From: an uncultured Candidatus Saccharibacteria bacterium | Lineage (GTDB): Bacteria; Patescibacteriota; Andersenbacteria; UBA10190 | Assembly: GCA_964371255.1 (NCBI GenBank) | Contig: CAYJKV010000003.1 | Location: 86,901 to 150,900, forward strand | DNA: 64,000 nucleotides | Reading direction: 5' to 3' | Part shown: positions 1 to 64,000 of the stretch, one piece after another | Layout: each line of letters begins with the position of its first letter | How positions within the stretch are numbered: position 1 is the stretch's first letter | Made by a program: the position numbers and the translations under genes | Notes under the pieces: generated by a model | Databases searched by the model: none | What the model saw: only the letters and a program-made list of their open reading frames with translations | What the model was told of the DNA's origin: nothing

Positions 1-2
1 CA

Positions 3-128
3 GTCGAGGACACCAAACGATTTATGAACGAAAAACATGTGACAAGCGATGAATTCTTGACCATTTACGAGATACTAAGTAATAACCAGCAAAATGCTAT
101 TAAACAGTTGACCAAATCTTCTAAATAG
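3..128 (+). CDS. 3' fragment of upstream gene (partial, unknown)
   Basis: Open frame entering from the window edge and ending at TAG near 126-128. No recognisable motif. Confidence 0.25.
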   Translation, partial: VEDTKRFMNEKHVTSDEFLTIYEILSNNQQNAIKQLTKSSK

Positions 129-219
129 CTTACAAATTAGAGCAGTATTATAGAAACTAATCTAGTTTCTATTTTATTATTAGTAATGATAATTTTCACC
201 TCACACCTAATTTACCTAC

Positions 220-939
220 ATGACGCGTAAAACATCCCATTTAACGGCCACCCCGCGAGCGCATGGCCATAATCAGGAAACCAGGAGACAGGGGAGTATA
301 CCGGCTGTTTTGTATGGTTATGGTTTAGACAATCTTAACGTCCAGATCGACAGCCGCGCTTTCTCAGCTGTCTTTAATAATGCCGGTTATACCTCGCTGA
401 TTACTTTAACTGTTGCGGACGGGGAGCAGAATAAAGAGCACACCGTCTTGATTCGCGACATGCAATTGCACCCGCTGAAAAATACCGTCCAACATATTGA
501 TTTTTATCAACCCCGCCTTGATCAAGCTATTACCGCCAACGTACCCCTTAGCTTCGTTGGTGATGCACCGGCCGTCAAGGACCTGGGAGGTGTGCTAGTT
601 CGGACATTGGACGAAGTTGAACTGGAAGCATTGCCTGTTGATTTGCCACATGATATTGCCGTAGATATTTCCGTTCTCACAGACTTTGCCAAATCTATTT
701 ATATTCAAGATCTGGTTTTGCCGCCTAAAGTGAAACTCCACCACGAGCCGGACGAGACTGTGGCTTTAGTGCAGCCGCCGCGCACTGAAGAAGAGTTAGA
801 AGCCCTCGAAGGCGAAGTCAAAGAAGACGTGCAGAGTGTCGAAGGCGTTGAAGACAAGCCTGCCGCCGAAGGAGAAATCGATGAAGAAGCAGCGAAGACC
901 GAAAAAACTGCCTCCGATAAAGAAGACGCAGCCAAATAA
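220..939 (+). CDS. rplY: 50S ribosomal protein L25 / general stress protein Ctc
   Basis: N-terminal HGHNQETRRQGSIPAVLYG matches the L25 signature. Acidic C-terminal tail as in Ctc-type L25. Confidence 0.85.
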   Translation: MTRKTSHLTATPRAHGHNQETRRQGSIPAVLYGYGLDNLNVQIDSRAFSAVFNNAGYTSLITLTVADGEQNKEHTVLIRDMQLHPLKNTVQHIDFYQPRLDQAITANVPLSFVGDAPAVKDLGGVLVRTLDEVELEALPVDLPHDIAVDISVLTDFAKSIYIQDLVLPPKVKLHHEPDETVALVQPPRTEEELEALEGEVKEDVQSVEGVEDKPAAEGEIDEEAAKTEKTASDKEDAAK

Positions 940-1014
940 TCTTTTTTCCGAGTTATCGCTTGCCATGCAAGCTGTCTGCCCAGTTGTTCATTGCCATTTA
1001 AAGGAGGGATATAC

Positions 1015-1215
1015 ATGCCCGAGCCTATCCCTGATAGCATTATCTTGATTCGTCTGCCCAGCTCCCTGGTTAATCGGTCCGTACTAAAGAGTGGCAAGGA
1101 AACAATTCCAGACCTGATCCTGACCCAGCTTCGACCAATCTTAACCGCCAAGCCGAAGATGGAAATTGATATTGAAGGTTTAGAATTCATTATTACCATT
1201 TCTTCCGCGGATTGA
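1015..1215 (+). CDS. small hypothetical protein (66 aa)
   Basis: ATG preceded by AAAGGAGGG at -7. No recognisable family. Confidence 0.35.
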   Translation: MPEPIPDSIILIRLPSSLVNRSVLKSGKETIPDLILTQLRPILTAKPKMEIDIEGLEFIITISSAD

Positions 1216-1553
1216 GACTTAACCTATTGTTATTCACAGTTCTTGCTAGCCTGCACCATAATTCATTTGTCCTCCCTCCATCCTTTTTTCGAATTATGTT
1301 GTGCCTGGCCAACTCCTAGCGTTGTGCTGAATAATCATTTGTGGTTGACCGCTACACATGATTAACCCGCCACAATGCTTTTTATTATTTTCCGCCTCGC
1401 TCCTTCGCTTAGACTTATGGTAACAGCGCTGTCCGTTGCAATAATCCTTTGTTCACTCTTGATCCTGCGGCGCTGTGTAGAGATCACTTCTATGAACCGT
1501 CATGAATCCCTAGGCAGCGCCATTTTATTGCATCGCATTGCATCAATCCATTT

Positions 1554-2489
1554 CTATGTTTTATTTTTTATCTCGCCGCCCACCGTTTCATAAATTAACG
1601 GCACCTCTGTCTTCAGCAGCTCCTTAACAAACACCAATCCATCCTCTCCGCCATCCAGCGCCACGCGCGGTTCATATCGCAGTCCCAACTTGTCATTACC
1701 CAAAGTTGCCTGCGCGGTTAGTTCACCTGAGGGAACATATGGTGGATTGCTGACAATTAAATCCACCCTCCTCTCTTTAATGGGTTGTAATAAATCACCC
1801 TGTAAGCAATCAATTTTATCTTTTATGTCAAACCGTCTGGCGTTCTGTCTGGTTACCTTAAGTGCTGCCCCGGATATATCCGTCGCGATCATCCTCCAAT
1901 CACAGCATAATCTCTCTGCCCTCAACCATTTTTCAATTTCCAAACCAATCGTTATAGCTATACATCCGCTGCCTGTACCAATATCCGCGATTATTATTGT
2001 TTCTCTTTCCGTCTCCTTAAGGCCACCCCTCACTAACTTTTTTATATAACTCAAAGCCTCATCAACTAGCTTCTCGGTACTGGGGCGGGGGATTAAGACC
2101 GCTTCGTTTACAGCAAAGGAACGTCCATAAAACTCCCATTCTCCCAGTAAATAGGCCAACGGCTCGCCCGCGCTTCTTCTTGCTAATAACTGTGAAAAAA
2201 GCGCTAATTCTTTTCCGGTCAGCCGCTCCTCCCCATGGGCTATCAGCCAGCTCGCTTCTTTCTTGTTCAGTATCTTCAATAACATCCACTGGGCATCCAG
2301 CCTCGGATCAGACAAATGCTTTAACTGAATAACCGCCTGCGCCAATGCTTGTTTTATCGTCGAGGAAAATAGCGGTTCGTTTGTATCAGTTTGGTGCTTG
2401 GGATCTAGGATTTGATTTGGCATTGGCCCCGTAGGGGTCCCTTGGGGATCATTGGTCATTAGGCATTCTGATGAGTTACTTGAAAGCAA
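1554..2489 (-). CDS. prmC: release factor glutamine N5-methyltransferase PrmC/HemK
   Basis: IADIGTGSGCIAI SAM-binding motif and the NPPY motif (VSNPPYVPSGE). Lies directly downstream of prfA as in the classical prfA-prmC pair. Confidence 0.85.
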   Translation of the reverse strand: MLSSNSSECLMTNDPQGTPTGPMPNQILDPKHQTDTNEPLFSSTIKQALAQAVIQLKHLSDPRLDAQWMLLKILNKKEASWLIAHGEERLTGKELALFSQLLARRSAGEPLAYLLGEWEFYGRSFAVNEAVLIPRPSTEKLVDEALSYIKKLVRGGLKETERETIIIADIGTGSGCIAITIGLEIEKWLRAERLCCDWRMIATDISGAALKVTRQNARRFDIKDKIDCLQGDLLQPIKERRVDLIVSNPPYVPSGELTAQATLGNDKLGLRYEPRVALDGGEDGLVFVKELLKTEVPLIYETVGGEIKNKT

Positions 2490-2531
2490 AATAATTGGCT
2501 ATGAACAAATTATTTTGTGGATTTCCCCTAA

Positions 2532-3599
2532 TTAAGATTTCGGATTTTCCAATTTTCTCATTTCAACCTTCACTTCCCGAAAAATCTTTTCCCATCCGCC
2601 TTGCATAACCCCTTCAATATTGCTCCAATTCTTCTTGATCCGATGATCAGTTATTCGATCCTGGGGGTAGTTATAAGTACGGATTTTTTCCGACCGGTCA
2701 CCCGTACCCACTTGCTGTTTGCGGTCTCGCGCTTCCTGGTTCATTCTCTTTTCCTCCTCGGCTTCGAGCAGACGCGCTCGAAGCACACTCATCGCTTTAG
2801 CTTTATTCTTGTGTTGACTGCGTTCCTCCTGGACGGCCACCACCGTATTGGTTGGTAAGTGCGTGATCCTCACCGCCGAACTCGTTTTGTTCACGTGCTG
2901 GCCGCCGGCCCCGGACGATCGATAAGTATCAATCCTCAGGTCCTCTGGCTTAATCTCTAAGTCAATTTCTTGCGCTTGCGGCAGTACGGCCACCGTGACC
3001 GTCGAGGTATGGATTCGACCTTGCTTTTCGGTGGCGGGAATTCGTTGCACGCGATGGACGCCCCGTTCATATTTTAAAGTGCCAAAAACATTCTCCCCAT
3101 TGCACTCGGCAATCGCTTCTTTGTAACCGCCTTGCTCGTTTATTGATCGATCCATGAGATGCATTTTCCATCCCTTTTGTTCGGCGTAGCGGGTATATGA
3201 TCGCATCAATTCAGCCGCAAACAAACCAGCCTCGTCTCCTCCCGCCCCCGCCCTAATTTCTAAAATCACGTCGCGCGCATCCCGCGGATCCTGGGGAATT
3301 AATATATCATCAATTTGGCTTTGCGCCTGTTGCTGCTTTTCTCTCAAGGCGATCGCGTCCTCCTCGGCCATTTGCCTTAATTCTGCATCCGTCTCAGTGG
3401 CGGATAATTTATCAGTCGCAGCGATCTCTCCTTCAATTTTCCCCAGTTCCTGCAGCAGTTTTAACAGTCCTTCTTTTTGTTTATGGCTGGCTGTCAGCTC
3501 TTTCATCTTATTGGGATCTAGGCTCACGCGCGGCTGCGCCATCTCTTCCAGTAGATGATTAATTTCTTCCTGCAATTGTTCAACTGTCGGCAATACCAT
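2532..3599 (-). CDS. prfA: peptide chain release factor 1
   Basis: GGQ motif (SGAGGQHVNKTSSAVRITHLPT) and the RF1-type PxT-region context. Confidence 0.9.
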   Translation of the reverse strand: MVLPTVEQLQEEINHLLEEMAQPRVSLDPNKMKELTASHKQKEGLLKLLQELGKIEGEIAATDKLSATETDAELRQMAEEDAIALREKQQQAQSQIDDILIPQDPRDARDVILEIRAGAGGDEAGLFAAELMRSYTRYAEQKGWKMHLMDRSINEQGGYKEAIAECNGENVFGTLKYERGVHRVQRIPATEKQGRIHTSTVTVAVLPQAQEIDLEIKPEDLRIDTYRSSGAGGQHVNKTSSAVRITHLPTNTVVAVQEERSQHKNKAKAMSVLRARLLEAEEEKRMNQEARDRKQQVGTGDRSEKIRTYNYPQDRITDHRIKKNWSNIEGVMQGGWEKIFREVKVEMRKLENPKS

Positions 3600-3671
3600 A
3601 AAATCAGCTTCCCCATTATATGAACGAGACCGCTCCTTTTTCTTAATTATATTCTATCGGCCCTTGAGAGG

Positions 3672-3983
3672 TTAACCCAGCTGAATGCGTTTACTGTCCC
3701 GATCTTTCTTTTTAGCCTCTTCTGCCTTCTTTCGCTTCAGGCGAACATGCTTGATCTTAGTTTCAGTCTTTTCCGCTTGGTCGGCCTTGACTAGCCGTTT
3801 TTTAAACTGGTCCACTCGTCCAGCCACATCCACTAGCTTCTGTTTGCCAGTGTAATAAGGGTGGCAGTTTGAACATACTTCCACTTCCATCTTTTTCTCG
3901 GTTGAACCAACTTCCCAGCTGCCGCCGCAAGCGCAAGTTACGGTCGCTTTCTGCTGATATTCCGGGTGAATCTTATTCTTCAT
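3672..3983 (-). CDS. rpmE: 50S ribosomal protein L31 with Lys-rich C-terminal extension
   Basis: MKNKIHPEY...CACGGSWEV...CSNCHPYYTGKQK zinc-ribbon L31 signature. Confidence 0.85.
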   Translation of the reverse strand: MKNKIHPEYQQKATVTCACGGSWEVGSTEKKMEVEVCSNCHPYYTGKQKLVDVAGRVDQFKKRLVKADQAEKTETKIKHVRLKRKKAEEAKKKDRDSKRIQLG

Positions 3984-4069
3984 ACGATATTATACAAAAT
4001 GCTTAGGTTCGATGATTATAGACAAAAAGATTGATTTTTTCAAGTAACTTCTATATTATTTGCTTCATT

Positions 4070-4900
4070 ATGCCAACAACTAAGATAAAAGCCAAAATAA
4101 AGACCCCAAAGCCCCTCCAGGCTATTCCTAGCCTGGTAGACATGCTGGAAGCCGGTGTGCACTTTGGACATGAGCGCAGTAAGAAGAACCCTAAGATGGA
4201 TAACTATATATTCATGCTCCGTAACCGCATGGCTATTATTGACCTGGAAAAGACTCAGGCGGCCCTGGCCAAAGCCTGTGATTTTATTCACCAAATCGCC
4301 TCTACGCCGGGCAAAGAAATCCTCTTTGTGGGTACCAAGCGACAAACGCGGGAAATTATTAAAAAATACGCGGAAGCCACGCAAATGCCCTATGTTACCC
4401 AACGTTGGTTGGGGGGCATGCTCACTAACTTCTCAACCGTCTTGAAAAGCATTGAAAAGTTGGAAGAATTAAAGAGCATGACGACCAATGAAGCCGCCAT
4501 GGAAAAGATGACTAAGAAGGAACGGTCCGTGCACATGAAGTCTATTGAGCGGTTAGAAAAAGTGTTAGAGGGAACAAAGAACCTCAAAAAACCGCCAGCC
4601 GCCTTGATCGTCGTTGGTTCCTATGACGAAAAGCTTGCCGTCCGTGAAGCCGCCCGCGTCCGTATTCCCGTCGTAGCCGTCACTGATACTAACGCTGATC
4701 CGTCACTCGTCGACTACCCGATTCCTGCTAACGACGATGCTATCCGCGCTATCGATCTGATAGTCAACACATTAGCCGTTTCTATTCTCAAGGCTCAAGG
4801 TAAACCAACCGCCGCCCTTAACAAATTACTCGTCACCAAGCTTGCCCCGGTAGAAACTGCCAGCCCGACCGACGAAGTCTCCAAGGACGCTGCGCAATAA
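4070..4900 (+). CDS. rpsB: 30S ribosomal protein S2
   Basis: MLEAGVHFGHE...WLGGMLTNF S2 signature. Start moved to the internal ATG (MPTTKIK) ahead of the conserved N-terminus. Confidence 0.9.
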   Translation: MPTTKIKAKIKTPKPLQAIPSLVDMLEAGVHFGHERSKKNPKMDNYIFMLRNRMAIIDLEKTQAALAKACDFIHQIASTPGKEILFVGTKRQTREIIKKYAEATQMPYVTQRWLGGMLTNFSTVLKSIEKLEELKSMTTNEAAMEKMTKKERSVHMKSIERLEKVLEGTKNLKKPPAALIVVGSYDEKLAVREAARVRIPVVAVTDTNADPSLVDYPIPANDDAIRAIDLIVNTLAVSILKAQGKPTAALNKLLVTKLAPVETASPTDEVSKDAAQ

Positions 4901-4955
4901 GCTATAATAAATATCTACGCCTACTAAATCTATCGCCACATTTTAACTCAATCAT

Positions 4956-5540
4956 ATGGCCACCATGGACCAAATTAAGGAGCTTCGAGCCCGTACTGGG
5001 TGCGGTGTCGTTGACTGTAAGGAAGCGCTAGAGGAAGCAGGGGATGATATTGAACAGGCCATTACAATCCTGCGTAAAAAGGGCAAAGCCCAAGTGGCTA
5101 AGAAAGCCAGCCGTGACACGCGGGAAGGCGTGGTCATGTCTTACATTCATAGCAATAACAAACTTGGCGTCATTGTCACCTTGCTGTGCGAAACCGACTT
5201 TGTCGCTCGCAACTCCAAGTTTCAAGACTTAGCGCGTAACATAGCTATGCACATTGCTGCGATGGATCCATTGGCGGTAAGTCCCGATGATATCGATGAA
5301 TCTTTAGTCGAAGCTGAGCTTAAGCTAGCGCAGGAACAAGCCGCCGAGTCCGGTAAACCGGCCGATATTCAAACGAAAATGGTGGAGGGAAAGATCAACA
5401 AATTCAAAGCAGAACGGGCTCTATTAAAGCAGCCATTCGTGAAGGACCCAACTAAAACCATCGAGGATATCATTCAAGAAACGGTTCAGGAAATTGGCGA
5501 AAATATTACTATTGGTGAGTTTACGCGCCAAGCTATATAG
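4956..5540 (+). CDS. tsf: elongation factor Ts (short form)
   Basis: MATMDQIKELRARTGCGVVDCKEAL UBA-like N-terminus typical of EF-Ts. Immediately follows rpsB. Confidence 0.9.
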   Translation: MATMDQIKELRARTGCGVVDCKEALEEAGDDIEQAITILRKKGKAQVAKKASRDTREGVVMSYIHSNNKLGVIVTLLCETDFVARNSKFQDLARNIAMHIAAMDPLAVSPDDIDESLVEAELKLAQEQAAESGKPADIQTKMVEGKINKFKAERALLKQPFVKDPTKTIEDIIQETVQEIGENITIGEFTRQAI

Positions 5541-5670
5541 GAAAAATTAGACCTTTGTCCCTTTTTGCTGTTGTTGAATAGCAAACGGGTATAATATGTT
5601 AATAAGTCAGGCCGATGCGTCTTGGCTTACGTAGCACGTCTTGCTATTATGGTAAAGATTAATTATTTGG

Positions 5671-6894
5671 ATGCTATATAACGTCCTACCGCCGCTAATT
5701 TTTTTCATGTCACTAGGGGGCATAATTATTGTCATTTCTAGGGTTGTGCTTCGGCTGCGCCAACAGCAGCTATTAACTGATTTGCAATCCCATGTCACCC
5801 GTGTTTCTCGCACCCGATTAAATAAGGTTCAGGATTTAGCCGGCCTGCTTGCACCGAACCAAATTAGTGTCCAAAGCTTTAAGAATCGTCTCACGTTTCT
5901 AATCCATAACAGTAAAGAGTCTTGGCAAAAAATGTGGCAGGATATTAGTGACTGGCGAGAGAAAAGACGACGCATAAAAGTCAAAACTGCCCGCCAGCCC
6001 GCAGTCGAAAAAATCCCTGCTCTCACCTCAGACTCTGATTCCCCAGATGCTCCCGCTGTCACTGCCATCAGACAACCCAATTCATTTATGAGAAATAAAA
6101 TTGCGGGGATTGCCGGTAAAGTTAAAAAGACACACTTACCTAAGCCATCAAAATTAACAGCCAAAACTGCTGCCATGTTACAGGTTGTCAAACAAAAAAT
6201 TGCTTCTCTTTCTACTCACCCCAGTCTGCGACGCAAGGATCAAGCTGTCATTTCTACCGACCAATCAACAGGCGAAATTGATCCAACCATCAGCGCCAAT
6301 CAGTTGGCAGTAAAACCAAGTGAGTCTCCTAAACTGCGCATAATCAATACAGATGAAATACCCGCTTCTGCTCCTTCCTCGCCGGTCATGGCTACCATGG
6401 GACACCCCGTTAAAGCCGGCAGCCTCAGCCAGCTTTTTAAAAAAGAACTTAAGAAGTCACCCCTCCAGGAAGCCGCTGAAGCACTAGAACATCTCCAGAC
6501 TAAGCGAGCCGAGGATCTCCTTGTCCCATATATAGTGAAGCATCCCAAAGATACAGATGCCTATATGATGCTGGGTAGAGCCGCGATCAACCGTCATGCT
6601 TGGAACGAAGCAACCGAAATCTTTGAACAGGTTATTAAATTAAAACCAGAAACCGAAGGATGTTACGCGGCCTTGGGTCAAGCGGCTTTAGAAGCCGGCA
6701 ACCTGACAAAAGCCATACAAACCTTGCAGCGTGCGCACGATCAAAATCCGCAAAATGTATTTGTGATCAAATGCCTCTTACAAATTGCCAGCCGTATGGA
6801 CAACCGCCCCCTGCAGCAATCTCTTAACCTCGAGCTACAACAGTTGGAGCAATCAACAGTCCCAAACTCCCAGTCAGTAAGCTCGCCCCCATAA
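5671..6894 (+). CDS. membrane-anchored TPR-repeat protein
   Basis: N-terminal TM helix. C-terminal TPR-like repeats (DAYMMLGRAAINRHAWNEATEIFEQVIKLKPE..., AALGQAALEAGNLTKAIQTLQRA). Confidence 0.55.
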   Translation: MLYNVLPPLIFFMSLGGIIIVISRVVLRLRQQQLLTDLQSHVTRVSRTRLNKVQDLAGLLAPNQISVQSFKNRLTFLIHNSKESWQKMWQDISDWREKRRRIKVKTARQPAVEKIPALTSDSDSPDAPAVTAIRQPNSFMRNKIAGIAGKVKKTHLPKPSKLTAKTAAMLQVVKQKIASLSTHPSLRRKDQAVISTDQSTGEIDPTISANQLAVKPSESPKLRIINTDEIPASAPSSPVMATMGHPVKAGSLSQLFKKELKKSPLQEAAEALEHLQTKRAEDLLVPYIVKHPKDTDAYMMLGRAAINRHAWNEATEIFEQVIKLKPETEGCYAALGQAALEAGNLTKAIQTLQRAHDQNPQNVFVIKCLLQIASRMDNRPLQQSLNLELQQLEQSTVPNSQSVSSPP

Positions 6895-7288
6895 CAAACC
6901 ACACAAGGTTACCGGTGCCAGTTTGTGCTGTTATTGGCACGGCCGCGACTTCGTTGATATTCTCCTGTACGGACTTAACTTCTACCACATCAAACGCCGC
7001 CTCTTCTGTTATCACCCCTTCTACTTGAGGTTGAGTGCTGATGCTGATGATGGCATTGTTGATCGGCGAGGCAATCATCTCGCTTGGGGAAACTTCCGGT
7101 GCCAAAACGGTTGACGCGTCATTTAAGCTCCGCATTTCTACCACCGCCGCTGGCGGTGGTAGTGCTGCCTTTAAATTGCTGCGCGGCATATCTCCATTCT
7201 GATCGCTAAAATAGACACCTGCCCCAAGCAATACCACTACGATTGTCAGCGCCAACAATGAAAATTTCATCTCAAACATAATAGACAC
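6824..7288 (-). CDS. hypothetical secreted/membrane protein
   Basis: Signal/TM segment MKFSLLALTIVVVLLGAGVYF. Its 3' end overlaps the convergent TPR gene by about 70 bp. Confidence 0.35.
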   Translation of the reverse strand: MSIMFEMKFSLLALTIVVVLLGAGVYFSDQNGDMPRSNLKAALPPPAAVVEMRSLNDASTVLAPEVSPSEMIASPINNAIISISTQPQVEGVITEEAAFDVVEVKSVQENINEVAAVPITAQTGTGNLVWFVMGASLLTGSLGLLIAPTVVARG

Positions 7289-7565
7289 ATATATTGTTCA
7301 TATGATATGTACTCTCCGTGCCTGTGATTGTCAACCACTGTTCGCCAGTCAAAAATTAACTGGATAGTCACCAGAAAAAAACATTAAGTGTGTTATTGTT
7401 AATTACATGAACGGTTTTTCCTTTCAATTTTTCGCCTGGGCCATGTTTTTCATTAGCGCTATTGCTATGCTAACGGTTGGACTCGTTCGTATTTTTTTGG
7501 TTTACCATGTGATCAACTAAACAACCGGTCTCTATCCAATACTAAGTGCGACAAATTCTGGGCCG

Positions 7566-7645
7566 ATTCCCTCCCTGATAAGAGAGGGGTAGGGATGGGT
7601 TTTTAAACTATTGCCAATCCCAAACCCCTCCGCCTGCCGGCAGAA
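7566..7645. repeat. degenerate relic of the MITE-like element core (CCCTGATAAG hairpin plus GGGGTTTGG box plus CGCCTGCCGGCAG palindrome)
   Basis: Sequence tccctccctgataagagaggggtagggatgggttt aligns with the cores of the elements at 20601 and 22449. Confidence 0.4.
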
Positions 7646-8143
7646 CCCCCCCCTGTACAAGCGAAGATAAGAATCAGATGGAGATAATATGAACAATCTG
7701 AAATTCCTTAAAAAAATAATTACCCCTCATTTTACAGGAATCATTCTTCATTTTGCCATCCGTGTATTTCGAGACGCGCTATTCTTAGAGCATCAGTCTT
7801 TATCGCCTCAACTTTATGCGACGCATAGCAGCCGTTGTATATTTATTCCTTGCTATAGCCAAAATCAACATTAGATCATTGGACATGAGATCCTTCCTCT
7901 TTGTTGCCCTTATATTACTAGCCGTAGTCGTTCTAACAATTGTGTATTTACAATCAAATGTGCAGCCCCCGCAGGGGATTACTCCAATCCTCTCCAGTGT
8001 TCCTTTTTTCAACAACCCTGGTCACGTCTGACAACCATGTCCCTCTCCCTTCATCGAGGGGGGTAGTCCAAGACGGTGACGATAAAATAATCCGCATCAA
8101 AAATCTGGCAGTCCTCACATCTCAATAAACGTCGCTGCAAATT

Positions 8144-8578
8144 TTACCGCGCGCGTCGGCGTTTTTTCAGTTCCGCCACCTTTAATCTCGCCAGATTTAG
8201 TTCAATCAAACCCATCGCGTCTGCCAAAGCGACCTCGTCCTTTTGTGTCCGGCGCATTTCCTGGGCGTGTTCCAGCGCTTCCTTGGCTTTCATCTCATCA
8301 ATATCATCCGCTCGTTCGGCTACATCGGCTAGGACTCGAACACGCTTAGCATCGATCTCCGCGAACCCTCCTGCCGTTGCGATGTGTTCTAAATGATCAG
8401 GGGTATCCGTCGGCGTTCTTTTTATATAGATGACACCCGGTTTAATAATCGTCACCAGCGGTTCATGGTTAGCCAGCACGCCGATTTCACCCTCTGCTGT
8501 GGGCAAGATGACGCTATACACCTCTTCTTGCCAGGTCAAGCCTTCTGGCGTCACAACCTCAAAAGAAATCGCGGGCAT
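8144..8578 (-). CDS. atpC: F1 ATP synthase epsilon subunit
   Basis: MPAISFEVVTPEG...VLANHEPLVT epsilon signature. Last gene of the atp operon. Confidence 0.9.
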   Translation of the reverse strand: MPAISFEVVTPEGLTWQEEVYSVILPTAEGEIGVLANHEPLVTIIKPGVIYIKRTPTDTPDHLEHIATAGGFAEIDAKRVRVLADVAERADDIDEMKAKEALEHAQEMRRTQKDEVALADAMGLIELNLARLKVAELKKRRRAR

Positions 8579-8587
8579 ATTCCAGTA

Positions 8588-10823
<2,236 letters not shown>

Positions 10824-10834
10824 CTGGTCTCTCC

Positions 10835-12367
10835 TTACGCACTAAAGCGGCTGGCCACCTCGGCCGCTGCTTTGGTTAACGTCTCCCGATCTTCATCGGG
10901 TAATACGCCCTCGGTCCGAATTTTTTCCATAATCCCGGCGTGTTGCTTTTTCAGGGCACTTTCGACTGCTCGTTCCGCTTCTTTAATTTTCGCTAACGCC
11001 ACGGTATCAAAGGCACCCGACGTCACGGCCAGTAGCACTACTACCTGCTCGTCCACGCTCTTCGGCTCATATTGGTCCTGTTTAAGAATTTCTGTCAGAC
11101 GCTGGCCGCGTTCAATTCGTCGCTTCGTTTCTGGATCCAGGTCCGTGGCAAACTGGGCAAAGGCTGCTAGCTCTCGGAACTGTGCCAATTCCAACCGCAG
11201 CTTACCGGCCACGGCTTTCATAGCTTTTGTTTGGGCGCTGCTGCCGACGCGCGACACGGACAAACCGACATTCAAAGCCGGTCGTATACCCTGGTAGAAC
11301 AGATCACTTTCCAGGTAAATTTGCCCATCCGTTATAGAAATAACATTGGTTGGAATATATGCCGACACATCATTAGCTTGTGTTTCAATAATCGGCAAGG
11401 CTGTTAATGATCCTCCGCCATGTTCTGGTGATAACTTAGCTGCCCGTTCCAACAAGCGCGAGTGCAGATAGAACACATCACCCGGATAAGCCTCCCGTCC
11501 CGGTGGACGGCGTAATAACAGCGATATCTGACGATAGGCTACCGCGTGCTTGGACAAATCATCATAAATAATCAGAGCGTCTTTACCGTTATCCCGGAAA
11601 TATTCACCCATCGCGCAGCCGGCATAGGGCGCGATAAACTGCAATGCCGCCGGATCCGCCGCCGATGTTGCTACCACAATCGTGCTATCCAGCGCGCCTT
11701 CTTCGCGCAGCCGATCAACGATGCGGGCCACTGTACTCATCTTTTGTCCAATGGCCACGTAGATTGAGATCACGCCGCTGTTCTGCTTGTGCTGGTTGAT
11801 GATTGTATCCACCGCGATCGCTGTTTTGCCTGTTTGGCGATCGCCGATAATCAGTTCCCGCTGGCCGCGGCCGATCGGTATCATCGCATCAATGGCTTTG
11901 ATACCTGTCATCAACGGCTGCTTCACCGACTGCCGTGTAATGACACCCGGGGCAATTTTTTCGACCGCCCCAGTCTGGGTAGTGGACACAGCTCCTTGGC
12001 CGTCTAACGGCAAGCCTAAGGGATTGACCACGCGTCCGACCAGTTCTGGGCCAACCGGCACTGATAACACTTGATGGGTTAAGAATGCCTTCGCGCCAGC
12101 TTTAATTTCTGTTTCGTTGGCTAATAAGACGGCTCCGATTTGGTCTGTTTCTAAATTCAAAGCAAAAGCGGTGGCTGTCTTGCCTGGCACAGTGGTTTCA
12201 ATATTAATCATTTCGTTGTAGCCACATTCTTGCAGGCCGTATATCCACACGATTCCGTCACTGACTTTGGTCACAATACCGAAAGTCTTTAAATCGGTCG
12301 AAGTGTCTAAACCGTGCAAAGCGGCTTGCAGTTCTTTGGCTAATATTTCTCCTGTTATTTCAGTCAT
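10835..12367 (-). CDS. atpA: F1 ATP synthase alpha subunit
   Basis: [18 protein letters not shown] Walker A. 510 aa. Confidence 0.95.
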
Positions 12368-12710
12368 GGCTCATCAATTGGTTAAGTTTAGATCGAACTG
12401 AAGCGTCGATTTCGCTATCGGTGGTGCGCGCGATAAATCCTCCCAGGATGGTTGGATCCACCACCGTTTGCGCGTCCAAATTATCTACGCCCAATTTCAT
12501 TTTCATCATGGCGGTTATCCTCTCTACCAGGGATTTATCAATCGGCCGGGCAGTAATAATTTCTACCTTAGGCTGTTTTATTTTCTGGCCTGATATTTCT
12601 GCCAGTTCATTAATAACATTGGTCGCATTATCTACGCCATATTCTTTAGCATAGCGGGTCAAGATGGGCAAAAATGCTTTAGCCAATTCTCTGGCAGAGT
12701 AACGCGTCAT
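12360..12710 (-). CDS. atpH: ATP synthase delta (OSCP) subunit, short form
   Basis: Operon position. C-terminal [25 protein letters not shown] matches the delta signature. Confidence 0.75.
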
Positions 12711-13266
12711 ATTTTTGGCTGGTTCTCCACCGCTTCCAGCGCCTTGATTATTAAGGCCTGGTCGCTGGCTGTGTCTAGTTTAGTATTAATCATTTTTTCC
12801 GTGGCTTGCGCAACTAATTCCACAGTTTCGTTTTTTAGCTGATCCTTAATCTTTGCTAAGTCTTGGTTGACCTTTTCCTGCGCTTTTTCCACAATTTTCT
12901 CCGCCCTTTGCGCCGCTTTTTCCTCCGCCGTCTTAATAATATCGGTCGCCTGGGTGCGGCCCTGGCTGATGGCTTCATCAATTTTAGTTTGCGCTTTTTG
13001 CATCATTTCCTGTTGTTGTATAGTCCAGGTCTCTTTCATTGTTTCCATCTCTTTGCTCGCGCGCAGCGACTCCTCAATCCGTTGTCGTCGACTATCCAAC
13101 AGTTTCAGAATCGGTTTGTACGCCACGAAGCGCAGGATAACTAGCAGCAGCGTAAAGTTAATTACTTGGAAAAGTAATGCTTTACCGTCAAATCCCAGCG
13201 CCGCGAAGCCGGTGGGGCCTTGCTCCGCTACTGCCTCGGTAGCTGCCTGGACAGCGTTAATAAACA

Positions 13267-13267
<1 letters not shown>
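12707..13267 (-). CDS. atpF: Fo ATP synthase subunit b
   Basis: Single N-terminal TM helix followed by a long charged coiled coil. Operon position. Confidence 0.8.
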
Positions 13268-13509
<242 letters not shown>

Positions 13510-13533
13510 TTAGTTAAATAATTAAAAATTAAT

Positions 13534-14292
13534 CTAAGCTGGCTCCGCTGCTGGTGCCTCATCATGCTCCGACGTAGCTACGCCGATAAACACGAGGGTG
13601 AGCAGTGTAAAAACCAAAGCCTGGATCAAACCGACAAACACTTCCAGGAAATAGAACGGTACCGGCAACAGCAGGGGAACGAGGTACGTCATAACGACTA
13701 ACAAAACCTCACCGGCGAATATATTGCCAAATAAACGGAAGGTAAAGGAAATGACCCGCGAGACTTCAGATACTAGCTCCAGGAAACCGACAAACAACAT
13801 AATCGGATTCAGACTGACATATTTTTTAAGATGCTTAACGACCCCCAGTTCCTTGATTGCCCAAGATTGCGTCATCCCGACGGAAATAAGCGCCAGTGCT
13901 AAGGTAGTATTTAAATCAGCTGTGGCTGCCCGAAATAGCGGCACATTGCCATGGGCTGTCTGGATGTGAATAGAACCGACTCCCGGAATTAATCCCAGCC
14001 AATTGTTTATCAAAATGAAAGCAAAAAAAGTTAAGAGCAGCGGCAGTAAACTCGCCGCTTTGGCTGGACTATGCAAAATATCCTCCGTCATGCCTTGCAA
14101 CATTTCCGTGATTGATTCGACGACTTGTGCCGCGCGGCTTCTCGGCGATACGGTCAAGGCCCGGCTGGCGAGATAAAAAATAATCAGCACCACCACGCTG
14201 CCGACCAGCCCGGTCACCATTGCATTCGTCACGGTCAAAGACCCGATTGTTGTTAAACCTTCCGCCGCTAATGAAATGTGTACGTCAGCCAT
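13534..14292 (-). CDS. atpB: Fo ATP synthase subunit a
   Basis: Polytopic membrane protein with the LSLRLFGNIFAGE-like motif (FRLFGNIFAGE). Confidence 0.85.
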   Translation of the reverse strand: MADVHISLAAEGLTTIGSLTVTNAMVTGLVGSVVVLIIFYLASRALTVSPRSRAAQVVESITEMLQGMTEDILHSPAKAASLLPLLLTFFAFILINNWLGLIPGVGSIHIQTAHGNVPLFRAATADLNTTLALALISVGMTQSWAIKELGVVKHLKKYVSLNPIMLFVGFLELVSEVSRVISFTFRLFGNIFAGEVLLVVMTYLVPLLLPVPFYFLEVFVGLIQALVFTLLTLVFIGVATSEHDEAPAAEPA

Positions 14293-14294
14293 AA

Positions 14295-14549
14295 CTATAC
14301 TTTATTCAGATATTTGATTTTGCGCCAGATAGCGCCACCGGAAACTACTAATGCCACCGGCATCAGCCCAATCGTAATGATCGGTTTAGTCGCGAAAATA
14401 TTATCCAGCTTTAGGCCAATCGCTAATACCATCAGCAACGGAACGATGATAATAAATCCCACTTCGCTTGCCAGTGCCAGCACGTTCAGGTTCGGTGTTT
14501 GTGACGGTGATGACGTCTGTTCGGTTTTGTCTGTGGGCATAGTTTTCAT
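14295..14549 (-). CDS. small membrane protein at head of atp operon (AtpI/AtpZ-like)
   Basis: Two TM helices, immediately upstream of atpB. Start uncertain: TTG at 14594 or ATG at 14549. Confidence 0.4.
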   Translation of the reverse strand: MKTMPTDKTEQTSSPSQTPNLNVLALASEVGFIIIVPLLMVLAIGLKLDNIFATKPIITIGLMPVALVVSGGAIWRKIKYLNKV

Positions 14550-14704
14550 AGTAAAATTTGCTGCCAGTCTAATCGAGCAATGAATAAGGGTCAAGTATCA
14601 AAAAAATTCATTATTGACTTATAGTCATAACCATATTATCCTGTTTGGGTTGTCAGACATGGCAACCTTCAAGGCTAACCCTAACCACTACAAGGATTCA
14701 GTGT

Positions 14705-15127
14705 ATGGCGGGACATAATGTAAAAACCGTTGTTGTCTTCTGCTCCGACTTTCGTCAGAACCAACAGGTAATGGATCATTGTCAAGCAGCATATGGGGAG
14801 TTCGATACTCTATCTTTTCCGGGTGCCTGCCTGCCCTTCTTGGCCGACGATTCAAGCCAGGTAACCGGCCAGTGGCTTACTATCCTTCATAAACTGCATG
14901 GCAATCAAAAGGTAGTAATCATTGATCACCTTGATTGCGGCGCATACAAAGTAACCTACGGTCAGGACCTGGCTGGTGCTCCTCCTGAACATGAAGGTTT
15001 TTTGCACCTAAAAAATTTCGTCGCTCTTCAAGAAAAATTCGCGACCGATCCGACCCTGCGCGACTTGAAGCTAGAATTCGCTCTTTATAACATCCCTACC
15101 CAGCACCTTGAGACTGTGAAGCTATAA
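14705..15127 (+). CDS. hypothetical protein with beta-carbonic-anhydrase-like CSDxR / HxxCG motifs
   Basis: FCSDFR and IIDHLDCGAY resemble the beta-CA zinc ligand motifs. Shorter than canonical beta-CA. RBS AAGGA ahead of ATG at 14705. Confidence 0.4.
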   Translation: MAGHNVKTVVVFCSDFRQNQQVMDHCQAAYGEFDTLSFPGACLPFLADDSSQVTGQWLTILHKLHGNQKVVIIDHLDCGAYKVTYGQDLAGAPPEHEGFLHLKNFVALQEKFATDPTLRDLKLEFALYNIPTQHLETVKL

Positions 15128-15150
15128 ATTTCATCTCGAGACTGTTCGCC

Positions 15151-15177
15151 CAACCGCACCCTGCGGTTTTTTTATTA
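15151..15177 (+). terminator. Rho-independent terminator
   Basis: aaccgcaccctgcggtt hairpin followed by TTTTTTT, 25 nt after the stop of the 14705 gene. Confidence 0.7.
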
Positions 15178-15396
15178 TTTCTCCCAAATGAGTGTGGGCC
15201 CATAGGGGACCACGAATTTGGTGCGAAATAATAACCCATCCGTCTTGTGGCCCGAAGCTTTAGCGAAGGACCAAGCCCGAAGGGCGAAGGAGGGTTCGTT
15301 ACTTATGTAAATACATGATCGGCACACGAGACCTCGCCTTTTGAGCGAATTAAAAAAACCGCCGTAGCTTTCGCCGTAGCGGTGTGGACGTGCAAA

Positions 15397-16515
15397 TCAG
15401 CGAACGGCCAATGTGTCCGCCTTGTATTCAAGGTTTTTCGGGACAATCACGACTTTCTTCTCATCGCCGCGCTTCTCAATGTGTCCGCCTTGCCACGCTT
15501 TTATGCCATGGCAGTGCGCCAATTCAATCACCGTCTGAACTTGGTCTGGCGGCACATAGAGAGCGAAGCCAGCACCCATATTGAAGTTCCCATAGGCTTC
15601 TTCATCGCTGACCGGGCCGTGTCCCTGAATAAACGAGAACAGTATCTGTGGCTTCCCGGGGTTGTCGATTATGTACACGAATGGCTCCACCGCTCGCATC
15701 AGCTTCCGCCAACCATGGCCAGTGATATTGACGGTGTAGTGCAGGTCGACACAGGACAAACAGGCTTCAATCGCTTGAACGTAGATCGTCGTTGGCTGCA
15801 CCAGTGCTTCGCCGTATGTCTGCCTGCCGGAAAGAGGTGTCATGTAGCCACCAGGCAGCTTATCAGCGATGCGGCGCGCCAGCGTCAGGCCGTTAGCGTG
15901 GATGCCGGAGCTGGCGAGCAGTACGATCGCGTCACCATCCTGGATCCGAGGCATGATCAGTAGTTCTTTGGGTTTGATCATGCCAATGGCAGAGCCACTC
16001 AAGACCACGGTCTCCGACGCAATCATATCCTTCAGCGTCGGTGTTTCACCACCAGCCCAAGTGCAGCATGCCAGATCACAGCCTTCCTTCCATCCGCGCA
16101 TCAGATCACGAACGCGTCGCTCATCCGTAAACCAGTTGCCATCTCCGGCGGCCAGATGCATTGCCAATGAAATCGGCAATGCGCCGACCGTGATCATGTC
16201 GTTCACGATCGTGGCAATCGTATCGCGCGCCACATAGTCGTAATACGAGCGGCCGGTGAGCTTGTACATGGCATCAGCCACGAGATTCTTACTGCCCAAG
16301 CCTTCCTCGACATGTGCTAAGTAACAGTCCGGCATTTCGATCAGATAGGCACTTTCGCCGCGACTCCACGGCACTTCCTTGAGATCAAACTCGCGCAGGT
16401 AATGGGCAGTCTCCTGTGCTGTTTCTTGTGCCTGCCGCTTGAACGGGTCCATCAGGCTGTAGTCAACGCCAGTGCTGGCATAGGTCATTGGCTTGGTCAT
16501 GGTTTGTTGCTCCAA
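15397..16515 (-). CDS. AIR synthase-related (PurM-like) protein
   Basis: Collinear with PurM: YASTGVDY (SYKDAGVDI), EEGLGSKNL (GTDGVGTKL), NDMITVGALP (NDLVVQGAEP), WAGGETPTL (VGGETAEMP), DGDAIVLLASSGIHANGLTL ([20 protein letters not shown]). Divergent from the canonical sequence. Confidence 0.65.
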   Translation of the reverse strand: MEQQTMTKPMTYASTGVDYSLMDPFKRQAQETAQETAHYLREFDLKEVPWSRGESAYLIEMPDCYLAHVEEGLGSKNLVADAMYKLTGRSYYDYVARDTIATIVNDMITVGALPISLAMHLAAGDGNWFTDERRVRDLMRGWKEGCDLACCTWAGGETPTLKDMIASETVVLSGSAIGMIKPKELLIMPRIQDGDAIVLLASSGIHANGLTLARRIADKLPGGYMTPLSGRQTYGEALVQPTTIYVQAIEACLSCVDLHYTVNITGHGWRKLMRAVEPFVYIIDNPGKPQILFSFIQGHGPVSDEEAYGNFNMGAGFALYVPPDQVQTVIELAHCHGIKAWQGGHIEKRGDEKKVVIVPKNLEYKADTLAVR

Positions 16516-16699
16516 ATTGTGAAAGGGCTAATTTGACGCTACGAAACAATTCCGAAGCGTGCAGGGTATCATACGTTTTCGGTCCAAATATGACAATTTA
16601 CATTTGCTGAAAGCGCCTCTCGCTGGTATGACCAAATGAGGCCGCGGATCGTCCGTGAGCTATTTTCTGAACATTCCCAACTAAATATAGGGAAAAACC

Positions 16700-19600
16700 A
16701 TGATCTATCGCATGTACCGACAGATGGACAGTAGTCTGGAGCTTGGTTTCTATATCGAGACCACAAGTCAGCTGTCCCAATTGGAGCAAAGACAGCTTCT
16801 GTGGCTGGTCGCAGAAACATTCGAACCCAGCCAAACTGGAACCGAACCCCACTTGACATCACCAGATGTCGTGGAAATCGGACCAAGGATTTCAATTGAG
16901 ACTCCATTCTCGTCGAATGCCGTCTCAATCTGCCAATCCATGGGGCTGCGGCAGATTACCCGTATCGAGCGTACTCACCGCCACCTAATTTGCAATGGCC
17001 AGTCGGCGGACATCCTCCTTCAGACTCATCTTGACCTAATGACCGAGCAGCACTACCCGAACGGAATCGAGAGTTTTGACACCGGCACATTGCCTGAAGG
17101 TGTCAAAGAAATCGACCTCATGGGTCGCGGCCAAGAAGCACTCGACGATATGAACAGTGCGCTTGGTCTTGGCATGGATGCCCGGGACCTCGAGTACTAT
17201 CAATATCTTTTTACTCAGGTCCTTCACCGGAATCCGACCGATGTTGAATTGTTCCAACTGGGCAACGCCAACAGCGAGCACAGCCGGCACTGGTACTTCA
17301 AGGGCCAGATTGTCATCGATGGAACGCCCATGCCGGAGACTCTCTTTGCGATCGTTCAGCGCCCGCTGAAAAGTCTCGGCAGTGATAATCGCAGCCTCGT
17401 TGCCTTTAGGGACAACGCTGGTGTGATCAAAGGATTCGGCACGCGCTTAATCCTTCCTGTCAATCCAGGCATGCCTTCGGCAATGTGTATCTTGGCAAAG
17501 GTGGTTCATATCACCTGTACCGCGGAAACTCACAACCATCCGACTTTCGTGTCGCCATACAATGGCGCTGCCACCGGTCCGGGAGGTGAAATACGTGACG
17601 GCAGTGCCGTTGGTTGTGGAGGTATATCAGGCATCGGTGTATTTGGTCTTTTTGTTGGCAACCTCTTTATCCCCGGGTATGAAATCCCAGGAGAAATAGT
17701 GGGTTACGGCAAACCGTCCAAGTACGCCTCTCCTCTTAGAATTCTGATTGAAGGAAGCAACGGGGCTTTTGATTACGGCAACCAGATCGGCAGGGCAGTC
17801 ACTCTAGGCTTTTGCCGAACCTTCGGTCAGACAGTCGGAGGCCAGTGGCGTGAGCCACGCAAACCAATCCTCTATAGTGGTGGTGTCGGTCACTTGTTTA
17901 ACGAGCACATCATTAAAGGGACGCCTGAAGTTGGCATGCTCATCGTGCGCATTGGCGGCCCCGCTTACCCTGTCGGGGTTGGCGGAGGCTCAGCTTCAAG
18001 CATGATGCAGGGTCAGAACACCGAGGATCTCGATTTCAACTCCGTCCAGCGCGGTAACGCAGAAATGGAGAATCGGGCGAACCGGGTCATTCGAGCCTGC
18101 ATCGAAATGGGCAATCAAAATCCCATCTCAAGTATTCACGATCAAGGTGCCGGTGGGCCGAGCAATGTTCTTACGGAACTTCTTGAACCCCTCGGCGGCC
18201 AGATCAACATTCGCGGCATTGTGCTTGGCGACAAGACGATGTCCGTCCTTAAAATCTGGAGCGCTGAATTTCAAGAAGGATATGGACTCCTGATCAGGCC
18301 GGAACGGATCGAACTTTTCATGTCGGTCTGTAAACGCGAGCGTGTCAACTGCGAAGTCCTCGGTGCAATCGATGGCCGTGGAAACGTTGTCGTTGAAGAT
18401 TCTCAAAACGGGACAACACCCGTCGCACTGAACCTGGATCAGATTCTGACGAATATGCCTCAGAAAACGTTCGAGTCTACCCGAGGGACTGAAGGCCTCA
18501 AACCTTTGAACCTGCCGGATGTCACTGTCGGCGAGGCACTGCGGGCGGTGTTCAAACTTCCCAGTGTGGGTTCGAAAGGGTTCCTTGTTCACAAGGTGGA
18601 CCGAAGCGTTACTGGGCTCGTCGCGCAGCAACAATGCTGTGGCATTGCCCAGATTCCGATTGCGAATGTGAGCATTAACGCACAAAGCCATTTCGGTTTA
18701 ACCGGAGCGGCCAGTGCAGTCGGTGAACAGCCGGTGAAGATGCTCATTGATCCGCGAGCTGGAGCCAGAATGGCGGTAGCAGAAATGCTGACCAACCTGG
18801 CCTCGGCACGGATTAGTGGTATGGAAGATATTCGATGCCGTGCCAACTGGATGTGGCCTGCTAAGCTGCCTAACGAAGGCGCCCTCCTCTATGAGGCCGC
18901 AGTTGCTATGTCTGACCTCATGGTCGGGCTTGGCATTGCAGTTGATGGAGGTAAAGATAGCCTGTCAATGGCAGCGACAATTTCGGGAGAGCTCGTAAAG
19001 GCGCCTGGCAGTTTAGTGATTCTCGGGTACGCCCCCGTGCCTGACATCACGAAGAAGGTCACGCCGGATATCAAGGAGGCAGGACGAAGCGAGTTGTGGC
19101 TGATTGATCTTGGACTGGGTAAAAATCGCCTAGGCGGTTCAGCTCTAGCTCAAGCGTTCAACCAGCTCGGTGATGAGTCGCCCGATGTTGACAGCCCTAA
19201 ACTCCTCAAGAACGCGTTTCTTGCGGTGCAACAGATGATCGACGACGGGTTGATTCTGTCTCTGCATGATCGAAGCGACGGTGGTCTCATAACCGCGGTC
19301 GCAGAGATGTGTATGGCCAGTTGCTGTGGATTCAGTCTGAGCGTTCCTAACGCTGAAGAATTACTGGCTAGTTTATTTAGCGAGGAGCTCGGGTTTATTG
19401 TAGAAGTTGAACAAGGAGAAAAGATTGGTCAAATTTGTAAACTTTGCCAGTCACTCGGTGTACCGATTTACAATGTTGGCAAGACGCTGTTAAGCACTTT
19501 GTGCGAGGTACATAATGGTGCTGATCAAACATTCTGGGATAGCTCAATTACAGATCTCCGGGCGTGGTGGGAGTCTACATGTTACGAAGTCGAGAAGTTG

Positions 19601-20539
19601 CAGATGAATCCCGCGTGTGCCGAAGAAGAACATGTTGCTCGCCAGAGCCGGCTTCCCAGCATTAATGCGGCTCCATCTTATCAGCTCTCGTTTGCTCCAA
19701 TTGCAACACCTCTGGCAGTTCTGGAGGCGGACAACAAACCTCGTGTGGCGGTGCTGCGCGAGGAAGGCACGAACGGCGACCGAGAAATGCAAGCTGCCTG
19801 TGCAGCAGCCGGTTTTGCACCATGGGATGTCACTATGAGTGATCTTCTGGCAGGCAGCATCAATCTGGATATGTTCCAGGGGATCATCTTTGCTGGCGGC
19901 TTCTCCTACAAGGACGTATTCGACAGCGCTAAAGGCTGGGCCGGGACAATCCTGTTCAATGATAGGTTGAGGGAGATGTTCGACCGCTTCTACGTCCGCG
20001 AGGATATATTCTCGCTCGGCGTGTGCAACGGCTGTCAGCTGATGGCGCTACTCGGATGGGTACCGTGGCAAGGCATTGCCAGTGAGATGCAACCGAGGTT
20101 CGTTCACAACACTTCGGGTCGGTTTGAGTCCAGGTGGGTACAGGTAGAAGTTTTACCCAGCCCATCGGTGCTTCTTAACGGCCTGGAAGGATCGAAGCTC
20201 GGCATATGGGTCGCTCATGGCGAAGGCCGACTGGTTTATCCGGATCAGTCGATTGCGCAGGAGGTTTTAAAGCTTAAGCTGGCACCTCTCGTCTACCTGG
20301 ATCCATATGGTGAGCAGACGGAACTGTATCCATACAATCCGAATGGTTCGCCGCTCGGGATTACGGCTCTGTGCTCTCCAGACGGACGTCATCTTGCAAT
20401 GATGCCTCATCCAGAACGTTGTTTTCGTTGGTGGCAGTGGCCTTGGCAGCCAGCTTCATGGCAACGTCTCAACACCTCTCCATGGCTCCGGATGTTTCAG
20501 AACGCCAGGGAATGGTGCAGGGCTTACGGACTTATCTAA
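16700..20539 (+). CDS. purL: phosphoribosylformylglycinamidine synthase, large single-chain type
   Basis: 1279 aa. ETHNHPTFVSPYNGAATGPGGEIRD FGAM-synthetase core. C-terminal class-I glutamine amidotransferase (GVCNGCQLMALLGW). N-terminal repeat as in E. coli PurL. Confidence 0.9.
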   Translation: MIYRMYRQMDSSLELGFYIETTSQLSQLEQRQLLWLVAETFEPSQTGTEPHLTSPDVVEIGPRISIETPFSSNAVSICQSMGLRQITRIERTHRHLICNGQSADILLQTHLDLMTEQHYPNGIESFDTGTLPEGVKEIDLMGRGQEALDDMNSALGLGMDARDLEYYQYLFTQVLHRNPTDVELFQLGNANSEHSRHWYFKGQIVIDGTPMPETLFAIVQRPLKSLGSDNRSLVAFRDNAGVIKGFGTRLILPVNPGMPSAMCILAKVVHITCTAETHNHPTFVSPYNGAATGPGGEIRDGSAVGCGGISGIGVFGLFVGNLFIPGYEIPGEIVGYGKPSKYASPLRILIEGSNGAFDYGNQIGRAVTLGFCRTFGQTVGGQWREPRKPILYSGGVGHLFNEHIIKGTPEVGMLIVRIGGPAYPVGVGGGSASSMMQGQNTEDLDFNSVQRGNAEMENRANRVIRACIEMGNQNPISSIHDQGAGGPSNVLTELLEPLGGQINIRGIVLGDKTMSVLKIWSAEFQEGYGLLIRPERIELFMSVCKRERVNCEVLGAIDGRGNVVVEDSQNGTTPVALNLDQILTNMPQKTFESTRGTEGLKPLNLPDVTVGEALRAVFKLPSVGSKGFLVHKVDRSVTGLVAQQQCCGIAQIPIANVSINAQSHFGLTGAASAVGEQPVKMLIDPRAGARMAVAEMLTNLASARISGMEDIRCRANWMWPAKLPNEGALLYEAAVAMSDLMVGLGIAVDGGKDSLSMAATISGELVKAPGSLVILGYAPVPDITKKVTPDIKEAGRSELWLIDLGLGKNRLGGSALAQAFNQLGDESPDVDSPKLLKNAFLAVQQMIDDGLILSLHDRSDGGLITAVAEMCMASCCGFSLSVPNAEELLASLFSEELGFIVEVEQGEKIGQICKLCQSLGVPIYNVGKTLLSTLCEVHNGADQTFWDSSITDLRAWWESTCYEVEKLQMNPACAEEEHVARQSRLPSINAAPSYQLSFAPIATPLAVLEADNKPRVAVLREEGTNGDREMQAACAAAGFAPWDVTMSDLLAGSINLDMFQGIIFAGGFSYKDVFDSAKGWAGTILFNDRLREMFDRFYVREDIFSLGVCNGCQLMALLGWVPWQGIASEMQPRFVHNTSGRFESRWVQVEVLPSPSVLLNGLEGSKLGIWVAHGEGRLVYPDQSIAQEVLKLKLAPLVYLDPYGEQTELYPYNPNGSPLGITALCSPDGRHLAMMPHPERCFRWWQWPWQPASWQRLNTSPWLRMFQNAREWCRAYGLI

Positions 20540-20600
20540 AAGCCAATCCGACCTCTTACTTATGGATGTGTAAGGGGTTTTTTATTTTTTTCAGGCCCGT

Positions 20601-20760
20601 CATACCAACCGGAGTTAATTCCTGCTATATTCCACACTTATCCTTCTCCCTGCCTCGCCCCGCCGTTGGCGGGGATAAAGGGGCCTGCCTGCCGGTAGGC
20701 AGGGATTGATGGGGTTTGGTCGTCACCGGCATAGCAGACATTAAGTTCGGTTGGTATCAG
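20601..20760. mobile_element. MITE-like element copy A (about 160 bp, about 31-bp imperfect terminal inverted repeats ATACCAACCGRAGTKAATTCCTGCTATATTCC ... GGCATAGCAGACATYAARTTCGGTTGGTAT)
   Basis: Terminal inverted repeats seen directly. The GC-rich hairpin core contains the CCTGCCTGCCGGTAGGCAGG palindrome. A second copy lies at 22449. Confidence 0.7.
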
Positions 20761-20821
20761 CCGGTCTTTTCATGCAGGGAACTTTGGTTCAAACGTTATC
20801 CACCCCGCGGCCACGGTCACT

Positions 20822-20850
20822 AGACACACATTTAAAATGTGTCTATACTG
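20822..20850 (+). promoter_or_regulatory. palindromic operator-like site overlapping a TATACT -10 upstream of the YcaO gene
   Basis: agacacacattt aaaatgtgtgtct inverted repeat immediately followed by TATACT. GGAG RBS 9 nt before the YcaO ATG. Confidence 0.4.
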
Positions 20851-20922
20851 CCTATCTGGTTTTTCCTGTTCATTCGCTGTACCGACTGTGCCTTAACAAC
20901 TTTTCGTCTCGGAGAATAGATC

Positions 20923-22113
20923 ATGTTTCGCGTCAAAGTTCTTAGTAATGACCCGTCACCTCTCGCCTACAAGCCTCGTACCTATATTGTCGAAGCTCAA
21001 ACCGACCAAACTGTTGGCTATGGTTCTCATTCTGATTGCGCGACTGCCCGAGAAATTGCTATCGCTGAAGCAAGCGAACGGCAGGCTGTCTACGCTAACC
21101 TTCCCCTCAATGTTGGCCCGCTCAATGGCAGCAGTCAACGAATTGATCCCAGGACACTGATGCCGCTTTCCGTCGAGCAACTTCGTCACGTTTATTTGGA
21201 GGAATTCAATCCTGATCTGGACTATCGATGGCTGGCCGGTCATGAAGTTATGAACGGTTCGCCGGTCGAGATCATTGCGGATTGTTGTCTTTATTCTCTG
21301 CCAGATAATTGGCCCAACGGCCGTGTTGCCTGGGCGAATTCTAACGGCATGGCTGCTGGCAAGACGTATGACGACGCTGAAAAATCCGCTCTGCTCGAGT
21401 TATTCGAAAGAGACGCGCTGATGAATATCTGGATGTCACGTTTCTCGCCGCCCCAAATCGCTAACCGTCATCTGCCCGGCAAAGTCACTGCCATTCAGAA
21501 GGACTTATCCAGTACCGGCTACCAGTTTGCCACCCTTGACGCTACTTGTCGCTCTGTCCCGGTTGTGATCACATTGGCTTACCGGGACCGGCCCCCGGCA
21601 TTAGTTCTAACAGCAGCAGCGCGTTTTTCGTTGGTCGAAGCCGTTCACGCTGCCTGGCGCGAACTTGAGCGGGAAATATTTCTCCGGTTACTGTTAGCTA
21701 AGTCATCTGCTTCAACTGCTATGCCAACCAAGATACCGATCACTTGTGTCCGCAGCAGCAACGACCACGCCTCCTTTTACAGTGATCCTGAAAATTCGTC
21801 ATACGCTAGCTTTCTCTGGCAAAGCGATCCGGCCGACAACCAACCAGAGGACCGACACCAGCTTTGTGACCAACCGTCGTCAATATGGGACCTAAGAACT
21901 TGTTGCCAAAACTGCTCCATCAGTCAGCTATATTATCTCGACTATGGATTAATTAATGGCCACCATGTTATTCGTTTAATGACCCCGGATCTTGTGCCTT
22001 TGTTGTTCGGATATAATCAATTTCCCTTAGCCCATCGGGCTCGCCATACCTGTTATCTTCCATCTCTAACCCCTAACTGGAACTGCCCTGTTCCACCTCA
22101 CCCCTTGGATTGA
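20923..22113 (+). CDS. stand-alone YcaO-domain protein (cyclodehydratase-like ATP-dependent amide activator)
   Basis: VGYGSHSDCATAREIAIAEASERQAV and WANSNGMAAGKTYDDAEKSALLELFERDAL match the YcaO ATP/Mg signature. C-terminal Pro-rich end ...CPVPPHPLD (PxPxP-like). Cys-rich C-terminal segment. Confidence 0.75.
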   Translation: MFRVKVLSNDPSPLAYKPRTYIVEAQTDQTVGYGSHSDCATAREIAIAEASERQAVYANLPLNVGPLNGSSQRIDPRTLMPLSVEQLRHVYLEEFNPDLDYRWLAGHEVMNGSPVEIIADCCLYSLPDNWPNGRVAWANSNGMAAGKTYDDAEKSALLELFERDALMNIWMSRFSPPQIANRHLPGKVTAIQKDLSSTGYQFATLDATCRSVPVVITLAYRDRPPALVLTAAARFSLVEAVHAAWRELEREIFLRLLLAKSSASTAMPTKIPITCVRSSNDHASFYSDPENSSYASFLWQSDPADNQPEDRHQLCDQPSSIWDLRTCCQNCSISQLYYLDYGLINGHHVIRLMTPDLVPLLFGYNQFPLAHRARHTCYLPSLTPNWNCPVPPHPLD

Positions 22114-22192
22114 CAAAACCAACCGTGTTAGACTACTATCTCGTTAGTTGTTGTTTTCGTTTTAAGGCATTCTCAAAAATAGGAGTAAAAAG

Positions 22193-22354
22193 ATGCCTTG
22201 CTCAAGTAGTGAACTCCCACGGGAGCAGAAACGGGTTAGCCATCAGGAAATCGAGCTAGCTGCGTACTATCGGTATCTGTGGCGGAAGCGAAACGGCATT
22301 CCCGGAACCGCCCAGGAAGATTTTGAGAGAGCTGCTGCAACGCTCGCCACGTAA
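22193..22354 (+). CDS. DUF2934-like small protein (53 aa)
   Basis: AGGAG RBS. LAAYYRYLWRKRNGIPGTAQEDFERAA resembles the DUF2934 core (AYxxWxxRGxPxGxxxxDWxxAE). N-terminus MPCSSSELP. Confidence 0.5.
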   Translation: MPCSSSELPREQKRVSHQEIELAAYYRYLWRKRNGIPGTAQEDFERAAATLAT

Positions 22355-22448
22355 TGCATCCTCTTCCAACGTGCGTGCCCCCACCGCCACTCAATTACGA
22401 GTGTGCGGTTTTTTTATAAATAGGAGCCCAGCAGAAGAATATAGGTGT

Positions 22449-22565
22449 CATACCAACCGAAGTGAATTCCTGCTATATTCCACTGTCGTTCTTCCCCCTG
22501 ATAAGGGGGATTGAGGGGGTTTGGCCGTCACTGGCATAGCAGACATCAAATTCGGTTGGTATCAG
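22449..22565. mobile_element. MITE-like element copy B (about 117 bp), same TIRs as copy A
   Basis: tcataccaaccgaagtgaattcctgctatattcc ... ggcatagcagacatcaaattcggttggtatcag. Core has CCCCCTGATAAGGGGG hairpin plus GGGGTTTGG. Confidence 0.7.
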
Positions 22566-22892
22566 GTTAGGAAAATTACGTCATCAATTTTCCAATAAGG
22601 GAATGGTCTCATCCATTCCCTTGTTGTCAGTCCACCCTAACGGAACATGTTAGAACCTTACTGCAACAAATGTGCCGGGAAACCTAACTTGAGCAGGGGT
22701 ACAGCGCCTTCGCTACAGTACACCCAAATAACATGGGCAAAGCGTCCGAAGCCATATTTGACAGAGAAGCATATACATGATTAGATATTGCATCCTAGCC
22801 GGTATGCTGGGAATGTAAGTTTTGAGGCTATTTAGGTTCCGGTGCGTTACCGGGATGGGATTAGTCTCACCATAACGTAAGGAGTTCCTTTT

Positions 22893-23528
22893 ATGTCTAC
22901 TTCAAAGGGTTCGCAGTTGGCTCGTGGTGCCAGTATGGCCGCTGACGTCTGGCAGAAACTAGATCAGCGCGTGAAGGCACGCGGCGGCACCGACGAGGAC
23001 ATGTATCGCCTGGCCAACAAGGAAGGCGAGTGCATCCTCGACTTGGTCGCCGACCATCTCGTGAAGGTGGGAGCCGTTCATCGCAACCGCTACCCGGTCC
23101 AGTCCAAGCACAAGTCGCTCCAGGACGCGATTGCGGCGGGCAAGTACGACTACGTTAACGGCTACATCACCGCCGAGCATTTCAAGCTCGAGGGCGAGAT
23201 CGTCGTTGATACAAAGCTCGTGCTGTACCACCCGGATCGCGACATCGAGAGCGATGACGTGGTCAAGGAGCTGGATCAGATGGGACTGCGGCCTGCCACC
23301 TTGCAGGAGCTGTGCGCTTTCGGGGAGAAATACCCCAACATCCAGCGCGAATTCCCTTGTGTGGCTCTTGGTTCCGTCTGCGTGGTCTCGCTCGGCGACC
23401 GGAACGTCCCGTATCTCGGCTACTGGGGCGCTGGGCGCAGGCTCTACCTGAGCTGCTGGGATGATGTGTGGGGTCCGCGTTGCCGCTTCCTCGCCGCCCG
23501 CAAGCCTGCCTGTCCGGCAGGCAGGTAG
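22893..23528 (+). CDS. hypothetical protein encoded in a locally high-GC (about 60%+) segment
   Basis: RBS AAGGAG before the ATG. Strong GC3 bias distinct from flanking DNA. The antisense ORF 22959..23624 is the usual high-GC artefact. The gene ends inside the GCCTGCCTGTCCGGCAGGCAGG palindrome. Confidence 0.45.
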   Translation: MSTSKGSQLARGASMAADVWQKLDQRVKARGGTDEDMYRLANKEGECILDLVADHLVKVGAVHRNRYPVQSKHKSLQDAIAAGKYDYVNGYITAEHFKLEGEIVVDTKLVLYHPDRDIESDDVVKELDQMGLRPATLQELCAFGEKYPNIQREFPCVALGSVCVVSLGDRNVPYLGYWGAGRRLYLSCWDDVWGPRCRFLAARKPACPAGR

Positions 23529-24013
23529 CCCTTTGGTCCTTGGGCACTTGAGTCCTTTGTGCCCTTGGATCCTTTGCCTCGCAAAATCTTTTGATTTCGT
23601 GGGGCTTTTTAATTTGCGAAGCAAATTATCCCGTGTAGCCTTAGCGGAGTGGAACGCATGGGTTTTGCAATCAGGCAGTACTATATAGATACGGTGGAAT
23701 TGGAGTAAACAATGCGTGCCGCAGATTACGGCTTGCGGCGGTTATGCTCTGGGACTGGCCATGTTGCCAGAATCACGAAGGTCACGGCTTTCGTGAGCGT
23801 GCGTAAGTCAGTTCTCACATACTTTAGATACTTAGTGCAGAATACCGGGGGAATAAGTTCTTCGATAAACTCAGAGTGAAGGATCCTGAAGACTAGTACA
23901 GCCCAATGCGACTATTCGCGGGGCAGTGTTCGCGACTATTTACGACAGAAGTCTGGCGAGGGTTTCTTAGTTTATGGACTCCTTAGCTGTAAACTTGGCA
24001 CTAGGACAGCTAG

Positions 24014-24042
24014 TTGACATAAAGAGGTGAGTTAGCTAATAT
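24014..24042 (+). promoter_or_regulatory. sigma70-like promoter TTGACA-17-TAATAT
   Basis: Consensus -35 and near-consensus -10 with 17-bp spacer, about 50 nt upstream of the GTG start at 24095. Confidence 0.55.
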
Positions 24043-24094
24043 CGCTCACAGGTCATTTTGCACATTTCACCGCCAACAATATCGGAGGTTCTCA

Positions 24095-24655
24095 GTGAAG
24101 ACGCTGCCTATACACCCAAACTTTGCGCCAGAATTCGCCATTGGACAAACAGTCTGGTTCATTACCTCTGGACGAGAAGTAGAATCCGACCAAATCCGAA
24201 GCGTTTCCTTCAAATCAATGCGGTCAGACGGGCAGGAAAAATTGCTGTGCACCGGGTATCAGCTCAGTATGACGAACCCAGACGCAGTGGACGAAGAGAC
24301 TTTTTCGCCTCGTGATCTTTACAAGACAAAAGCTGTAGCGCAGCAACTTGCTGTGTGGCACTCAGTCGAAGGTATCCGTGAAGACGAGTGGCTCCAAGCT
24401 ATTGGAGACAGGGAGGAGGAAACGATTGAAGACTATGAGCTTGGCATATGTTGTACTGGCCTATCTGATGTCCGAGATCTTCTGACCCAATGCCAGCAGG
24501 ACGGCGGGCTCATTGAAAGAGATTGTCGTCGTATCACGGCGCTTCTTAAAGGCAGCGGGCACTCTGACAAACTGGACATTACCGACTGCCCAAAACCCAT
24601 ACTTATCAGGATATTTGAGCAACTTGGTGTTGTGTCTGCATCCCAAGAAACATAA
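24095..24655 (+). CDS. hypothetical protein (186 aa)
   Basis: GTG start with GGAGG RBS at -7. No recognised domain. Confidence 0.5.
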   Translation: MKTLPIHPNFAPEFAIGQTVWFITSGREVESDQIRSVSFKSMRSDGQEKLLCTGYQLSMTNPDAVDEETFSPRDLYKTKAVAQQLAVWHSVEGIREDEWLQAIGDREEETIEDYELGICCTGLSDVRDLLTQCQQDGGLIERDCRRITALLKGSGHSDKLDITDCPKPILIRIFEQLGVVSASQET

Positions 24656-24715
24656 AGTCGCTCAATCAAAACCAAATCATAGCCGCGTGAATATCCTTCA
24701 CGTGGTTTTTCTTAT

Positions 24716-24755
24716 CTTGATTCCAAGCACCCATTTGGTTAGGCAATGAAAACAG
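24716..24755. repeat. conserved non-coding box 1, copy a (TGATTCCAAGCACYCATTKGGTTAGG...)
   Basis: About 85% identical to 25333..25372. Confidence 0.5.
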
Positions 24756-24899
24756 CTCAATCCAGACTGGTAGCAAGGTAGCTCTTCGGCCCACCGCGCC
24801 AGTTGGCGGGGATGCCCCTGAGTTCTTCGAAGTACAATGAGATTTCTTTTAAGTTGGTCACTTGCGTGACCTGTTCTCGAGCCCAAAAGGTAAGAGAGT

Positions 24900-24945
24900 G
24901 TTGCCCGGCCGTCCATTGCTTTAGCGGCGAACGGGAATCAAAACC
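24900..24945. repeat. conserved non-coding box 2, copy a (TTGCCCKGCCGTCCATWGCTTTAGCGGCGAACGGGAATCAAA)
   Basis: About 90% identical to 25417..25462. Confidence 0.5.
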
Positions 24946-25093
24946 AAGAGAGGAGATAACTGTCTTTGCAAAGATTTATGATCGTTCCTTAAAGAGGATA
25001 GAAGAGTCCAAATTCTAATTCGGTTGATAATTAATGTAGTAAAAGTATAGTTTCTAAGTTGGTACCATCAATGTACTTTTCGGGAGACTCACC

Positions 25094-25276
25094 ATGGTTA
25101 GTCATGAAGGTTGGCGAAGTATTATCCGCGATGCTTGTGACTTACGAGAACTTCTATCTCATGGCGATGTTGTGAAAGGCATGAAATTTCCTATACTGGA
25201 CTCACTCACTCCACAGCGCCACGAAAAACAGGAGTCAAGGCAGTCATCGGAACGAAGAGATGTTCCCCAAGCCTAA
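25094..25276 (+). CDS. small hypothetical protein (60 aa) between the duplicated boxes
   Basis: GGGAG RBS. Followed by a canonical terminator. Confidence 0.3.
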   Translation: MVSHEGWRSIIRDACDLRELLSHGDVVKGMKFPILDSLTPQRHEKQESRQSSERRDVPQA

Positions 25277-25299
25277 TAGGGTTAACTGGACCAAGACAA

Positions 25300-25332
25300 C
25301 CGCCGCCACTTAAAAACAAGAGGCGGCTTTTT
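25300..25332 (+). terminator. Rho-independent terminator
   Basis: ccgccgcc-loop-ggcggc followed by TTTTT. Confidence 0.6.
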
Positions 25333-25372
25333 ATGATTCCAAGCACTCATTGGGTTAGGAGAATAGAAATAG
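25333..25372. repeat. conserved non-coding box 1, copy b
   Basis: See 24716. Confidence 0.5.
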
Positions 25373-25416
25373 CTGCATAAAAAAAGCAATTTTGATATCC
25401 AATAGGTTAGAGAAAA

Positions 25417-25462
25417 TTGCCCTGCCGTCCATAGCTTTAGCGGCGAACGGGAATCAAATCAA
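25417..25462. repeat. conserved non-coding box 2, copy b
   Basis: See 24900. Confidence 0.5.
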
Positions 25463-25630
25463 GGGATTTGCCGTCATTTACTAACGTTCTCTGGTTAGAC
25501 CGGATGCTGTATCACCATAAAATGATATCTTTAGTGCTTCTGCCGATAAAAAGTTTGGAACCATAAAAAATAGCTCCGGAGAGTTAGTAACCCATCGGAG
25601 CTCTTGAGGGTAATGGCGATCGGTAGCACT

Positions 25631-26353
25631 TCAACCGTGAGGAAAAAGAAATCGCGCGGCGCGCTTGGCTTCTACGAGGGTTACTTTTTCATCCGGCCCT
25701 ACCAACCGCTCACTACGAGAGAGATCGACGACACGTCCTTCACTGATCATTCCTAGCGTTTCGATCTGCACTTGATGCTCAACCGGCAGAACTCGCTGTT
25801 GAAGATCGGTTGTATCATCGTCCGGTGCAATCTCGATCGTTTGCCTGTGAATGACAGCACCCCGATCAAACTCCGGGGACACGAATTGAGCGATGGCTTC
25901 CGTCCAGTAGTCACGCTTGGTAGCTCGGACAAAGTAAAGCCGTGCTGCGTGAACGCGCTTGCCGTACATACCTTTGCCACCGAAATCGGGATACCCCGGA
26001 TCAAGTGGACCGGGATGTTGGTTGATCATCCGTCCAGAGAAGGCCTCAATAACGTTGGCCGGCGTCTTGGGCATCCAGCCATACTGGCCGATCCAATCCG
26101 CATGATATTCCCGACAGATGTTCAGGATATGATCACCGAACTCATCAGGGGAGTCGTACCATTGTGGCAGTGCCAATATTGCGTGAACACCGGCAGTCTG
26201 AACCCGTTGAATGCCTGCGGCCTTTTCATTGCTGCACAGCACACAGGCTGGTTCAACATGTTGTAAGCGGCCACTTTGACAGGCGCGTATAATCTCGAGA
26301 GCAGTTGTGCCGCCACCTGATATAAGTAGCAAAAGGCGAAGTTTGTCCGACAT
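25631..26353 (-). CDS. PurN-like formyltransferase (GAR transformylase family), divergent
   Basis: LLISGGGTTALEIIRACQSG (VLISGRGSNMEAIVRAC in PurN) and NQHPGPLDP (NIHPSLLP). C-terminal extension. Active-site region differs from canonical PurN. Confidence 0.6.
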   Translation of the reverse strand: MSDKLRLLLLISGGGTTALEIIRACQSGRLQHVEPACVLCSNEKAAGIQRVQTAGVHAILALPQWYDSPDEFGDHILNICREYHADWIGQYGWMPKTPANVIEAFSGRMINQHPGPLDPGYPDFGGKGMYGKRVHAARLYFVRATKRDYWTEAIAQFVSPEFDRGAVIHRQTIEIAPDDDTTDLQQRVLPVEHQVQIETLGMISEGRVVDLSRSERLVGPDEKVTLVEAKRAARFLFPHG

Positions 26354-26649
26354 GGTTATCTCCTTGGTTTGCGCAATGTACGGTCGTTATCGAACTAGAA
26401 CACCCAGTTCAGCGTCGTTGGAACATAGCACGGCGAAATACCCGAGGCAAAACCAAATGGTGACGAGCCGCGTGATTAGTGCTAAATTGCCTCGATGCAA
26501 CAGAGATGGATAAAGGTGCAAGTACAATCAATTTAAACCGTGCCGAATTTGCGAATTTATTTCGCAAACTGAGGCCACCTTGTGGGAAAGGAGCAGCGAA
26601 ACGAAGTGAAGCGATGAGGAAAGGGATACGTCCCTTCCCTCATTACGTG

Positions 26650-26722
26650 TCCAGCGGGTAGGAGTTGAACCTACTTAAAAGGGTTTTACAGACCCTCGCC
26701 TCAGCCGTTCGGCCACCGCTGG
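26650..26722 (-). tRNA. tRNA-Tyr (GTA), class I (5-nt variable loop), C1:G72 acceptor pair
   Basis: Manual fold: acceptor CCAGCGG/CCGCTGG, anticodon stem AGGGT/ACCCT, loop CTGTAAA, T-arm GTAGG-TTCAACT-CCTAC, variable loop TTTAA. Confidence 0.7.
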
Positions 26723-26987
26723 TATAAATCTAACGGTTAATCTAATTGACTGTATGATATTAATATTCTACCGTACAATGTCAACTATACCAGTTATTGC
26801 TGATTTGTACCGGTCTTTGAAAATTGACATTTGTCCCAAAGGAATCCCTTAGGGAAAAATTTCTTCATATGCCACCTTAGCTTCCCACTTCGCCCTCGCA
26901 TTCTCTCAGGGCTTCGCGGGACGAGCGTACGTTAAATAACGTACCTCTCGCCCAACGAAGTTCTGCTGGAAAGCAGAACAAAGTTAG

Positions 26988-27059
26988 GCCACCTTAGCTC
27001 AGCGGTAGAGCAGGGCTTTTGTAAAGCTCAGGTCGTCGGTTCAAGTCCGACAGGTGGCT
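26988..27059 (+). tRNA. tRNA-Thr (TGT)
   Basis: Manual fold: acceptor GCCACCT/AGGTGGC, D-arm GCTC-AGCGGTA-GAGC, anticodon loop TTTGTAA, T-arm GTCGG-TTCAAGT-CCGAC. Confidence 0.75.
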
Positions 27060-27212
27060 CAAAGCTATTACTCAATAAACTTCTGGAGACCCAGTATATT
27101 TCAAAACTGAAACGACAGTTAGCAATAAGCTGGACAAAAATCCAGCTGTTTGTATATTATCTGTCACGTTGTTCGTTTTACTTAAGAGCCTCTAATTGAC
27201 GGAGATACTACC

Positions 27213-27641
27213 ATGGACAAAGCGAGGATCATCGCTACCAATGAGCAAGCCGTCCTTCTCGCGACTAGCTTGATGGACATTGCCCAGCAAACAGGCCTTG
27301 AAATTACCATCACCATTCCACCTCAAACGGAACCTTCGGCAGAGGTAGAAACCGAGCGCCACGACCGCACCATATTAGAAAACAAAAGAATAGATCTGGC
27401 ATGGTTAGAGGCGCGATTAACTCAATACCCAGACGAGATGGCTCGATTACGAAACCATTACGTGGCCGTGTTCAATAAACAAGTCGTCTCCATCGGTCAC
27501 AATGAGGAGCTTGTCTTGCTTGGTGCTGCCGCCTCCTTGGACGTGATGCCCGACGAAATCCTTGTCGTCCCTGTGCAAGTTGATGGCACCGACTCAGATG
27601 AGCACTGGCTCAACGTTAAACGACGGCTGGAAATTGCCTAG
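27213..27641 (+). CDS. hypothetical protein with DUF5678-like C-terminal region
   Basis: C-terminal HYVAVFNKQVVSIGHNEELVLLGAAA resembles the DUF5678 core. No other recognisable motif. Confidence 0.45.
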   Translation: MDKARIIATNEQAVLLATSLMDIAQQTGLEITITIPPQTEPSAEVETERHDRTILENKRIDLAWLEARLTQYPDEMARLRNHYVAVFNKQVVSIGHNEELVLLGAAASLDVMPDEILVVPVQVDGTDSDEHWLNVKRRLEIA

Positions 27642-27720
27642 GGAAAGACCGGGCCCCCCACCATAGCCTAAAAACTATGGTGATTTTTATTTATTCACAA
27701 AATAACCTATCGTTATTTGT

Positions 27721-28839
27721 ATGACAGACAAAACAGCTATCATTAATCGCTTAATAAAAAATAGCGCCGAGATCATCACCGAAGATGAATTTCTCGAGCG
27801 CCTCGAGTCCGGCAATCAACTGACCCATTATATTGGATTTGAAATTTCCGGCTATGTCCATATCGGGCAGGGGATTATGGGCGCGTTGGTCATGAAAGAT
27901 TTGACGGATGTAGGTGTAAAGTGCACCGTCTGGCTGGCCGATTGGCACACCTGGATCAATGAAAAACTGGATGGGACCAAAGAAACCGCTGCGGCTATCG
28001 GTCGGGGCTATTTTACTGAAGCCATCAAAGCTGCCTACCTCGCGGTGGGCGGTAATCCAGCTGATTTAGAATTTCGTCTAGCCAGTGATTGGTACCAGCA
28101 AAATCCAATGGCATACTGGGAAACAGTGCTTGGTGTGATGAACCACACTACGGAGGCTCGTCTGATGCGAAGTATCAGTATTATGGGCCGTCAGGAGGGG
28201 AGTGAGATCGAGGGGGCTAAACTTATGTACCCGGCCATGCAAGTTGCTGATATATTTTTTCAAAAGGTAGATATCGCGCACGCCGGTATGGATCAACGCA
28301 AGGCCCACGTTGTTATGCGGGATGTCGCACCTAAAGTATATCCAGACCAACCTAAACCCATCGCTCTGCACCACCCATTATTGATCGGTCTTAAAAAACC
28401 AGCAACGTGGCCAATACCCGTCGGTACCGCCCAAAAAGATGTCATTATAGAAATGAAGATGAGTAAATCGGATCCTAATTCTGCCATCTGGGTTCATGAC
28501 ACGCCGGATGAAATTTCTAAAAAAGTTAATCAGGCATTTTGCCCCGAAAAGGAAATAGATTTTAACCCCATTCTCAATTGGATCGGCCATATCCTCTGGT
28601 GGGATCGGCAGACACCTTTTCGTATCGAGCGTAAGCCGGAACATGGCGGGGGAGTGGAATACGCTTCTTATGAGGCATTAGAACAAGCCTACGCTGCCGG
28701 TGATATTCATCCCATGGATTTAAAAGCCGCCGTTGCCAAAGAGCTAATTACTTTATTGGAACCGGCGCGTGCCCATTTCGCTAAGCCGGACGTAGCTGCC
28801 AAAAAATCCGAACTCGACAACCTCCTGCAAAAAAAGTAA
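27721..28839 (+). CDS. tyrS: tyrosyl-tRNA synthetase, archaeal/eukaryal type (no S4 domain)
   Basis: Collinear with the M. jannaschii TyrRS signature regions: SAEIITEDEF, HYIGFEISGYVHIGQ (YIGFEPSGKIHLGH), KMSKSDPNSAIWVHDTPDEI (KMSSSKGNFIAVDDSPEEI), HPMDLKAAVAKELITLLEP (HPMDLKNAVAEELIKILEP). Confidence 0.85.
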   Translation: MTDKTAIINRLIKNSAEIITEDEFLERLESGNQLTHYIGFEISGYVHIGQGIMGALVMKDLTDVGVKCTVWLADWHTWINEKLDGTKETAAAIGRGYFTEAIKAAYLAVGGNPADLEFRLASDWYQQNPMAYWETVLGVMNHTTEARLMRSISIMGRQEGSEIEGAKLMYPAMQVADIFFQKVDIAHAGMDQRKAHVVMRDVAPKVYPDQPKPIALHHPLLIGLKKPATWPIPVGTAQKDVIIEMKMSKSDPNSAIWVHDTPDEISKKVNQAFCPEKEIDFNPILNWIGHILWWDRQTPFRIERKPEHGGGVEYASYEALEQAYAAGDIHPMDLKAAVAKELITLLEPARAHFAKPDVAAKKSELDNLLQKK

Positions 28840-28874
28840 CTTTAATATCGTCCCGCCCGCGGGATTTCCCCTTT

Positions 28875-28893
28875 GTCCACACCTGGTGTGGAC
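28875..28893. promoter_or_regulatory. near-perfect 9+9 palindrome GTCCACACC-N-GGTGTGGAC between tyrS and tRNA-Thr
   Basis: Seen directly. No T-run follows, so it is not a canonical terminator. Confidence 0.3.
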
Positions 28894-28908
28894 ATGAGGG
28901 ATTAATTA

Positions 28909-28980
28909 GCCGATGTAGCTCAGTGGTAGAGCAACTCCATGGTAAGGAGTAGGTCGTGGGTTCAATTCCCACCATCGGCT
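28909..28980 (+). tRNA. tRNA-Thr (GGT)
   Basis: Manual fold: acceptor GCCGATG/CATCGGC, D-arm GCTC-AGTGGTA-GAGC, anticodon stem ACTCC/GGAGT, loop ATGGTAA, T-arm GTGGG-TTCAATT-CCCAC. Confidence 0.75.
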
Positions 28981-29092
28981 CAAAATTTCTTATTATCCAA
29001 TACCATTATGGATGCCGCGCGGCAAATAAATGAGCGCTACTGACCGATTTCTGCTTTCTTCATTTTACGTCCGGGCTTCTTCAAATTACTCT

Positions 29093-30622
29093 GCAAGGAT
29101 GTCATTCAAATCATTCTTTGTCTTAATAATCCTCCTGGTGCTCTTGTCCGCTATTGTCTGGAAAATCAGTGACAATCATTTCCAAACGGCAGTAACCGAT
29201 TCCGCAACCACGCCGTCAGTCGCACCAAAACCAGTGGCGCCCATACCTAATTTTACAGTTATCGCCCTGCAAGTAGCGGCGGATAATCGACGCGTTATAA
29301 ACTGTCTGCGCAACAATTGCCAGCCCTTGCCCGCCGTCGACGCCTCCATCTCTGCGGCCGTGACTGACGGACAGTCCTGGTATCACTACCAATCCGTCAC
29401 CGACGATGATTCAGTCCAGAAGATTTTACAGCTCAAACGCACCTGGATCAATCAAAACAAAAGTGATCTGGTTATAGAGCAAACCCGCCTGGTAAAACCT
29501 CGCGGGTTATATATCAGTCCCGATGCCACAAAAGTAGCGTTCTGGTTGGACAATATCAGTGAGCCAAGTAAGAACCTCACTGAGCTGTGGCTCTATGATG
29601 CGGATAGCCAGAGCACCAAACTGATCGCGGAAAAATTAAACACCAGCAGCGTCATTACCGAACCGCGCTGGAACCGAGCTTCCACTCACCTTTGGTTTCT
29701 TGGCGATACTGCTTCGGCGGATAAAAAAACATCCGTCGCTCTGCACCTGGTTGCCATTCAGCCGCCATCATTTGATATCGCTTTCAGCAATATCGAGTGG
29801 CAGCCTATGGTTGACTCCGTCCCAATCAACCCCCTAGACATGGATCCCACCGGCCAATCAATTGCCTACGTAAAACCAAAAGCCAACAAAACAATGCTCC
29901 ATATCCAACGTAATCCCCAAACGATAGATATCACTACTCTATCGGGCACCGTTCCTTATCTTCAATGGCTGCCGGATGGGACGCTGATCTATGCCGTCCA
30001 AACCCGGTTTTCATTTACCTTCTGGCAAGTCAAAGGATCCATCCACAAACATATAGCTAAATATCAGGGTGTGTTTCAATCGGCTCGTTCAGATGCGGCT
30101 GGCCATTTCATCCTTTTTAATACTCGGCCATCCGCTCAGGTCGGACAGGTTTATGCGCTGGATGTGGCTACCGGCCGCATAGCGCACCAATCACTTTTAC
30201 CGAGCTATGGCGACCAGACTTTCTTAATTCATTTTAGGTTAGACGAGGCTGCTCAAACTGATAGTCCGGACATAACTGCGCCGATAGACGATGAGCAGGT
30301 AGCTGCTTTCCTTGATAAATATATCACCTCTATTGCCGAAGCAGACGCGAAACCACAGCGTTTTATTACCACCGACCAGCTCAATACTGTCTGGTTTGAT
30401 TACCGCGTTCCGGCCGGCGACAAGAAGCGTCTTCTTATCACAATTAAAGATGTTATTCATGCCGAATGGTCTATCAGCGCTCGTTACAAAGAAGCGGCGG
30501 GGGAATGGCTGCTGGAGCAGGGGAATGTTCTCCACCCACCGCAAGCCAGGCGTGTCTATGAATGGGAAGAAGATCCCGCGCAGTGGATATTAAAAGAGAC
30601 GCTAAGCAACAGCGCGCCATAG
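29093..30622 (+). CDS. hypothetical secreted/membrane-anchored protein (about 510 aa)
   Basis: N-terminal signal anchor MSFKSFFVLIILLVLLSAIVW. Start taken at the internal ATG, which has a better RBS than 29030. Confidence 0.55.
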   Translation, partial: ARMSFKSFFVLIILLVLLSAIVWKISDNHFQTAVTDSATTPSVAPKPVAPIPNFTVIALQVAADNRRVINCLRNNCQPLPAVDASISAAVTDGQSWYHYQSVTDDDSVQKILQLKRTWINQNKSDLVIEQTRLVKPRGLYISPDATKVAFWLDNISEPSKNLTELWLYDADSQSTKLIAEKLNTSSVITEPRWNRASTHLWFLGDTASADKKTSVALHLVAIQPPSFDIAFSNIEWQPMVDSVPINPLDMDPTGQSIAYVKPKANKTMLHIQRNPQTIDITTLSGTVPYLQWLPDGTLIYAVQTRFSFTFWQVKGSIHKHIAKYQGVFQSARSDAAGHFILFNTRPSAQVGQVYALDVATGRIAHQSLLPSYGDQTFLIHFRLDEAAQTDSPDITAPIDDEQVAAFLDKYITSIAEADAKPQRFITTDQLNTVWFDYRVPAGDKKRLLITIKDVIHAEWSISARYKEAAGEWLLEQGNVLHPPQARRVYEWEEDPAQWILKETLSNSAP

Positions 30623-30732
30623 CTGTTACTGTCAAAAGCCATTCCTACTACACAGCACAATATTTTGACAAAAATGGATATTTCAGCTTAAATTGAGAAA
30701 CTAATCAGTGCTAACTAATATCTATTATTGCT

Positions 30733-30897
30733 ATGAGCCAAGATACCCTTATTCGCTTACAGTGTACCGAGTGCAAATCGTTCAATTATCACACCCACCG
30801 CAATCTAAAACGCCAGGACAGTACCAAGCTGGAATTGCAGAAATTCTGTAAAAAGTGCCGTAAACATACAGCGCACAAAGAAAAAGCCAAGAAATAG
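30733..30897 (+). CDS. rpmG: 50S ribosomal protein L33
   Basis: 54-aa [57 protein letters not shown], the L33 zinc-ribbon signature. Below the 60-aa ORF-track cutoff. Confidence 0.8.
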
Positions 30898-30910
30898 TAC
30901 TTCAATATAT

Positions 30911-30992
30911 CCTAGGTGCGAAAAACCTCTTGGTCTGACGGGTTGGAAGAAGACCGCAAAATAAACATTTCCCTCGCACCTAGGATTTTTTT
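30911..30992 (+). terminator. large structured terminator/sRNA-like element after rpmG
   Basis: 11-bp long-range helix CCTAGGTGCGA...TCGCACCTAGG encloses an inner hairpin GGTCT...AGACC and is followed by TTTTTTTT. Confidence 0.5.
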
Positions 30993-31035
30993 GACTGGTT
31001 GTTATTGATTGTTCTGTGTAATAATCAAAAAACAC

Positions 31036-31106
31036 GGGGGTGTGGTCTAGTGGTATGATCTTCCTCTCCAAAAGGAAAGACGGGGGTTCGATTCCCTCCA
31101 CCCCTG
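31036..31106 (+). tRNA. tRNA-Trp (CCA)
   Basis: Manual fold: anticodon stem TTCCT/AGGAA, loop CTCCAAA, T-arm GGGGG-TTCGATT-CCCTC, acceptor GGGGGTG/CACCCCT. The D-arm is slightly atypical. Confidence 0.65.
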
Positions 31107-31112
31107 CGTAAA

Positions 31113-31209
31113 AACCGAGGCCTTTAAGGACGAGGATTTGAAGCAGTGTCGCGTGATTGCCAGCAGGCAATTTTACGCGACTGCCCTCAAAATAATAAGG
31201 CCTCGGCTC
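31113..31209 (+). ncRNA. structured element immediately 3' of tRNA-Trp (nested hairpins), function unknown
   Basis: Outer 11-bp helix ACCGAGGCCTT...AAGGCCTCGGCT enclosing CAGTGTCGCGT...ACGCGACTG and TTGCC...GGCAA. Confidence 0.35.
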
Positions 31210-31628
31210 ACGCAGCAAGCTGCCTTTCTGCCTAACAAGGACTGAGTTAGAACCAAATAAAAAAGGAGCTGATTTGGCTCCTATATTCAATCTAATTGCT
31301 AGCCAAGAAGGACAAGGAGGAACATTAAGAACCATAGAAGGTAATTAAGCGGTTCCGCCGAAGTTATTCCTCCGTAAATACAGACAGGAATGACTATGGC
31401 CATAATGTGAATCTTGGTCCAGAACTTCCATCGTTGTAAGCGATACATCGAACTAACTCCACTGGAAGAATTGTGGTCAGGTTGATAGTGAACAGAACCG
31501 AAGACAATAATCAAAAACCACGATCTCGTCAAGGGGCGGTAAATTCATTGGCATCAAACAACGCTTCTCATACACTAACAAAAACGTTCTAACTTGATCC
31601 ACAAACCCCTGCAGCCTGCTATCATCCC

Positions 31629-31657
31629 TTGACATCAAGTTGCCACCTTATTACAAT
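31629..31657 (+). promoter_or_regulatory. sigma70-like promoter TTGACA-17-TACAAT
   Basis: Seen directly. About 50 nt upstream of the ATG at 31706. Confidence 0.5.
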
Positions 31658-31705
31658 CACGGTTCTGTTTGCTCCAGTTCCTTAACTTTTGCGAAAGGCA
31701 CCCCG

Positions 31706-32086
31706 ATGATCTATTGCCTCACAATCAGCCATCCTATCGTGGGTGACAATGTGCGTGATGACTTGCTAGTCGCGGCCTACCAAATGGTACGCAGCGGTGA
31801 AAAACGTCGAAAATTCCATTCTCAGGACAGTGAAGGCGAGGTTAAAACGAGTTTTGAGCGAGCCCAGCTTGGGGGTTTGGTGGGATATGTTTTTCACGCC
31901 ACCGTGGAATGTGACCCCATTGGCCAAACGACTGTCACATATTTAGTTCGTGATCAGGACTTAAGACGCTTGGAGGAAGTCGACGAATGCGCTTGGCTGA
32001 CTCAGGAGCAAGCAGCCAGGGGAGAAATTCCCCAGGACGACTGGCGTGAAAACCCCATACACCGTGTTGCTCATGGTAATAATTAA
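31706..32086 (+). CDS. hypothetical protein (126 aa)
   Basis: ATG with AAAGG RBS. The ORF-track start at 31640 is a TTG inside the promoter. No recognisable motif. Confidence 0.45.
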   Translation: MIYCLTISHPIVGDNVRDDLLVAAYQMVRSGEKRRKFHSQDSEGEVKTSFERAQLGGLVGYVFHATVECDPIGQTTVTYLVRDQDLRRLEEVDECAWLTQEQAARGEIPQDDWRENPIHRVAHGNN

Positions 32087-32239
32087 CTGCTTCATTACAC
32101 CATCTCAGCTCCGCTTGCGGGGCTTTTTTCTTCCGGTGCAACACGCGCCTATCGAAACTTGTCGGAAAGAACGAGGCCCTGTCACGTGTTCTTATGTGCT
32201 TGACTAAAAAAAAGGGCCTATTTTCATAAGCCATTAAAG

Positions 32240-32761
32240 TTAAGCGAGAACGGGAGTTACAATACTGTAGTGCAGCTCAAGAGAAGTCTCAAAAACTCCT
32301 CCTAATTTTCCTGACACCACGATGCTCTCGTCGCTTTGTGGTATAACGTCCCAGTGCACTAACGGCGGCTGTTCTGGGGATACACAAATCGGTGCATCAA
32401 TCTTAATCGGTTGATTGCTGCCATCACTTAAGCTCAACCGTAGATACAACAGCACCTCACTGTAATCAACGACGATCTCGCGTGTTTCTGTATCCTGGCC
32501 AAAATCTTCCTCGGTCCCAAGACAACGCGTCATCATTACGTTCAGCTGCCATTCCGGTTGGCCTGGTATGCGCACGCGGCATGGACATTGAATATTCTTC
32601 TTCCAATCATCCACCGTCACAATAATATCCAACCGCATATTGCCATCATGGCTTAGGTGGAAAGCGTCAATCGATATCATCCCGCCTACGTCTTTTTGTA
32701 ACATATCCTCCTCCTTATCTAAATCCATGAAAAGAACAGACCACATTAACTTATACTCCAA
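32240..32761 (-). CDS. hypothetical protein (173 aa)
   Basis: Long ORF with coding-like composition, divergent from the ECF sigma gene. No recognisable motif. Confidence 0.45.
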   Translation of the reverse strand: MEYKLMWSVLFMDLDKEEDMLQKDVGGMISIDAFHLSHDGNMRLDIIVTVDDWKKNIQCPCRVRIPGQPEWQLNVMMTRCLGTEEDFGQDTETREIVVDYSEVLLYLRLSLSDGSNQPIKIDAPICVSPEQPPLVHWDVIPQSDESIVVSGKLGGVFETSLELHYSIVTPVLA

Positions 32762-33019
32762 AGGGCATCAATTGCCAACATCCTCACCTGGTTTTGATTA
32801 TTCTCTCAAGTAAGCTGTTAGAGCACTTTTACTTGTGACGGCCGTTGTCTGCCCATCCACCAAATAGCCTTGCAACAGTACGCTAAATCAGTGATTCCGT
32901 CACGTTTACCGGAGCATAAAGCATAATATGAAGCCAGACTTGCCTTGCTATTGACAATATTTAATATAAGCAGTATTATAACAAAGAGTACTTTCCCAAC
33001 CCATCGTAAGGAGGCGAAC

Positions 33020-33556
33020 ATGTTAAAAGACGTAGCAGCCAAGCCAATAGTGCAATTAGTAGAGGAAGCGCAAAGTGGCAGTAAAACGGCCTTTGGTGAT
33101 CTTTATCTCACCCACGTTTTACTGGTACGCACAGTTCTTGCCCGTTGGTTATCCCGCTCAAATGACGTAGAAGACTTAACACACGATGTGTTTTTGCAGG
33201 CATTTTTGAAAATTAGCACGCTGCGCAACAGTAATGCTTTTAAGGGGTGGCTGCTTACTATCGCTCACAACCGAGCTATAAACTATTGCCGGCGACAGAA
33301 AACACAGATCAACCCGGCCGACATTAACCAATTGGTAGTGGATGGCCGACCTGAGCATCCCGATGTGTCGGACACTTATGACCAGGTTAACCATGCGATG
33401 CGCCAGCTAAAATCTTCTGACGCAAACAGCCTAGTCGACTTCTACTGGCGCCATCTCTCAATCAATGACATTGCTGCTAAAGAGAACGTTCCAAGCGGGA
33501 CCGTGAAGCGTCGTTTGCACATCGCCCGCCAGAGAATTGCCGCGCACCTTCAATAA
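33020..33556 (+). CDS. ECF-family RNA polymerase sigma factor (sigma-70 regions 2 and 4)
   Basis: DLTHDVFLQAFLKI...WLLTIAHNRAINYCRRQ (region 2) and LSINDIAAKENVPSGTVKRRLHIARQRI (region 4 HTH). AAGGAGG RBS before the ATG at 33020. Confidence 0.75.
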   Translation: MLKDVAAKPIVQLVEEAQSGSKTAFGDLYLTHVLLVRTVLARWLSRSNDVEDLTHDVFLQAFLKISTLRNSNAFKGWLLTIAHNRAINYCRRQKTQINPADINQLVVDGRPEHPDVSDTYDQVNHAMRQLKSSDANSLVDFYWRHLSINDIAAKENVPSGTVKRRLHIARQRIAAHLQ

Positions 33557-33648
33557 CCCTTCGCTTATTTTCCCAGCATGAGTCATCCGACCCATGCTTT
33601 TTTCTTTTTCCGTTTGCACAACATCAGGGGTTTATCCATAGTGAACAT

Positions 33649-34713
33649 ATGGCATCGGATTTTCTATCTAATCTACAAACCAAGGTGGAGCTGGCCCCAT
33701 ATACCACTATCAATCTTGGAGGGACGGCCAAATATTTTATAAATTGCACCTCTCTTGAGCTGCTCAAATTCGCCCTTACTTATGCTCGCGACCATCATTT
33801 GACGACGCATATTCTTGGCGGCGGTAGCAACACCATTTTCCCCACCTCTGGTTTTGGCGGTCTGATTATAAGAATTGCCATGCGCGGCTGTAAGTTCTCT
33901 GCGGCTGAGCAATTTACTACCGTTACCGCGGCCGCGGGGGAGCCATGGGACGACTTAGTGTCCTCTGCGGTGGCTCGCGGTTTAGGTGGTATAGAGAATA
34001 TGTCCGGTATTCCGGGCACAGTCGGAGCCGCACCCGTGCAAAATGTTGGCGCTTATGGCCAGGAAGTGTCGCAAGTAATCACGTCCGTAACTGCTCTCGA
34101 CCGCTCAACGCTTAAGGAGAAAATTTTCAATAAAGAGCAATGCCAGTTCGGCTACCGTACCAGTCGCTTTAAGGCAATGAAACCGCATCGCTATGTCATC
34201 ACCGGAGTGACATTTCGGCTAATCAACGAGGGTCAACCCGCCATCGCCTATCCTGACGTTGTGGCAGAAATTGGGGGAGCGTCTAAGCTTTCTCAATATG
34301 GCCGCGGTCAAGAGGCTTTAACGTTTATGCGCCAGTCAGTTCTAAATGTGCGTCGCCGTAAGTCCATGGTGATTAATCCCCAAGACCCCCATTCTCGTTC
34401 TTGCGGTTCATTTTTCGTGAATCCAATTCTCACAGCGGACGAACATCACCAACTTACAAACATAACTAGTCAAACAGTCCCGTTCAGGCAAGTGGGGGAG
34501 TCGCTTTCTATTTCCGCTGCATGGTTAGTAGAGCAGGCGGGCTTTCCTAAAGGGTATCGGCAAAACGGGGTTGGTATCTCCGATCATCATAATCTGGCTT
34601 TAGTGAACTATGGCGGCACTACTGACAACTTACTCGCGCTTGCTCAGGCTATCCAAAACCGCGTGGCAGAAAAATTTGGCCTTAAGTTGGCCATTGAGCC
34701 GGTCATAGTTTAA
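33649..34713 (+). CDS. murB: UDP-N-acetylenolpyruvoylglucosamine reductase
   Basis: FAD-binding N-terminus LAPYTTINLGGTAKYF...HILGGGSNT. Length and C-terminal domain as in MurB. Confidence 0.85.
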   Translation: MASDFLSNLQTKVELAPYTTINLGGTAKYFINCTSLELLKFALTYARDHHLTTHILGGGSNTIFPTSGFGGLIIRIAMRGCKFSAAEQFTTVTAAAGEPWDDLVSSAVARGLGGIENMSGIPGTVGAAPVQNVGAYGQEVSQVITSVTALDRSTLKEKIFNKEQCQFGYRTSRFKAMKPHRYVITGVTFRLINEGQPAIAYPDVVAEIGGASKLSQYGRGQEALTFMRQSVLNVRRRKSMVINPQDPHSRSCGSFFVNPILTADEHHQLTNITSQTVPFRQVGESLSISAAWLVEQAGFPKGYRQNGVGISDHHNLALVNYGGTTDNLLALAQAIQNRVAEKFGLKLAIEPVIV

Positions 34714-34721
34714 TCCGTCCT

Positions 34722-35318
34722 ATGCGTTTCAACCATCGTGACATTGAATTCCTTTATGAAGTGGGGTCTTTGCGTTTCCTGCCGCGTACGTGGCAGCAGC
34801 AAATTGGTCTGCGCGTGGCCAATGACACCGAGCACACCATGCGGGTAATTTGGCTGTCATTAATACTGGCTCGGCATGCCGGTTATAAGGACGAAGAAAA
34901 AATCATTAAGATGGCGCTAGTCCATGATATTGCTGAAACCAGGACCGGTGATTTTAACTATCTGCAAAAAGTGTATGTTAACGCCGACGAGGAGACAGCG
35001 GCCGAGCATCTCTTCGCCTCAACCAGCCTGGACGACTTTAGAACAAAAATATTATCTGAATATATCAAGCGCCGATCGCTGGCAGCCAGAATTGTCAAGG
35101 ACGCGGATAACTTGGACGTTGATTTGGAACTGCGCGAACTCGCTAATCAAGGGTCACTCATGCCGGCCAAATGGCAAAAAACCAGGCGGCTGGTACGCGA
35201 TCAGAAACTCTACACCAAGTCAGCCAAACTGCTTTGGGATGAGCTGGATCGAGTGGATGTGGCCGACTGGCATCTGACCGCTAACAAATGGTACACCATG
35301 CCCCAAGCTGGGAAATAG
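34722..35318 (+). CDS. HD-domain phosphohydrolase (YfbR-like 5'-deoxynucleotidase family)
   Basis: H...HD motif (RVIWLSLILARHAGY...ALVHDIAETRTGD). Confidence 0.7.
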   Translation: MRFNHRDIEFLYEVGSLRFLPRTWQQQIGLRVANDTEHTMRVIWLSLILARHAGYKDEEKIIKMALVHDIAETRTGDFNYLQKVYVNADEETAAEHLFASTSLDDFRTKILSEYIKRRSLAARIVKDADNLDVDLELRELANQGSLMPAKWQKTRRLVRDQKLYTKSAKLLWDELDRVDVADWHLTANKWYTMPQAGK

Positions 35319-35371
35319 ACTAATAATTATTCAGTTATTATTCAAAAGCGCGGGCCAAATAGCCGGCAAGA

Positions 35372-36079
35372 TTAGCTGGGTTGCGGCGTGAGTTTGGTAA
35401 TATTCGCCAGCTCTCCTGTCACTAAAATTCGTTGCTTGGTTGACCATAAAGGCCAACAGGCCATCAGCGTCACGGTCGGTACCGCATTCTCTGATTCTAT
35501 CAAAACAGTGCTGTCCGGTGTGATGATCCTGGAATTAATAATTCGATAGGTATATCTGGTATTGTTGTAGTCGAGATGGATCAAGTTATTATCAGTTAAT
35601 TCATTGACCCGGGAAAACGCGAAGCGGTACTTACCCTTCCATGGTTCACCAGTGCTGTGTGCTGCTACAAAAGTGTTACCTGGTCGGCCAGGCAAAATGC
35701 CATTAGGATAAAGGGCCGCGCCTTCGGCCAAAGTGCTTAAAATTTCCTGATCATTTAATGTCTGGCTCATGACTAATGGGACAGACACGCCAATCGATGG
35801 AATACGTATCCAGTCACCCTGCTCAAAATTTTCTATTGGTATCAGCTCGGGAAACATTTGCTTTAGTGGCGTTTTATCCACCAGGGCTACTTCTACCCGT
35901 TCTTCCACCCAAGGTAAAGGAGGGTAGTAAACCCCCGGTTCGTTCATACTATTCACAATTACCGGCCAAGCCATGTACCACACCGATACACATCCAAACA
36001 TCAACGCTGCTCCGGATATCAATACTAACGCCAGTCCTCCTACTCGGCGTAAGTCCTTGCTAGTAAATCTATTTTGCAT
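35372..36079 (-). CDS. sortase-family transpeptidase
   Basis: N-terminal TM. Catalytic TLMACWP (TLxTC) motif and conserved His region (FVAAHSTG). Confidence 0.7.
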   Translation of the reverse strand: MQNRFTSKDLRRVGGLALVLISGAALMFGCVSVWYMAWPVIVNSMNEPGVYYPPLPWVEERVEVALVDKTPLKQMFPELIPIENFEQGDWIRIPSIGVSVPLVMSQTLNDQEILSTLAEGAALYPNGILPGRPGNTFVAAHSTGEPWKGKYRFAFSRVNELTDNNLIHLDYNNTRYTYRIINSRIITPDSTVLIESENAVPTVTLMACWPLWSTKQRILVTGELANITKLTPQPS

Positions 36080-36192
36080 AAGGCATTATTATACATCAAC
36101 TATCAAATATGTCAAATATATCCATTCTAATATACACAAAAATCCGCTCATTAGACGGATTTTTGTTGTTTTTACAAAATCAGATCTAAACC

Positions 36193-36372
36193 TTAGACAT
36201 CCTGTGGCTTCACAGTCGCGCGCTTATTTTTCTGCGCTCTGCTGGCTGCGGCATCTAATAGACCTTTCACTTGATCGTTTAAAGCCCCGATTAATTCACC
36301 AGACATTTTCACGTTTTTGCCCTTGAGATACCCTCTGACTTTGCTGGCTACTACTAAAACTTCACCTTCCAT
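36193..36372 (-). CDS. histone-fold protein (HBb / DUF1931-like bacterial histone, 59 aa)
   Basis: MEGEVLVVASKVRGYLKGKNVKMSGELIGALNDQVKGLLDAAASRAQKNKRATVKPQDV aligns with the archaeal HMfB alpha1-L1-alpha2-L2 pattern (RVS..A...L......A...A...GRKTVK..DI). AAGGAGG RBS at -8. Confidence 0.55.
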   Translation of the reverse strand: MEGEVLVVASKVRGYLKGKNVKMSGELIGALNDQVKGLLDAAASRAQKNKRATVKPQDV

Positions 36373-36529
36373 ATAAAACACCTCCTTTGAAATAACTTTG
36401 TCGATCTTCCTGCATCGCACAGATTGTACCACTGATATATGAAAACTCTCAAATTAGGCTATCCACAAGCCTGGACAACCCATCGTTATTATTTCGTCGC
36501 TTCCACTCGCGTCATCGCAGCGACATCTT

Positions 36530-38014
36530 TCAAACGAGCAACAATATCACTGCCAGCAAGATTACCAAAGAAGCATGAGTTATCATTTTTGGATGCTGGA
36601 TACGAATTTTTATCATCACCGCTAATAACAGTAAAACGACAATAACCATCGCGATGGCAATAATTAGTCGCCTGGCCATAGTATTGATGCGAGCTGGCCC
36701 GGCAGCTTGTCCATCAACGCTACGGTCAGTGAAAATTGAAGGCTGCAAATCGACCATCCCCGCCACGCTGGTATTGCCAGACTCATCTAAAACTTTTACC
36801 TCGACCGTACCTGTCGGTAGCGGAAACACTAATGATTCCGGCCCCGGCATACTCGTTTCTGCCACAACCTGATGATCTGCTTCCACTTGCAGTTTTACGT
36901 ACGCTCCGGATGGTAAATTCAGCCTGGCTTCCGGCGTGTCTGTCTTCGGTGAAATGATAAACATTATTCCTGCATCATCAATCTGCGGGCCGGTTGTGTC
37001 CTTATCCAATTCTTGAGGCAAGGTGATGACGCTTCGTTGTCCTGCATCATTTTCCGCCCATGCGGTTAATTGCAATTTACCATCCTCAAATTCACGTAAA
37101 TCAATTTCTTGCTGCGCGAAGCCCAAATCACTGATATTCAATGAGGTCACTGCCACGTTATTTATCACTATGTGAACCTTCGACCCAGCCTCCGCTGTTG
37201 CTTGGATCCTTAGGCTGTTTTGCACCGTTGGTTTCTCGGCTAACAAAGTAACAACCGGTTCCGTGGGCACAGTCGCCGGCGCCGGCTCAGCTATTGGCGC
37301 TAAGGTCGGTTCGGCCGGGACGGGGGAGGCAACAGGCGCAACTGCTTCTTCTGCTACCTGTGAACGAGCAGATAATGCTGATGCTGCTGATAATTGAGAC
37401 GGCCTGACAGCCCCGATGGGCAAACCAAACATATGCACAACCACCGTCGACGTTCCGCCTTGATATTCTCCCGTTAACACGGCGATGCCAGTTTCGACGT
37501 AATCCGGCTGTAAAATATTGTCCCGATGCGAAGGGCTGGCCATCCAGGCATCAACCACATCTTCCGCTTGTATAAAATCAATCGCCAAATTCTCTCCGGC
37601 GACTGTGTAAACATAAGTATTTCGCTGCATCCAGAACCAGGGTGTTACGCCGGTCGGAGATATATGTGCAAAATAATCGTTATTAATCATATCCTGCGCT
37701 TTCTCCGTCGCCGCCTTAGTTAGTTTGTCATTCAGAGTGAGTGCTCCTAAACCATTATTCACCCTTTCTGCGTTAGTCAGCTGTAATATTCGGGCATTAG
37801 TAATCGTGGACAACTCCGCCGTGGAGGGGAGCAGTAATACCAACGCCAAAGCTAACAGTTTAGCCGTCAAAATTAATCCTGATACGGCCAACAAAGACCG
37901 CCGGCGCAGCGCCAACGGCCGATAATTATTTTCTGGCCGCGGAATAATACATACTTGCGCGCCATGTAAAGCTTGTGCGGTGACTCCCATGATTAAATTA
38001 TGAAGCAAGAACAT
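36530..38014 (-). CDS. secreted CAP/SCP (YkwD-like) domain protein with C-terminal TM anchor
   Basis: NAERVNNGLGALTLNDKL...YFAHISP...GENLA...HRDNIL CAP-domain motifs. C-terminal hydrophobic anchor. Confidence 0.6.
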   Translation of the reverse strand: MFLLHNLIMGVTAQALHGAQVCIIPRPENNYRPLALRRRSLLAVSGLILTAKLLALALVLLLPSTAELSTITNARILQLTNAERVNNGLGALTLNDKLTKAATEKAQDMINNDYFAHISPTGVTPWFWMQRNTYVYTVAGENLAIDFIQAEDVVDAWMASPSHRDNILQPDYVETGIAVLTGEYQGGTSTVVVHMFGLPIGAVRPSQLSAASALSARSQVAEEAVAPVASPVPAEPTLAPIAEPAPATVPTEPVVTLLAEKPTVQNSLRIQATAEAGSKVHIVINNVAVTSLNISDLGFAQQEIDLREFEDGKLQLTAWAENDAGQRSVITLPQELDKDTTGPQIDDAGIMFIISPKTDTPEARLNLPSGAYVKLQVEADHQVVAETSMPGPESLVFPLPTGTVEVKVLDESGNTSVAGMVDLQPSIFTDRSVDGQAAGPARINTMARRLIIAIAMVIVVLLLLAVMIKIRIQHPKMITHASLVILLAVILLLV

Positions 38015-38072
38015 GGAATTAAGAAATGAAATATTTCTTGATTAATGGCTCTTTATTAGATATTCTCGTTTC

Positions 38073-39137
38073 ATGAACGTTGTACTTATGGCCGGCGGGG
38101 GAGGGACACGCCTATGGCCTCTTTCACGGCTGGCCAAACCCAAGCAATTCATCGATCTGGGTGATGGACACTCGCTGATGCAATCTGCCTATCAGCGCGC
38201 TCTTAAGTTAGCCGCCACTGATAACATTTATGTGGCTACCTCGATTAATTATCAGTCCTTCATTAAAGAGCAGTTGCCATCAGTCTTGCCAGATCACGTT
38301 TTTTACGAACCGGAGAAAAGAGACACGACTGCCGCTTTTGCCACCGTCGCCATTCGATTAATGGAATTAGGCCAAGGCAACGTCGCGACGGTTTTTATGT
38401 GGGCAGATCATGTATTTACCAATGAAGATCAATTCATCTCAGACCTATTACAAATTCCGAATCTACTGCGGGAGTTTCCGGACCATATTGTCATTGTTGG
38501 CCATAATCCCATCTCCCCGGAAACAACCTTAGGCTATATCGAAGCCGGCTCCGCCCTGCCAAATCATCCTAGCGTTTTCGTCGTTAAGCGTTTTAAGGAA
38601 AAACCTATCTTGTCGGTGGCTAAGCAATATCTAGCCGCGGGCAACTTTTTCTGGAACCTCGGTTATTTTTCCCTGCGGCCGGAATATTTTTTAGAGGAAT
38701 TAGTCGTGCACAATCCTGACTTGGCGGCCGTTATCGATAGCTACCAGACCGCCCTCAGTGGTTCACCTGAAGCCGTTGCCGCAGCTTATCAATTGTTTCC
38801 CAAGAAATCTATTGAGTACACACTCATGGAAAAAACCCCTCGTTTACTGGCTCTGACGGGGGATTATGGTTGGACTGATATTGGTTATTGGAGCACTGTC
38901 CAGGATGTGTTTGGCCAGGGCGGCGACCATGCGCCGCACGGCTACCATCTCCATATTAATTCAGCGGGTAACTATATCTACAATACGACCAAACAAACAG
39001 TCACCTTGTTGGGTGTAAAAGATACGATCGTGGTGGTGACCGAGGATGCTATCCTGGTAACCAGTAAAAAAGAATCCGGCAACGTTAAAGAAATTATCAG
39101 CCGGTTGGAACAGGACCAGCACACCGACGTACTCTAG
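38073..39137 (+). CDS. sugar-phosphate nucleotidyltransferase (mannose-1-phosphate guanylyltransferase-like)
   Basis: N-terminal LMAGGGGTRLWPLSRLAKPKQF nucleotidyltransferase signature. Confidence 0.7.
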   Translation: MNVVLMAGGGGTRLWPLSRLAKPKQFIDLGDGHSLMQSAYQRALKLAATDNIYVATSINYQSFIKEQLPSVLPDHVFYEPEKRDTTAAFATVAIRLMELGQGNVATVFMWADHVFTNEDQFISDLLQIPNLLREFPDHIVIVGHNPISPETTLGYIEAGSALPNHPSVFVVKRFKEKPILSVAKQYLAAGNFFWNLGYFSLRPEYFLEELVVHNPDLAAVIDSYQTALSGSPEAVAAAYQLFPKKSIEYTLMEKTPRLLALTGDYGWTDIGYWSTVQDVFGQGGDHAPHGYHLHINSAGNYIYNTTKQTVTLLGVKDTIVVVTEDAILVTSKKESGNVKEIISRLEQDQHTDVL

Positions 39138-39140
39138 GCA

Positions 39141-40160
39141 ATGATCAGGCTTGCAATCACAAATTCTAGGCGAGTTGCCTTTCTACTGATTATTTGTGTG
39201 CTGATTTTGGCCATCGGTATTTATCTGCTCCTATGGGGTCAACCGGTGATCAAACGGGCTGGTGAGCTAGTCATCGCCGAAGGCAGCTCAGCGCAATCCG
39301 TCTGGCGCAACCTAACCGATCAAGGGTATGTTGATCGCACTCTGCCATTGCAATATTACAGTTGGCGCCTGTCGGCAAATAATAATATTAAATCAGGCAC
39401 CTATACTTTGTCGCCCGGTGAACACCTACGCGATCTCATCCAGCGGCTGGTCGCCGGCGACACCAACCAATCAGTCTTAACGATCACTTTTCCTGAAGGC
39501 TTTACGCTTAATCAGATTGCTGAGCGGGTCGCCGCCCAGGGCATTGGCAACGCCGCGGCTTTCAAAAATGAAGCTCAACCGGCGAATTTTGTTAATCACT
39601 TTTCTTGGTCCGGCCAAATACCGCCGCAGCGCGACTTAGAGGGTTATCTTTTTCCAGACACATACCAATTCTATATCGACGATACTCCAACTGACGTCAT
39701 CCAACGCTTGCTAACCAACTTCGACGCCAAAGTAAACGACGAGTTACGCGCGGCTGCCGCCCGGCAGAATCACTCCCTGGATGAAATTGTTATCATGGCC
39801 AGTATTATCGAACGCGAAGTAATTAGCGATGCAGATATGGCACTTGTATCCGGTGTTTTATGGAAGCGCCTGAACGACGGCATCGGTCTGGATGTTGACG
39901 CCACGGTTCGCTACGCCTTGCAGAAGTGGGATGCCCCGCTGACCTATCAGGACTTGCAGACTGAGTCACCCTATAACACGCGCAAATGGCGCGGCCTGCC
40001 TCCCGGCCCCATTAGTAATCCCGGCTTGCGTGCCATCCAAGCCGCTGTTCAGCCCCAGGAGTCAGACTATTACTACTACCTATCAGCGCCGTCCGGCAAA
40101 ACAGTTTTTTCCCGCACGCTGGAGGAGCACAATATAAATAAAGCTAAGTATCTGAACTAG
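39141..40160 (+). CDS. mltG: endolytic murein transglycosylase MltG (YceG family)
   Basis: N-terminal TM and the YceG-like domain ending in the LPPGPISNPG motif. Confidence 0.8.
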   Translation: MIRLAITNSRRVAFLLIICVLILAIGIYLLLWGQPVIKRAGELVIAEGSSAQSVWRNLTDQGYVDRTLPLQYYSWRLSANNNIKSGTYTLSPGEHLRDLIQRLVAGDTNQSVLTITFPEGFTLNQIAERVAAQGIGNAAAFKNEAQPANFVNHFSWSGQIPPQRDLEGYLFPDTYQFYIDDTPTDVIQRLLTNFDAKVNDELRAAAARQNHSLDEIVIMASIIEREVISDADMALVSGVLWKRLNDGIGLDVDATVRYALQKWDAPLTYQDLQTESPYNTRKWRGLPPGPISNPGLRAIQAAVQPQESDYYYYLSAPSGKTVFSRTLEEHNINKAKYLN

Positions 40161-40402
40161 GTTACGGATGTATGGCTGTGCCTGTTGGCCACCACCTGCG
40201 GCCAAAAATTAAACATTGTTTCGCTGAAAGTCAAGTTGTATGTTTTCTCATGCCGTGTTACAAAATTACTTGTCATCCGAAGACCTAGGGCCCAAACCAT
40301 AAGTCCTTAGCAGAATGGCAAAAACCTCAGCTATTTTTGTCTTCGGGTACCAGCCCGTTTTTTATTTGCCAATTGCAGTTTAATTATTGATCAATCAATT
40401 CT

Positions 40403-40930
40403 ATGGCTCTAACTAGACAAGCAAAAGAGGATATTATCGCCCAGACGCAGGATAAATTAAGCAGCGCCATATCCTTTGTTTTAATCACCTTTGACCAGCT
40501 CACTGTGGTCGAAGTCAATAGTCTTCGCGATCAGCTGCACACCGCCGGTGGACGCATGCGTATTGTGCCTAAACGTTTGTTAAAAATTATTTTTCAGCAA
40601 ATTAAACTTGATTTTGATCCATTAACCTTACCCGGACAAGTCGCTGTGGCGTGGGCGGACGATGCTGTTGCCCCGGCTAAGATATTAAACGACTTCGCAA
40701 AAAAGAACAAAGACAAAATACAGCTGATGACTGGCTCGCTCGATGGTAACTTATTAACCATTGAGCAAGTCAAAGCTTTAGCCACCCTCCCCTCCCGCGA
40801 ACAACTGCTGGGTCAGCTATGCAGTGTCTTGGCCGGACCGGCTCGGGGGCTAGTCACAGTTTTATCAGGGGCGCAACGCAATCTAGTCCAAGTTTTGCAG
40901 GCCTTGGCAGATAAAAAGGCTGCGCAGTAA
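40403..40930 (+). CDS. rplJ: 50S ribosomal protein L10
   Basis: MALTRQAKEDIIAQ... L10 N-terminus. Directly upstream of rplL. Confidence 0.85.
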   Translation: MALTRQAKEDIIAQTQDKLSSAISFVLITFDQLTVVEVNSLRDQLHTAGGRMRIVPKRLLKIIFQQIKLDFDPLTLPGQVAVAWADDAVAPAKILNDFAKKNKDKIQLMTGSLDGNLLTIEQVKALATLPSREQLLGQLCSVLAGPARGLVTVLSGAQRNLVQVLQALADKKAAQ

Positions 40931-40979
40931 GAATTGTCATTAAAACTATTTATAAATTTATTAATTAATATCTAAAATC

Positions 40980-41438
40980 ATGACTAAAGAAAAAGACAGT
41001 GTTAAAGAAGCTGATGATACCACGCCAGTGGAGGGTACCGACCAAACCGTTACCGTGCCCAAGAAATTCGCGAAGCTCGTCGATGAAGTTGCCGGCATGT
41101 CGGTGCTGGAACTTTCTGAGCTGGTAAAAGTTTTGGAAAAGAAATTTGGCGTCTCCGCCGCCGCCCCTGTCGCAGTGATGGCGGGCAATGGGGGAGACAG
41201 TGCTGGCCAGGAAGAAGCCGTGGCTAAAACCTCATTCAATGTTGTTATCACTAACGCTGGCGCGCAAAAAATTGCCGTCATTAAGGCTGTTCGTGCTATC
41301 ACCGAGATTGGCTTAAAAGACGCCAAGGATTTGGTCGATAAAACCCCGGCCACTATTAAAGAAAATGTACCAACCGCCGACGCCGAGGAAATGAAAAAGA
41401 AATTAGAAGAAGCCGGCGCGACTGTCGAACTGCAATAA
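40980..41438 (+). CDS. rplL: 50S ribosomal protein L7/L12 (with N-terminal extension)
   Basis: [20 protein letters not shown] and C-terminal ...EAGATVELQ match the L7/L12 signatures. Confidence 0.9.
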
Positions 41439-41543
41439 CATTTTTCTGCTTGAGGAAACGGCCTCGGTAGCAAACCGCGGCCGTTTTGTTATAGTCGATA
41501 GCATTACCCGGCCAAAAAAGCTTCATGCTACAATATATCTGTC

Positions 41544-41915
41544 ATGCTAATTGATTATTTAAATTGGCAATTTGTCGTGGGACCTAAGTGGCTGATGCTT
41601 CTGCTCTGGAACCTGGAACGTGCCAGCCTGCGTTTCTTTTCTATTAAGCTGATGTTCCGCACTTTGCTGGCCTACTGGCACAAAGACGCCATGGTTTTCT
41701 CCGGCGGTACGCTTAGTAAATACGCTACTATTCTGTTGTGGAATTTAATTTCCCGGCTCATTGGCTTTATTGTCCGGTCCGTTATTATTATTCTTTGGCT
41801 GCTGGTTCAGACTGTCTTTCTGCCCTTAGCCGGCACAATTCTGGTGCTGTTTGTCCTGTGGCCCATATTGCTGATCCTTGGCCTGGCGATTGGTTTGTCT
41901 TTATTCTTGGTTTGA
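41544..41915 (+). CDS. small polytopic membrane protein, hypothetical
   Basis: 3-4 predicted TM helices. Immediately upstream of the Clp-like gene. Confidence 0.4.
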   Translation: MLIDYLNWQFVVGPKWLMLLLWNLERASLRFFSIKLMFRTLLAYWHKDAMVFSGGTLSKYATILLWNLISRLIGFIVRSVIIILWLLVQTVFLPLAGTILVLFVLWPILLILGLAIGLSLFLV

Positions 41916-41921
41916 ACCCGT

Positions 41922-44396
41922 ATGAAATATCAATTCAATTTTGCTTTACAGCGGGGGCCCATCAAATCTTACTTAACACTAACCTCAAATTTCTTTACCC
42001 TCACGCTCCTGGTGCTGGGTTTGGCCACGATCGTTAGCTGGTCAGTTCTGGTATTTTTCGCCACCTCTCAATTGCTAGTTGGCTTCACCGTTATCATTAC
42101 TGCCGTCATCGCCGGTCTATTCAATGTGTGGGTGTTTGCCAAAACCTATTATCCTAATTTACCCGTATCCGCCACTATCCCGTCAGTCCAGGGCAAGTCG
42201 TCAATTAATTTTCCGCACCTGATCACTTTTGATTTTCTCTTAATTCTATATATGGGTACGGGTTTTAAGACCAATCAGGCCAACCTGGCGTCGGCCATTC
42301 AGGGACTCATCGCCTCATCCGCTAATACTTATTTCTTAAGCCGCTTACAGATCAACAAAGCCAAACTATATGACGCTATCGCGACTGATCTTCTGCCGAA
42401 ACTAACTTGGTCAGATTTTGCTAGTCGTGCTTTTAAGGTCGCACATAAACTCAAAGCTGATCACATTGAGCCGGTCCACGCTTTAGCCGGCCTGCTGATG
42501 CACCCGGCGATAAAAACACGCTTGCGATTGGTTGATCTGGTTGAGACAGATATATTATTCGCTGCCTGGTGGCAAACCGAACTGCGTCGGGTCAGGGAAT
42601 TTAAACGGCGTTGGTGGGACGAACAAAGAATGCTGGCTTTCTCTGGTGTCGGCTTGTCTTGGGCGTCAGGCTTTACGCCATTCGTCGATCGTTTTACGCG
42701 CTTGCCGCATGGCAGTTCCTGGGATAGCGTCTTATACGGACATGAAGGAAAAGTAACCGATATCATAAATACGCTCGCCCGACAACGTCAAAGCAATGTT
42801 TTATTGGTTGGCGACCCTGGAGTAGGGCGTTTAGGCATCATTCGGCAACTAGCTTGGCTCATTCGCACCTCACAAGCGCACGCCGCTCTCATTGGCCAGC
42901 GTGTCCTCTATGTCAACGCCGGAGAATTGATAGCTCAGGGTACAACCGGCGCCAGCCAGATGTCTTTGATCAGCCGCGCCTTAAACGAAATGGAGCGAGC
43001 CGGTAATATTATTGTCATTATCGACGGCCTGAGCGCAGTTTTAGGTGAGGCGGGTGAGCAGCGGGTTAATCTGACAGACATACTGTTGCCGTTTCTGGCC
43101 TCCGCCGCCGTCCGCGTCGTCGTGTTGACCGCCACTGATGATTATCATCTCCGTCTGAAATCTAATGAAGAAATTATCCAGTTTTTCGAAGTAGTCCAGC
43201 TGCCCAGTCTCTCTCCGGACGCAACCCTTCGCCGCCTGGCTTTAACCATTCCACAAATTGAACGCCACTCGCGTTTATTCATTCCGTATCGGACGATCCG
43301 TGCCCTCGTCGAAGAGACTACTTCCATCCTACCTCATATTCCTTTTCCCGAACGAGCCTATGACTTCCTGGAGGAAGCGATTGTCCTGGCTCAAAATCGC
43401 CGCGATAATGTCTTGTTGCCTGAACACATCGAAGAAATCATTTCTCGAAAAATTGGCGTCAATTTAGGCCAGTTACGCGGCCGCGAAAGAGAACAGCTGC
43501 TTAACCTTGAAACCGTCATGCATCGCCGGATGGTTAATCAGGACAATGCCATTAAAACTCTCGCTCATGCTATGATCCGAGCCCGTACCGAAGTACGCAG
43601 CGTTAAACGGCCGATTGGTACCTTTTTATTCCTGGGACCGACCGGGGTAGGTAAAACAGAAACAGCTAAAACCTTAGCGGAATCATATTTCGGTAGCGAA
43701 AATCACATGATACGGTTAGACATGTCGGAATTCCAGGGCAGTGATAGCGTCAGCCGTTTAATCGGCGGCGCCAGCCAACCGGTTGGCCGGCTAACCTCAC
43801 TCATTGCCGATCATCCTTTTACTGTTCTGCTCTTGGATGAATTTGAAAAGGCCTCGCCCGAAGTCCATCAATTGTTCCTGCAGGTCTTTGACGAAGGCAA
43901 CCTGACCGACATCGCCGGACGCCAGTTTTCCTTCTTGCATTCTATCATTATTGCCACCAGCAACGCCGGGGCCGAACTTATCCGCCAGTCGGTCAAAGAC
44001 GGTAAGGTACCGGAAAAATTTGATCAAACACTCAGGGACTACATCCTGAGTCAAAACATTTTGCGACCTGAGCTACTTAATCGCTTCGATGCCGTCATTA
44101 CTTACTCACCGCTCAGCGCAGATCACATCCGACAGATAGCGACCTTAATGCTGCGCAGTTTGAATAAACGCTTAGATACCGAGCACGGTGTCACTATCGC
44201 CATCACGCCGGAGTTAATCGAGTTTTTGGTCTCTATCGGTTATCACCCTGAATTTGGTGCCCGGCCCATGAATCGGGCCATTCAAGACACTGTGGAATTT
44301 GCGGTTGCCCGTAAGATTCTGCAAGGCACGATTTCACCCGGCCAAAAAGTCACGCTCTTACCGGCCGAGTTAGCGAATCTTTCTGCTGGCGTTTAA
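41922..44396 (+). CDS. membrane-anchored Clp/Hsp100-family AAA+ ATPase with degenerate first nucleotide-binding domain
   Basis: N-terminal TM helices. D1 Walker A reads GDPGVGRLG (Lys replaced). D2 is intact: GPTGVGKTETAK, LLLDEFEKA, GARPMNRAIQ sensor-2 region. Confidence 0.75.
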   Translation: MKYQFNFALQRGPIKSYLTLTSNFFTLTLLVLGLATIVSWSVLVFFATSQLLVGFTVIITAVIAGLFNVWVFAKTYYPNLPVSATIPSVQGKSSINFPHLITFDFLLILYMGTGFKTNQANLASAIQGLIASSANTYFLSRLQINKAKLYDAIATDLLPKLTWSDFASRAFKVAHKLKADHIEPVHALAGLLMHPAIKTRLRLVDLVETDILFAAWWQTELRRVREFKRRWWDEQRMLAFSGVGLSWASGFTPFVDRFTRLPHGSSWDSVLYGHEGKVTDIINTLARQRQSNVLLVGDPGVGRLGIIRQLAWLIRTSQAHAALIGQRVLYVNAGELIAQGTTGASQMSLISRALNEMERAGNIIVIIDGLSAVLGEAGEQRVNLTDILLPFLASAAVRVVVLTATDDYHLRLKSNEEIIQFFEVVQLPSLSPDATLRRLALTIPQIERHSRLFIPYRTIRALVEETTSILPHIPFPERAYDFLEEAIVLAQNRRDNVLLPEHIEEIISRKIGVNLGQLRGREREQLLNLETVMHRRMVNQDNAIKTLAHAMIRARTEVRSVKRPIGTFLFLGPTGVGKTETAKTLAESYFGSENHMIRLDMSEFQGSDSVSRLIGGASQPVGRLTSLIADHPFTVLLLDEFEKASPEVHQLFLQVFDEGNLTDIAGRQFSFLHSIIIATSNAGAELIRQSVKDGKVPEKFDQTLRDYILSQNILRPELLNRFDAVITYSPLSADHIRQIATLMLRSLNKRLDTEHGVTIAITPELIEFLVSIGYHPEFGARPMNRAIQDTVEFAVARKILQGTISPGQKVTLLPAELANLSAGV

Positions 44397-44489
44397 GTGC
44401 GGAACTCCGCGGCCTCATGATCGTCGTTGGCGGTGCAATAAAATAAAATTACTGCCTAACCTGCCCCGCTGCACATTTGTCTCGCTTAA

Positions 44490-46772
44490 TTATTCCTCCA
44501 GTGATATGGATAAAACCTTCGTTCCATCCAGGACATACAGCTTTTTCTCGTCCGTGCTAACAGCGATATCTTTTGCAGACGACTCCTCGCCCAAGAATAT
44601 CTGTCGGATGAGATGGCCAACTGTGTCCCAAACAACTACCCGTTTATTAACTAAATCCAACACATATAAATGACGAAGGCTCTCATTAATGACTAAGGAC
44701 GACTGTTCCGACACCTTGGGTTCTACTTGTTCCATTTTAAACTCCACTTCTTCGCCCTTCAGCAGCTTTCTAATTATGCCGTCGCTATGCAAGGTATAAA
44801 CATAACCATCAACGCCCATATCAATCACGTTATTACGCGGGAAGGTCGCACTTGTTATCCATGGATTGCCTCCGCTATAGCCGCGCAGTGTTTTACTATA
44901 TCCGTAGATGTTATCCATCGTCCCGTCATACAAATAAATCCGGTTGCCGAACGTGGCTAGCGCAACCACCACACTTTGCTCTGACGGCAGTTGTACCTCT
45001 TGTTTCTGCAACACTTCAGTCTTGATGTCATAAAGGGCCAGGCCAGGTTCATCCGTTGCCAGCACTATGTTCTTATCAGCTTCCTGGGTTGCGCCTACTG
45101 TAAAAAAGCCAATGCCGCTCGTATTTTTACTAACTTTTTCGACCGTACCATTCTCTCCGACTCGCACGATTACATTACTGGCTGGATCGAAGCTATATAT
45201 GGCATCGTTGACAAAGAAGATTCTGGTAGGGGCCTGGTTGGTTATTACAGACCCTAAGTCACCAATGATAGTAGTGGCGTTAGGTGCCACTCTGGTTACC
45301 TTATCAAGTCTGTCCTGGACAGCGGTAATCCCATCCGCCAACTCAGTCACTTGGTCCTGATACAGACCTGACAACTTAATGCGATCGATAATTTGCTGAG
45401 CGTCTGCCAGCAACACCCGGGCCTGCTCTCTGTTGTCATAAATTAACGCAGTCTCAGCCGCTCCTTTTTTTGTTCTCGCCTCATGTAAAAACTCGCTCGC
45501 TTGTTGAATTTGTTCATCGGCCGCTCTTTTTTGTTGCAATAAAACCACGCTAATTCCTAATAAAATGGTCAGCAATATAGCCGTAACACCAAAAATTTTG
45601 CTGCTGCGCGGTAATTTATTAATACCATTCATCATTGATCGTCCAATATTTTTCATCAAATCTTTCCCTCCGGCTGACCGCATTGTCAGCCCCGGCCTGT
45701 TGCCGCCGCCAGCATTACCCAAACTCTTTTTGAACTTCTTGTTAGTGAAGGACTGCACGCCGCGGCCGGCCGTTTTAGATACCTGAAAGATAGCCCTGCC
45801 ACTGCGTCGCGAACCCTCCTTCACGTATGGCCAAATGACTTGTTGTATCTTTTGTCCGCTATACACCGCTATCCGGCCGATCAACAAAAATACCTTTTTA
45901 CCGATGGATCGGCTAATTATCAAAGGCTTACGAGGTGTTAAACCAGTGACAGAAAGGGGCTGGCGATTAGCAGCCGTCGAAACAGTTCGTCGATGTCCTC
46001 GGGACTGGTCCGGTGACATCGCAATTACTAAGGCCGCCACTGGTTGGGGTCGCTTCTGATCTTCTGACAATTGGCGTAGTTGCATCGCAATCGTCTCGCC
46101 GGTTTGATCAGCTACAAAACGTACCAGATCCTCGCTGCGAAACACCTGATCAAAGTTGCTTGTGCCAACAAAAATAATATCTCGTTCATTAACTAGACCG
46201 CTCGCTACTGATGAAAAGGTACGCAGAGGATCAAGAATAGGGGAATGAGACAAGCCGGCGGATAATAATGTCAGTTTTTGCGCGCGGGATAATAAAACAA
46301 TACCCTCTCCAGCCGTACTGACATGCAGCGTGAGATGCGGTGCCTCATGGCTTTCCCCCGATTGCTTATTAGACTCAGCCAGCGCACCCACCGCCACATG
46401 AAATGATCCCATCCACTCCCGCACTCCTTGCTCCACCAAGTCATGTAAAATCAGATTGGCTTGATGCAGAGAGGACTCGAAACTTGCCAGCACTCCTCGG
46501 GCCGGGTCGCGATAATATTCGCGTTGCAAGGCCTGGATAACAGTATCAATGATTTCTTTGCCGGCGTGGTCCAATTTTTCTGTCTCAGCGGCCGCGTATA
46601 ACCAGCCTAATTTGACCTCGCCGCCGGCGGGTTCAAAAATAAACGTGTCGCCCACGGCGCGCGAACCATCAAACATTACCAATTCATCAGCATCTGGTAT
46701 CATAGTTGTCATTATAGAAGCTGCGCGACAATTTATAAAACCTCTTATTGCTTTTGCTTTTCTGTTAAGCAT
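44490..46772 (-). CDS. large hypothetical protein: cytoplasmic N-domain, central TM helix, C-terminal beta-propeller-like repeats
   Basis: 760-aa ORF. TM segment IFGVTAILLTILLGISVVLL. Repeated hydrophobic/aromatic blades in the C-terminal third. No confident family assignment. Confidence 0.55.
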   Translation of the reverse strand: MLNRKAKAIRGFINCRAASIMTTMIPDADELVMFDGSRAVGDTFIFEPAGGEVKLGWLYAAAETEKLDHAGKEIIDTVIQALQREYYRDPARGVLASFESSLHQANLILHDLVEQGVREWMGSFHVAVGALAESNKQSGESHEAPHLTLHVSTAGEGIVLLSRAQKLTLLSAGLSHSPILDPLRTFSSVASGLVNERDIIFVGTSNFDQVFRSEDLVRFVADQTGETIAMQLRQLSEDQKRPQPVAALVIAMSPDQSRGHRRTVSTAANRQPLSVTGLTPRKPLIISRSIGKKVFLLIGRIAVYSGQKIQQVIWPYVKEGSRRSGRAIFQVSKTAGRGVQSFTNKKFKKSLGNAGGGNRPGLTMRSAGGKDLMKNIGRSMMNGINKLPRSSKIFGVTAILLTILLGISVVLLQQKRAADEQIQQASEFLHEARTKKGAAETALIYDNREQARVLLADAQQIIDRIKLSGLYQDQVTELADGITAVQDRLDKVTRVAPNATTIIGDLGSVITNQAPTRIFFVNDAIYSFDPASNVIVRVGENGTVEKVSKNTSGIGFFTVGATQEADKNIVLATDEPGLALYDIKTEVLQKQEVQLPSEQSVVVALATFGNRIYLYDGTMDNIYGYSKTLRGYSGGNPWITSATFPRNNVIDMGVDGYVYTLHSDGIIRKLLKGEEVEFKMEQVEPKVSEQSSLVINESLRHLYVLDLVNKRVVVWDTVGHLIRQIFLGEESSAKDIAVSTDEKKLYVLDGTKVLSISLEE

Positions 46773-46825
46773 CAGCCATATTTGAAAGAATGTATGTCTA
46801 CCTTACTTCTACACCTATCTACTAG

Positions 46826-47485
46826 TTGCAGCCTAATAGCTTTGTGTTAAGCTATCATTTTATGTCCATCAAATCATTTCCCCTGGAAAAACTATTTGGC
46901 TCTCGCACACGCGTCAAAGTTATTACTCTCTTTACTACCGGTATCAGCCGGCCCTACTATGTCCGCGAGATATCCCGTGCTGTCAACGAACGCTTAAATG
47001 CCGTCCGGCGCGAACTGGACATCTTAATGAAAATTGGGATGCTCAACTCTTATGAAAGCAAGCGCCGAAAATACTACACCCTCAAGCCGGATTTTGTTTT
47101 AAACAAGGAACTTACTTCCATCATGGCCAAAGCAGGACCGCCGATCGAAGACAGCTTGTTCAAAAACATCGATAAACTGGGCGATGTACAGTTTGCCTGC
47201 GCCACTGGCGTCTTTACTCACGCCGAGAACTCCCCGACTGATCTGTTTATAATTGGCACTGTTGATGAACAAAAATTGAAATATTTTGCTCGTTTGATCG
47301 AGCATCAGATTGGTCATGAAATTACATATACGCCTATCACACTTAACGAATATCGTTACCGCCGTAACTTTAATGACATGTTTTTGCGGCAAATATTTTC
47401 CGAGCCATACACTGTCATTCTCAACCGCTTAGACAGTGACCTCCAGCCAGAATCTAAGATGAAACTTCAGGCGGCCCTCGTTTAG
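46826..47485 (+). CDS. hypothetical protein, possible winged-helix N-terminus
   Basis: RVKVITLF...ISRPYYVREISRAVNERLNAVRRELDILMKIGML resembles a wHTH. Start could instead be the ATG at 46862. Confidence 0.45.
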   Translation: MQPNSFVLSYHFMSIKSFPLEKLFGSRTRVKVITLFTTGISRPYYVREISRAVNERLNAVRRELDILMKIGMLNSYESKRRKYYTLKPDFVLNKELTSIMAKAGPPIEDSLFKNIDKLGDVQFACATGVFTHAENSPTDLFIIGTVDEQKLKYFARLIEHQIGHEITYTPITLNEYRYRRNFNDMFLRQIFSEPYTVILNRLDSDLQPESKMKLQAALV

Positions 47486-47641
47486 TATCAATTCTTCCCA
47501 GGATTCGCTCATATCAGTGTCCATTCGTCAGCCTAACGCCTTTTGGCTGCTTAACTAGACTTGCTGAGCGTAAATCGGTATAAATACTACCAAGGATAAC
47601 AGTTAGCCAGGGGAAGTGATTGTCCAATCCACCTATCCAAC

Positions 47642-47716
47642 GGGTGCATAGCTCAGCGGCAGAGCGCTACGTTCACATCGTAGAGGCCGAAAGTTCGATC
47701 CTTTCTGCACCCACCA
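47642..47716 (+). tRNA. tRNA-Val (CAC), CCA encoded
   Basis: Manual fold: acceptor GGGTGCA/TGCACCC, anticodon stem CTACG/CGTAG, loop TTCACAT, T-arm GAAAG-TTCGATC-CTTTC. Ends ACCA. Confidence 0.8.
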
Positions 47717-47774
47717 CGCGTTGATTGCTCCGCGCAAAGAAAAATTATCTTTATTCTATTATCTATGATCTCGC

Positions 47775-48425
47775 TTGTGCCCCGCCATCTTTCCCAGCTA
47801 TTCTGACCACATGAGAGATCCCTCTGAAATATATACGCGGCAGGGGACACCGGTCATCGTTGTGGCGACCCGGCTAGCCTACACCCTCTATTTTATGTTT
47901 GCCTTATGGACGCTGAGGTCTAATCACTTTCCCTATTCGCATCTCGAATTCGTGTGGTTGGTATACCTGCTGGGTCTTTATCTCGTCGCTGAAAAAATCT
48001 ATGCCTTGTTCCTGCGGCAGGGGATTGATTTAACATTTTCTTTCCCGCTTTTATTTTTTATCTATTGTCTCAGTTTAGTGGGGCTGACATTGGGTGGGCA
48101 GGATCGTCTGCCGCTGCTCAATCGTGCCGAGCATTTTGCCAGCTTTGTCCTGCTGGCGTTTATCGTCTGGGTTTTTTTTACCAAATATTTACCGCAAAAC
48201 GTCTGGCACGATCACCCCTATTACACTAGCTTGTTAGTGCTAGCCGTCACTTCTCTGCTGGGCGTCGGTAATGAACTGGTGGAGTTAATGATGGATAGTC
48301 TCTTTCACACAAAATTAGTTGGTGCCCACCTGGATACATCGCTTGATCTGTTAATGAACAGTCTCGGCAGCAGTCTTTACCTGGCCGTCCGTCAAGTATT
48401 ACGCTCAACCTCCGCCACTTCTTGA
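47775..48425 (+). CDS. polytopic membrane protein, hypothetical
   Basis: 5-6 predicted TM helices. No motif recognised. Confidence 0.5.
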   Translation: MCPAIFPSYSDHMRDPSEIYTRQGTPVIVVATRLAYTLYFMFALWTLRSNHFPYSHLEFVWLVYLLGLYLVAEKIYALFLRQGIDLTFSFPLLFFIYCLSLVGLTLGGQDRLPLLNRAEHFASFVLLAFIVWVFFTKYLPQNVWHDHPYYTSLLVLAVTSLLGVGNELVELMMDSLFHTKLVGAHLDTSLDLLMNSLGSSLYLAVRQVLRSTSATS

Positions 48426-48440
48426 TATAATTGCCATTCA

Positions 48441-49055
48441 TTGCCCAGCATGCGCCATTATTTAAGACATTTTCTGTTTAGCCTTGTTGCTCTTGTCATC
48501 TTTGCCGCTGGCCTTGGGTTGGGTGCTTATTATCATACGGAAATCTTAGTTCTGTGGCTCAACTACTCTCCGACCGTCGAGCCTGTGCCTGCTGCCACTC
48601 CGCCGCCCATTGATCTGACGGTCTCCTCGGTCATTAACCTGCCCACTCTTTCTGACCCGCTCCCGCTCATCTACGGCGATACACTCGATGAGGCCACCAT
48701 TCAACAACAGCTTAAACAAGGCGCGGTCGTGCTTCCTCTTGGTACTTCTTTTGGTGATCCGGGCAACATCGTTGTTACAGCGCACAGCAGCGGTACGGAA
48801 GCGTTCGGACCATATCGATTTGCCTTTGCACAATTATCTGAGTTAACGGTCGGTTCATCCTATTCAGTTACTACGCCCACAGCAAAATATAATTATCGCG
48901 TCTATGCCAAGGAAATTGTTTGGCCGCATGAGGTTGATAAATTACCTCAAGATGACCGGTCCACTGTTACTCTGGTCACCTGTTGGCCGCTCTGGACAAA
49001 TTTTCAGCGTTTGCTCGTCCATTCCGAGCTGATAGGCGTCGAATACAATCTATAG
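48441..49055 (+). CDS. sortase-family transpeptidase (second copy)
   Basis: N-terminal TM. VVTAHSSG His region. TLVTCWP catalytic Cys motif. Confidence 0.7.
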   Translation: MPSMRHYLRHFLFSLVALVIFAAGLGLGAYYHTEILVLWLNYSPTVEPVPAATPPPIDLTVSSVINLPTLSDPLPLIYGDTLDEATIQQQLKQGAVVLPLGTSFGDPGNIVVTAHSSGTEAFGPYRFAFAQLSELTVGSSYSVTTPTAKYNYRVYAKEIVWPHEVDKLPQDDRSTVTLVTCWPLWTNFQRLLVHSELIGVEYNL

Positions 49056-49321
49056 CGCAATAATCATCATCTGACATAGAAAAAAGACTATCTTGTGGAT
49101 AAATGGCCACCGGGGGTGTTGTGTTGTGGGTTAAGGCGTTGTATTGTGGAAGTGCGTGGAAAACAGTGGGGAAAAGTGGGGCACCCCTGTGGAAAAGGCA
49201 ATCTATAGGGGTGTCCCACTTTTTTTACCCGCAAACATCCTGATCTTTGACAAACACAAAAACGCGACCATCTTTGTGGCTATAGCAGTAGAGCCATAAT
49301 CCCAACCATTTATTTCCCACT

Positions 49322-49750
49322 ATGTTTTTTGGCGAACATTCACACACCATCGACAGTAAAGGCCGGGTCAGCATTCCGGCCAAATACCGCGAGCAATTAT
49401 CAGATTTAGTTATTACCCGCGGCCTGGACCATTGTTTATGGGTCTATACCAAACCAGAATGGGACAAAATCGCTCAACGATTATCTGCCTTACCTATCAG
49501 TCAGGCAAAAAGCCGCGCTTTCTCTCGGCTCATGTTAGCGGGTGCTTGGGACGCCCAACTTGATTCGCTGGGCCGTATTCTTCTGCCGGAATATCTCCGA
49601 CAGTACGCTTCATTAAGCAAGCACGTCATCATCGCCGGTGTCTATAATCGTCTGGAAGTCTGGGATGAGGATCGTTGGCAGAGCTACAGCGCCCAAACCC
49701 AAACTGATAGTGATGACATAGCGGAAAGCATGTCGGAGCTGGGCATCTAA
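49322..49750 (+). CDS. mraZ: transcriptional regulator MraZ
   Basis: MFFGEHSHTIDSKGRVSIPAKYR... duplicated MraZ fold. Heads the cell-division cluster. Confidence 0.85.
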   Translation: MFFGEHSHTIDSKGRVSIPAKYREQLSDLVITRGLDHCLWVYTKPEWDKIAQRLSALPISQAKSRAFSRLMLAGAWDAQLDSLGRILLPEYLRQYASLSKHVIIAGVYNRLEVWDEDRWQSYSAQTQTDSDDIAESMSELGI

Positions 49751-49760
49751 TTCAACGAAA

Positions 49761-50783
49761 ATGCTTTATCGTCCACATGTTCCGGTGTTAACCGACGTCA
49801 TCATCGACTTATTTCGACCTGCCTCTCAGGATTCATTGCTTGATGCGACCCTCGGGACCGGCGGCCACACCAAAGCCTATTTAATGGCCAGCGAGCCCGG
49901 TGGCACAGTTGTTGGTCTTGACTCTGATCCCAGAGCCATCGCTGCGGCGCAGCACTATTTATTCAATTACCTTGATCGCGTTAAGTTCATCAATACTAAC
50001 TTTGCGTTTCTTAAGGATTCAATCGTGGGGGGAGGAATTCTTACGAGCGCGGGCGGCAACGTTATTAGTACCGGCCTCAAGCCAGTACTAAAAGGTCAAG
50101 CTGCCATCGCTCCCAATAATACTTCCAACAGTTTGTTCACTCACATTTTATTCGATCTTGGCCTTGGTTCTCATCAGCTGGATGATCCTGCCGCGGGCTT
50201 TTCGTTTCAAAGCGACGGTCCTTTAAATATGAAATTTGGTGCGGACAGTCCGTTGCCTGACTCCTCGTTTCAAGCCGTTAATTACGCGACGCAGCGCTTA
50301 GGACATCATCCCAACGCGTACGAATTAATCAGCCAGTTATCTGTGCCGGAATTAACTCTCCTCCTTCATACTCTGGGCGAGGAAAGATATGCCGGACGGA
50401 TTGCGCAGGCGATTAAACGCCGGATCCCAGCCACCACCCACGAGCTGGCGGCCACTGTCCAGCAGGCAGTCCCTGCCAGCTACGAACATGGCCGTATCAA
50501 TCCTGCGACCAGGACCTTCCAGGCATTACGCTTGGCCGTCAATCGTGAATTAGAAGCTTTGGCCGTCGCGCTGCCTCAGGCCGCCGACTTGCTCCAAGCC
50601 AATGGCACGATTGCGGTGATCAGCTTTCATAGTTTAGAAGATAGGATTATTAAGCAATTCTTTCGTCAAAGTGAACTAAGCGTGGTCACAAAAAAGCCGC
50701 TGACGGCCACGCCTGAAGAAATTAAGCGCAACCCTCGCGCCCGTACGGCTAAACTAAGAGCCGCCCGCAAAACGCCGGGCTAG
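49761..50783 (+). CDS. rsmH: 16S rRNA (cytosine1402-N4)-methyltransferase
   Basis: HVPVLTDVIIDLF...DATLGTGGH SAM-binding N-terminus. Confidence 0.85.
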   Translation: MLYRPHVPVLTDVIIDLFRPASQDSLLDATLGTGGHTKAYLMASEPGGTVVGLDSDPRAIAAAQHYLFNYLDRVKFINTNFAFLKDSIVGGGILTSAGGNVISTGLKPVLKGQAAIAPNNTSNSLFTHILFDLGLGSHQLDDPAAGFSFQSDGPLNMKFGADSPLPDSSFQAVNYATQRLGHHPNAYELISQLSVPELTLLLHTLGEERYAGRIAQAIKRRIPATTHELAATVQQAVPASYEHGRINPATRTFQALRLAVNRELEALAVALPQAADLLQANGTIAVISFHSLEDRIIKQFFRQSELSVVTKKPLTATPEEIKRNPRARTAKLRAARKTPG

Positions 50784-50820
50784 CCAACATCATCAATTAA
50801 CAACTAACAAAAACCAACAC

Positions 50821-51243
50821 ATGACATCAATAAGCAACCAATTCGTCCGACCGCGCCGCCAGTTGAACCAGGCTGCCTGGCGTCAACCGCAGCATTGTCA
50901 AATCCGTCATTTCTCCGCCATTGCTAGTTGGCAAAGCGGCAGTATCAATTCAACCACTGTCTCCTTGGTCTTCGGTTTATTGATTATTATCAGTATTTCT
51001 TGCCTGGGCTTCTTCTATCTCGGACAAGTCCTAAACACCGCGTCACAGGGGTCTGATATCCAGCAGTTGGAAGAAAAAATTGTTGAGCTTAAAGAAAAAC
51101 AACGTCAGGTTGAACTGGAAGGCGCTCAGTTACGCTCCATTGATAATATTGAAAATCGCGTCCATGACTTAAACCTGGTTGCCACTAGCAAAGTAACGTT
51201 TCTTAATCCGGCTGTGGATAAAGTCGCTGCTTTAAATCGATAG
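50821..51243 (+). CDS. ftsL: FtsL-like cell-division protein (TM plus coiled coil)
   Basis: Position between rsmH and ftsI. Single TM followed by a coiled coil (LEEKIVELKEKQRQVELEGAQL). Confidence 0.5.
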   Translation: MTSISNQFVRPRRQLNQAAWRQPQHCQIRHFSAIASWQSGSINSTTVSLVFGLLIIISISCLGFFYLGQVLNTASQGSDIQQLEEKIVELKEKQRQVELEGAQLRSIDNIENRVHDLNLVATSKVTFLNPAVDKVAALNR

Positions 51244-51345
51244 GCTACCGCGCACCTTAAACTTTTTCGCGGTTGGATTCCTTTAAGTTACTTAACAATA
51301 ATTGCTTCATGCCTGACAGTTAGGCATACTTGTTGGAAAATTCTC

Positions 51346-53232
51346 ATGCTCGCAATCTCACAAAGGCTTTGGCTATTGAATGCAATCTGCTTATTCATAC
51401 TAGCTATTTTAATTGTCCGCTTAATTGACCTGCAGGTGATTAGGAGCGGATATTTCACCGCTATCGCTACCGGTCAACGCCAAAGAGCGGCCGAACTTGC
51501 CCCTAGTCGCGGCACCATTTATTTGCAGGAACACAATAGCGGCGAATTATTCCCGGTCGCCGTCAATAACAAGAGCTGGATTGCGTATGCTGTCCCGCGC
51601 GATATGGCCGACCCATTGCAGGTAGCCGAAGAATTGGCACCGGCCTTACTCCAATTTCGCGAGCGCCAGCAACAACAGGTTTCATCGATCCTGACGGATA
51701 CGGGCCAGGTTTCTAACCCAGCGCCTGATGTGCCTGATCAGCCTAGTTACGATGATCGCTTGGCCACTCTGCGGGATGAGCTTTATCGCAAGTTTAATCA
51801 GCACGCTGATCCCTACGAACCATTTTTAAAATTCTACGAATATTTAGATGAGGAATTCTATAACTATTTGTCCGAACATGATTTCGCCGGTATCAGATTG
51901 GAGGAAACTACCTCCCGTATTTATCCGGAAAAATCATTGGCGGCTCATGCCCTGGGCTATGTTGGCTGGCTAGATGATAAAAAGATTGGCCGCTATGGTA
52001 TTGAAGGCAACTTCGAATCGTCACTGGCTGGCGATCTCGGTTTCTTTAGTATGGAACACGATACCGCTGGGCAATACATCGGTGTCGGGTCCCGGCAGTT
52101 TGAACCGGCCACGGATGGGGAAAGCATTGTTCTCACCCTGGACCGTGTGATTCAGTCGGCGATAGAGGACGAGCTTAAAGATGGAGTAACCCGTTACGGG
52201 GCTGAACGCGGCAGCGTCATTGTTATGAATCCTCGCACCGGCGCTATTTTAGGCATGGCTACCTATCCCACCTATGATCCTAATTATTATTACGCTATCA
52301 ACGACGCGAAAGTCCAGCTTAATCCGATCATCTCTGACATCTTTGAGCCGGGCTCCGTGCTCAAGCCCGTTGTTATGTCAGCGGCTATTGAGGAAGGATT
52401 AGTCACGCCGCAAACAACTTTCAACGATACCGGACCTGTCAAAGTTGCGAAATATACTATTAATACTTTTGATGGCCAACATCACGGCGTTCAAACCATG
52501 ACGCAGGTACTGGAAAAATCCAACAACATTGGTATGGTCTGGGTTGGACAACAGCTGGGCGCTGAAACAATGTACGACTATTTACGGCGCTTTGGTTTAG
52601 GAGAAAAAACCGGTGTTGAATTAGAAGGCGAAACGCAAAATACCCTTAAAGACCCAGACCAATGGAACGTCGCGACGGTGGCTACCTCTTCTTTCGGCCA
52701 GGGAGTCGCCCTCACCCCGCTGCAAATATTGAACGCCATCAATGTTATCGCCAACGACGGTACGCTCATGCAACCCTATATCGTCTCGCGTCGTCAGCCG
52801 AGCCAGGGTGAAGCGGAAGAAACGATACCGGCTCAAGTGCGCCACGTCATTTCTCCCGCGACTGCCGGTGATGTCTCCGCCATGATGGTCAGCGTCATCG
52901 AAAACGGTGTCGCCACGTTAGCTCGGGTACCCGGCTATTATCTGGCCGGCAAAACCGGTACCGCTCAAGTCCCTGATGAGACAGGCGCCTATTCGCCGGA
53001 TCGTAAAATCATTTCCTTTGTCGGTTTTGGGCCGATCGATCATCCACAATTTTCCATTATGATCAAACTAGATAATCCATCCGGGCTTTCATTCGCCTCC
53101 GGTACCGCCGCCCCGATGTTTAGGCACATCGCGGAAAAAATCATTAACTATTTACAAATCCCGCCGGATTATGACCCCACCAAGCAACCGCCCAAGTTTG
53201 AAGTCGGGGACAATAATCAAGTTGGTGCCTAG
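51346..53232 (+). CDS. ftsI: penicillin-binding protein (FtsI/PBP2-type transpeptidase)
   Basis: N-terminal TM. Transpeptidase motifs SVLK (SxxK), SNN (SxN), KTGTA (KTG). Confidence 0.85.
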   Translation: MLAISQRLWLLNAICLFILAILIVRLIDLQVIRSGYFTAIATGQRQRAAELAPSRGTIYLQEHNSGELFPVAVNNKSWIAYAVPRDMADPLQVAEELAPALLQFRERQQQQVSSILTDTGQVSNPAPDVPDQPSYDDRLATLRDELYRKFNQHADPYEPFLKFYEYLDEEFYNYLSEHDFAGIRLEETTSRIYPEKSLAAHALGYVGWLDDKKIGRYGIEGNFESSLAGDLGFFSMEHDTAGQYIGVGSRQFEPATDGESIVLTLDRVIQSAIEDELKDGVTRYGAERGSVIVMNPRTGAILGMATYPTYDPNYYYAINDAKVQLNPIISDIFEPGSVLKPVVMSAAIEEGLVTPQTTFNDTGPVKVAKYTINTFDGQHHGVQTMTQVLEKSNNIGMVWVGQQLGAETMYDYLRRFGLGEKTGVELEGETQNTLKDPDQWNVATVATSSFGQGVALTPLQILNAINVIANDGTLMQPYIVSRRQPSQGEAEETIPAQVRHVISPATAGDVSAMMVSVIENGVATLARVPGYYLAGKTGTAQVPDETGAYSPDRKIISFVGFGPIDHPQFSIMIKLDNPSGLSFASGTAAPMFRHIAEKIINYLQIPPDYDPTKQPPKFEVGDNNQVGA

Positions 53233-53300
53233 ACCTTGTGGGTCGATTTTGAAAGCCATTTTTATACTGACGCTTTTCGAGATAAACTAATCGCACAGCT

Positions 53301-54542
53301 ATGCTAAAAAAAATTGGCCAGACCATCCTATGGCTGCGCGCTAAGGATTATTTACAGCGTTATCACCTGCCATTGATTGGTGTTGCTGGGAGCACGGACA
53401 GAGGTGTCGCGACGGCAGCCATCGCCGCTGTCTTTTCCACCACCTATCGCGTCCGCCATTCTCCCTTGGGAGCCAACACGCGCGCCGGTATCGCCTCCTC
53501 TATTCTGGGCATTGCCGCTACCCGCGCCAGGCAACCATGGTATCAGTCATTACCCCGCAGTAAGGCTAAGGAGCTTACCGATTATGAACCCGATGTCATC
53601 GTTTTAGAATTGGGCGCCAGCCGTCCGGGCGATATTGATTATGCAGCCACTCACCTGCCTTTTCAGGGAGCAGTGGTCACCAACGTCCATTCCTCCCACC
53701 TGGACCTCTTCGCTAGTCAAGAGTTAGTAGCACACGAACTGGCGTCCCTGGTCGTCTCTACAGCCCGCAGTGGTTTTGTCGTGCTCAATGTCGATGATCC
53801 GTTAGTGCGTGATATGCAGACCAAGAGCCAGGCTCGCGTCATTACTTATGGGACATCAGCTGACGCGACTGTTCGCCTACTGCACACCAGATCTCGTGGT
53901 CGCATTGGCGTTGCCTGCGCTGTTAACATTGCCGGACATATTTATGAACTTCATTTCCCCAACATCGTCTCTGAATATCAAATTCCTTCCCTTATCAGTT
54001 CGTTAGCGGTCGCTTATGCCATGGGTATCAACTTATCTAAAGCTATCAACGCCATCCAGCCCCTCCAACCAACACCTGGCCATATGAGATTCCTGGCCGG
54101 GCACAATCATGCGGTTTTGCTTGATGACAGCTATGATGCGTCCCCGGAGAGCACCCACACGGCCCTGCAAACGCTCCGCTCATATCCGGCGACAAGAAAA
54201 ATTGCTATTCTTGGCGATGTTTTGGATCTGGGAACGCAAACCATTACTTCCCATCAGCAAATTGGACATACGGTCGCGGGAGTTGCCAATATCTTTGTCG
54301 CGGTCGGCAGCCACATGCGACACGCCGGGGCAGCGGCTCTCCGTCACGGCTCCGGCAACCAGGGACAGAACAGTCTGGATATTCACTATTTTTCCTCCAG
54401 TCGCGATGTCGGCAAGTGGTTGCGCGATTTTCTGCATCCAGACGATGTTGTACTGATTAAGGGCTCTCGAGCTATGCGCATGGAAGAAGTCACCCGTCGC
54501 CTCCTAAGCAAGCCCGCCGACGAATCACAATTAGTACCATAA
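53301..54542 (+). CDS. murF: MurF-like Mur ligase lacking the N-terminal domain and carrying a degenerate P-loop
   Basis: DDSYDASPESTHTALQTL and C-terminal DVVLIKGSRAMRMEEV are MurF hallmarks. The P-loop position reads GVAGSTDRGVAT instead of GxTGTNGKTT. Confidence 0.65.
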   Translation: MLKKIGQTILWLRAKDYLQRYHLPLIGVAGSTDRGVATAAIAAVFSTTYRVRHSPLGANTRAGIASSILGIAATRARQPWYQSLPRSKAKELTDYEPDVIVLELGASRPGDIDYAATHLPFQGAVVTNVHSSHLDLFASQELVAHELASLVVSTARSGFVVLNVDDPLVRDMQTKSQARVITYGTSADATVRLLHTRSRGRIGVACAVNIAGHIYELHFPNIVSEYQIPSLISSLAVAYAMGINLSKAINAIQPLQPTPGHMRFLAGHNHAVLLDDSYDASPESTHTALQTLRSYPATRKIAILGDVLDLGTQTITSHQQIGHTVAGVANIFVAVGSHMRHAGAAALRHGSGNQGQNSLDIHYFSSSRDVGKWLRDFLHPDDVVLIKGSRAMRMEEVTRRLLSKPADESQLVP

Positions 54543-54658
54543 AACCTCTCGTCAGTGGCCGCAGATCAAAGACCGTTAACCTTTCCATCAAATTCTGATT
54601 TTCTAACTTCTGTCTTGTTATTTTACGCTTTTCGCTTTACTCTTTACATTTAATTAAT

Positions 54659-54730
54659 GGCCTCTTCGTCTAGCGGCTAGGACATCAGGTTCTCATCCTG
54701 GAAACAGGGGTTCGATTCCCCTAGAGGCTA
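54659..54730 (+). tRNA. tRNA-Glu (CTC)
   Basis: Manual fold: acceptor GGCCTCT/AGAGGCT, D-arm GTCT-AGCGGCTAG-GACA, anticodon stem CAGGT/ATCCTG region with loop containing CTC, T-arm AGGGG-TTCGATT-CCCCT. Confidence 0.75.
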
Positions 54731-55317
54731 CAAGCATTAATGAATACACACCGTCATTTGATGGTGTGTATTCATTATGGCCGAAGGCTATTTGGGGAAT
54801 CGAAGGGTATTCTAAAAACGTAAACTGCTTTACGTTTTTAGAAACCCGGGCTTCGGGGGAGTAAAATTGCCTCGAGCGCAGCGAGTGCAATTTTGCGGGG
54901 GAGAAGGATTCCCCTAGAGGCTACATCAAAAATACCTCCGCTTGCGGGGGTATTTTATGATGTTTTCTTAAGAATGAATCGAACGGTATTTCGAGAAGAT
55001 GAACTACTTTATCTTCGAGAAAACCGTGGCTGCGAAGCCTGCCTGCCGGCAGGCAGGGAGGAGTGAGTAATGTACCGTAGGTACGAAGCGAACGACGGAG
55101 GAGCAGGATTCCCCTAGAGGCTGCCAGCCTAAACAATAGACCGCTCTCATTTGAGAGTGGTTTATTGTTATGCACACAGTGCATCCGGGGAATCGAAGGG
55201 TATTCCAAAAACGTAAATAGTTTTACGTTTTTAGAAACCCAGGCTCCGCAGGAGGAGCGCAGCATCGAACGAATGTGAGCGCTGCGCGACGGGTGAAGAG
55301 AATTCCCCTAGAGGCTA
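54715..55317 (+). repeat. tandem array: four copies of the tRNA-Glu 3' terminus (ATTCCCCTAGAGGCTA) at 54715, 54908, 55108, 55302, separated by three hairpin-rich units of about 177-184 bp
   Basis: Direct sequence identity of the 16-19-nt repeats. Units 1 and 3 are about 70% identical. All three units share GAATCGAAsGGTATT - hairpin - AAACC with compensatory changes in the hairpin. Confidence 0.8.
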
Positions 55318-55438
55318 CTAGACAATAGACCGCTCTCAGTACTGTCTGCCCGCATCACAAACACCATTAAAGATCCACCTTTGCGCATCTTTTGCTCCTG
55401 CGTTTCACCAAATCTGCTTTTCATAATAGAATTAGAAG

Positions 55439-56254
55439 ATGAGAAGCAAAGTAGGCAAGAGGGGATTCACTTTAATTGAAGTCTTGGTTGTTATAGCAAT
55501 TATAGGTATTCTCGCGATCATTGTTTTAATAACTATCAGCACGCTGCGGGAAAAAGCCAGGTTGTCCAACTTGCTTAATCATCAAGGGCAAGTCGGTCAT
55601 CAGTTGGGTGCATATGCTTCGGGCATCTGGGAGATGGATGAAGGTTCAGGCCTGTCTGTAATGAACGGTTCGGAGAATCAATTCGCTGGTGCGCTAAGTG
55701 ATGTTACTTGGGTTGAAGATACGCCGGAAGGGAAAGGATACTCCTTAGAATTCAACGGTATGGACGGGGAAGTTATCCTGTCGCCAAGCGATCAACTGTT
55801 AAGCAATGCCAACGAACGATGGACAATTACTGCCTGGTTCAAACCATATTCAATCTCCTCCTCCCTAATTTTTGACCGGATCATTACGATCGGTAGAAAG
55901 AGTACTCCAGGTACTGCCGTTTCCTTACTGCTAGGTGATAGTAATAAACTCATTGTCCGGTATTACAGCGTAGCTGGTGTTGATGGTAACGAAAATTATT
56001 TCCCGGTAGGAGAAGTTTCTTTAAACCAATGGCATTTTGCCAGACTGTCTTATGACAATGGCGTTTTTGAGGCGTGGCTGGATAACGAGCGAGTGATTGT
56101 GGATGATCCGGCTGACTTTCCGACAACTGAAGATTTATATGTCATCGACCGGGGTACGTATAGTGCCATTCTTGGCTCGTGGTCGCCTGTCGATAACCAC
56201 GATCAGCACTTCCATGGCCTCATCGACGAGGTGCAAATTTATACGAATTATTGA
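55439..56254 (+). CDS. type IV pilin-like protein with LamG (concanavalin-like) C-terminal domain
   Basis: Prepilin leader and cleavage site KRG-FTLIEVLVVIAIIGILA (Glu at +5). C-terminal WTITAWFKP...LamG-like. Confidence 0.7.
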   Translation: MRSKVGKRGFTLIEVLVVIAIIGILAIIVLITISTLREKARLSNLLNHQGQVGHQLGAYASGIWEMDEGSGLSVMNGSENQFAGALSDVTWVEDTPEGKGYSLEFNGMDGEVILSPSDQLLSNANERWTITAWFKPYSISSSLIFDRIITIGRKSTPGTAVSLLLGDSNKLIVRYYSVAGVDGNENYFPVGEVSLNQWHFARLSYDNGVFEAWLDNERVIVDDPADFPTTEDLYVIDRGTYSAILGSWSPVDNHDQHFHGLIDEVQIYTNY

Positions 56255-56596
56255 AGACCTAAATTTCGCAATTTAGAAGAGCGTTCCCCCTGTTTGTATT
56301 TTATGTAGCGCTCACTACTAATAAATAATAGTCATACCACCATCTGTCGAATCGGGTATTCTCGTCAATTTTAATCCCATTATCCTCGCGCCAGTTACTT
56401 ACTGGACTGGCCTCGCGATCATTAACCCGCTGATTGGTCATCACTACGTCATGCCCTTGATTAGCCGCGGCTTTCCAGTGTGGCTGGGGAGAGATATCTT
56501 GAAAAATTCATAGACCCCCCGATCAAACCAATTGACTTATACTCCTAATAAATTTGAGCCATTTTTGCCCGTGCTGCCAAAGAAATATATTTCACA

Positions 56597-56630
56597 CAAA
56601 AAGAGGGCGCTAAATAGCGCCCTCTTTTTC
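56597..56630. terminator. bidirectional Rho-independent terminator
   Basis: AAAA-AGAGGGCGC-taaata-GCGCCCTCT-TTTTC. Confidence 0.75.
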
Positions 56631-56644
56631 TGTGTTACAAACAA

Positions 56645-56911
56645 TTAGCCTCTGTGCTTTCCGAAACAGTCCCGGCAGTATACCGGTCTGTCACCTGTTG
56701 GCTGGAACGGAACTTTTGCCGATCCTCCACAATCCGCACAGGTGGCATCGTACATCTGTCGATCTCCACCGCGTGAGCCGTGTTGTTTCTTGAAACAGTC
56801 GTTACAGTATACCGGTCGGTCACCCGACGGTTGGAAAGGAACTTTTGCGTCCTTGCCACACTCGGCACACTTTACGTCAAACATTTGACGTTCCTCGTTA
56901 AAATCTCGCAT
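56645..56911 (-). CDS. tandem CxxC-x17-CxxC zinc-ribbon protein
   Basis: Two repeats of F/YDxxCAxCGxxAKVPFQPxGDRPVYCxDCF with exactly 17 residues between the CxxC pairs. GGAGGAG RBS. Confidence 0.65.
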   Translation of the reverse strand: MRDFNEERQMFDVKCAECGKDAKVPFQPSGDRPVYCNDCFKKQHGSRGGDRQMYDATCADCGGSAKVPFQPTGDRPVYCRDCFGKHRG

Positions 56912-57145
56912 TGATAATCTCCTCCTTTCGTGTTAGTCCCTGACGGGACCCTAAATCGAGGTCTTCGCACTCCTTTAAGTCGACGCTCGATTTAACACAA
57001 AAGGTCTCTCTACACGTCTCCTGCGAGGAACGTTTCCCTCAGTCCAAATCTTGCCATATATAACTCATTATTGTCAACTCTATTGTGATGAATAGTAATT
57101 CTCCCTAAACTTAAGTAATTAATTAACATTTATCACCTTTTTTCT

Positions 57146-57763
57146 ATGAAATTTACTTTGCCGAAACTGACCTTCGCGTATGACGACCTGGAACCTTATT
57201 TTGATGCCCGCACGATGGAGTTACACCACACGAAACATCACCAGGCATATACCGACAAACTTAATGACGCCGTCTCCAAGCATCCGGAATTGCCGGACCA
57301 ATCAGGCGAGGAATTATTAATGAATTTAAGCGCTTTACCTGCCGATATCAGATCCGTGGTGCAGAATCAGGGCGGAGGCTACGTTAATCACAACTTTTTT
57401 TGGGACATATTATCTCCAGAAAAAAAGAGTATTCCCGACTCTGACCTCAAAAAGGAAATCGTCGCCAAATTTGGCAGCTTTGACCGTTTTACAGCTGACT
57501 TTACCGCGCAAGCGGCTGCTCATTTCGGCAGCGGTTGGTCTTGGCTGGTGGTTGATGGAGACGATCAATTACAGCTTATTACTACGATGAATCAGGACAG
57601 TCCGCTAAGCTTAGGCCATGCACCAATCTTGGCTTTGGATCTTTGGGAACACGCCTATTATCTTAAATACCAAAATCGGCGGCCGGAATATATCACTGCT
57701 TGGTGGTCGATTGTTAATTGGCCGTCGGTAATCGCCAAGTACAATCAAGCGCTTAAACACTGA
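57146..57763 (+). CDS. sodA: Fe/Mn superoxide dismutase
   Basis: [25 protein letters not shown]... and [18 protein letters not shown] Fe/Mn-SOD signatures. Confidence 0.9.
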   Translation: [205 protein letters not shown]

Positions 57764-57826
57764 CTTGGATTGTCTTACCTATCCGTAAAGATTAGTCATA
57801 GACTGTATAAAATGCTCACCTAAAAG

Positions 57827-59416
57827 TTGGGACTAGCTAAATCGTCAGATTTTGGCTATTTTAACTTCATGCAGCTGCGCGAAGATGTCAAAAATTTAAT
57901 TACCTATTTTCAGGTGCCTGCCGTTGAACCGGCGCCGGAGAGCCTGATTGAAGTATCATCGGCCACTAAACGCATCGCGTTTGCCTATGAACGTTTTCGC
58001 AATACTCTGGAACCAGACGAAGAAGAACTTCTGCGCCGCAAAGCCATTTTGCGCATTCTCGAACGGCGCCTCTTTGAGGATCGATCCCCGGTGACCATCG
58101 CCACCACGTTATTACAGGAACTCATCCGCGCCAACTATATTAAGAATTCCCCTAAATCCTACGCCCAACAAATCGGTCACATCCTACGCAAAGCGAAACA
58201 AATTTACACCGCGCTTTCCCCGGTTAATGCGGAGTGGTTCTTGCGCTTGGTCGCTGTAGCCATCGACCATCATCTGTATCCGCCTGATCGCCAGGAGGCC
58301 TTGGTCCATCTCATGTATCATGACACATTTCCCCGGATTGCCTGGACGGACAATTTCGTCACGGAAGTCGACCGGCCAACCCAGCTCTATCTGGCCTGTC
58401 ACCGCGCTCTCTTTGCCGCCGATAATAGCGAGCTGGCCTATCATTATTTTGTGCATCACTTTCCCGAGTGGCAGCAGGATGAATTTGACATTGCGCAAGT
58501 CGATCACATCGCCAAAAACATTCCCCAATTCCATAACTTTATCACTAACGCCCTCGAGCATCCTGCCTGTGACCGACTAACCCGTTTGTTGCGCCCCATT
58601 GCTGTCCCGTATCTGACGCTGCGCGACATGGTGACGGAGCGGGGAGAAAGCGTTTTTGATTCAGAGCAACTCTTCACCGAAGCCGCCCAGGAAGCGGTCA
58701 CCCATCGCACAAAAAAAACCCGTAGTCGGATCAGCCGGCGTGCCTGGCATAGCATCCTATTTTTATTCATGACTAAGACTCTTTTGGCCTTATTGCTGGA
58801 AGTGCCCTATGAGAAATATCTGATTGGCCAGATCCATTATCTATCCTTGGCCGCCAACATTACTTTCCACCCTTTGCTCCTCTTTGCCCTCGCGACCAGT
58901 GTCCGCCTGCCCGGACAACGCAACACCGAACGCGTCATTGAACAATTACGCAAGATAGTCTTGGGAGAAGGGGAACTGCCCACGGTTATGATTAGTGCTC
59001 CTCGTCGTTATGGCACGACAACCTGGTCCGCCTTCGCGATCTTTTATGCCCTTCTATTTATCGTGATCTTTTGGGGTTTATTCACCTTGCTTGATCGGCT
59101 CGAGTTCTCGCTCCTAGCCATGTTTTTCTTTGTGATCTTCTTGGGTTTAGTTAGTTTCTTAGCTACTCGCATCCGCCGGTCAGCGGATGAACTGCGTATT
59201 ATTTATAAGGGTGAAACAATTTTCTCGGCCATGACCAGCTTTTTCGCTCTGCCCATTCTAGAGTTTGGCCGCTGGTTAGCCCAAAACATCCGCCAGCTGA
59301 ATGTCGTGCTGTTTCTAATGGATCGGGTTTTGGAAGCGCCCTTCAAGATTTTAATCGATATCACTGAAGAGTGGTTTGATTTCATTCACGACCGTCGCGA
59401 AGAAATAGTTAAATAA
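57827..59416 (+). CDS. hypothetical membrane protein (large cytoplasmic N-domain, C-terminal TM helices)
   Basis: Long ORF. TM cluster near residues 400-470. Start may be the internal Met (MQLREDV). Confidence 0.5.
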   Translation: MGLAKSSDFGYFNFMQLREDVKNLITYFQVPAVEPAPESLIEVSSATKRIAFAYERFRNTLEPDEEELLRRKAILRILERRLFEDRSPVTIATTLLQELIRANYIKNSPKSYAQQIGHILRKAKQIYTALSPVNAEWFLRLVAVAIDHHLYPPDRQEALVHLMYHDTFPRIAWTDNFVTEVDRPTQLYLACHRALFAADNSELAYHYFVHHFPEWQQDEFDIAQVDHIAKNIPQFHNFITNALEHPACDRLTRLLRPIAVPYLTLRDMVTERGESVFDSEQLFTEAAQEAVTHRTKKTRSRISRRAWHSILFLFMTKTLLALLLEVPYEKYLIGQIHYLSLAANITFHPLLLFALATSVRLPGQRNTERVIEQLRKIVLGEGELPTVMISAPRRYGTTTWSAFAIFYALLFIVIFWGLFTLLDRLEFSLLAMFFFVIFLGLVSFLATRIRRSADELRIIYKGETIFSAMTSFFALPILEFGRWLAQNIRQLNVVLFLMDRVLEAPFKILIDITEEWFDFIHDRREEIVK

Positions 59417-59512
59417 TTTTTGCCGTGTCGGTGATAATCTGCGGCGTCCTCGACCTGGCTGTGCCAAAGTTACTGTTGCCTATTCATGTAAATTTCCATA
59501 TTCTCATAAGCT

Positions 59513-60364
59513 ATGAGTAAACGCGTCATTTTTCGGATCATTTTAGCTGTCCTGGTTTTATTGGTTGGCAGCCTCGCGGTTTATTGGACTCGCCCAAGCC
59601 GTGTTGTGGAGGACGCCTTGGCTAAACTGTCCGCCTCAGATACACAGCGTTTTTACTCGACAATCTCCGTCACTAATCCTGCCGCCTCCATCGATATTCT
59701 AGGCGAAAAAGCGTCCATCGATTTGTTAATCAACGGTCAGTTCAAGCGCGAGGCCGATCGGCGGGATAGTTTGGACGCCACCATCCAATTGACTACTAAA
59801 ACGGAAACCTTAACCATGTTAATTGAAGCCAACACTCGTTTTATCGGTGACCAGGCTTTTTTCCAAATAACTAAAGCGCCGCCATCGCTGCCAGTTCTCG
59901 CGCAATTAAAAAATATCTGGATCGAGTTACCACGCGGCACTCAACAGTCGCCGTCCACTTTGCCGGATCCTGAAACCACTTTTATTGACGTTAAATCGGG
60001 TTCTCGTGAGGACCTGGATGGAACCACTGTGAAAATATACCACGCCACCGCCACCTCAGCGGCAGTCATTAGAATGATGGACGCTATTGCCCAGGTCTTA
60101 GGTACACACTTAACTGCTGAACAAATTACTAACATCCAGCAGGGGATTGCCAACGCGGAAACTGTGCCGATCGAACTGGCCATCACCCCTTGGACCAACG
60201 AAATCCGCCGCATTTCATTAAATACCACTGTTCCTGGTAGCAATAACAACATGAGTATTGAGCTAAAATTTATCGATCGCAACGCACCCGTAGAGATTGC
60301 TGCACCCGCTGACGCTAAAAAAATTAGCGATATCGCCGGTGCCTCCAACACTAATAACGAATAA
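59513..60364 (+). CDS. hypothetical secreted protein with N-terminal signal anchor
   Basis: N-terminal signal anchor IFRIILAVLVLLVGSLAVYW. Confidence 0.5.
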   Translation: MSKRVIFRIILAVLVLLVGSLAVYWTRPSRVVEDALAKLSASDTQRFYSTISVTNPAASIDILGEKASIDLLINGQFKREADRRDSLDATIQLTTKTETLTMLIEANTRFIGDQAFFQITKAPPSLPVLAQLKNIWIELPRGTQQSPSTLPDPETTFIDVKSGSREDLDGTTVKIYHATATSAAVIRMMDAIAQVLGTHLTAEQITNIQQGIANAETVPIELAITPWTNEIRRISLNTTVPGSNNNMSIELKFIDRNAPVEIAAPADAKKISDIAGASNTNNE

Positions 60365-60400
60365 TTACTCTTCCGACCTTCCCACCCACCCCCTGTTTCT

Positions 60401-61495
60401 TTGCGTGAGCGCGTATATAATACAAAGGTGCTGCTAGAAATTGTTATTCTAATCCTTGGTTTATCGCTCGGTTTAATAGTTGCCTGGCTGTCTTTACGAC
60501 GCCAACCGCCTGCTGATGCGAGTTTCCATCAATTAGAACAAACCTTGGCCGCCCGCTTAGACAGCGTTACTAAACATATTGAACAGCGATTATCAGATAA
60601 CGTTCATGCTATTAACGAATCGAAAAGCTTTATTACTAGTCAGTTGAATAATAGTGAACGGACTGCTCGTGACGTCAGTGCCGGTTTAGGCAAACTCGAA
60701 CTGGCGACCGCGGCGCTGCAGCGCACTAACCAGGAAATTTCCTCTTTCCAAAATATGCTCAAACACCCTAAGATCAGGGGCGGTTTTGGGGAGGTATTGT
60801 TAGCTAATCTGTTGGCCGACGTCTTGCCGCATGATCGCTATCATCTTCAATACACCTTTCCGGCGGCGGGGGATATAGCTGACGCCGTTATCTTATTGCA
60901 AGATGGCTACAAAGTAGCCGTCGACGCCAAATTCCCTCTAGCCAATTACCAATTAATGATCGCGGCTGAAGATCGTATCGAGAAAAAGAATATGCGGCGC
61001 GCCTTTTTCCGTGATATTAAAAAACACATTCATGACATCTCTACGAAATATATTGTTCCGCAGGCCAAAACCCTCGATTATGCCTTTATGTACATACCGG
61101 TCGAAGCTGTCTATTACGAAACCATGATCCATGAACATGCCGAAGAAACTCTCTGGGAATATTGCTTGCAGCATAAAGTTATTCCGGTTTCACCCAATAG
61201 CCTTTTAGCCTATCTGCAAACTGTCTTAATCGGCTTGCGGGGGATGAAAGTTGAACAGCAAGCCAAGGAAATCTTGGCACACTTGGGACAAATTCGCCAG
61301 GATTTTGGTCAATTCACCAAGGACTTCTCGATGATCGGCAGTCATTTAAACAACGCCAAAAATCGCTACGAAGATTCCGCTCGCCGTCTTGATAAGTTTA
61401 GTAACCGTCTCGAGCACATTGAGTCAGTCGGGGACAGTCCCTTACCCGCCAGATCGTCGCCATCATCCATTGAGCCTGGAAATCCAATTTCATAA
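60401..61495 (+). CDS. rmuC: DNA recombination protein RmuC
   Basis: N-terminal TM plus coiled coil. RmuC core LKHPKIRGGFGEVLLANLL...AVDAKFPL...FMYIPVEAVYYE. Confidence 0.8.
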   Translation: MRERVYNTKVLLEIVILILGLSLGLIVAWLSLRRQPPADASFHQLEQTLAARLDSVTKHIEQRLSDNVHAINESKSFITSQLNNSERTARDVSAGLGKLELATAALQRTNQEISSFQNMLKHPKIRGGFGEVLLANLLADVLPHDRYHLQYTFPAAGDIADAVILLQDGYKVAVDAKFPLANYQLMIAAEDRIEKKNMRRAFFRDIKKHIHDISTKYIVPQAKTLDYAFMYIPVEAVYYETMIHEHAEETLWEYCLQHKVIPVSPNSLLAYLQTVLIGLRGMKVEQQAKEILAHLGQIRQDFGQFTKDFSMIGSHLNNAKNRYEDSARRLDKFSNRLEHIESVGDSPLPARSSPSSIEPGNPIS

Positions 61496-61637
61496 TCAGA
61501 CAGACCAATTAAATTTATTCGGCTATGTTTGTCCGCCCATTTTGTACCATAAAATCAATTGACATACAGCTTGTCATGTATTAACCTGCATATCTGGCAA
61601 CAAAAGGATCGTACCTTCAGCATACGGAGTTCACGTC

Positions 61638-61964
61638 ATGTTAGAAGCTCTTGCTTCGCTCCTTGTCCTATTTATCGTTCTTTGCGGCTTGAGTGTTGTT
61701 GTGTCACCCATGATGGGTCGTCACCTTGATCCGTTTTTCCTGTCACGTCCTGTTGGACGATGGGCTATACGGCTTCCTGCCCGTACCTGTCGCGGCACGT
61801 CTCGGATTTTTAACCGATGGTCACGACAAGCCTGGCTTCATGGTAACCGCACACAGTCGCTGTTTCTGAAGATATTCCTTTACTTATCTTCGGCCACTCT
61901 TGGCACAATCGGTTTGCTGCTTACCATTCCAGCCGAACTCTTGGGCGACCTGCCTAAACTATAA
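61638..61964 (+). CDS. small two-TM membrane protein, hypothetical
   Basis: GGAG about 9 nt upstream of the ATG. Followed by a terminator-like hairpin plus T-run at about 61985-62010. Confidence 0.4.
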   Translation: MLEALASLLVLFIVLCGLSVVVSPMMGRHLDPFFLSRPVGRWAIRLPARTCRGTSRIFNRWSRQAWLHGNRTQSLFLKIFLYLSSATLGTIGLLLTIPAELLGDLPKL

Positions 61965-62539
61965 ACACCGCCATTCTCACCCCATAGCATTTTTGCCTTG
62001 GGGTTTTTATTATTTCGCCAAAATAAGCGCGCTCCGCGTAGCGGAGCCGCGCATTTTGAGCGAAAGAATAACCCTGCCTACCGGCACAGGCAGGCCCGTA
62101 ACAACATTGCCGTCCCTATTTAATTAGTGCTTTTCTTTAGTCAAAAACCATATTTAATTCTAGCGCCAGGCTTGCCTACCGGCAGGCAGGCGCGGGCTGA
62201 ATAAGCCCACCCCTTTGTGGGCGCAGCCTGGCGCCGTAATGAGCCTCGCAATGTTCGTTACTGGGGTAGGTCCATCGCCAAAAAGACTTGCTCCGCGAAG
62301 CGCAGTCGCATTTAGTGCCAAATCATCACCCTGCCGGAGCCCTCAGTTTGTCGCTTTTCGACTTGGCCCCAAGTAACTCTGCGCTTATCGAAGAGTTGAA
62401 GGGCGCAGTAGGGAATAGTTGTAATATTGAAACGTGTCGCCTTCGGCGTCCTTTTGCGTTCTGACTAAATCAATAATCCGCCTCTAGCGGACTGCCTGCT
62501 TCGAACGAAGCGCACTCTTTGGTTCTTGGCGTATTTCAC

Positions 62540-63166
62540 TCAGTATTGTCTCATCACCGCTCTGACAATCCCTTGTATCACCGGATTCTTTGAATAAAGC
62601 GGCTTCATTTTTTTATTGGCGGGCTGTAATCGAATTCTGGTCTTTTCCCGATAATATCGTTTCAGTGTCGCGTTCTCGTTATCCAGCAGCGCCACCACCA
62701 CATCGCCGTTCTGCGGATAAAAGTTTCTTTCAACTACAACATAATCCCCATCCAAAATACCATCCTCAATCATCGAATCGCCTTTTACTTTCAAGGCGTA
62801 ACAATTCAAGTGCGGTAATAACTCCATTGGCACTGCTAGCGCTTCCTTTTCTGCGATGGCTTCAATCGGTTGTCCCGCGGCAATTACTCCAACCAGCGGT
62901 AGCTCCACGCTCTTAGCGAATAATCTGGCTTTATCCGTCAACTCCACGGATCGCATCTGCCCGGCTCGCAAACTAATGTAACCCTTATGACGTAAAGCCT
63001 GCACATGATTATAAGCCGTGGCCGGGGACTTGATTCCCATATCTCGCATCACATCCCGATAGCTTGGGGCATAATTGTGCTTGGCTAGAAACTCTCGAAT
63101 CACCTCAAGCGCCTCGCTCTGTTTTTTGGTCAAATCGTTCTGAACCTTTTCTAAGTCCGCTTTCAT
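62540..63166 (-). CDS. lexA: LexA repressor (S24 peptidase)
   Basis: N-terminal wHTH (YAPSYRDVMRDMGIKSPATAYNHVQAL), Ala-Gly cleavage region, Ser-Lys dyad domain (GDSMIEDGILDGDYVVV...K). Start at MKADLEKV. The ORF track extends to a TTG at 63187. Confidence 0.85.
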   Translation of the reverse strand: MKADLEKVQNDLTKKQSEALEVIREFLAKHNYAPSYRDVMRDMGIKSPATAYNHVQALRHKGYISLRAGQMRSVELTDKARLFAKSVELPLVGVIAAGQPIEAIAEKEALAVPMELLPHLNCYALKVKGDSMIEDGILDGDYVVVERNFYPQNGDVVVALLDNENATLKRYYREKTRIRLQPANKKMKPLYSKNPVIQGIVRAVMRQY

Positions 63167-63278
63167 ATACGAACATAAGTATAACAAACAAAATAATAAA
63201 TACTAGACAGTTTTCCACTGCCCGTCTTGTTCATATTCATCGCCTTAACCCCGAATAAATTATGCTATCATTCAATGG

Positions 63279-64000
63279 ATGCCAATATCCATTTGTCCAA
63301 ACTATTTTCGTCTTTACTCAATTTTATCGGTCTTACTGATCGCCTTGATCCTCTGGCCGACCGGCTTGCCTGTCAGCGCCCAAGAGAATGATGTGCAGTC
63401 TTCACCCTCTCCTTCACCGTCACCGGCCGCCAACGACACCGCCTCCTCGGCTTTAGTCAAACTTCAGGAGAATCAGGCGCGCCTCCAGGCGAAACAGGCA
63501 GAACTGTCGAATTTGGATAAAAAAATCAAAGAATTATCCAATAAGCAATCCACCGCCTCAACCGAAGCAGAATTAGCGGCTGATCAGCTCGCGTTTATTA
63601 GCCAAGAATTACAGGCGGCGCAATTACAGTACGATCAGACGCTCCTTAGTATTACCGTGCTGAACCGGGACATATCTGAATCTGAGCAGGAAATTGATCG
63701 TCTGGAAGCAGCTACTGTTGATACCCGCCAAAAACTGCGTGACTCATTGCGCGCTTTATATCAGCATGACCAAACCTCCTTATTAGATGTGATCTTGGGC
63801 TCTACTAATCTAAGCGGTTTGATGACAGAGCGCCGTGCGTATCAGACCATTCAGCAGCGCGCTCTCCAATATGTGGTCGAGTTGCAACAACGGCAGCAAG
63901 CAGTCACCGAACACATCGCAGATCTGGAACAGCAACAGTTACAGATGCAGCAATTAAAAGAATTGCAAGCATATCAGCAGTCAGACCTTAACGAACAACA
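63279..64000 (+). CDS. secreted coiled-coil protein, 5' partial (N-terminal region resembling EnvC/M23-peptidase-family coiled coils)
   Basis: Signal peptide MPISICPNYFRLYSILSVLLIALILWPTGLPVSAQE, then a Q/L-rich coiled coil. Runs off the window end. Confidence 0.45.
   Translation, partial: MPISICPNYFRLYSILSVLLIALILWPTGLPVSAQENDVQSSPSPSPSPAANDTASSALVKLQENQARLQAKQAELSNLDKKIKELSNKQSTASTEAELAADQLAFISQELQAAQLQYDQTLLSITVLNRDISESEQEIDRLEAATVDTRQKLRDSLRALYQHDQTSLLDVILGSTNLSGLMTERRAYQTIQQRALQYVVELQQRQQAVTEHIADLEQQQLQMQQLKELQAYQQSDLNEQ

Follow-up and report, generated by a model that had tools for sequence, protein, structure and literature searches.

An 11-kb segment within a 64-kb window (the whole stretch of Patescibacteria DNA that was analyzed) appears, with a probability of about 0.7, to be a mosaic and not one system. 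Its three purine-type genes, purM, purL, and purN, quite probably belong to ordinary de novo purine synthesis, for which they would encode steps 5, 4, and 3, as judged from sequence. PurN would formylate GAR, PurL would convert FGAR to FGAM with glutamine and ATP, and PurM would form AIR by closing the imidazole ring. The genome is that of an Andersenbacteria-like Patescibacteria member, and its PurM and PurN are lineage-specific divergent subfamilies. The YcaO gene in the same segment and the small peptide gene beside it look like an independent two-gene cassette, a minimal RiPP-like pair. Two orphan open reading frames (ORFs) and repeated noncoding elements fill the remaining space.

The segment starts beyond a small ProCA2-like gene (14705 to 15127, plus strand; called as a gene, with a weak match to Pfam PF20393 and synteny), which is flanked by the atp operon and PurM, an arrangement shared with Andersenbacteria relatives. 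A first-pass annotation of this DNA had placed a terminator near 15150, and a terminator-like hairpin with a T run indeed follows that gene (15152 to 15168, plus strand). The tRNA pair noted at the other end is likewise present, tRNA-Tyr(GTA) at 26649 to 26722 on the minus strand and tRNA-Thr(TGT) at 26988 to 27060 on the plus strand. Pfam and NCBIfam profile matches confirm the named ORFs: AIRS and AIRS_C, a full large-PurL architecture, YcaO, and Formyl_trans_N. Contrary to what had been claimed, the pur genes do not lie consecutively. PurM (15397 to 16500, minus strand) and PurL (16700 to 20539, plus strand) are divergently transcribed neighbors, and PurN (25631 to 26353, minus strand) lies 5 kb away on the strand opposite to PurL, separated from it by the YcaO, the peptide gene, both orphan ORFs, and noncoding DNA of about 2 kb that bears repeats.

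PurL is a large single-chain FGAM synthase that scores 1,451.6 bits against TIGR01735 (equivalog cutoff, 1,123.05) over profile positions 29 to 1306 of 1307. All five Pfam domains are present, comprising an N-terminal domain, a linker, a duplicated PurM-like synthetase core, and a C-terminal glutaminase; the motifs GVCNGCQ and MMPHPER, which we take to hold the Cys/His/Glu triad of the glutaminase, are readable in the translation. The 240-aa PurN-like protein (PF00551) belongs to a Patescibacteria-specific subfamily, and its named homologues are all Patescibacteria. At 84.5 bits against TIGR00639, it falls below the equivalog cutoff of 150.1, in line with the divergence already suspected, and the solved structures closest to it are all PurN (E values of 1e-17 to 4e-8). 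The motif NQHPGPLDP is present as had been reported, and there is an insertion of about 20 aa compared with the E. coli and Salmonella enzymes. The N-Q-H, D-x-G, and E-H motifs align with the PurN structures 3auf, 3av3, and 3tqr, and conservation of Asn-x-His, Asp, and Glu-His reaches at least 95% across 120 family members. The catalytic residues, Asn106, His108, and Asp144 in E. coli numbering, are kept. Members of the PurN family are folate-dependent transferases, so the earlier description of all three enzymes as ATP-dependent amide activators does not apply to PurN.

The PurM-like protein (367 aa as called, with AIRS and AIRS_C domains; the raw ORF extends to 16515 on the minus strand) belongs to a Patescibacteria-specific subfamily of AIR synthetases whose named homologues come from Andersenbacteria, Uhrbacteria, and Falkowbacteria. 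It matches TIGR00878 at 189.5 bits over profile positions 1 to 331 of 332, below the equivalog cutoff of 236.35, and was thus correctly called divergent. ThiL, the next family, reaches just 31.7 bits, and the best solved structures are PurM (E value of 6e-39). The canonical ligands of ATP, Mg, and FGAM are Asp48, Gly49, Val50, Asp77, Asp90, Tyr91, Gly123, Glu124, Ser174, Asn175, and His231 (PMC8449271); we checked them in Cryptococcus neoformans numbering and verified them against the 1cli/9jzw sequence. Gly49, Asp77, Gly123, Glu124, and Asn175 are kept, as are a D-x4-G-A-x-P motif and GGET. Across 120 family members, the replacements Asp48 to Glu, Val50 to Leu, Asp90 to Met, Tyr91 to His, Ser174 to Ala, and His231 to Asn are invariant or nearly so, and a new His appears where ITGHG stands for ITGGG. 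Compared with the E. coli and Salmonella proteins, the window PurM has five canonical ligand positions invariantly replaced. The expectation that ordinary purine enzymes would retain all catalytic residues therefore holds for PurN (Asn/His/Asp and Glu-His) and fails for PurM, where predicted ligands are swapped, making it an assumption that the chemistry is identical to that of PurM. This lineage-wide variant is a natural experiment in altering the active site of PurM; it also explains why the purine pathway is under-called by curated models in Patescibacteria genomes.

The genes purN, large purL, and purM resemble those of E. coli and Salmonella in family and domain architecture, in a PurL above the equivalog cutoff, and in their clustering with other pur genes in relatives; unlike in those organisms, PurM and PurN are Patescibacteria-specific subfamilies under curated cutoffs, and the pur genes of the window are scattered and interrupted, with no operon. 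The PurM-like gene has PurL and/or PurN as a neighbor both in the window and in L014, L015, L017, L018, L019, L025, and L096, and calls of neighbors in relatives place PurM beside PurL in six loci and PurN beside PurL in four. PurN itself has PurD directly 3′ in L095, PurM, PurSL, and PurQ nearby in L096, and PurL in L035. The clusters in relatives include PurCE-PurB-PurL (L033), PurD-PurN-PurL (L032), PurB near PurL (L024), PurN-PurD (L095), and PurM/PurN-PurSL-PurQ (L096).

The first-pass annotation was right that the 64-kb window contains no pur gene besides these three (purF, D, E/K, C, B, and H are absent from it). It had offered a “salvage patch” as one explanation. We took this as a partial pathway of steps 3 to 5 only, perhaps with purD, in which GAR or another intermediate is imported from a host or AIR serves another use. 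Such a pathway would be in keeping with those 64 kb, with the solitary PurM genes amid housekeeping genes in Andersenbacteria and Uhrbacteria relatives, and with the absence of de novo synthesis from most Patescibacteria, but we consider it unlikely: pur genes are scattered in such genomes, relatives with the same families have purD, purB, purC-E, and purQ/S adjacent, transporters for phosphorylated intermediates are not known, and about a third of CPR metagenome-assembled genomes (MAGs) have been reported to be complete to IMP. The reported figures are complete de novo IMP synthesis in 32% of 399 CPR MAGs (PMC11608272) and no de novo nucleotide synthesis in 93% of Patescibacteria genomes (2026 preprint), the latter making the purine pathway a minority trait.

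The other explanation offered was that the PurN-like, PurL, and PurM-like proteins act with the YcaO in one tailoring pathway that builds an amidine or imidazole group on a substrate other than a purine. The enzymes do lie within 11 kb, PurM and PurN do score under their equivalog cutoffs, and ligand residues of PurM are altered; nevertheless, we regard a joint pathway as extremely improbable. Homologues of the YcaO are never beside pur genes, the pur clusters of relatives never contain a YcaO, and members of these PurM and PurN families are found clustered with purD, purB, purC-E, and purS/Q. The YcaO also has its own conserved peptide partner and a nucleotide signature unlike that of the pur genes. 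The proposed new amidine or imidazole pathway dissolves into ordinary purine genes.

The YcaO is a standalone protein of 396 aa (20923 to 22113, plus strand) that matches PF02624 at 116.7 bits (gathering cutoff, 25.7), with the ATP/Mg motifs ExxER and ELxERD intact. Its clade is very small, with 14 representatives at E values of ≤1e-30 among 1.84 billion proteins. All clade members share E49, E52, E162-R163-D164, and a C-terminal P-H-P, and conservation of R53 and E159 is 90% or higher. The predicted model (pLDDT of 82) has a Foldseek probability of 1.00 to LynD, MusD, the Methanocaldococcus jannaschii and Methanopyrus kandleri YcaOs, McbD, and E. coli YcaO, at 15 to 19% identity to solved structures. 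Azoline-forming YcaO cyclodehydratases (LynD, TruD, MusD, McbD, and SagD) are the best structural matches, with TM-scores (on the query) of 0.65 to 0.69 for LynD and MusD, and we take the C-terminal Pro-His-Pro to resemble their proline-rich C terminus. TOMM, cyanobactin, and microcin B17 systems share ExxER, ELxERD, and an adjacent precursor gene with the window; unlike them, the window has no precursor with a leader and a Cys/Ser-rich core, no protease, and no exporter. E1-like, Ocin-ThiF, and dehydrogenase partners are absent, both as fusions and among the called neighbors of the YcaO. With these absences and a score of 116.9 bits against TIGR03604 (SagD; cutoff, 219.25), assignment to the TOMM-type cyclodehydratases was rejected. 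A TfuA-dependent thioamide-forming role was rejected as well, TfuA being absent among the called YcaO neighbors in the window, L097, L098, and L181 and the score against TIGR03266 being 41 bits (cutoff, 365).

Although the YcaO had been described as an orphan, it is directly followed by a gene for a 53-aa peptide beginning MPCSSSELP (22193 to 22354, plus strand), its conserved partner and candidate substrate; a terminator-like hairpin and T run (22388 to 22413, plus strand) lie 3′ of this gene. In 6/6 loci, counted over distinct close homologues with adjacent sequence available, the YcaO adjoins an ORF on its own strand that begins M-[PA]-[CA]-S-x-[ST] and is preceded by a ribosome-binding site of the GGAG or GGAA type. 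As background, 1.59 Mb of unrelated loci yield 8 ORFs with the same pattern. Differences between the peptide gene and its L098 counterpart number 17, 11, and 33 at the three codon positions, a coding-type substitution pattern. Across the clade, conservation is confined to the first six residues, with Ala instead of Cys at position 3 in three loci. The C-terminal halves resemble either a DUF2934 helix or a Lys/Arg-rich tail; that of the window peptide is DUF2934-like at 18.3 to 21.5 bits, below the cutoff of 22.

From these sequence features, the peptide is probably modified by the YcaO. The enzyme would most likely activate, with ATP, a backbone amide of the conserved N-terminal motif Pro2-Cys3-Ser4, yielding an azoline or a related modification, and the rest of the peptide would serve as a follower or recognition part. 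Among known systems, such an N-terminal-core topology would otherwise be essentially that of bottromycin, in which BotC and BotCD are standalone YcaOs and the precursor has an N-terminal core and a C-terminal follower (PMC8442711). The window YcaO likewise has no E1-like or Ocin-ThiF partner, and its peptide also has a conserved Cys/Ser-bearing extreme N terminus and a longer, variable tail; in contrast to bottromycin, there is one YcaO only, bottromycin tailoring genes are absent, the motif PCSxS is unrelated, and sequence similarity to characterized YcaOs is distant. The next-closest standalone YcaOs, from groundwater and sediment metagenomes (L102 to L106), are 25 to 28% identical to the window protein. 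They are also about 370 to 400 aa long with a short peptide gene directly 3′, but those peptides are classical, with an N-terminal leader and a C-terminal core rich in Cys, Ser, and Gly.

Alternatively, the partner ORF could encode a small cellular protein (DUF2934-like or basic and nucleic acid binding) whose N terminus is modified by the YcaO, in the manner of YcaO enzymes acting on ribosomal protein S12 or McrA, or it could merely be a coregulated small gene. A DUF2934 helix or a Lys/Arg-rich tail is untypical of a core, and the surroundings of the YcaO lack conserved genes for a protease, a transporter, or other tailoring. We nonetheless find this reading somewhat doubtful, given that the first six residues alone are conserved across the clade, pointing to them as the site that matters, and that the closest other standalone YcaOs adjoin classical precursor genes. 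Tentatively, and at somewhat less than even odds for the whole, we propose that a standalone YcaO with an M-[PA]-[CA]-S-x-[ST] peptide constitutes an undescribed minimal two-gene class of modification system for ribosomal peptides or small proteins in ultra-small bacteria, in which residues at the very N terminus are modified and the variable rest is a follower, and, separately, that the PurM family comprises AIR synthetases in which the metal/ATP site has been rebuilt. If true, the rare YcaO and its peptide would give organisms credited with almost no secondary metabolism a modification system of very small size.

The segment had been said to differ slightly in composition from core genes, and the difference is real and larger than that. 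Correlations of 5-kb tetranucleotide profiles with the rest of the window are 0.56 to 0.69 across 14 to 27 kb, versus 0.79 to 0.89 elsewhere. The dinucleotide distance of PurL is 121, compared with 36 ± 10 (maximum, 69.5) in equal-sized windows elsewhere, and lies 7.2 standard deviations (SD) above the expectation from its own protein and host codon usage. The nucleotide signature of PurM, too, departs strongly from that of its surroundings. In 21/22 Patescibacteria-type loci examined, pur genes are higher in GC and poorer in TA than the flanking DNA, and codon selection specific to pur genes could contribute to this composition.

A single recent genomic island inserted at the tRNA pair and spanning all 11 kb would be consistent with the compositional deviation across 14 to 27 kb, the tRNAs at one edge, and the repeats and orphan ORFs, yet it is very unlikely. 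Synteny is kept at both edges in relatives, with PurM-ProCA2-atp in L007 to L009 and PurN-tRNA-Tyr-TyrRS in L093, the YcaO in midsegment is compositionally host-like, and the closest relatives differ among PurL, PurM, and PurN. No integrase or transposase was found among scanned ORFs of ≥150 aa, no att-like duplication of a tRNA end was detected, and no empty-site relative (ProCA2 directly beside tRNA-Tyr) with junction direct repeats was found. We therefore rejected an integrated island, and also tRNA-Tyr as an island boundary, since it is a conserved neighbor of PurN in L093.

Of the horizontal acquisition that had been suggested, the tRNA-bounded island falls away on this evidence, whereas a strong signal of exchange among Patescibacteria stands for PurL. 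The closest relatives of PurL are Patescibacteria MAGs at 47 to 83% identity. We compared identity at 4-fold sites with a permutation expectation and observed 0.60 versus 0.29 against L013 (z = 16.8) and z scores of 7 to 13 against L014, L015, L019, L021, and L032; atpD (84% amino acid identity) and dcw genes (29 to 34%) of those contigs are saturated at these sites. Synonymous sites of PurL that are unsaturated against distant Patescibacteria, where backbone genes are saturated, indicate lateral exchange. The signal persists under a sequence-context-stratified control (z = 5.5 to 14), under which that of PurM and PurN is weak (z = 1.8 to 4.0). The ProCA2-like gene, 79% identical to its L007 copy, is also unsaturated at 4-fold sites (z = 4.8, or 2.3 with the context control). 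Identities to the window in L015 are 78% for PurL, 60% for PurM, and 33% for PurN, and those in L096 are 26% (split type), 67%, and 57%, respectively, so the histories of the three genes disagree. From these comparisons, the large PurL clade has apparently been exchanged laterally among Patescibacteria, with direction and timing inferred, and this exchange would give the gene its foreign nucleotide signature. De novo purine synthesis is patchy in Patescibacteria; movement of the large purL between distant members would account for this through a concrete mechanism and would allow such transfers to be dated.

The remaining features of the segment are orphan ORFs and repeats. The locally GC-rich ORF that had been noticed (22893 to 23528, plus strand; 211 aa) is 59 to 62% GC with a GC3 of 0.78. 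Its GC lies 8.2 SD above the value predicted from the encoded protein and the host codon usage, and the ORF is probably foreign; it has no Pfam, NCBIfam, or PHROG match and no phage, plasmid, or viral-contig relative. The second orphan ORF (24095 to 24655, plus strand; 186 aa) has a pur-like nucleotide signature and no match in Pfam, NCBIfam, or further family searches. The duplicated noncoding boxes also proved to be real. A MITE-like hairpin repeat with 27-nt inverted ends brackets the YcaO-peptide pair: copy A (20599 to 20760), upstream of the YcaO, folds at −75.9 kcal/mol (z = −4.5), and copy B (22447 to 22565), downstream of the peptide gene and internally 43 nt shorter, folds at −49.2 kcal/mol (z = −3.6). 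A second repeated block occurs on the plus strand at 24711 to 24942 and, about 170 nt beyond the PurN stop, at 25327 to 25458. Its conserved core of about 60 nt (24883 to 24942 and 25399 to 25458) has no covariation support for an RNA structure, and it recurs at about 80% identity in intergenic spacers of the Andersenbacteria loci L007 to L009.

The window is a segment of a Patescibacteria (CPR) chromosome, judging from its gene content (ribosomal protein genes, RF1/PrmC, EF-Ts, an F-type atp operon, dcw/mur genes, sortases, and a pilin) and from the best named homologues of its PurM-like, PurN-like, and PurL proteins, which belong to Candidatus Andersen-, Uhr-, Falkow-, Lipton-, Doudna-, Taylor-, and Staskawiczbacteria or to the "Patescibacteria group." Near-identical copies of the locus occur on 23 contigs from independent ENA assemblies, and it is therefore not an assembly chimera. 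An apparent 155-nt "insertion" in PurL of assemblies L002 and L006 is an artefact: the 3' end of PurL contains a 100-N scaffold gap whose flanking sequence is duplicated (about 9417-9531), and gene callers missed PurL there.

Along the locus lie a PurM-like gene (15397-16500, - strand), a large PurL (16700-20539, +), YcaO (20923-22113, +), a 53-aa ORF (22193-22354, +), two orphan ORFs of 211 and 186 aa (orf211, 22893-23528, +; orf186, 24095-24655, +), a PurN-like gene (25631-26353, -), tRNA-Tyr (26649-26722, -), and tRNA-Thr (26988-27060, +). The first-pass annotation saw here three consecutive ATP-dependent purine-type enzymes together with YcaO, an observation confirmed in part; its suggestions of a pathway shared by these enzymes and of a tRNA-bounded island are not supported. 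Each of the features it listed (the genes, the NQHPGPLDP motif, the terminator, the GC-rich ORF, and the duplicated boxes) was confirmed, and so was the compositional difference. The pur genes are not consecutive, PurN being on the minus strand beyond YcaO, the peptide gene, and both orphan ORFs; nor is PurN ATP dependent, as this family is established to use 10-formyl-THF.

PurL is canonical, scoring 1451.6 bits against TIGR01735 (cut-off, 1123); none of its five domains is missing, and the glutaminase motifs are present. The PurM-like and PurN-like proteins match the PurM and PurN profiles over their full lengths, and these profiles far outscore every other family, yet the scores of 189.5 and 84.5 bits fall below the curated cut-offs of 236 and 150; each protein lies within a large Patescibacteria-specific subfamily. 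From established family knowledge, PurN would convert GAR to FGAR with 10-formyl-THF, PurL would convert FGAR to FGAM using glutamine and ATP, and PurM would convert FGAM to AIR with ATP.

Retention of all catalytic residues, which the first-pass annotation expected to count against its proposal, holds for the PurN-like protein but not for the PurM-like one. The former keeps the catalytic Asn-x-His and Asp and the C-terminal Glu-His, at least 95% conserved across 120 family members, together with family-specific changes (GTN to GTT, NIHPSLLP to NQHPGPLDP, and an insertion of ~20 residues). For PurM, residues were taken from a study of AIR synthetase (PMC8449271), with numbering checked against the E. 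coli structure sequence. Gly49, Asp77, Gly123, Glu124, and Asn175 are retained; Asp48 is replaced by Glu, Val50 by Leu, Asp90 by Met, Tyr91 by His, and Ser174 by Ala, His231 is Asn in 110 of 120 members, and ITGGG has become ITGHG. A new His stands within one or two residues of each lost carboxylate or imidazole ligand, and we infer an active site that has been rebuilt and is not dead.

Gene neighbourhoods in relatives point to an ordinary metabolic role. PurM adjoins PurL in six loci from other species and PurN does so in four; PurD directly follows the closest PurN relative (L095, 83% identity), and other loci carry PurM and then PurN-PurS/L-PurQ (L096), PurD-PurN-PurL (L032), a PurC-PurE fusion in a row with PurB and PurL (L033), or PurB near PurL (L024). 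The best reading of these arrangements is that PurM, PurN, and PurL are tied to purine synthesis, and because of this evidence a purine role also remains the best reading for the PurM-like protein despite its replaced residues. Complete de novo IMP synthesis was reported for 32% of 399 CPR MAGs (PMC11608272), and a 2026 preprint found de novo nucleotide synthesis overall to be missing from 93% of the phylum; de novo purine synthesis in CPR bacteria is thus a known but minority trait. Pseudogene remnants of purD, purB, or purC-E were sought in the non-coding stretch of the segment, and none were found. The PurC-PurE fusion of L033, a Staskawiczbacteria MAG, is 496 aa long (6692-8182), with PurB and PurL immediately downstream. 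In the Uhrbacteria MAG L035, the large PurL reads as two adjacent ORFs (10001-11749 and 11755-13827; 582 and 690 aa); a frameshift or a sequencing error may account for this, or the gene may truly be split.

When 5-kb stretches are compared with the remainder of the window, tetranucleotide correlation is 0.56 to 0.69 across 14 to 27 kb versus 0.79 to 0.89 elsewhere, a stronger difference than initially described. A TA-poor, CA-rich signature is common to PurM, PurL (all three thirds), PurN, orf186, orf211, and orf142 and is absent from YcaO. When each gene was simulated from its own protein sequence and host codon usage, the excess deviation was 7.2 sd for PurL, 5.9 for PurM, 3.8 for orf211, 2.9 for orf186, 2.1 for PurN, and -0.1 for YcaO, with eight control genes within ±2.2. 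Amino acid content and host codon usage are accordingly rejected as the cause for PurL, PurM, and orf211 and suffice for YcaO. Expression-linked codon bias is a partial explanation only: S2, EF-Ts, and atpD share the preference for C-ending codons but not the avoidance of TTA, which accounts for 6% of the Leu codons of PurL and PurM versus 25% in other genes. Furthermore, in 21 of 22 Patescibacteria-type loci (L007-L035 and L093-L096), the pur genes are 0 to 15 points GC-richer than their flanks and have less TA, the exception being L031, where pur gene GC is slightly below that of the flanks. Dinucleotide distances between pur genes and flanks are 54 to 186 in Patescibacteria-type loci versus 24 to 32 in Nitrospirota and Bacteroidota controls, which do not show the offset. 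This suggests that a pool of purine genes with a composition of its own circulates in Patescibacteria.

Transfer was distinguished from gene-specific selection by comparing identity at 4-fold degenerate sites with within-codon-family permutations. Backbone genes are saturated relative to the window (all z ≤1.8): atpD and atpA against the Andersenbacteria relative L007; EF-Ts, S2, RF1, and TyrRS against L093; atpD against L021 (84% amino acid identity); and MraW, an FtsI-like PBP, a Mur ligase, and RmuC against L019 (29 to 34% amino acid identity). RF1 matches in L032 and L097 (38 to 42% identity) may be RF2 paralogues and were left out as divergence calibrators. In PurL, observed 4-fold identity to L013 is 0.60 versus 0.29 expected (z = 16.8), and the gene is also unsaturated against L014, L015, L019, L021, and L032 (z = 7 to 13); with permutations stratified by the following base, z is 5.5 to 14. 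PurM beside those unsaturated PurLs is saturated and only 60% identical to the window PurM, and L096 shares 67% identity in PurM and 57% in PurN with the window but 26% in its split-type PurL. Because PurL is unsaturated, the backbone is saturated, and gene histories are discordant, we conclude from these sequence comparisons that the large PurL has probably been exchanged among distant Patescibacteria. The suspicion of atypical composition and horizontal transfer is in this way supported for the pur genes, most strongly for PurL; the signals of PurM, ProCA2 (a small gene between the atp operon and PurM), and PurN are weaker (z = 1.8 to 4.0 after stratification) and hint at exchange of these genes too.

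Both edges of the proposed island are syntenic in relatives, with PurM-ProCA2-atp operon conserved in Andersenbacteria genomes and PurN-tRNA-Tyr-TyrRS-...-sigma-MurB conserved in L093. It follows that the tRNAs do not mark the border of an integrated element, and no integrase or transposase was found among window ORFs of at least 150 aa. Conserved synteny together with the foreign signature fits better with replacement by recombination than with island insertion. A viral origin was rejected, as IMG/VR holds no relatives of the CPR-type PurM, the YcaO clade, orf211, or orf186 and PHROG matches are absent. The tyrosyl-tRNA synthetase at 27721-28839 is of archaeal/eukaryotic type (NF006330 [PRK08560], 369.6 bits, versus 83.7 for the bacterial tyrS model).

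YcaO and its adjoining peptide gene are a cassette separate from the pur genes. Same-species contigs are the only pur loci examined that carry YcaO, the 53-aa ORF, and the two orphan ORFs. In the window and close homologue loci, no pur gene, E1-like/Ocin-ThiF partner, TfuA, dehydrogenase, protease, or exporter is conserved near YcaO, and YcaO has its own peptide partner, which argues against a pathway shared with PurN, PurL, and PurM. Relatives of the window YcaO are very scarce: word-indexed searching of 5.8 billion proteins returned only five matches, two of them weak, exhaustive HMMER searching of 1.84 billion representatives returned 14 at E ≤1e-30, and a metagenome scan yielded only one close locus, a copy of L099. 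Clade members are about 400 aa, or about 620 aa with an N-terminal extension, and all those looked up are singletons or near-singletons. The clade retains the ExxER and ELxERD motifs and the C-terminal Pro-His-Pro, and the predicted model (pLDDT, 82; pTM, 0.86) matches LynD, MusD, M. jannaschii and M. kandleri YcaO, McbD, and E. coli YcaO.

At six of six distinct loci with adjacent sequence, a short same-strand ORF beside YcaO begins M-[PA]-[CA]-S-x-[ST] and has a GGAG- or GGAA-type ribosome-binding site: MPCSSSELP... in the window, MPCSASEIP... in L098/L099, MPCSASQTS... in L180, MPCSYSDST... in L182, MPASFTSGP... in L097, and, in L181, MPASYTETP... downstream and MACSGSQSP... upstream. Unrelated loci totalling 1.59 Mb contain just 8 ORFs with this pattern. 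Differences between the window and L098 genes number 17/11/33 by codon position, so the ORF looks like a translated gene. The peptides resemble one another over their first six to nine residues and diverge thereafter, with tails that are a DUF2934-like helix in two, Lys/Arg-rich in three, and acidic in one, and they match no known precursor family. In the window, YcaO and the peptide gene are each preceded by a promoter-like site, and a terminator-like hairpin follows the cassette.

Downstream of the next-closest standalone YcaOs (25 to 28% identity) lie classical precursors whose C-terminal cores are rich in Cys, Ser, and Gly (L102, 1705-1863; L103, 7243-7344; L104, 2670-2828; L105, 2579-2749; L106, 3128-3298), which by analogy supports the idea that the small YcaOs of the window type may act on the neighbouring peptide. 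After removal of Met1, YcaO would phosphorylate the backbone amide that precedes Cys3 or Ser4, whose side chain would then attack to form an azoline; the tail may serve as a binding handle for YcaO, as the follower does in bottromycin (PMC8442711). Alternatively, the product may be a thioamide or amidine, or a small cellular protein may be modified. The precursors in L102-L106, loci from groundwater and sediment metagenomes, carry a conserved leader, e.g., MKxLxIxVTERRLxDE.

Two hairpin-element copies with 27-nt inverted ends (20599-20760 and 22447-22565) bracket the cassette in the window. Direct repeats of 20 and 28 nt (89 to 90% identical) bracket it in L097 (7966-7985/9470-9489) and L181 (1011-1038/3276-3303); their sequence is unrelated to the 119- to 162-nt hairpin repeats of the window. 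Together these repeats hint at, and do not prove, cassette mobility.

At 62% GC and GC3 of 0.78 in a 48% GC genome, orf211 has a codon-position GC pattern in keeping with a real gene; the libraries and collections searched yielded no homologue, and phage and plasmid records no relatives. The spacer after it holds a match to RT-7 RNA (23766-23825; Rfam, 30.7 bits; gathering score, 116.8; E = 4e-4) that is probably due to chance; apart from this sub-threshold match, a search of 14 to 28 kb for riboswitches and other known RNAs returned two tRNAs only.

Beyond orf186 lies a non-coding block in two plus-strand copies (24711-24942 and 25327-25458). A core of ~60 to 70 nt, consensus ...CCAAAAGGTAAGAG...GCCGTCCATAGCTTTAGCGACGGATGGGAACCAAA..., recurs in intergenic spacers of the window (24883-24942 and 25399-25458), of the Andersenbacteria relative L009 (8423-8495, 6366-6430, and 4881-4921), and at equivalent places in L007 and L008; in Andersenbacteria genomes, copies of about 80% identity flank PurM and ProCA2. 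The core was rejected as a structured RNA, with no compensatory pairs, covariation, or Rfam match. Another intergenic element of ~70 nt, with internal dyad symmetry, occurs at 15169-15237, right after the terminator between ProCA2 and PurM, and at 62004-62074 (77% identity). Further direct and inverted repeats lie at 54711-55338 and 56593-56869, around tRNA-Glu and a pilin-like gene.

Follow-up and report, generated by a model that had tools for sequence, protein, structure and literature searches.

Bottromycin is made by stand-alone YcaO enzymes that act on an N-terminal core with an attached follower peptide after removal of the initiator methionine (PMC7136475). The enzymes concerned, BotC and BotCD (BmbD/BmbE), work on the BotA precursor without an E1-like, Ocin-ThiF or TfuA partner, and BotA has its core at the extreme N-terminus, directly after the methionine, and a C-terminal follower in place of a leader. 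The two YcaOs of a bottromycin cluster are accompanied by a dedicated Met aminopeptidase and a follower amidohydrolase, together with a P450, radical-SAM methyltransferases and a transporter. To our knowledge, the other azoline-forming YcaOs all need an E1-like or an Ocin-ThiF partner. KlpD and AmiD, of the klebsazolicin and streptamidine pathways respectively, are involved in forming a six-membered amidine on residues 1 and 2, which needs a free N-terminal amine; klebsazolicin begins Ser1-Gln2 and streptamidine His1-Leu2-Ser3, and AmiD is a stand-alone YcaO with a Pro-rich C-terminus (PMC8442711, PMC7136475). Both pathways require a leader together with a protease or hydrolase, and klebsazolicin additionally requires an E1-like partner and a dehydrogenase. 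The precursors of the TOMM/LAP enzymes (SagD, McbD, LynD) consist of an N-terminal leader and a C-terminal core. Most YcaO enzymes are without a known substrate, and for the stand-alone members substrate finding is the bottleneck (PMC8442711).

The locus described here lies in a 64,000-nucleotide stretch of DNA from an uncultured Candidatus Saccharibacteria bacterium, referred to below as the window. In this strain one complete transcription unit, running from promoter to terminator and comprising a YcaO gene and a gene for a 53 aa protein, is situated between two copies of a repeat element. The unit looks like a minimal two-gene peptide- or protein-modification system, and the label of a candidate new RiPP-like or protein-modification system, which a sequence-only reading of this DNA had given it, is a fair one. 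With a probability of about 0.6 we favour the reading that a partner-independent, azoline-type YcaO modifies an N-terminal motif of the co-encoded peptide, which would thus be a leaderless core.

The YcaO enzyme and its locus

The YcaO gene (20923..22113, forward strand) encodes a 396 aa protein that the ORF list, Pfam, alignment and a structure model identify as a genuine stand-alone YcaO. PF02624 covers residues 38-356 (E 1.8e-33, 116.7 bits against a cutoff of 25.7), and all other members of the clade match this family as well. The enzyme, motifs and tail that had been read from the sequence alone are present. Across the clade, conservation of the acidic motifs E49-x2-E52-R53 and E159-x2-E162-R163-D164 is complete or almost complete. 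Both ExxER motifs are intact: AEASER and ELFERDA align with EAIER and EIIERDA of MJ1094 from M. jannaschii (6pe3, an ATP-bound structure), and ELFERDA also aligns with ELVERD of the heterocyclases TruD and LynD, the ATP motifs being assigned by sequence alignment. The predicted structure is a YcaO fold with LynD, MJ1094, MusD, Ec-YcaO and McbD as its best Foldseek matches (E to 2e-13), the model being of moderate quality (pLDDT 70.5) with low confidence in the C-terminal tail. The protein ends in ...CPVPPHPLD (tail pattern P-x-P-P-H-P-L-x) and the Pro-rich C-terminus is kept in 10/10 aligned clade sequences, as PPHPL or, in two of them, IPHPL. Such an ending has been noted as typical of YcaOs that form azolines (PMC8442711). 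The Cys-rich stretch CDQPSSIWDLRTCCQNCS that had been pointed out ahead of the tail is present, but it is not conserved among relatives and was set aside as a functional element.

The window YcaO has in common with the TOMM/LAP family of SagD, McbD and LynD the YcaO fold, the ExxER motifs, the Pro-rich C-terminus and the best curated profile. This profile, the TOMM SagD model TIGR03604, is the top NCBIfam match at 116.9 bits, a score under its curated cutoff of 219.25 (two relatives score 81.7 and 125.1 bits). Unlike those enzymes, the window YcaO has neither a C-protein/E1-like domain nor an adjacent dehydrogenase. It also differs from the TfuA-YcaO thioamidation systems, as no TfuA gene is adjacent and the McrA-thioamidation profile TIGR03266 stays at 41.4 bits, its cutoff being 365. 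YcaOs of the E. coli type are about 570-590 aa long and carry a C-terminal domain, and the corresponding profile YcaO_for_S12 (NF040716) gives 22.2 bits where 700 are required, which disposes of the possibility, raised by the sequence-only reading, that this is a RimO-associated E. coli-type enzyme. Judged by its relatives, the window YcaO is best read as azoline-type. Against this assignment stand the sub-cutoff TIGR03604 score and the best PDB sequence match, which is the TfuA-independent, thioamide-forming MJ1094 (E 1.6e-6 with a single sequence, 6e-10 with a profile).

The window is core chromosome, with ribosomal proteins, ATP synthase, pur genes and the dcw cluster, and the YcaO-peptide pair lies between purL and purN beside function-unassigned ORFs and a segment with roughly 60% GC. 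The purL ORF (16700-20539, from the ORF list and the Pfam annotation of the same gene) is followed by an intrinsic terminator on the forward strand (20552..20592) with an 8-bp stem, CCTCTTAC/GTAAGGGG, and a T-run; its loop is longer than 8 nt and thereby beyond the limit of the terminator scan, and it was identified by reading the sequence. Upstream of the YcaO gene a perfect 8+8 palindrome, TAGACACA...TGTGTCTA (20821-20845), overlaps the promoter-like site TAGACA-17-TATACT (20821..20849, forward strand, 10/12 matches), as had been noticed earlier for a palindrome fused to a TATACT -10, and together they form the putative promoter/operator of the unit. A second promoter-like site, TTGACA-18-TACTAT (22110..22139, forward strand), overlaps the YcaO stop codon. 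The TTGACA occurs at the identical place relative to the YcaO stop in a relative whose YcaO is 61% identical (L002), and the peptide gene may conceivably be transcribed separately from this site. The unit closes with an intrinsic terminator (22384..22415, forward strand), a stem CCGCCACTC.../...GAGTGTGCGG followed by T7, which was located by the scan (inner stem 22388-22403) and in the sequence. Rfam matches in the window are tRNAs only, with nothing credible within 20400-22900.

Partner genes are absent from the vicinity, as had been claimed for E1/ThiF, TfuA and dehydrogenase: among the window ORFs scanned, which were 90 aa or longer, no domain of the ThiF/E1-like, TfuA, nitroreductase or transposase type turned up, and the unscanned ones, annotated through a same-strain contig, are ATP-synthase subunits, purM, purL, purN and a tRNA synthetase. 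The E1-like partner and dehydrogenase that klebsazolicin needs were accordingly not found near the window YcaO. The scanned window ORFs and the flanks of relatives also lack protease and transporter genes, bottromycin accessory domains are missing from the scanned window ORFs and from the loci of relatives, and the window contains no immunity gene typical of secreted RiPPs. About 74 kb of the genome was read, and an E1-like/ThiF partner could be encoded elsewhere.

Small proteins encoded beside the YcaO gene

The second gene of the unit (22193..22354, forward strand) encodes the 53 aa small protein, the putative substrate, which is supported by the ORF list, its motif and a structure model. 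The mini-ORF that had been picked out by its start, MPCSSSELP (encoded at 22193-22219), has its own AGGAG Shine-Dalgarno sequence 8 nt before the ATG. The model shows a disordered stretch (residues 1-16) followed by a confident, DUF2934-like helical hairpin (residues 17-52), so that the N-terminal motif is predicted to be accessible on a disordered tail. The tail aligns with DUF2934 (PF11154), but the match of 18.3 bits, like the 21.5 bits of the L002 peptide, is under the cutoff of 22, whereas the homologous upstream peptides of two other relatives (L014 and L015) pass clearly with 40.7 and 42.6 bits; the DUF2934 likeness proposed earlier is sub-threshold for the window peptide itself. General DUF2934 proteins, for example P0158 and P0159, are without the M-P-C-S-x-S motif, and none of the peptides is covered by an NCBIfam model. 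In a comparison with L002, the window peptide has a pN/pS of 0.31/0.76 and the window YcaO one of 0.24/0.76.

The clade to which the enzyme belongs is very rare: a search of 1.84 billion representatives gives 14 clusters at E<1e-30. The 185,579 GTDB species genomes gave only fragments of about 28% identity, from Latescibacterota and Gemmatimonadetes, and a metagenome scan with the clade alignment gave only the known 61% relative and two matches at 24% identity. Nine stand-alone clusters have readable flanks, with YcaOs 36-62% identical to the window enzyme, and in all nine a small ORF lies 11-87 nt past the YcaO stop; at three loci a second motif-bearing small ORF is found 169-199 nt upstream of the YcaO. 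The 12 peptides have only their N-terminus in common, M-[PA]-[CASP]-[SC]-x-[ST]-[DEQGS], and every motif ATG is preceded at 5-9 nt by an AGGAG-like Shine-Dalgarno sequence. Their tails are unrelated and of three types, the DUF2934 helical hairpin, Lys/Arg-rich and acidic. Position 4 is invariantly Ser or Cys, and both TCA and AGY codons are used for Ser4, from which it follows that selection acts at the protein level. The combination of motif, Shine-Dalgarno sequence and an ORF of at least 30 aa occurred once in 211 kb of control DNA, the single case being the window peptide, and the motif is no chance match. An all-against-all BLASTP of the loci revealed no conserved third gene, only the YcaO and the peptides being common to them (one function-unassigned ORF is common to L002 and L016 alone), and no E1-like, TfuA, nitroreductase, dehydrogenase, protease or transporter gene is conserved in the flanks of the stand-alone relatives. 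The literature searched, on DUF2934 together with YcaO, on leaderless YcaO precursors and on YcaOs of the candidate phyla radiation, contained no earlier description of such a pair and no link between DUF2934 and YcaO.

The sequence-only reading had recognised neither an obvious precursor peptide nor an assignable substrate. This is overturned by the motif of the mini-ORF being the sole conserved part of 12 small ORFs at nine loci: because the small ORF is always beside the YcaO gene and only its first few residues are conserved, the small protein is very probably the substrate of the YcaO and is in any case the best candidate. Of the small ORFs put forward for scanning, the 53 aa one bears the motif and the 60 aa ORF at 25094 was rejected as a partner or precursor, having no motif, family match or counterpart in relatives; ORFs of 211 aa and 186 aa were rejected on the same grounds.

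Alternatively, the small ORFs could be accessory or regulatory partners, or unrelated neighbours, of a YcaO that modifies an unlinked housekeeping protein in the manner of thioglycine formation in McrA or of E. coli YcaO acting with RimO on S12. The core-chromosomal setting and the lack of a transporter, protease or immunity gene of the secreted-RiPP type would suit such a role, and protein-modifying YcaOs are known (PMC8442711), but we consider it very unlikely. An accessory partner would be expected to conserve its folded part, yet only residues 1-9 are conserved and three tail types occur. The two motif ORFs that flank the YcaO at three loci follow the usual pattern of multiple precursors, the gene pair stays together in six or more different genomic contexts among relatives, and the score with the E. 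coli-type profile is 22 bits where 700 are required.

Inverted-repeat elements around the unit

The two MITE-like elements that bracket the unit are real and lie in direct orientation with sharp limits of homology. Copy A (162 bp, 20599..20760, forward strand) has terminal inverted repeats at 20602-20628 and 20731-20757, and copy B (119 bp, 22447..22565, forward strand) at 22450-22476 and 22536-22562; these repeats are 27 nt long, and not about 31 bp as had been read, and are 81-85% complementary. The chance expectation for the repeat-copy matches is zero, and each copy forms a long hairpin when folded (z -5.7 and -5.0). Their sequence identity is 85-92%, and the indel of 43 nt between them is an internal insertion in copy A that carries two GC-rich hairpins, one of them a REP-like palindrome that is present elsewhere in the window. 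The degree of divergence and the indel indicate that the duplication was not recent. Copy A begins 6 nt past the purL terminator and copy B 32 nt past that of the peptide gene. Like bacterial MITE and REP-like repeats, the elements are short, non-coding and intergenic, have inverted-repeat ends, fold as hairpins and sit near terminators; they differ from bacterial MITEs in that two copies are seen, with no clear target-site duplication and no parent IS. The elements have no match in Rfam. A role as integron attC-like sites was rejected, there being two near-identical copies, no integrase domain in the scanned ORFs and a promoter and terminator belonging to the unit itself.

The arrangement had suggested a MITE-bounded cassette, in which the 1.97-kb segment from copy A to copy B would be a composite mobilisable unit moved by a transposase in trans or by recombination between the copies, a proposal that is compatible with any functional reading of the YcaO pair. 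In its favour, no more than two copies are present in the roughly 74 kb covered, and these, directly oriented and with sharp boundaries, enclose precisely one promoter-to-terminator unit; the gene pair sits between purL and purN near the unassigned ORFs and the GC-rich stretch, and is found in different contexts among relatives. Several independent same-strain assemblies also break inside the copies, which suggests that further copies exist elsewhere. The bracketing of a complete unit thus stands, but mobility is the doubtful part of the claim and we hold the cassette to be unlikely, if still deserving of some weight. Sites just past intrinsic terminators, where both copies lie, are the usual landing place of independent MITE or REP insertions, and the copies are too divergent for a recent duplication. 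The target-site duplication is at best 2 bp (CC and GT, picked post hoc), and neither a parent IS nor a transposase domain was identified in the scanned window ORFs. The terminal repeat has 0 matches among JGI metagenome contigs, relatives have no flanking repeats around the pair, and all same-strain contigs carry both copies, no empty site being seen. The best explanation is that the MITE-like elements are insertions specific to the window strain and do not form part of the system.

Candidate chemistry and role of the pair

Gene order and sequence are the grounds for inferring that the small protein is the substrate, where it is modified and by what chemistry. It is proposed that the YcaO uses ATP to activate a backbone amide within the M-P-C-S-x-S motif of the small protein encoded downstream, the motif serving as a leaderless, N-terminal core and the remainder of the peptide as a variable "follower" or functional body. 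The likeliest chemistry would be cyclodehydration at Ser/Cys4, and possibly also at Ser/Thr6, to give an azoline. Such a layout would depart from the leader-and-core precursors of the TOMM/LAP systems and resemble BotA, to which the stand-alone enzyme and the N-terminal position of the motif correspond; the bottromycin likeness is one of architecture, and the tails here are interchangeable and not one conserved follower. In RiPP precursors the conserved part is usually the recognition element and not the core, so the seven-to-nine-residue motif would have to serve as both, which counts against the proposal.

After loss of the initiator methionine all 12 peptides would begin [P/A]-x-[S/C], with Pro as residue 1 in 9/12. 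Met aminopeptidase prefers a small second residue, and excision from these peptides is expected on that basis. The resulting X1-X2-Ser3 layout would match that of the six-membered N-terminal amidine of klebsazolicin and streptamidine, which might be formed as a follow-on step. Ordinary Met excision alone would expose the N-terminus here, whereas those two pathways need a leader and a protease or hydrolase; the start would also differ from theirs in being [P/A]-[C/A/S/P]-[S/C] with residue 1 usually Pro. This Pro would present a secondary amine as the putative amidine nucleophile, which counts against the proposal.

The nearest relatives that are not stand-alone (E 1e-40 to 1e-70) are about 620 aa long and carry a fused N-terminal extension. 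In this sister clade the YcaO gene directly follows a gene for a SagB-like nitroreductase, which marks the lineage as azol(in)e-forming, and no obvious precursor peptide is seen in L032. This pairing bears on a different view of the enzyme-substrate pair, namely that the motif is thioamidated without TfuA, as in archaeal McrA, or that the YcaO is an ATP-dependent peptidase like MusD. Such chemistry would agree with MJ1094, a TfuA-independent enzyme, being the best PDB sequence match, with MusD (7u58, "YcaO-mediated ATP-dependent peptidase") ranking among the top fold matches and with the lack of a dehydrogenase to fix an azoline as an azole. Beyond the nitroreductase pairing, however, the Pro-rich C-terminus is an azoline-type hallmark, the conserved motif residues are the Ser/Cys/Thr nucleophiles required for cyclodehydration, and the 41 bits against TIGR03266 (cutoff 365) fall far under the SagD profile score. 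We therefore regard thioamidation or peptidase activity as quite unlikely, and azoline formation remains the preferred reading.

A more specific and tentative proposal, which we advance as a possibility well short of even odds, is that the pair represents an undescribed intracellular N-terminal modification, in which the YcaO caps (Met)-Pro-Cys-Ser-x-Ser with an azoline or bicyclic amidine and no product is secreted. The motif would be recognised on the nascent or mature N-terminus, and the substrates would be the DUF2934 hairpins and the Lys/Arg-rich peptides, which resemble nucleic-acid binders, with no need for a leader, protease or recognition domain. If this is true, the pair would be the smallest self-contained YcaO system known and would give a first functional handle on DUF2934-type proteins.

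For a family in which so few substrates are known, comparative genomics here points to a candidate substrate and to the likely residues in a two-gene system that has no leader peptide, recognition partner or tailoring enzymes nearby. If the proposed reading is correct, the pair would be the simplest model of a YcaO domain that alone recognises and activates a peptide backbone, and would offer a compact tool for the N-terminal azoline or amidine capping of proteins with a 6-9-residue tag. It would also provide the first clue to the biology of the DUF2934 small proteins and of the basic mini-proteins of this lineage.

The YcaO enzyme and its relatives

The YcaO gene of the window (20923-22113, forward strand) encodes a protein of 396 aa, in which the Pfam YcaO model matches residues 38-356 with an E value of 1.8e-33 and 116.7 bits against a cutoff of 25.7, as the sequence-only reading of this ORF had anticipated. 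Among curated NCBIfam profiles the SagD family of TOMM cyclodehydratases scores best, yet below its cutoff (116.9 vs 219.25), and the McrA-thioamidation model reaches 41 against a cutoff of 365. That the enzyme might be a housekeeping YcaO of the E. coli type is excluded by its score on the E. coli S12-accessory model (22 vs 700). The AlphaFold2 model, computed from ten clade sequences as input, shows the YcaO fold (pLDDT 70.5), and in Foldseek its closest structures are LynD (E 2e-13), M. jannaschii YcaO, MusD, M. kandleri YcaO, E. coli YcaO and McbD. The first acidic motif, A-E49-A-S-E52-R53, aligns with EAIER of MJ1094, and the second, E159-L-F-E162-R163-D164, with EIIERDA of MJ1094 and ELVERD of LynD and TruD, all YcaOs of solved structure. 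Judged by alignment, the ORF is a YcaO whose acidic motifs are intact. The protein ends in PVPPHPLD, of which PPHPL or IPHPL is kept in every clade member; a Pro-rich C-terminus has been described as typical of azoline-forming YcaOs (PMC8442711). The Cys-rich stretch that had also been pointed out is present but lacks conservation among the relatives.

The protein is very rare. A word-indexed search of 5.8 billion clusters returned only the window YcaO itself, one relative with 61% identity (from locus L002) and one with 42%. When 1.84 billion representatives were scanned exhaustively with HMMER, 14 clusters had E<1e-30. No close relative was found in 185,579 GTDB species genomes scanned with two patterns, and JGI metagenomes added no new clade members. 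The 14 clusters split into stand-alone forms of ~400 aa and five forms of ~620 aa, which carry a 260-aa N-terminal extension without a Pfam match and are encoded directly 3' of a SagB-like nitroreductase. The next tier of hits comprises the usual fused cyclodehydratases of ~700 aa, some with a nitroreductase fusion. On the strength of these neighbours in sequence space and on the chromosome, the stand-alone clade is placed as nested among azol(in)e-forming enzymes. The sister-clade locus L032 (NCBI GCA_964610055.1, CAZSUC010000001.1, 6300-16100; L019 is listed alongside it) holds its 620-aa YcaO in a fuller TOMM-like cluster. A SagB-like nitroreductase gene overlaps the start of the YcaO gene, and the cluster also encodes an HTH protein, DUF2268, an aminotransferase, ThiF and a C39 peptidase; none of its genes was recognised as coding for a precursor peptide.

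Mini-ORFs with a shared N-terminus

Downstream of the YcaO gene lies an ORF of 53 aa (22193-22354, forward strand) with an AGGAG site 8 nt 5' of its ATG. It had been described as DUF2934-like; the ORF is real but its DUF2934 score is sub-threshold (18.3 bits, cutoff 22). Bona fide DUF2934 proteins are encoded upstream of the enzyme at L014 and L015 (40.7 and 42.6 bits), and none of the peptides has an NCBIfam model. Flanking DNA was taken for every stand-alone cluster, and in all nine with readable flanks, the window included, a small ORF begins 11-87 nt past the YcaO stop. Three loci (L012, L014, L015) have an additional small ORF 169-199 nt upstream of YcaO. All 12 small ORFs have an AGGAG-type ribosome-binding site 5-9 nt 5' of the motif ATG, which fixes the N-terminus of the peptides. 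An all-against-all comparison of the loci revealed nothing conserved across them besides YcaO and the peptides. Among these nine loci YcaO is paired obligately with motif-bearing mini-ORFs.

The window peptide starts MPCSSSELP and that of L002 MPCSASEIP, both with a DUF2934-like tail, while the upstream peptides of L014 (MACSSSDGP) and L015 (MASSGSDGP) have a DUF2934 tail and that of L012 (MACSGSQSP) an acidic one. Lys-rich tails follow MPASFTSGP in L001, MPCSASQTS in L011, MPCSYSDST in L013 and MPCSASDSQ in the downstream peptide of L014. The remaining tails are Lys/Arg-rich (L012 downstream, MPASYTETP), Pro/Lys-rich (L015 downstream, MPASASDGP) and Ala/Glu/Pro-rich (L016-18, MPPCSTGQGP). The 12 peptides have only their first 7-9 residues in common, M-[P/A]-[C/A/S/P]-[S/C]-x-[S/T]-[D/E/Q/G/S], with a cyclisable side chain at positions 4 and 6 in every case. 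Both TCA and AGY codons are used for Ser4, and the comparison of the window with L002 shows saturation at synonymous sites with a pN of 0.31 for the peptide vs 0.24 for YcaO; the motif is therefore conserved at the protein level. In 211 kb of control DNA the motif, a ribosome-binding site and an ORF of 30 aa or more come together in one place only, the window peptide itself, and the motif is absent from the ordinary DUF2934 proteins that a search with the peptide profile brought up. The structural model of the window peptide has a disordered N-terminal tail (residues 1-16) followed by a helical hairpin (residues 17-52, pLDDT ~95). It is quite probable that the mini-protein is the substrate of YcaO.

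Two loci share a further ORF without assigned function (L002 2-322 and L016 4063-5229, 52% identical), which in L016 encodes 388 aa without a Pfam match and is absent from the window. In one locus its place is upstream of YcaO, in the other 2 kb downstream; it may reflect loose linkage or only the kinship of the two organisms.

Genomic setting and flanking elements

The genomic setting of the pair varies. It lies 3' of purL in the window, near SmpB in L012, and after a YggT-family gene and two ORFs without assigned function in L014; in L001 an HtrA-like protease lies on one side of it and a tRNA-like stretch, recognised from the sequence alone, on the other. Partner genes are found near the pair at none of the loci examined. 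The window is core chromosome with a GC content of 48%, encoding L25, PrmC, RF1, L31, S2, EF-Ts, the ATP synthase operon, purM, purL, purN, a class-I tRNA synthetase (tRNA-synt_1b family), MurB, a ClpB-like protein, mraZ, mraW, a PBP, a Mur ligase, SOD, RmuC, LexA, two sortases and a pilin. The order FtsW, 110-aa ORF, L25, PrmC, RF1, S2, short EF-Ts (194 aa), TPR is the same in the window strain (1-7000 together with contig L035) and in L014 (1-6400), relative to which L31 between RF1 and S2 is an extra in the window. The L014 organism carries the 38%-identical YcaO P0010, and the shared gene order indicates that the clade members come from related uncultivated bacteria; the clade seems confined to one uncultivated lineage. 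L036 and L038, contigs of the same strain from other samples, differ from L035 in length by ~270-390 bp in the interval from S2/EF-Ts to the ATP synthase epsilon gene (window about 4900-8100), and some genes of this interval are uncalled in the contigs; indels at the level of strains or noise in the assemblies may be the cause.

Two MITE-like elements in direct orientation, copy A (20599-20760) and copy B (22447-22565), frame one complete transcription unit, with the purL terminator at 20552-20592, a TAGACA-17-TATACT promoter-like site at 20821-20849 and the peptide terminator at 22384-22415. The sequence-only reading had noticed both the repeats and a palindrome fused to a TATACT -10, and each holds up: the palindrome (20821-20845) coincides with the promoter-like site, and homology between the copies begins and ends sharply at GTCATACC and GGTATCAG, with 27-nt terminal inverted repeats and a strong hairpin fold in both and zero matches expected by chance. 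In L002 an 8+8 inverted repeat (CTGCGTGT...ACACGCAG, ~797-830) lies ~65-95 nt upstream of the YcaO start, at a similar position to the window palindrome with a different sequence and no linked regulator gene. In the window (22110-22139) and L002 (2093-2122) TTGACA overlaps the YcaO stop codon (GAT TGA CA), with a weak -10 hexamer 18 nt downstream; this may be a separate promoter raising peptide expression.

Relative to copy B, copy A has 43 additional nt inserted; this insertion holds a REP-like palindrome, GCCTGCCTGCCGGTAGGCAGGG, and the nested palindrome explains part of the size difference. The GC-rich palindrome (GCCTGCCTGCCGG[T/C]AGGCAGG) is found at 20683-20704, 55037-55058 and 62170-62191, with looser copies near 23504-23525 and 62072-62094. 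Around one of these, GGATTCCCCTAGAGGCT forms a direct repeat 200 bp apart (54906-54922 and 55106-55122), which overlaps a 114-aa ORF without a family match and may represent a further family of small repeats. Of the MITE-like element, A and B are the only copies within the 64 kb of the window and the 10 kb left of it. In several independent assemblies of the same strain the contig stops 18 nt beyond the left repeat of copy B, and in one it begins inside copy A; as no exact word of more than ~19 nt is common to both copies, these breaks suggest additional copies elsewhere. The chance of two copies landing in adjacent intergenic gaps, of which there are ~40, is roughly estimated at ~5%, which is no more than suggestive. 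No transposase domain was found in the scanned window ORFs, and no flanking repeats surround the pair in relatives. The elements are real but lie outside the conserved YcaO-peptide system, and a mobile cassette is only a possible reading of the unit they frame.

Between copy B and purN (22600-25600) there are three ORFs of 211 aa (22893-23528), 186 aa (24095-24655) and 60 aa (25094-25276) without significant family matches. The stretch 23000-23800 is richer in GC (~58-60%) than the window (48%), and both of its strands carry long overlapping ORFs; this part of the purL-purN interval may be variable or may have been inserted.

A proposed two-gene system and its possible product

A minimal system of a YcaO and a substrate bearing the N-terminal motif is favoured as the overall explanation with a probability of about 0.6. 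ATP-dependent backbone activation is the general YcaO mechanism. It is proposed that YcaO would bind the flexible N-terminus of the mini-protein and O-phosphorylate a backbone amide using ATP, whereupon the side chain of residue 4, and perhaps that of residue 6 as well, would attack the activated amide to give an azoline. Residue 2 is always Pro or Ala, and since Met aminopeptidase prefers a small second residue the initiator Met should be removed by the ordinary enzyme. The mature N-terminus would then be X1-X2-Ser/Cys3, exposed without need of a leader protease. An azoline or amidine at residues 2-6 is a tentative assignment with slightly less than even odds.

Streptamidine, which starts His1-Leu2-Ser3, and klebsazolicin, which starts Ser1-Gln2, both bear on residues 1-2 a six-membered N-terminal amidine whose formation depends on a YcaO (PMC8442711; PMC7136475); streptamidine has Ser at mature residue 3, where the peptides here would have Ser or Cys after Met removal. 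The closest overall logic is that of bottromycin, where a stand-alone YcaO acts on an N-terminal core that is joined to a C-terminal follower and freed of its Met (PMC7136475). In the literature searched nothing was found to link DUF2934 with YcaO, nor was a leaderless N-terminal motif of this type found described.

The pair has no transporter, protease or immunity gene beside it, and the tails resemble small folded or basic proteins; speculatively, the modified protein may therefore stay inside the cell rather than be secreted as an antibiotic. YcaO chemistry and stand-alone YcaOs are already known and the system is not a new category. It would consist of two genes only, with neither leader nor partner, and an N-terminal tag of 7-9 residues, borne by interchangeable small proteins, appears to serve for both recognition and modification.

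Follow-up and report, generated by a model that had tools for sequence, protein, structure and literature searches.

The window, by which we mean the whole 64-kb stretch of DNA that was analysed, contains a gene for an archaeal/eukaryal-type tyrosyl-tRNA synthetase (TyrRS) and, on the opposite strand, a gene for tRNA-Tyr(GUA), together with further tRNA genes. The features of the locus are the following:

26650..26722, minus strand: tRNA-Tyr(GUA), identified by ARAGORN, Rfam RF00005, the MFE cloverleaf and covariation across homologues.
26757..26784, minus strand: candidate sigma-70-like promoter match TTGACA-16-TAATAT from a consensus scan, about 35 nt upstream of tRNA-Tyr.
26988..27060, plus strand: tRNA-Thr(UGU), thrU-like, divergent from tRNA-Tyr (ARAGORN, Rfam).
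27213..27641, plus strand: 142-aa ORF without a family match in Pfam/NCBIfam, between tRNA-Thr(UGU) and tyrS.
27659..27692, plus strand: terminator-like hairpin with a T-run, between the 142-aa ORF and tyrS.
27721..28839, plus strand: tyrS, archaeal/eukaryal-type TyrRS of 372 aa (family profiles, PDB matches, residue alignment, NJ tree).
28909..28981, plus strand: tRNA-Thr(GGU), thrT-like, immediately after tyrS and co-directional with it (ARAGORN, Rfam).
29030..30622, plus strand: conserved 530-aa ORF without a family match in Pfam/NCBIfam, between tRNA-Thr(GGU) and tRNA-Trp, considered as neighbourhood only.
31036..31106, plus strand: tRNA-Trp(CCA) with discriminator G73 (ARAGORN, Rfam).

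We assessed the tRNA-Tyr with ARAGORN, the Rfam covariance model, an MFE fold and covariation counts. ARAGORN called tRNA-Tyr(gta) at 26649-26722 on the minus strand, and the Rfam tRNA model (RF00005) matched 26650-26722 with 57.1 bits (E=1e-9). The sequence reads CCAGCGG UG GCCGAACGGCUGAGGC G AGGGUCUGUAAAACCCU UUUAA GUAGGUUCAACUCCUAC CCGCUGG A, 73 nt without CCA, which is absent from the gene. It has C1:G72, C2:G71, discriminator A73 and a GUA anticodon, and G13 and A22 of the D arm are mismatched. The variable loop is 5 nt long (UUUAA) and there is no V-arm, which makes the molecule a class I tRNA. Its MFE fold is the cloverleaf (-30 kcal/mol, z = -2.6). In 10 distinct homologues of the tRNA-Tyr, pairing in the cloverleaf is complete (100%), with compensatory changes in 12 of the 20 pairs, and C1:G72 and C2:G71 are invariant; GUA, C1:G72 and A73 are invariant in all homologues, whose variable loop measures 4-5 nt. 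The same features are found at 10 loci of the Candidatus Andersenbacteria (Andersen) clade or other CPR and at one Chloroflexota locus. The sequence-only reading had proposed a class I tRNA-Tyr(GUA) with a 5-nt variable loop and C1:G72, and ARAGORN, Rfam, the fold and the covariation all bear it out. The promoter candidate upstream is weak evidence, since such matches are no commoner in the region than in shuffles.

The product of tyrS matches NCBIfam NF006330 (archaeal-type TyrRS; PRK08560) over residues 5-359 with 369.6 bits, above the cut-off of 220, and Pfam PF00579 with 126.5 bits; canonical bacterial TyrRS (1h3e; E. coli tyrS) likewise belong to class Ic and PF00579. All three motifs quoted earlier as archaeal signature regions are present, namely HYIGFEISGYVHIGQ at aa 36-50, KMSKS at 246-250 and HPMDLKAAVAKELITLLEP at 330-348, with the HIGH motif reading HIGQ (47-50). 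Among PDB entries the matches run from archaeal to eukaryal and, far behind, bacterial enzymes: the best is P. horikoshii TyrRS (2cyc, 351.6 bits, residues 8-355), while T. thermophilus TyrRS (1h3e) reaches only 35.7 bits. The alignment of the window TyrRS with the P. horikoshii enzyme (375 aa) runs from one end to the other, and the window TyrRS is likewise of the 'long form': about 20 aa inserted ahead of KMSKS are missing from the M. jannaschii enzyme (MjTyrRS; tRNA-Tyr complex, 1j1u; 34% identity). Neither partner is of the canonical bacterial kind. The synthetase scores 83.7 bits against bacterial TIGR00234, below the cut-off of 113.8, and a Pfam search found no S4-like C-terminal domain in it, as had been proposed, about 17 residues following the anticodon-binding domain. 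The tRNA combines its 5-nt loop with C1:G72, unlike E. coli tyrU, which has G1:C72 and a 13-nt variable arm; GUA and A73 are common to it and canonical bacterial tRNA-Tyr, and tyrU likewise adjoins tRNA-Thr(UGU).

In MjTyrRS, Phe261 stacks on G34 of the tRNA and Asp286 has a part in the recognition of that base. Arg174 contacts C1, Lys175 contacts G72, Arg132 contacts C1 via water and His283 contacts G34 (Tsunoda et al. 2007, PMC1934993). In an alignment with a Mj reference sequence identical to 1j1u_A, Arg132, Arg174 and Lys175 correspond to Arg150, Arg193 and Lys194 of the window TyrRS, and His283 and Asp286 to His330 and Asp333; the Tyr-binding Tyr37 and KMSKS are kept as well. From these residues we infer that the enzyme is specific for a C1:G72 tRNA-Tyr. 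In the mechanism that we propose, the TyrRS of 372 aa, which presumably forms a homodimer as its relatives do, would bind tRNA-Tyr without requiring a long variable arm, reading C1:G72 via Arg150, Arg193 and Lys194 and G34 of the GUA anticodon via Asp333 and His330; its cognate tRNA, which carries C1:G72, would have lost the bacterial long variable arm or never had it. The window TyrRS is unlike the archaeal 2cyc and 1j1u enzymes in its HIGQ motif, in its bacterial host and in having His308 where MjTyrRS has Phe261. We counted this histidine against our overall explanation.

The tRNA-Tyr lies on the strand opposite to tyrS, 999 nt from its start codon, in agreement with the distance of about 1 kb given by the sequence-only reading. 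The order tRNA-Tyr / tRNA-Thr(UGU) / tyrS / tRNA-Thr(GGU) / ORF / tRNA-Trp is found at about ten independent MAG loci, and the tRNA-Tyr there is class I with C1:G72 every time. tRNA-Thr(UGU) adjoins tRNA-Tyr in L001-L005 and L007-L010, and tRNA-Thr(GGU) downstream of tyrS is conserved in Andersen-clade loci. The 530-aa ORF has counterparts at the equivalent position in 11 related loci (29-40% identity). Homologues of the 142-aa ORF (33-48% identity) were seen in L001, L002, L003, L007 and L008 only, and tRNA-Thr abuts tyrS in L004, L005, L009 and L010; the 142-aa ORF is a variable insert outside the core of the module. The synthetase gene sits within a thrU-tyrU-thrT-like cluster, flanked on its own strand by tRNA-Thr(UGU) and tRNA-Thr(GGU), with which it may be co-expressed; that transcription simply runs on from tRNA-Thr(UGU) is made less likely by the terminator-like hairpin in front of tyrS. 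The tRNA-Trp carries G73, the bacterial Trp identity (PMC5370408), which indicates that the archaeal type is limited to the Tyr system.

This arrangement recalls the E. coli thrU-tyrU-glyT-thrT-tufB operon (PMC6134099), in which the anticodons Thr(UGU), Tyr(GUA) and Thr(GGU) are clustered as they are at 26650-28981 of the window. The likeness is closest in L003, L009 and L010, where tRNA-Tyr lies directly downstream of tRNA-Thr(UGU) on one strand, as tyrU follows thrU. The window cluster departs from the E. coli operon in several respects: ARAGORN found no tRNA-Gly (the glyT counterpart) in the window, tufB is missing and the 530-aa ORF is in its place, tyrS and in some genomes also the 142-aa ORF stand between the two Thr tRNAs, and the tRNA-Tyr is inverted so that the cluster is not all co-directional. 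By analogy with the tufB region we looked for secE-nusG or tuf 3' of tRNA-Trp; they are absent there, and an ORF at 32945-33556 whose sequence reads like that of a sigma-70/ECF factor is followed by MurB.

The source of the window is a CPR/Patescibacteria bacterium belonging to the Candidatus Andersenbacteria clade, and the Tyr pair lies on a bona fide bacterial contig. Genes for RF1, PrmC, F-ATPase, PBP, Mur, MurB, MraW and YceG occur within the 64 kb, and the pair is flanked by bacterial genes in both directions, so that the bacterial context assumed from the start stands. Among the matches listed, the closest relatives of the TyrRS are from Candidatus Andersenbacteria RIFCSPHIGHO2 MAGs (87% identity), and homologous genes are carried on contigs of 576-850 kb. 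In an NJ tree (Kimura distance, 200 bootstraps, rooted on bacterial-type TyrRS), the Andersen clade has 100% support and groups with DPANN archaea, other CPR, Chloroflexota and Dormibacterota with 99.5% support, apart from the bacterial-type outgroup (100% support; 23% identity to the window TyrRS). The archaeal affinity of the enzyme is upheld. With the C1-G72 and G34 contacts kept, the TyrRS among those of DPANN and the pair recurring in about ten MAGs, the view that synthetase and tRNA form a matched, non-bacterial-type Tyr decoding module gains in strength. As a whole, we consider it very probable that an Andersen-clade CPR host performs the archaeal/eukaryal kind of Tyr charging, with the mechanism given above and the history given below: tyrS would have been acquired a single time, at the root of the Andersen clade, from a DPANN-like archaeon and passed on vertically thereafter.

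The direction of transfer, which appears from the tree to be from archaea to the Andersen clade, has an opposite in ancestral retention, according to which the archaeal-type Tyr identity is primitive in these bacteria or was passed from them to archaea. Mukai et al. (PMC5370408) mention bacteria-to-archaea transfer as an alternative and raise a LUCA-like archaeal identity, and in our tree the Andersen clade is sister to the mixed DPANN/CPR/Chloroflexota group (71.5% support for that group) and not inside it. However, under the bacterial-type root the whole 'long-form' clade is nested in broader archaeal diversity (Altiarchaeales, Methanosarcinales, ANME-1, Nanoarchaeota), and the trait is patchy among bacteria, most CPR and others using the bacterial type (PMC5370408); we regard retention as very unlikely. 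It is extremely improbable that faulty assembly or binning placed an archaeal (DPANN) piece in a bacterial contig. CPR and DPANN do co-occur and their bins are at times cross-contaminated (PMC5370408), and one related locus labelled Gammaproteobacteria (L032) appears mis-assigned, but we rejected an artefact because the pair sits inside 64 kb of unbroken sequence with bacterial surroundings, GC is uniform over the region (0.47-0.49) and different studies have yielded about ten independent assemblies with this gene order; the bacterial G73 on the tRNA-Trp 2 kb downstream points the same way, and this reading is already effectively refuted. The archaeal-type pair is most likely, to judge from the window and its homologues, the only Tyr system of the cell. 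It might instead be auxiliary, the genome encoding a canonical bacterial TyrRS/tRNA-Tyr at another place and the archaeal-type pair having a specialised role such as in stress response or antibiotic resistance, as proposed for TrpRS-A/tRNA-Trp(A73) operons. One Beckwithbacteria genome holds bacterial and archaeal Trp pairs together (Mukai et al., PMC5370408), and the part of the present genome that was inspected is 64 kb; coexistence is nevertheless unreported for the Tyr system in the same paper. Moreover, the pair belongs to a housekeeping tRNA cluster and is kept throughout a deep clade (62-87% identity), and within the 64-kb window there is neither a second class-Ic synthetase (tblastn with 41 archaeal-type and bacterial-type TyrRS matches 27.7-28.8 kb only) nor a second tRNA-Tyr (ARAGORN). 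To our knowledge, CPR genomes are small and seldom keep duplicate synthetases. An auxiliary role therefore seems unlikely.

The origin of the tRNA is the point on which two histories compete. In one, the class I tRNA-Tyr is itself archaeal, came with tyrS as a cassette and displaced the resident bacterial tRNA-Tyr, and this we take to be a real possibility, though short of probable. Its acceptor stem, CCAGCGG, matches that of M. jannaschii (CCGGCGG) at 6 of 7 positions. Overall the tRNA is 70% identical to the Mj tRNA (about 30% of positions differ) and, once the V-arm is taken out, 59% identical to E. coli tyrU, a comparison that uses one reference per domain and in which most of the difference comes from the acceptor stem. 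The acceptor stem carries identity selection, so likeness to Mj there is also expected under convergence. At the Chloroflexota locus L039, tyrS is preceded on its own strand, at a distance of 106 nt, by a C1:G72 tRNA-Tyr, which gives the appearance of a cassette, and Mukai et al. speak of cognate tRNAs of 'bacterial or archaeal origins' (PMC5370408). Against arrival as a cassette, the D arm is no closer to Mj (10/17) than to E. coli tyrU (11/17), with which G13-A22 is common, and the tRNA-Tyr is 1 kb from tyrS on the opposite strand, beside a tRNA-Thr(UGU) that it follows co-directionally in L003, L009 and L010, like thrU-tyrU. The sequence-only reading had taken co-localisation as a sign of co-transfer or co-evolution. 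The proximity and the conservation of the pair stand, but since the tRNA-Tyr belongs to a cluster with the E. coli anticodon set, co-localisation is weaker evidence for co-transfer than was assumed: the two genes may be close because tyrS entered an old cluster of bacterial tRNA genes, and not because tRNA and synthetase arrived together. The thrU-tyrU-thrT-like surroundings of tyrS hint that the tRNA was adapted in place. Tentatively, then, tyrS may have been put into an ancestral bacterial thrU-tyrU-thrT operon and the resident class II tRNA-Tyr remodelled where it stood, by a flip of 1:72 and then loss of the V-arm, the same swap having spread beyond CPR to Chloroflexota and Dormibacterota as a tRNA-tyrS cassette. 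If remodelling in place is true, the Andersen clade is the end-state of a natural swap of identity sets, of which intermediates (C1:G72 with a V-arm) survive in other CPR lineages.

The archaeal-type Tyr pair is already known, having been published in 2017 for the same lineage: Mukai, Reynolds, Crnkovic and Soll (Life 2017, PMC5370408) described archaea/eukarya-type TyrRS with C1-G72 tRNA-Tyr in Parcubacteria, Microgenomates, WS6 and WWE3, with Andersenbacteria as one major TyrRS group in their Figure 2, and proposed a DPANN-related origin. Many of the CPR C1-G72 tRNA-Tyr genes in that paper retain the V-arm, whereas all Andersen-clade tRNA-Tyr that we examined are without it. The tRNA-Tyr / Thr(UGU) / tyrS / Thr(GGU) / Trp synteny is not described in its text, and the thrU-tyrU-thrT-like setting of tyrS is a modest addition to what was known in 2017. 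The identity logic of the window pair is that of the M. jannaschii orthogonal pair used for code expansion in E. coli, in which C1:G72 prevents cross-reaction with bacterial TyrRS/tRNA-Tyr (PMC1934993); the M. jannaschii pair is an added one, whereas that of the window is most likely native and the sole Tyr system of its bacterium. The rules of tRNA identity are thus not hard-wired to the domain of life, and an archaeal-type Tyr pair can sustain the proteome of a bacterium, which bears on how synthetase-tRNA pairs co-evolve. Such bacteria are also a natural source of code-expansion pairs that are orthogonal in bacteria and already adapted to bacterial hosts, a point made in 2017. Neither Chloroflexota nor Dormibacterota is mentioned in PMC5370408 ('Chloroflexi': 0 occurrences), and our literature search for TyrRS in Chloroflexi/Chloroflexota/Dormibacterota found no relevant report; the similar pairs that we see in Chloroflexota and Dormibacterota MAGs are a further modest addition.

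The sequence-only reading held that the window carries an archaeal/eukaryal-type TyrRS beside a tRNA-Tyr of matching type. We located six tRNA genes in the window with ARAGORN, and the neighbourhood of the pair comprises the following features:

26649-26722, minus strand: tRNA-Tyr(GTA), as called by ARAGORN
27213-27641, plus strand: 142-aa ORF between tRNA-Thr(UGU) and tyrS
27721-28839, plus strand: tyrS, an ORF of 372 aa in which all the previously quoted motifs are present
29030-30622, plus strand: 530-aa ORF between tRNA-Thr(GGU) and tRNA-Trp
31036-31106, plus strand: tRNA-Trp, with discriminator G73, the bacterial identity

The 372-aa product matches tRNA-synt_1b in Pfam. It scores 369.6 bits against NF006330/PRK08560, the NCBIfam equivalog for the archaeal kind of tyrosine--tRNA ligase (cut-off 220), and 83.7 bits against the bacterial tyrS model TIGR00234, below the cut-off of 113.8. 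Its best solved relative is the Pyrococcus horikoshii TyrRS (2cyc; 351.6 bits, residues 8-355), followed by other archaeal enzymes and then eukaryal ones; the bacterial T. thermophilus TyrRS gives a match of only 35.7 bits. Family-profile searches detected no S4 domain in the protein, unlike bacterial TyrRS, in which an S4-like domain holds the long variable arm of the tRNA. The tRNA gene (Rfam tRNA model match at 26650-26722, 57.1 bits) encodes an RNA reading 5' to 3' CCAGCGG-UG-GCCGAACGGCUGAGGC-G-AGGGUCUGUAAAACCCU-UUUAA-GUAGGUUCAACUCCUAC-CCGCUGG-A, whose minimum-free-energy fold is the cloverleaf, with C1:G72 as first pair, discriminator A73 and a 5-nt variable loop. Taken together, the motif, family, structure and tRNA results establish that the earlier description, an archaeal-type TyrRS without the bacterial C-terminal domain and a class I, C1:G72 tRNA-Tyr(GUA), was right in every checkable detail. 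The 3' CCA is encoded only in tRNA-Val(CAC) (47642-47716, plus strand); the other five tRNA genes of the window, tRNA-Tyr included, lack it and therefore need a CCA-adding enzyme.

In the M. jannaschii enzyme (MjTyrRS), C1 is read by Arg174 and, via a water molecule, by Arg132, G72 by Lys175 and A73 by the backbone of Val195, while the stacking of G34 on His283 is a contact explicitly given (Tsunoda et al. 2007, PMC1934993). We aligned the window TyrRS with an MjTyrRS sequence identical to 1j1u_A: Arg150, Arg193, Lys194, His330 and Asp333 align with Arg132, Arg174, Lys175, His283 and Asp286, Tyr37 is the counterpart of the tyrosine-binding Tyr32, and KMSKS is intact. Asp286 presumably plays a part in G34 recognition; Phe261, which we take to stack on G34, differs, the window enzyme having His308 at this position. 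The matching contact residues suggest that the window TyrRS has the means to recognise a C1:G72/A73/GUA tRNA, and we infer that it would do so.

A neighbour-joining tree, built on Kimura distances over 341 columns with 200 bootstraps and covering 41 TyrRS sequences from the loci, placed the window protein among archaeal TyrRS and apart from the bacterial type, to which it is only 23% identical. It belongs to the Andersen clade (the window and its closest relatives; 100% support), which lies within a 'long-form' group (99.5%) of DPANN archaea (Pacearchaeota, Woesearchaeota, Iainarchaeum), other CPR lineages, Chloroflexota and Dormibacterota, itself nested in a wider archaeal diversity of Nanoarchaeota, Altiarchaeales, Methanosarcinales and ANME-1. 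This topology agrees with acquisition of the Andersen-clade tyrS from a DPANN-like archaeon; a neighbour-joining tree this small cannot fix the direction of transfer. One TyrRS from a contig labelled Gammaproteobacteria (locus L032) groups tightly with Nanoarchaeota and Woesearchaeota (100% support), and its contig is probably mis-binned or mislabelled.

The bacterial setting of the pair was likewise corroborated: the window encodes RF1 and PrmC, the alpha and beta subunits of an F-type ATPase, and a PBP transpeptidase, Mur ligases, MurB, MraW and YceG. A ClpB-like ATPase and RmuC are also encoded, and GC content is even throughout the region. Proteins from MAGs of Candidatus Andersenbacteria (CPR/Patescibacteria) share 87-90% identity with the TyrRS, and homologues with 58-87% identity among the matches listed lie on contigs as long as 850 kb. 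Searching the 64-kb window by tblastn with the 41 TyrRS sequences, of both types, revealed no second class-Ic synthetase. Since tRNA-Trp carries the bacterial G73, only the Tyr system, of the two class-Ic systems treated by Mukai et al., is of archaeal type here. Elsewhere in the window, genes for de novo purine synthesis (15397-20539 and 25631-26353) encode a single-chain PurL/FGAR-AT of 1279 aa, a PurM-like protein and a PurN-like formyltransferase, which is somewhat unusual because CPR bacteria are usually described as lacking nucleotide biosynthesis. A YcaO-family gene occupies 20923-22113, and two ORFs, of 760 aa (44490-46772, minus strand) and 529 aa (57827-59416, plus strand), matched nothing in Pfam at E<=0.001.

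The pair is thus real and correctly interpreted, and it is already known. Mukai, Reynolds, Crnkovic and Soll ('Bioinformatic Analysis Reveals Archaeal tRNATyr and tRNATrp Identities in Bacteria', Life 2017, PMC5370408) proposed DPANN donors and counted Andersenbacteria as one of the major bacterial TyrRS groups (Figure 2 legend), so that the finding is already published for this lineage; our literature search found no later biochemical follow-up. What is left of value is the argument from synteny about the way the tRNA changed, together with a possible reach beyond CPR.

In ten related loci, all from independent assemblies, tRNA-Tyr stands beside tRNA-Thr(UGU), and tyrS, tRNA-Thr(GGU), a roughly 530-aa ORF and tRNA-Trp come next. 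Their tRNA-Tyr genes are all 72-77 nt long with C1:G72 and A73. In the alignment the cloverleaf is 100% paired, compensatory changes affect 12 of its 20 pairs, and C1:G72 and C2:G71 are invariant; no shuffle matched these pairing and covariation values, and slid controls pair at 34-48%. By this pattern of conservation, tRNA-Tyr and tyrS are predicted to be a functional, vertically inherited gene pair. Chance or contamination as its source is rejected by the conserved locus and the covarying stems. The 530-aa ORF is kept in the same position in 11 Andersen-clade loci (29-40% identity), with no Pfam or NCBIfam match. The 142-aa ORF is a variable insert, with counterparts in five loci (L001, L002, L003, L007, L008; 33-48% identity) and none in four (L004, L005, L009, L010); a terminator-like hairpin follows it (27659-27682), and promoter-like matches are no commoner in the region than in shuffles. 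In L005 (527-603, minus strand), the 3' acceptor strand of a tRNA-Tyr copy beside a six-tRNA array reads CGATAGT and is unable to pair with the 5' strand, CCAGCGG; this copy, on a 2.5-kb contig, is a pseudogene or else a chimera of the assembly.

The tRNA could have arrived with tyrS as a cassette, or a resident bacterial tRNA-Tyr could have been remodelled in place. In the window, tyrS stands between tRNA-Thr(UGU), which tRNA-Tyr(GUA) adjoins, and tRNA-Thr(GGU). The Thr(UGU)/Tyr(GUA)/Thr(GGU) anticodon set is shared with the E. coli thrU-tyrU-glyT-thrT-tufB operon, the 530-aa ORF stands where tufB does, and in three related loci (L003, L009, L010) Tyr follows Thr(UGU) on one strand, 0-120 nt away, like thrU-tyrU. 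From this anticodon set and order, tRNA-Tyr seems to sit at an old bacterial tRNA site, with tyrS as an insertion there, an arrangement that favours adaptation in place over arrival as a cassette. The co-localisation read earlier as a sign of co-transfer or co-evolution is therefore conserved in related loci, but its form speaks for adaptation in place. Many CPR C1-G72 tRNA-Tyr genes still have the long variable arm (PMC5370408) and are plausible intermediates. Sequence comparison cannot settle the origin of the tRNA: its identity is 70% to M. jannaschii tRNA-Tyr versus 59% to armless E. coli tyrU, but the excess lies mostly in the acceptor stem, where identity selection acts, and in the D arm, which has a G13-A22 mismatch, both are equally close.

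Archaeal-type TyrRS of about 50% identity also occur in MAGs with the labels Chloroflexota, Dehalococcoidia and Dormibacterota (L039, L015, L016, L017, L020), groups unmentioned in Mukai et al. 2017 (PMC5370408), on contigs where bacterial domains (EAL, bactofilin, Big_1/invasin) are encoded nearby. At L039 (5821-7122), a Chloroflexota locus, tyrS has a C1:G72 class I tRNA-Tyr 106 nt upstream on its own strand, and there the two genes look like a cassette.

Follow-up and report, generated by a model that had tools for sequence, protein, structure and literature searches.

Throughout the text, the window means the whole stretch of DNA that was analysed, 64,000 nucleotides long. It has a G+C content of 48.4% and matches the ENA metagenome contig ERZ13693046 NODE_190 (173 kb, ~77x coverage) at 100% identity over 20 kb. 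A short histone gene sits in it, flanked on the same strand by a sortase gene and by a gene for a CAP-domain membrane protein of 494 aa. The features of this region are listed below in the direction of transcription:

36459-36467, minus strand: motif TGTGGATAG, some 7 nt upstream of the -35 box, conserved as TGTGGAWAG
36423-36452, minus strand: putative sigma-70-type promoter, with a -35 box TTGAGA (36452-36447), an 18-nt spacer and an extended -10 box TGgTACAAT (36431-36423)
36379-36388, minus strand: Shine-Dalgarno sequence AAAGGAGGTG, a 9-nt perfect match with a 7-nt spacer to the ATG
36193-36372, minus strand: coding sequence of a 59-aa histone, very probably of the alpha3-truncated face-to-face (FtF) type, as indicated by translation, the match to the histone HLp, AlphaFold2, Foldseek, dN/dS and gene calls
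36134-36169, minus strand: intrinsic terminator made of an A-tract, a bulged hairpin AAAAAUCCGUC-UAAU-GAGCGGAUUUUU and a U-run, lying 24 nt past the stop codon
36088-36115, minus strand: perfect sigma-70 consensus promoter (TTGACA-16-TATAAT), ending 9 nt before the sortase ATG
35372-36079, minus strand: sortase ORF, with its ATG at 36079 and no Shine-Dalgarno sequence

Translation of the reverse complement from 36372 to 36193 gave the 59-aa product MEGEVLVVASKVRGYLKGKNVKMSGELIGALNDQVKGLLDAAASRAQKNKRATVKPQDV, followed by a TAA stop codon (36195-36193), while the plus strand of the same interval yielded nothing but stops. The first-pass annotation of this DNA had both the coordinates and the product right and omitted to say that the gene lies on the minus strand. 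It had also described the ribosome binding site as perfect, which was borne out: AAAGGAGGTG precedes the ATG (36372-36370) at the spacing given above, and AAGGAGGTGT is invariant, together with the ATG, across eight orthologous upstream regions. A longer ORF of 79 aa, opening with a GTG at 36432, was ruled out by where the Shine-Dalgarno sequence lies, the lengths of the homologues and the gene calls. The homologue list and alignment showed that related proteins are mostly 58-62 aa long and start at the same methionine, and independent gene callers chose 59 aa in six metagenome contigs. An in-frame "KEV" is found upstream in all orthologues because the conserved Shine-Dalgarno sequence gets translated. 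The protein has a mass of 6.3 kDa, a pI of 9.9 and a net charge of +5.

In a consensus scan the promoter of the histone gene showed 10 of 12 consensus matches plus the TG. The positions TG-TA-A-T of the extended -10 box are invariant across the orthologues and the -35 box is largely conserved, and TGGTACAAT is unique in the window. We infer that this sigma-70-like site drives the histone gene. The motif TGTGGAWAG is conserved upstream of the gene in loci L007, L008, L011, L014 and L016. The window holds a single copy, with 1.19 expected by chance, and the motif was rejected as a general element of the genome. It is a candidate regulator site, UP-like site or site of autoregulation, and it is uncertain whether it forms part of the histone unit. 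A second similar copy, ATGTGGAWAA, was seen in the 5'UTR of L008, L009 and L016, where the window has the diverged sequence TGCAGGAAG.

Because of its bulge the terminator escaped the consensus scan; RNA folding revealed it and gave the hairpin a free energy of -16.1 kcal/mol (z = -3.4). A strong hairpin with a U-run was present at the same place in all 14 orthologous loci examined, with unrelated sequences, as would be expected if the terminator is functional. With its own conserved promoter-like site and intrinsic terminator the histone gene therefore looks monocistronic; the arrangement looks like a self-contained unit whose translation signals are maximal, as one would expect of a small protein made in large amounts. 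The position of the sortase promoter, 9 nt from an ATG that has no Shine-Dalgarno sequence, suggests that the sortase mRNA is leaderless. The sortase start chosen by the gene callers gives a product of 209 aa, which cuts off the predicted membrane anchor.

The block of CAP, histone and sortase genes covers positions 35372-38014 of the window on the minus strand, and was compared with loci L007-L020, L030, L046 and L063. The gene order YceG<-ManC<- / CAP->histone->sortase was found in 15/15 loci of the CPR clade and was absent from all other loci. Elsewhere the window carries, at 8588-20539 and 49761-63187, a complete F-type ATP synthase operon, PurL, PurM, RmuC and LexA, as well as the dcw genes MraZ, RsmH, PBP and Mur ligase and an Fe/Mn superoxide dismutase, a repertoire that is comparatively rich for a CPR genome. 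No SMC, HU or histone-modifying genes were annotated near the histone gene in the 64-kb window. Searches of the window by tblastn with HupA, IhfA, Fis and Dps of E. coli and HBsu of B. subtilis returned nothing significant, and the same queries against 86 loci, each a small part of its genome, returned one weak Fis-like match in an Acidobacteriota locus.

The histone gene is under strong purifying selection. Comparison with the orthologue in Candidatus Andersenbacteria RIFCSPHIGHO2_02_FULL_46_16 (L007) gave dN = 0.056, dS = 0.82 and dN/dS = 0.07; at greater divergence the synonymous sites of the orthologues have become saturated, yet 63-78% amino-acid identity is kept. Between the window and L007 the histone is 90% identical, above every neighbouring gene (63-87%), and outside the ManC-YceG region the only long nucleotide match is made up of the histone gene, its promoter and its terminator. 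The 59-aa protein has 88 close homologues. A profile of its clade, built from the alignment of 46 sequences (A1), matched 3163 proteins at E<=1e-3. At the same cut-off it matched 1261 representatives of a library that had been clustered at 50% identity, of which 130 reached E<=1e-10. A chance reading frame is excluded by the dN/dS of 0.07 and the hundreds of homologues. The gene is real and strongly constrained, with a promoter-like site, a perfect Shine-Dalgarno sequence and a terminator of its own.

Bacterial histones have been recognised only recently. To our knowledge, just two have been characterised experimentally: HBb of Bdellovibrio, a DNA-bending dimer, and HLp of Leptospira perolatii, a DNA-wrapping tetramer. 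In a phmmer search of the PDB with the single sequence, HLp (9QT0) was matched at E = 2.3e-11, without gaps over residues 2-58, and the E value reached 3.2e-19 with the clade profile. The archaeal histone HTkC of Thermococcus kodakarensis (9F2C) was matched at 5e-3 with the single sequence and at 5.3e-7 with the profile; the corresponding values for HBb (8CMP/8FVX) were about 0.09 and 3.4e-6. One eukaryotic H2B, absent from the single-sequence matches, appeared at 0.057 with the profile. No HMf chain was found at E<=1 in the clade-profile search of solved structures, and the likeness to archaeal HMf histones drawn in the first-pass annotation holds at the level of the fold but not at that of the profile. 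The likeness it had pointed out between the N-terminus of the protein and that of HBb (AEVLVVTSKVKK) is real, as the phmmer search confirmed.

The AlphaFold2 model (mean pLDDT 80.7) shows a helix at residues 9-18, a long helix at 25-48 and a one-turn helix at 56-58, with loops between them. Helix alpha2 thus has 24 residues and alpha3 is a 3-residue turn, and the chain ends at residue 59. When the model was compared with the PDB by Foldseek, the top match was HLp (TM 0.86/0.90, rmsd 1.2 Å, 56 columns). HBb (TM 0.87-0.88, rmsd 1.1 Å), HTkC (TM 0.84-0.85, rmsd 1.3 Å) and then eukaryotic H3, H4 and CENP-A followed, so that the best structural matches were all histones. The model bears out the histone fold proposed from the sequence, and the description as a bacterial singlet mini-protein of the short-alpha3 kind is supported by sequence, profile and predicted structure alike. 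The statement that alpha3 is lacking needs a correction: the helix is strongly shortened, but one turn is left, and it is truncated rather than absent.

Scans of the single 59-aa sequence against Pfam and NCBIfam gave no histone match, because no dedicated model captures the alpha3-truncated FtF-like family. Among the clade members only sub-threshold Pfam matches were obtained, to PF00808, PF09123, CENP-X, Histone and CENP-S. PF00808 was seen in 13 of the 46 members (best E = 0.0084), and PF09123 had no match to the query histone at E<=10. In the profile searches that the annotation had proposed, a histone-fold match was obtained with HLp, HTkC and HBb, and PF00808 and DUF1931 (PF09123) never reach threshold. 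Neither a lack of histone-fold matches nor a non-histone structure, which it had named as evidence against its reading, was observed. Relatives of the protein are annotated by JGI as "histone H3/H4". The archaeal nucleosomal type (HMf/PF00808), with a full alpha3 of ~10 residues, was rejected on the truncated alpha3 and the sub-threshold PF00808 matches.

The alpha3-truncated histones and their subgroups were defined by Schwab et al. (2024, Nat Commun; PMC11390915) by an alpha3 of 3-4 residues and an alpha2 that is 4-5 residues shorter than in nucleosomal histones. The HMM signature of the FtF subgroup consists of R48, N52, R54, T56 and D61, R48 and N52 making the dimer-dimer contacts in a torus-shaped tetramer, while R48 and N52 are missing from "bacterial dimers" such as HBb, which carry RKT (PMC11390915). 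These five positions correspond to R45, N49, R51, T53 and D58 of the present protein, all of them invariant in the 46 sequences of A1, and the pattern R-x3-N-x-R-x-T-x4-D is common to 80/80 related loci. The RxTxxxxD motif reads R51-A-T53-V-K-P-Q-D58, with R51, T53 and D58 invariant. The conserved Arg-Thr pair that the first-pass annotation had proposed to look for is therefore present as R51-x-T53, with D58 as clamp partner.

HLp was solved by Hu et al. (Nat Commun 2025; PMC12701072; PDB 9QT0, 9QT1 and 9QT2) and forms a stable tetramer that is held by R49, N53 and R55, has a clamp between R55 and D62 and wraps ~60 bp of DNA. In the ungapped alignment residue i of the present protein corresponds to residue i+4 of HLp, and R49, N53, R55 and the clamp are all conserved in it. 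Six of the nine DNA contacts of HLp (A13, S14, K15, K17, K21, T27, G29, T56 and T57) are identical (A9, S10, K11, K17, G25 and T53); HLp K17 is conservatively replaced by R13, and T27 and T56 are changed to M23 and A52. The dimer-core residues V12, L16, L31, V35, L38, A43, V59, S24 and V54 are conserved or conservatively replaced. Differences are found at peripheral positions of the HLp tetramer interface, where S52, T61 and F63 have become K48, Q57 and V59. Among the solvent-exposed lysines of alpha1 in FtF histones (HMM positions 12, 14, 16 and 20), K11 (HMM 14) and K17 (HMM 20) are conserved, and the most conserved one, HMM K16, corresponds to the invariant R13, so that the charge is kept at this position but not the identity of the residue.

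In an unbootstrapped NJ tree of 55 columns the CPR sequences formed one group among the bacterial FtF histones, HLp fell in an assemblage neighbouring it, and HBb lay outside. The signature residues and the closeness to HLp are the reasons why the protein was filed as an FtF-type alpha3 histone and not as an HBb-type one, and we regard its membership of the alpha3-truncated FtF family as very likely. The earlier label "HBb/DUF1931-like" was correct as to the histone fold, but the nearest relatives and the signature are those of FtF histones (HLp and HTkC), and the protein is no DUF1931 pseudodimer.

The distribution of the family was scanned with one genome per GTDB species. Matches of at least 61% identity came from Candidatus Andersenbacteria or from MAGs with a generic CPR or unclassified "bacterium" label, with one exception; the Andersenbacteria orthologues are 61-90% identical. 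Two of the contigs in this tier are 698,565 bp and 575,969 bp long. The exception is a bin labelled Planctomycetota (L015), 71% identical and without the synteny of the CPR clade. The tier from 46 to 61% identity consisted mostly of Planctomycetota (Phycisphaerae, Sedimentisphaerales and Brocadiia/Scalindua), with one Falkowbacteria genome and scattered bins. A Sedimentisphaerales MAG (JBEKGR010000002.1) carries two paralogous FtF histone genes ~7 kb apart (L034 and L036).

The main bacterial hosts of FtF histones are Spirochaetota, Planctomycetota, Bdellovibrionota and Myxococcota (PMC11390915, PMC12701072). The main text of these two papers makes no mention of Patescibacteria or CPR, and Patescibacteria, Andersenbacteria and the UniRef entry A0A2M6WZT5 were not found in the searchable part of their supplementary tables. 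None of the papers in the library searched connects histones with Patescibacteria, Parcubacteria or CPR. Fold, signature and likely mechanism have already been described, and what is new is a member from a lineage to which the literature has not drawn attention.

We consider it likely, from the comparisons above, that the gene encodes an FtF histone of Candidatus Andersenbacteria (CPR/Patescibacteria) that is an orthologue-level relative of HLp. Two chains would pair through an antiparallel alpha2 "handshake", held by V12, L16, L31, V35, L38, A43, V59 and S24/V54. R45, N49, R51 and the C-terminal turn would next link two such dimers face-to-face into a closed, torus-shaped homotetramer, in which the R51-D58 clamp would shape loop L2. 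About 60 bp of DNA may be wrapped non-specifically around the basic rim of the tetramer, contacted by A9-S10-K11 at the paired ends of the helices, by R13 and K17, by K22-M23-S24-G25 of loop L1 and by T53 of loop L2, and the L1/L2 beta-bridge would take part in the wrapping. We place the oligomeric form on the side of a DNA-wrapping tetramer, because the interface residues are conserved, and hold it to be fairly likely. With its small size and positive charge the protein might act as an abundant nucleoid-organising protein; its DNA binding, abundance and nucleoid role are inferred from homologues that are ~43% identical. We speculate that K22 in loop L1 makes up for the missing basic tail.

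An alternative is that the protein stays dimeric in the manner of HBb and bends DNA sharply, or coats it end-on, without forming a wrapping tetramer. Its EVLVV-SKV N-terminal segment is almost identical to that of HBb, the predicted monomer fits HBb no less well than HLp, and the changes to K48, Q57 and V59 affect several side chains of the HLp tetramer interface. The clade profile, however, scores HBb 13 orders of magnitude worse than HLp, and the two residues whose absence defines the bacterial dimers (HMM R48 and N52) are present and invariant, where HBb has S and D. The RKT motif of those dimers reads R-A-T, and the unbootstrapped tree leaves HBb outside the group of the CPR clade and HLp. 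We therefore regard a dimeric, DNA-bending protein as improbable. The label "DUF1931" raises another alternative, a strict DUF1931 pseudodimer without DNA-binding residues, or else a chance ORF. The label is attached to the 78%-identical relative A0A2M6WZT5 ("DUF1931 domain-containing protein") and to the PDB molecule name of HLp, and PF09123 gives weak matches in 9 of the 46 clade members, with a best E of 0.0013. Every one of these matches is under the gathering score and PF00808 is matched by more members. The protein is a single 59-aa fold and not a ~150-aa doublet like the DUF1931 pseudodimers of the Aq_328 and TTHA1013 type, which cluster separately from FtF histones (PMC12701072), and the conserved DNA-binding residues of RxTxxxxD and ASK count against a strict DUF1931 protein. 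The label is an artefact of automatic annotation, and we give this alternative almost no credence.

The neighbourhood leads to a third reading, in which the histone fold belongs to a specialised DNA- or protein-binding factor of low abundance, tied to the envelope genes for CAP and sortase. The three genes are kept in order on a single strand in all the CPR-clade loci, while the neighbours have diverged to 45-87%, and a conserved motif flanks the histone promoter. Schwab et al. caution that prokaryotic histone-fold proteins are not all genome organisers (PMC11390915). On the other hand, the gene looks monocistronic, the DNA-contact residues of HLp are conserved, and Planctomycetota relatives with the same signature lie in unrelated contexts; outside the CPR clade neither a CAP nor a sortase gene was detected beside the histone. 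Where a clade is compact, synteny may be mere inheritance, and it is so regarded here. We think an envelope-linked factor very unlikely; the tight clade-wide synteny finds no explanation in a general chromatin role.

Returning to the FtF histone, its conservation across an entire class-level clade of CPR adds reduced genomes to the hosts known for such proteins. Reduced genomes have few nucleoid proteins, and one abundant histone could therefore dominate their chromatin. As a rather doubtful extension, the Andersenbacteria chromosome might be organised mainly by a tail-less FtF tetramer, as in Leptospira, perhaps instead of HU; the gene may be shared with Planctomycetota-like bacteria or have been transferred from them, K22 may replace the tail, and the TGTGGAWA motifs flanking the promoter may regulate the gene. 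If this were true, Andersenbacteria, an ultra-small CPR lineage, would be the first group of CPR whose chromatin is built on histones. The CPR FtF histone itself is an incremental advance. Its tail-less form offers a natural comparison for the role of the basic N-terminal tails in other FtF histones.

The clade profile also retrieved tandem doublets of the FtF-like alpha3 fold, ~119-128 aa long, from metagenomes (P0133, P0137, P0138, P0139 and P0141). P0133 scored 2.4e-28, nearly as well as the CPR singlets, and doublets of this type look like pseudodimeric versions of FtF histones. Two further histone-fold doublets, P0140 and P0143, have a hydrophobic, signal-peptide-like N-terminus (e.g. MRHLAISLALVLFASATSFAAGA...), which is odd for a DNA-binding protein. 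In P0213 (986 aa) profile positions 4-36 were matched seven times through the repeat ATDLRAYLQKSDIEV...; this repeat-driven match, confined to the alpha1/L1 region, is probably spurious and the protein no histone.

Among the known systems, the protein is most like HLp; the ungapped alignment of the two spans 57 residues, with 43% identity. Both are single-fold proteins, small and basic, with the same helix lengths, one-turn alpha3, ASK motif, L2 threonine, RD clamp and R49/N53/R55 residues, and in both the true start codon was identified by where the Shine-Dalgarno sequence lies. They differ in host (Spirochaetota versus CPR Andersenbacteria), in the N-terminus, which has 7 disordered residues in HLp while the CPR protein is nearly tail-less with an acidic MEGE start, in loop L1 (FMTSG in HLp, VKMSG here) and in the interface positions S52, T61 and F63, here K, Q and V. 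The genomic context of HLp is SMC/MAP/DUF350, versus CAP/sortase here.

HTkC, an archaeal FtF histone, shares the alpha3-truncated fold, the family profile, the "KRAQ" with which alpha2 ends, and the R-x-T motif. It is 33% identical, has a 2-residue insertion in loop L1 and an E at the position equivalent to N52, where the CPR protein has N, and occurs in an archaeon alongside nucleosomal histones. HBb (Bd0055 of Bdellovibrio bacteriovorus; 8CMP, 8FVX and 9EZZ) has in common with the CPR protein the EVLVV-SKVK segment, the monomer fold (TM 0.87) and the truncated alpha3. It is unlike it in having S and D at the positions of R45 and N49, RKT in place of RAT and a far weaker profile score, and in being strictly dimeric and DNA-bending.

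The nearest relatives outside the CPR are the FtF histones of the Planctomycetota MAGs (Phycisphaerae, Sedimentisphaerales and Brocadiia/Scalindua; 46-61% identity), which have an identical C-terminus, ...R-x3-NKR-[AS]-TVKPQD[LV]. Their gene neighbourhoods are different, and most of them, like most other bacterial relatives, have lysine-rich N-terminal tails (e.g. MAKKKAKKAKKPAE...), unlike the members of the CPR clade. In the CPR proteins 4-8 residues precede the LVV motif, beginning with acidic sequences such as MEGE, MADD and MNGETGE, and loop L1 reads V-K-M-S-G, in which K22, M23 and S24 are invariant in A1.
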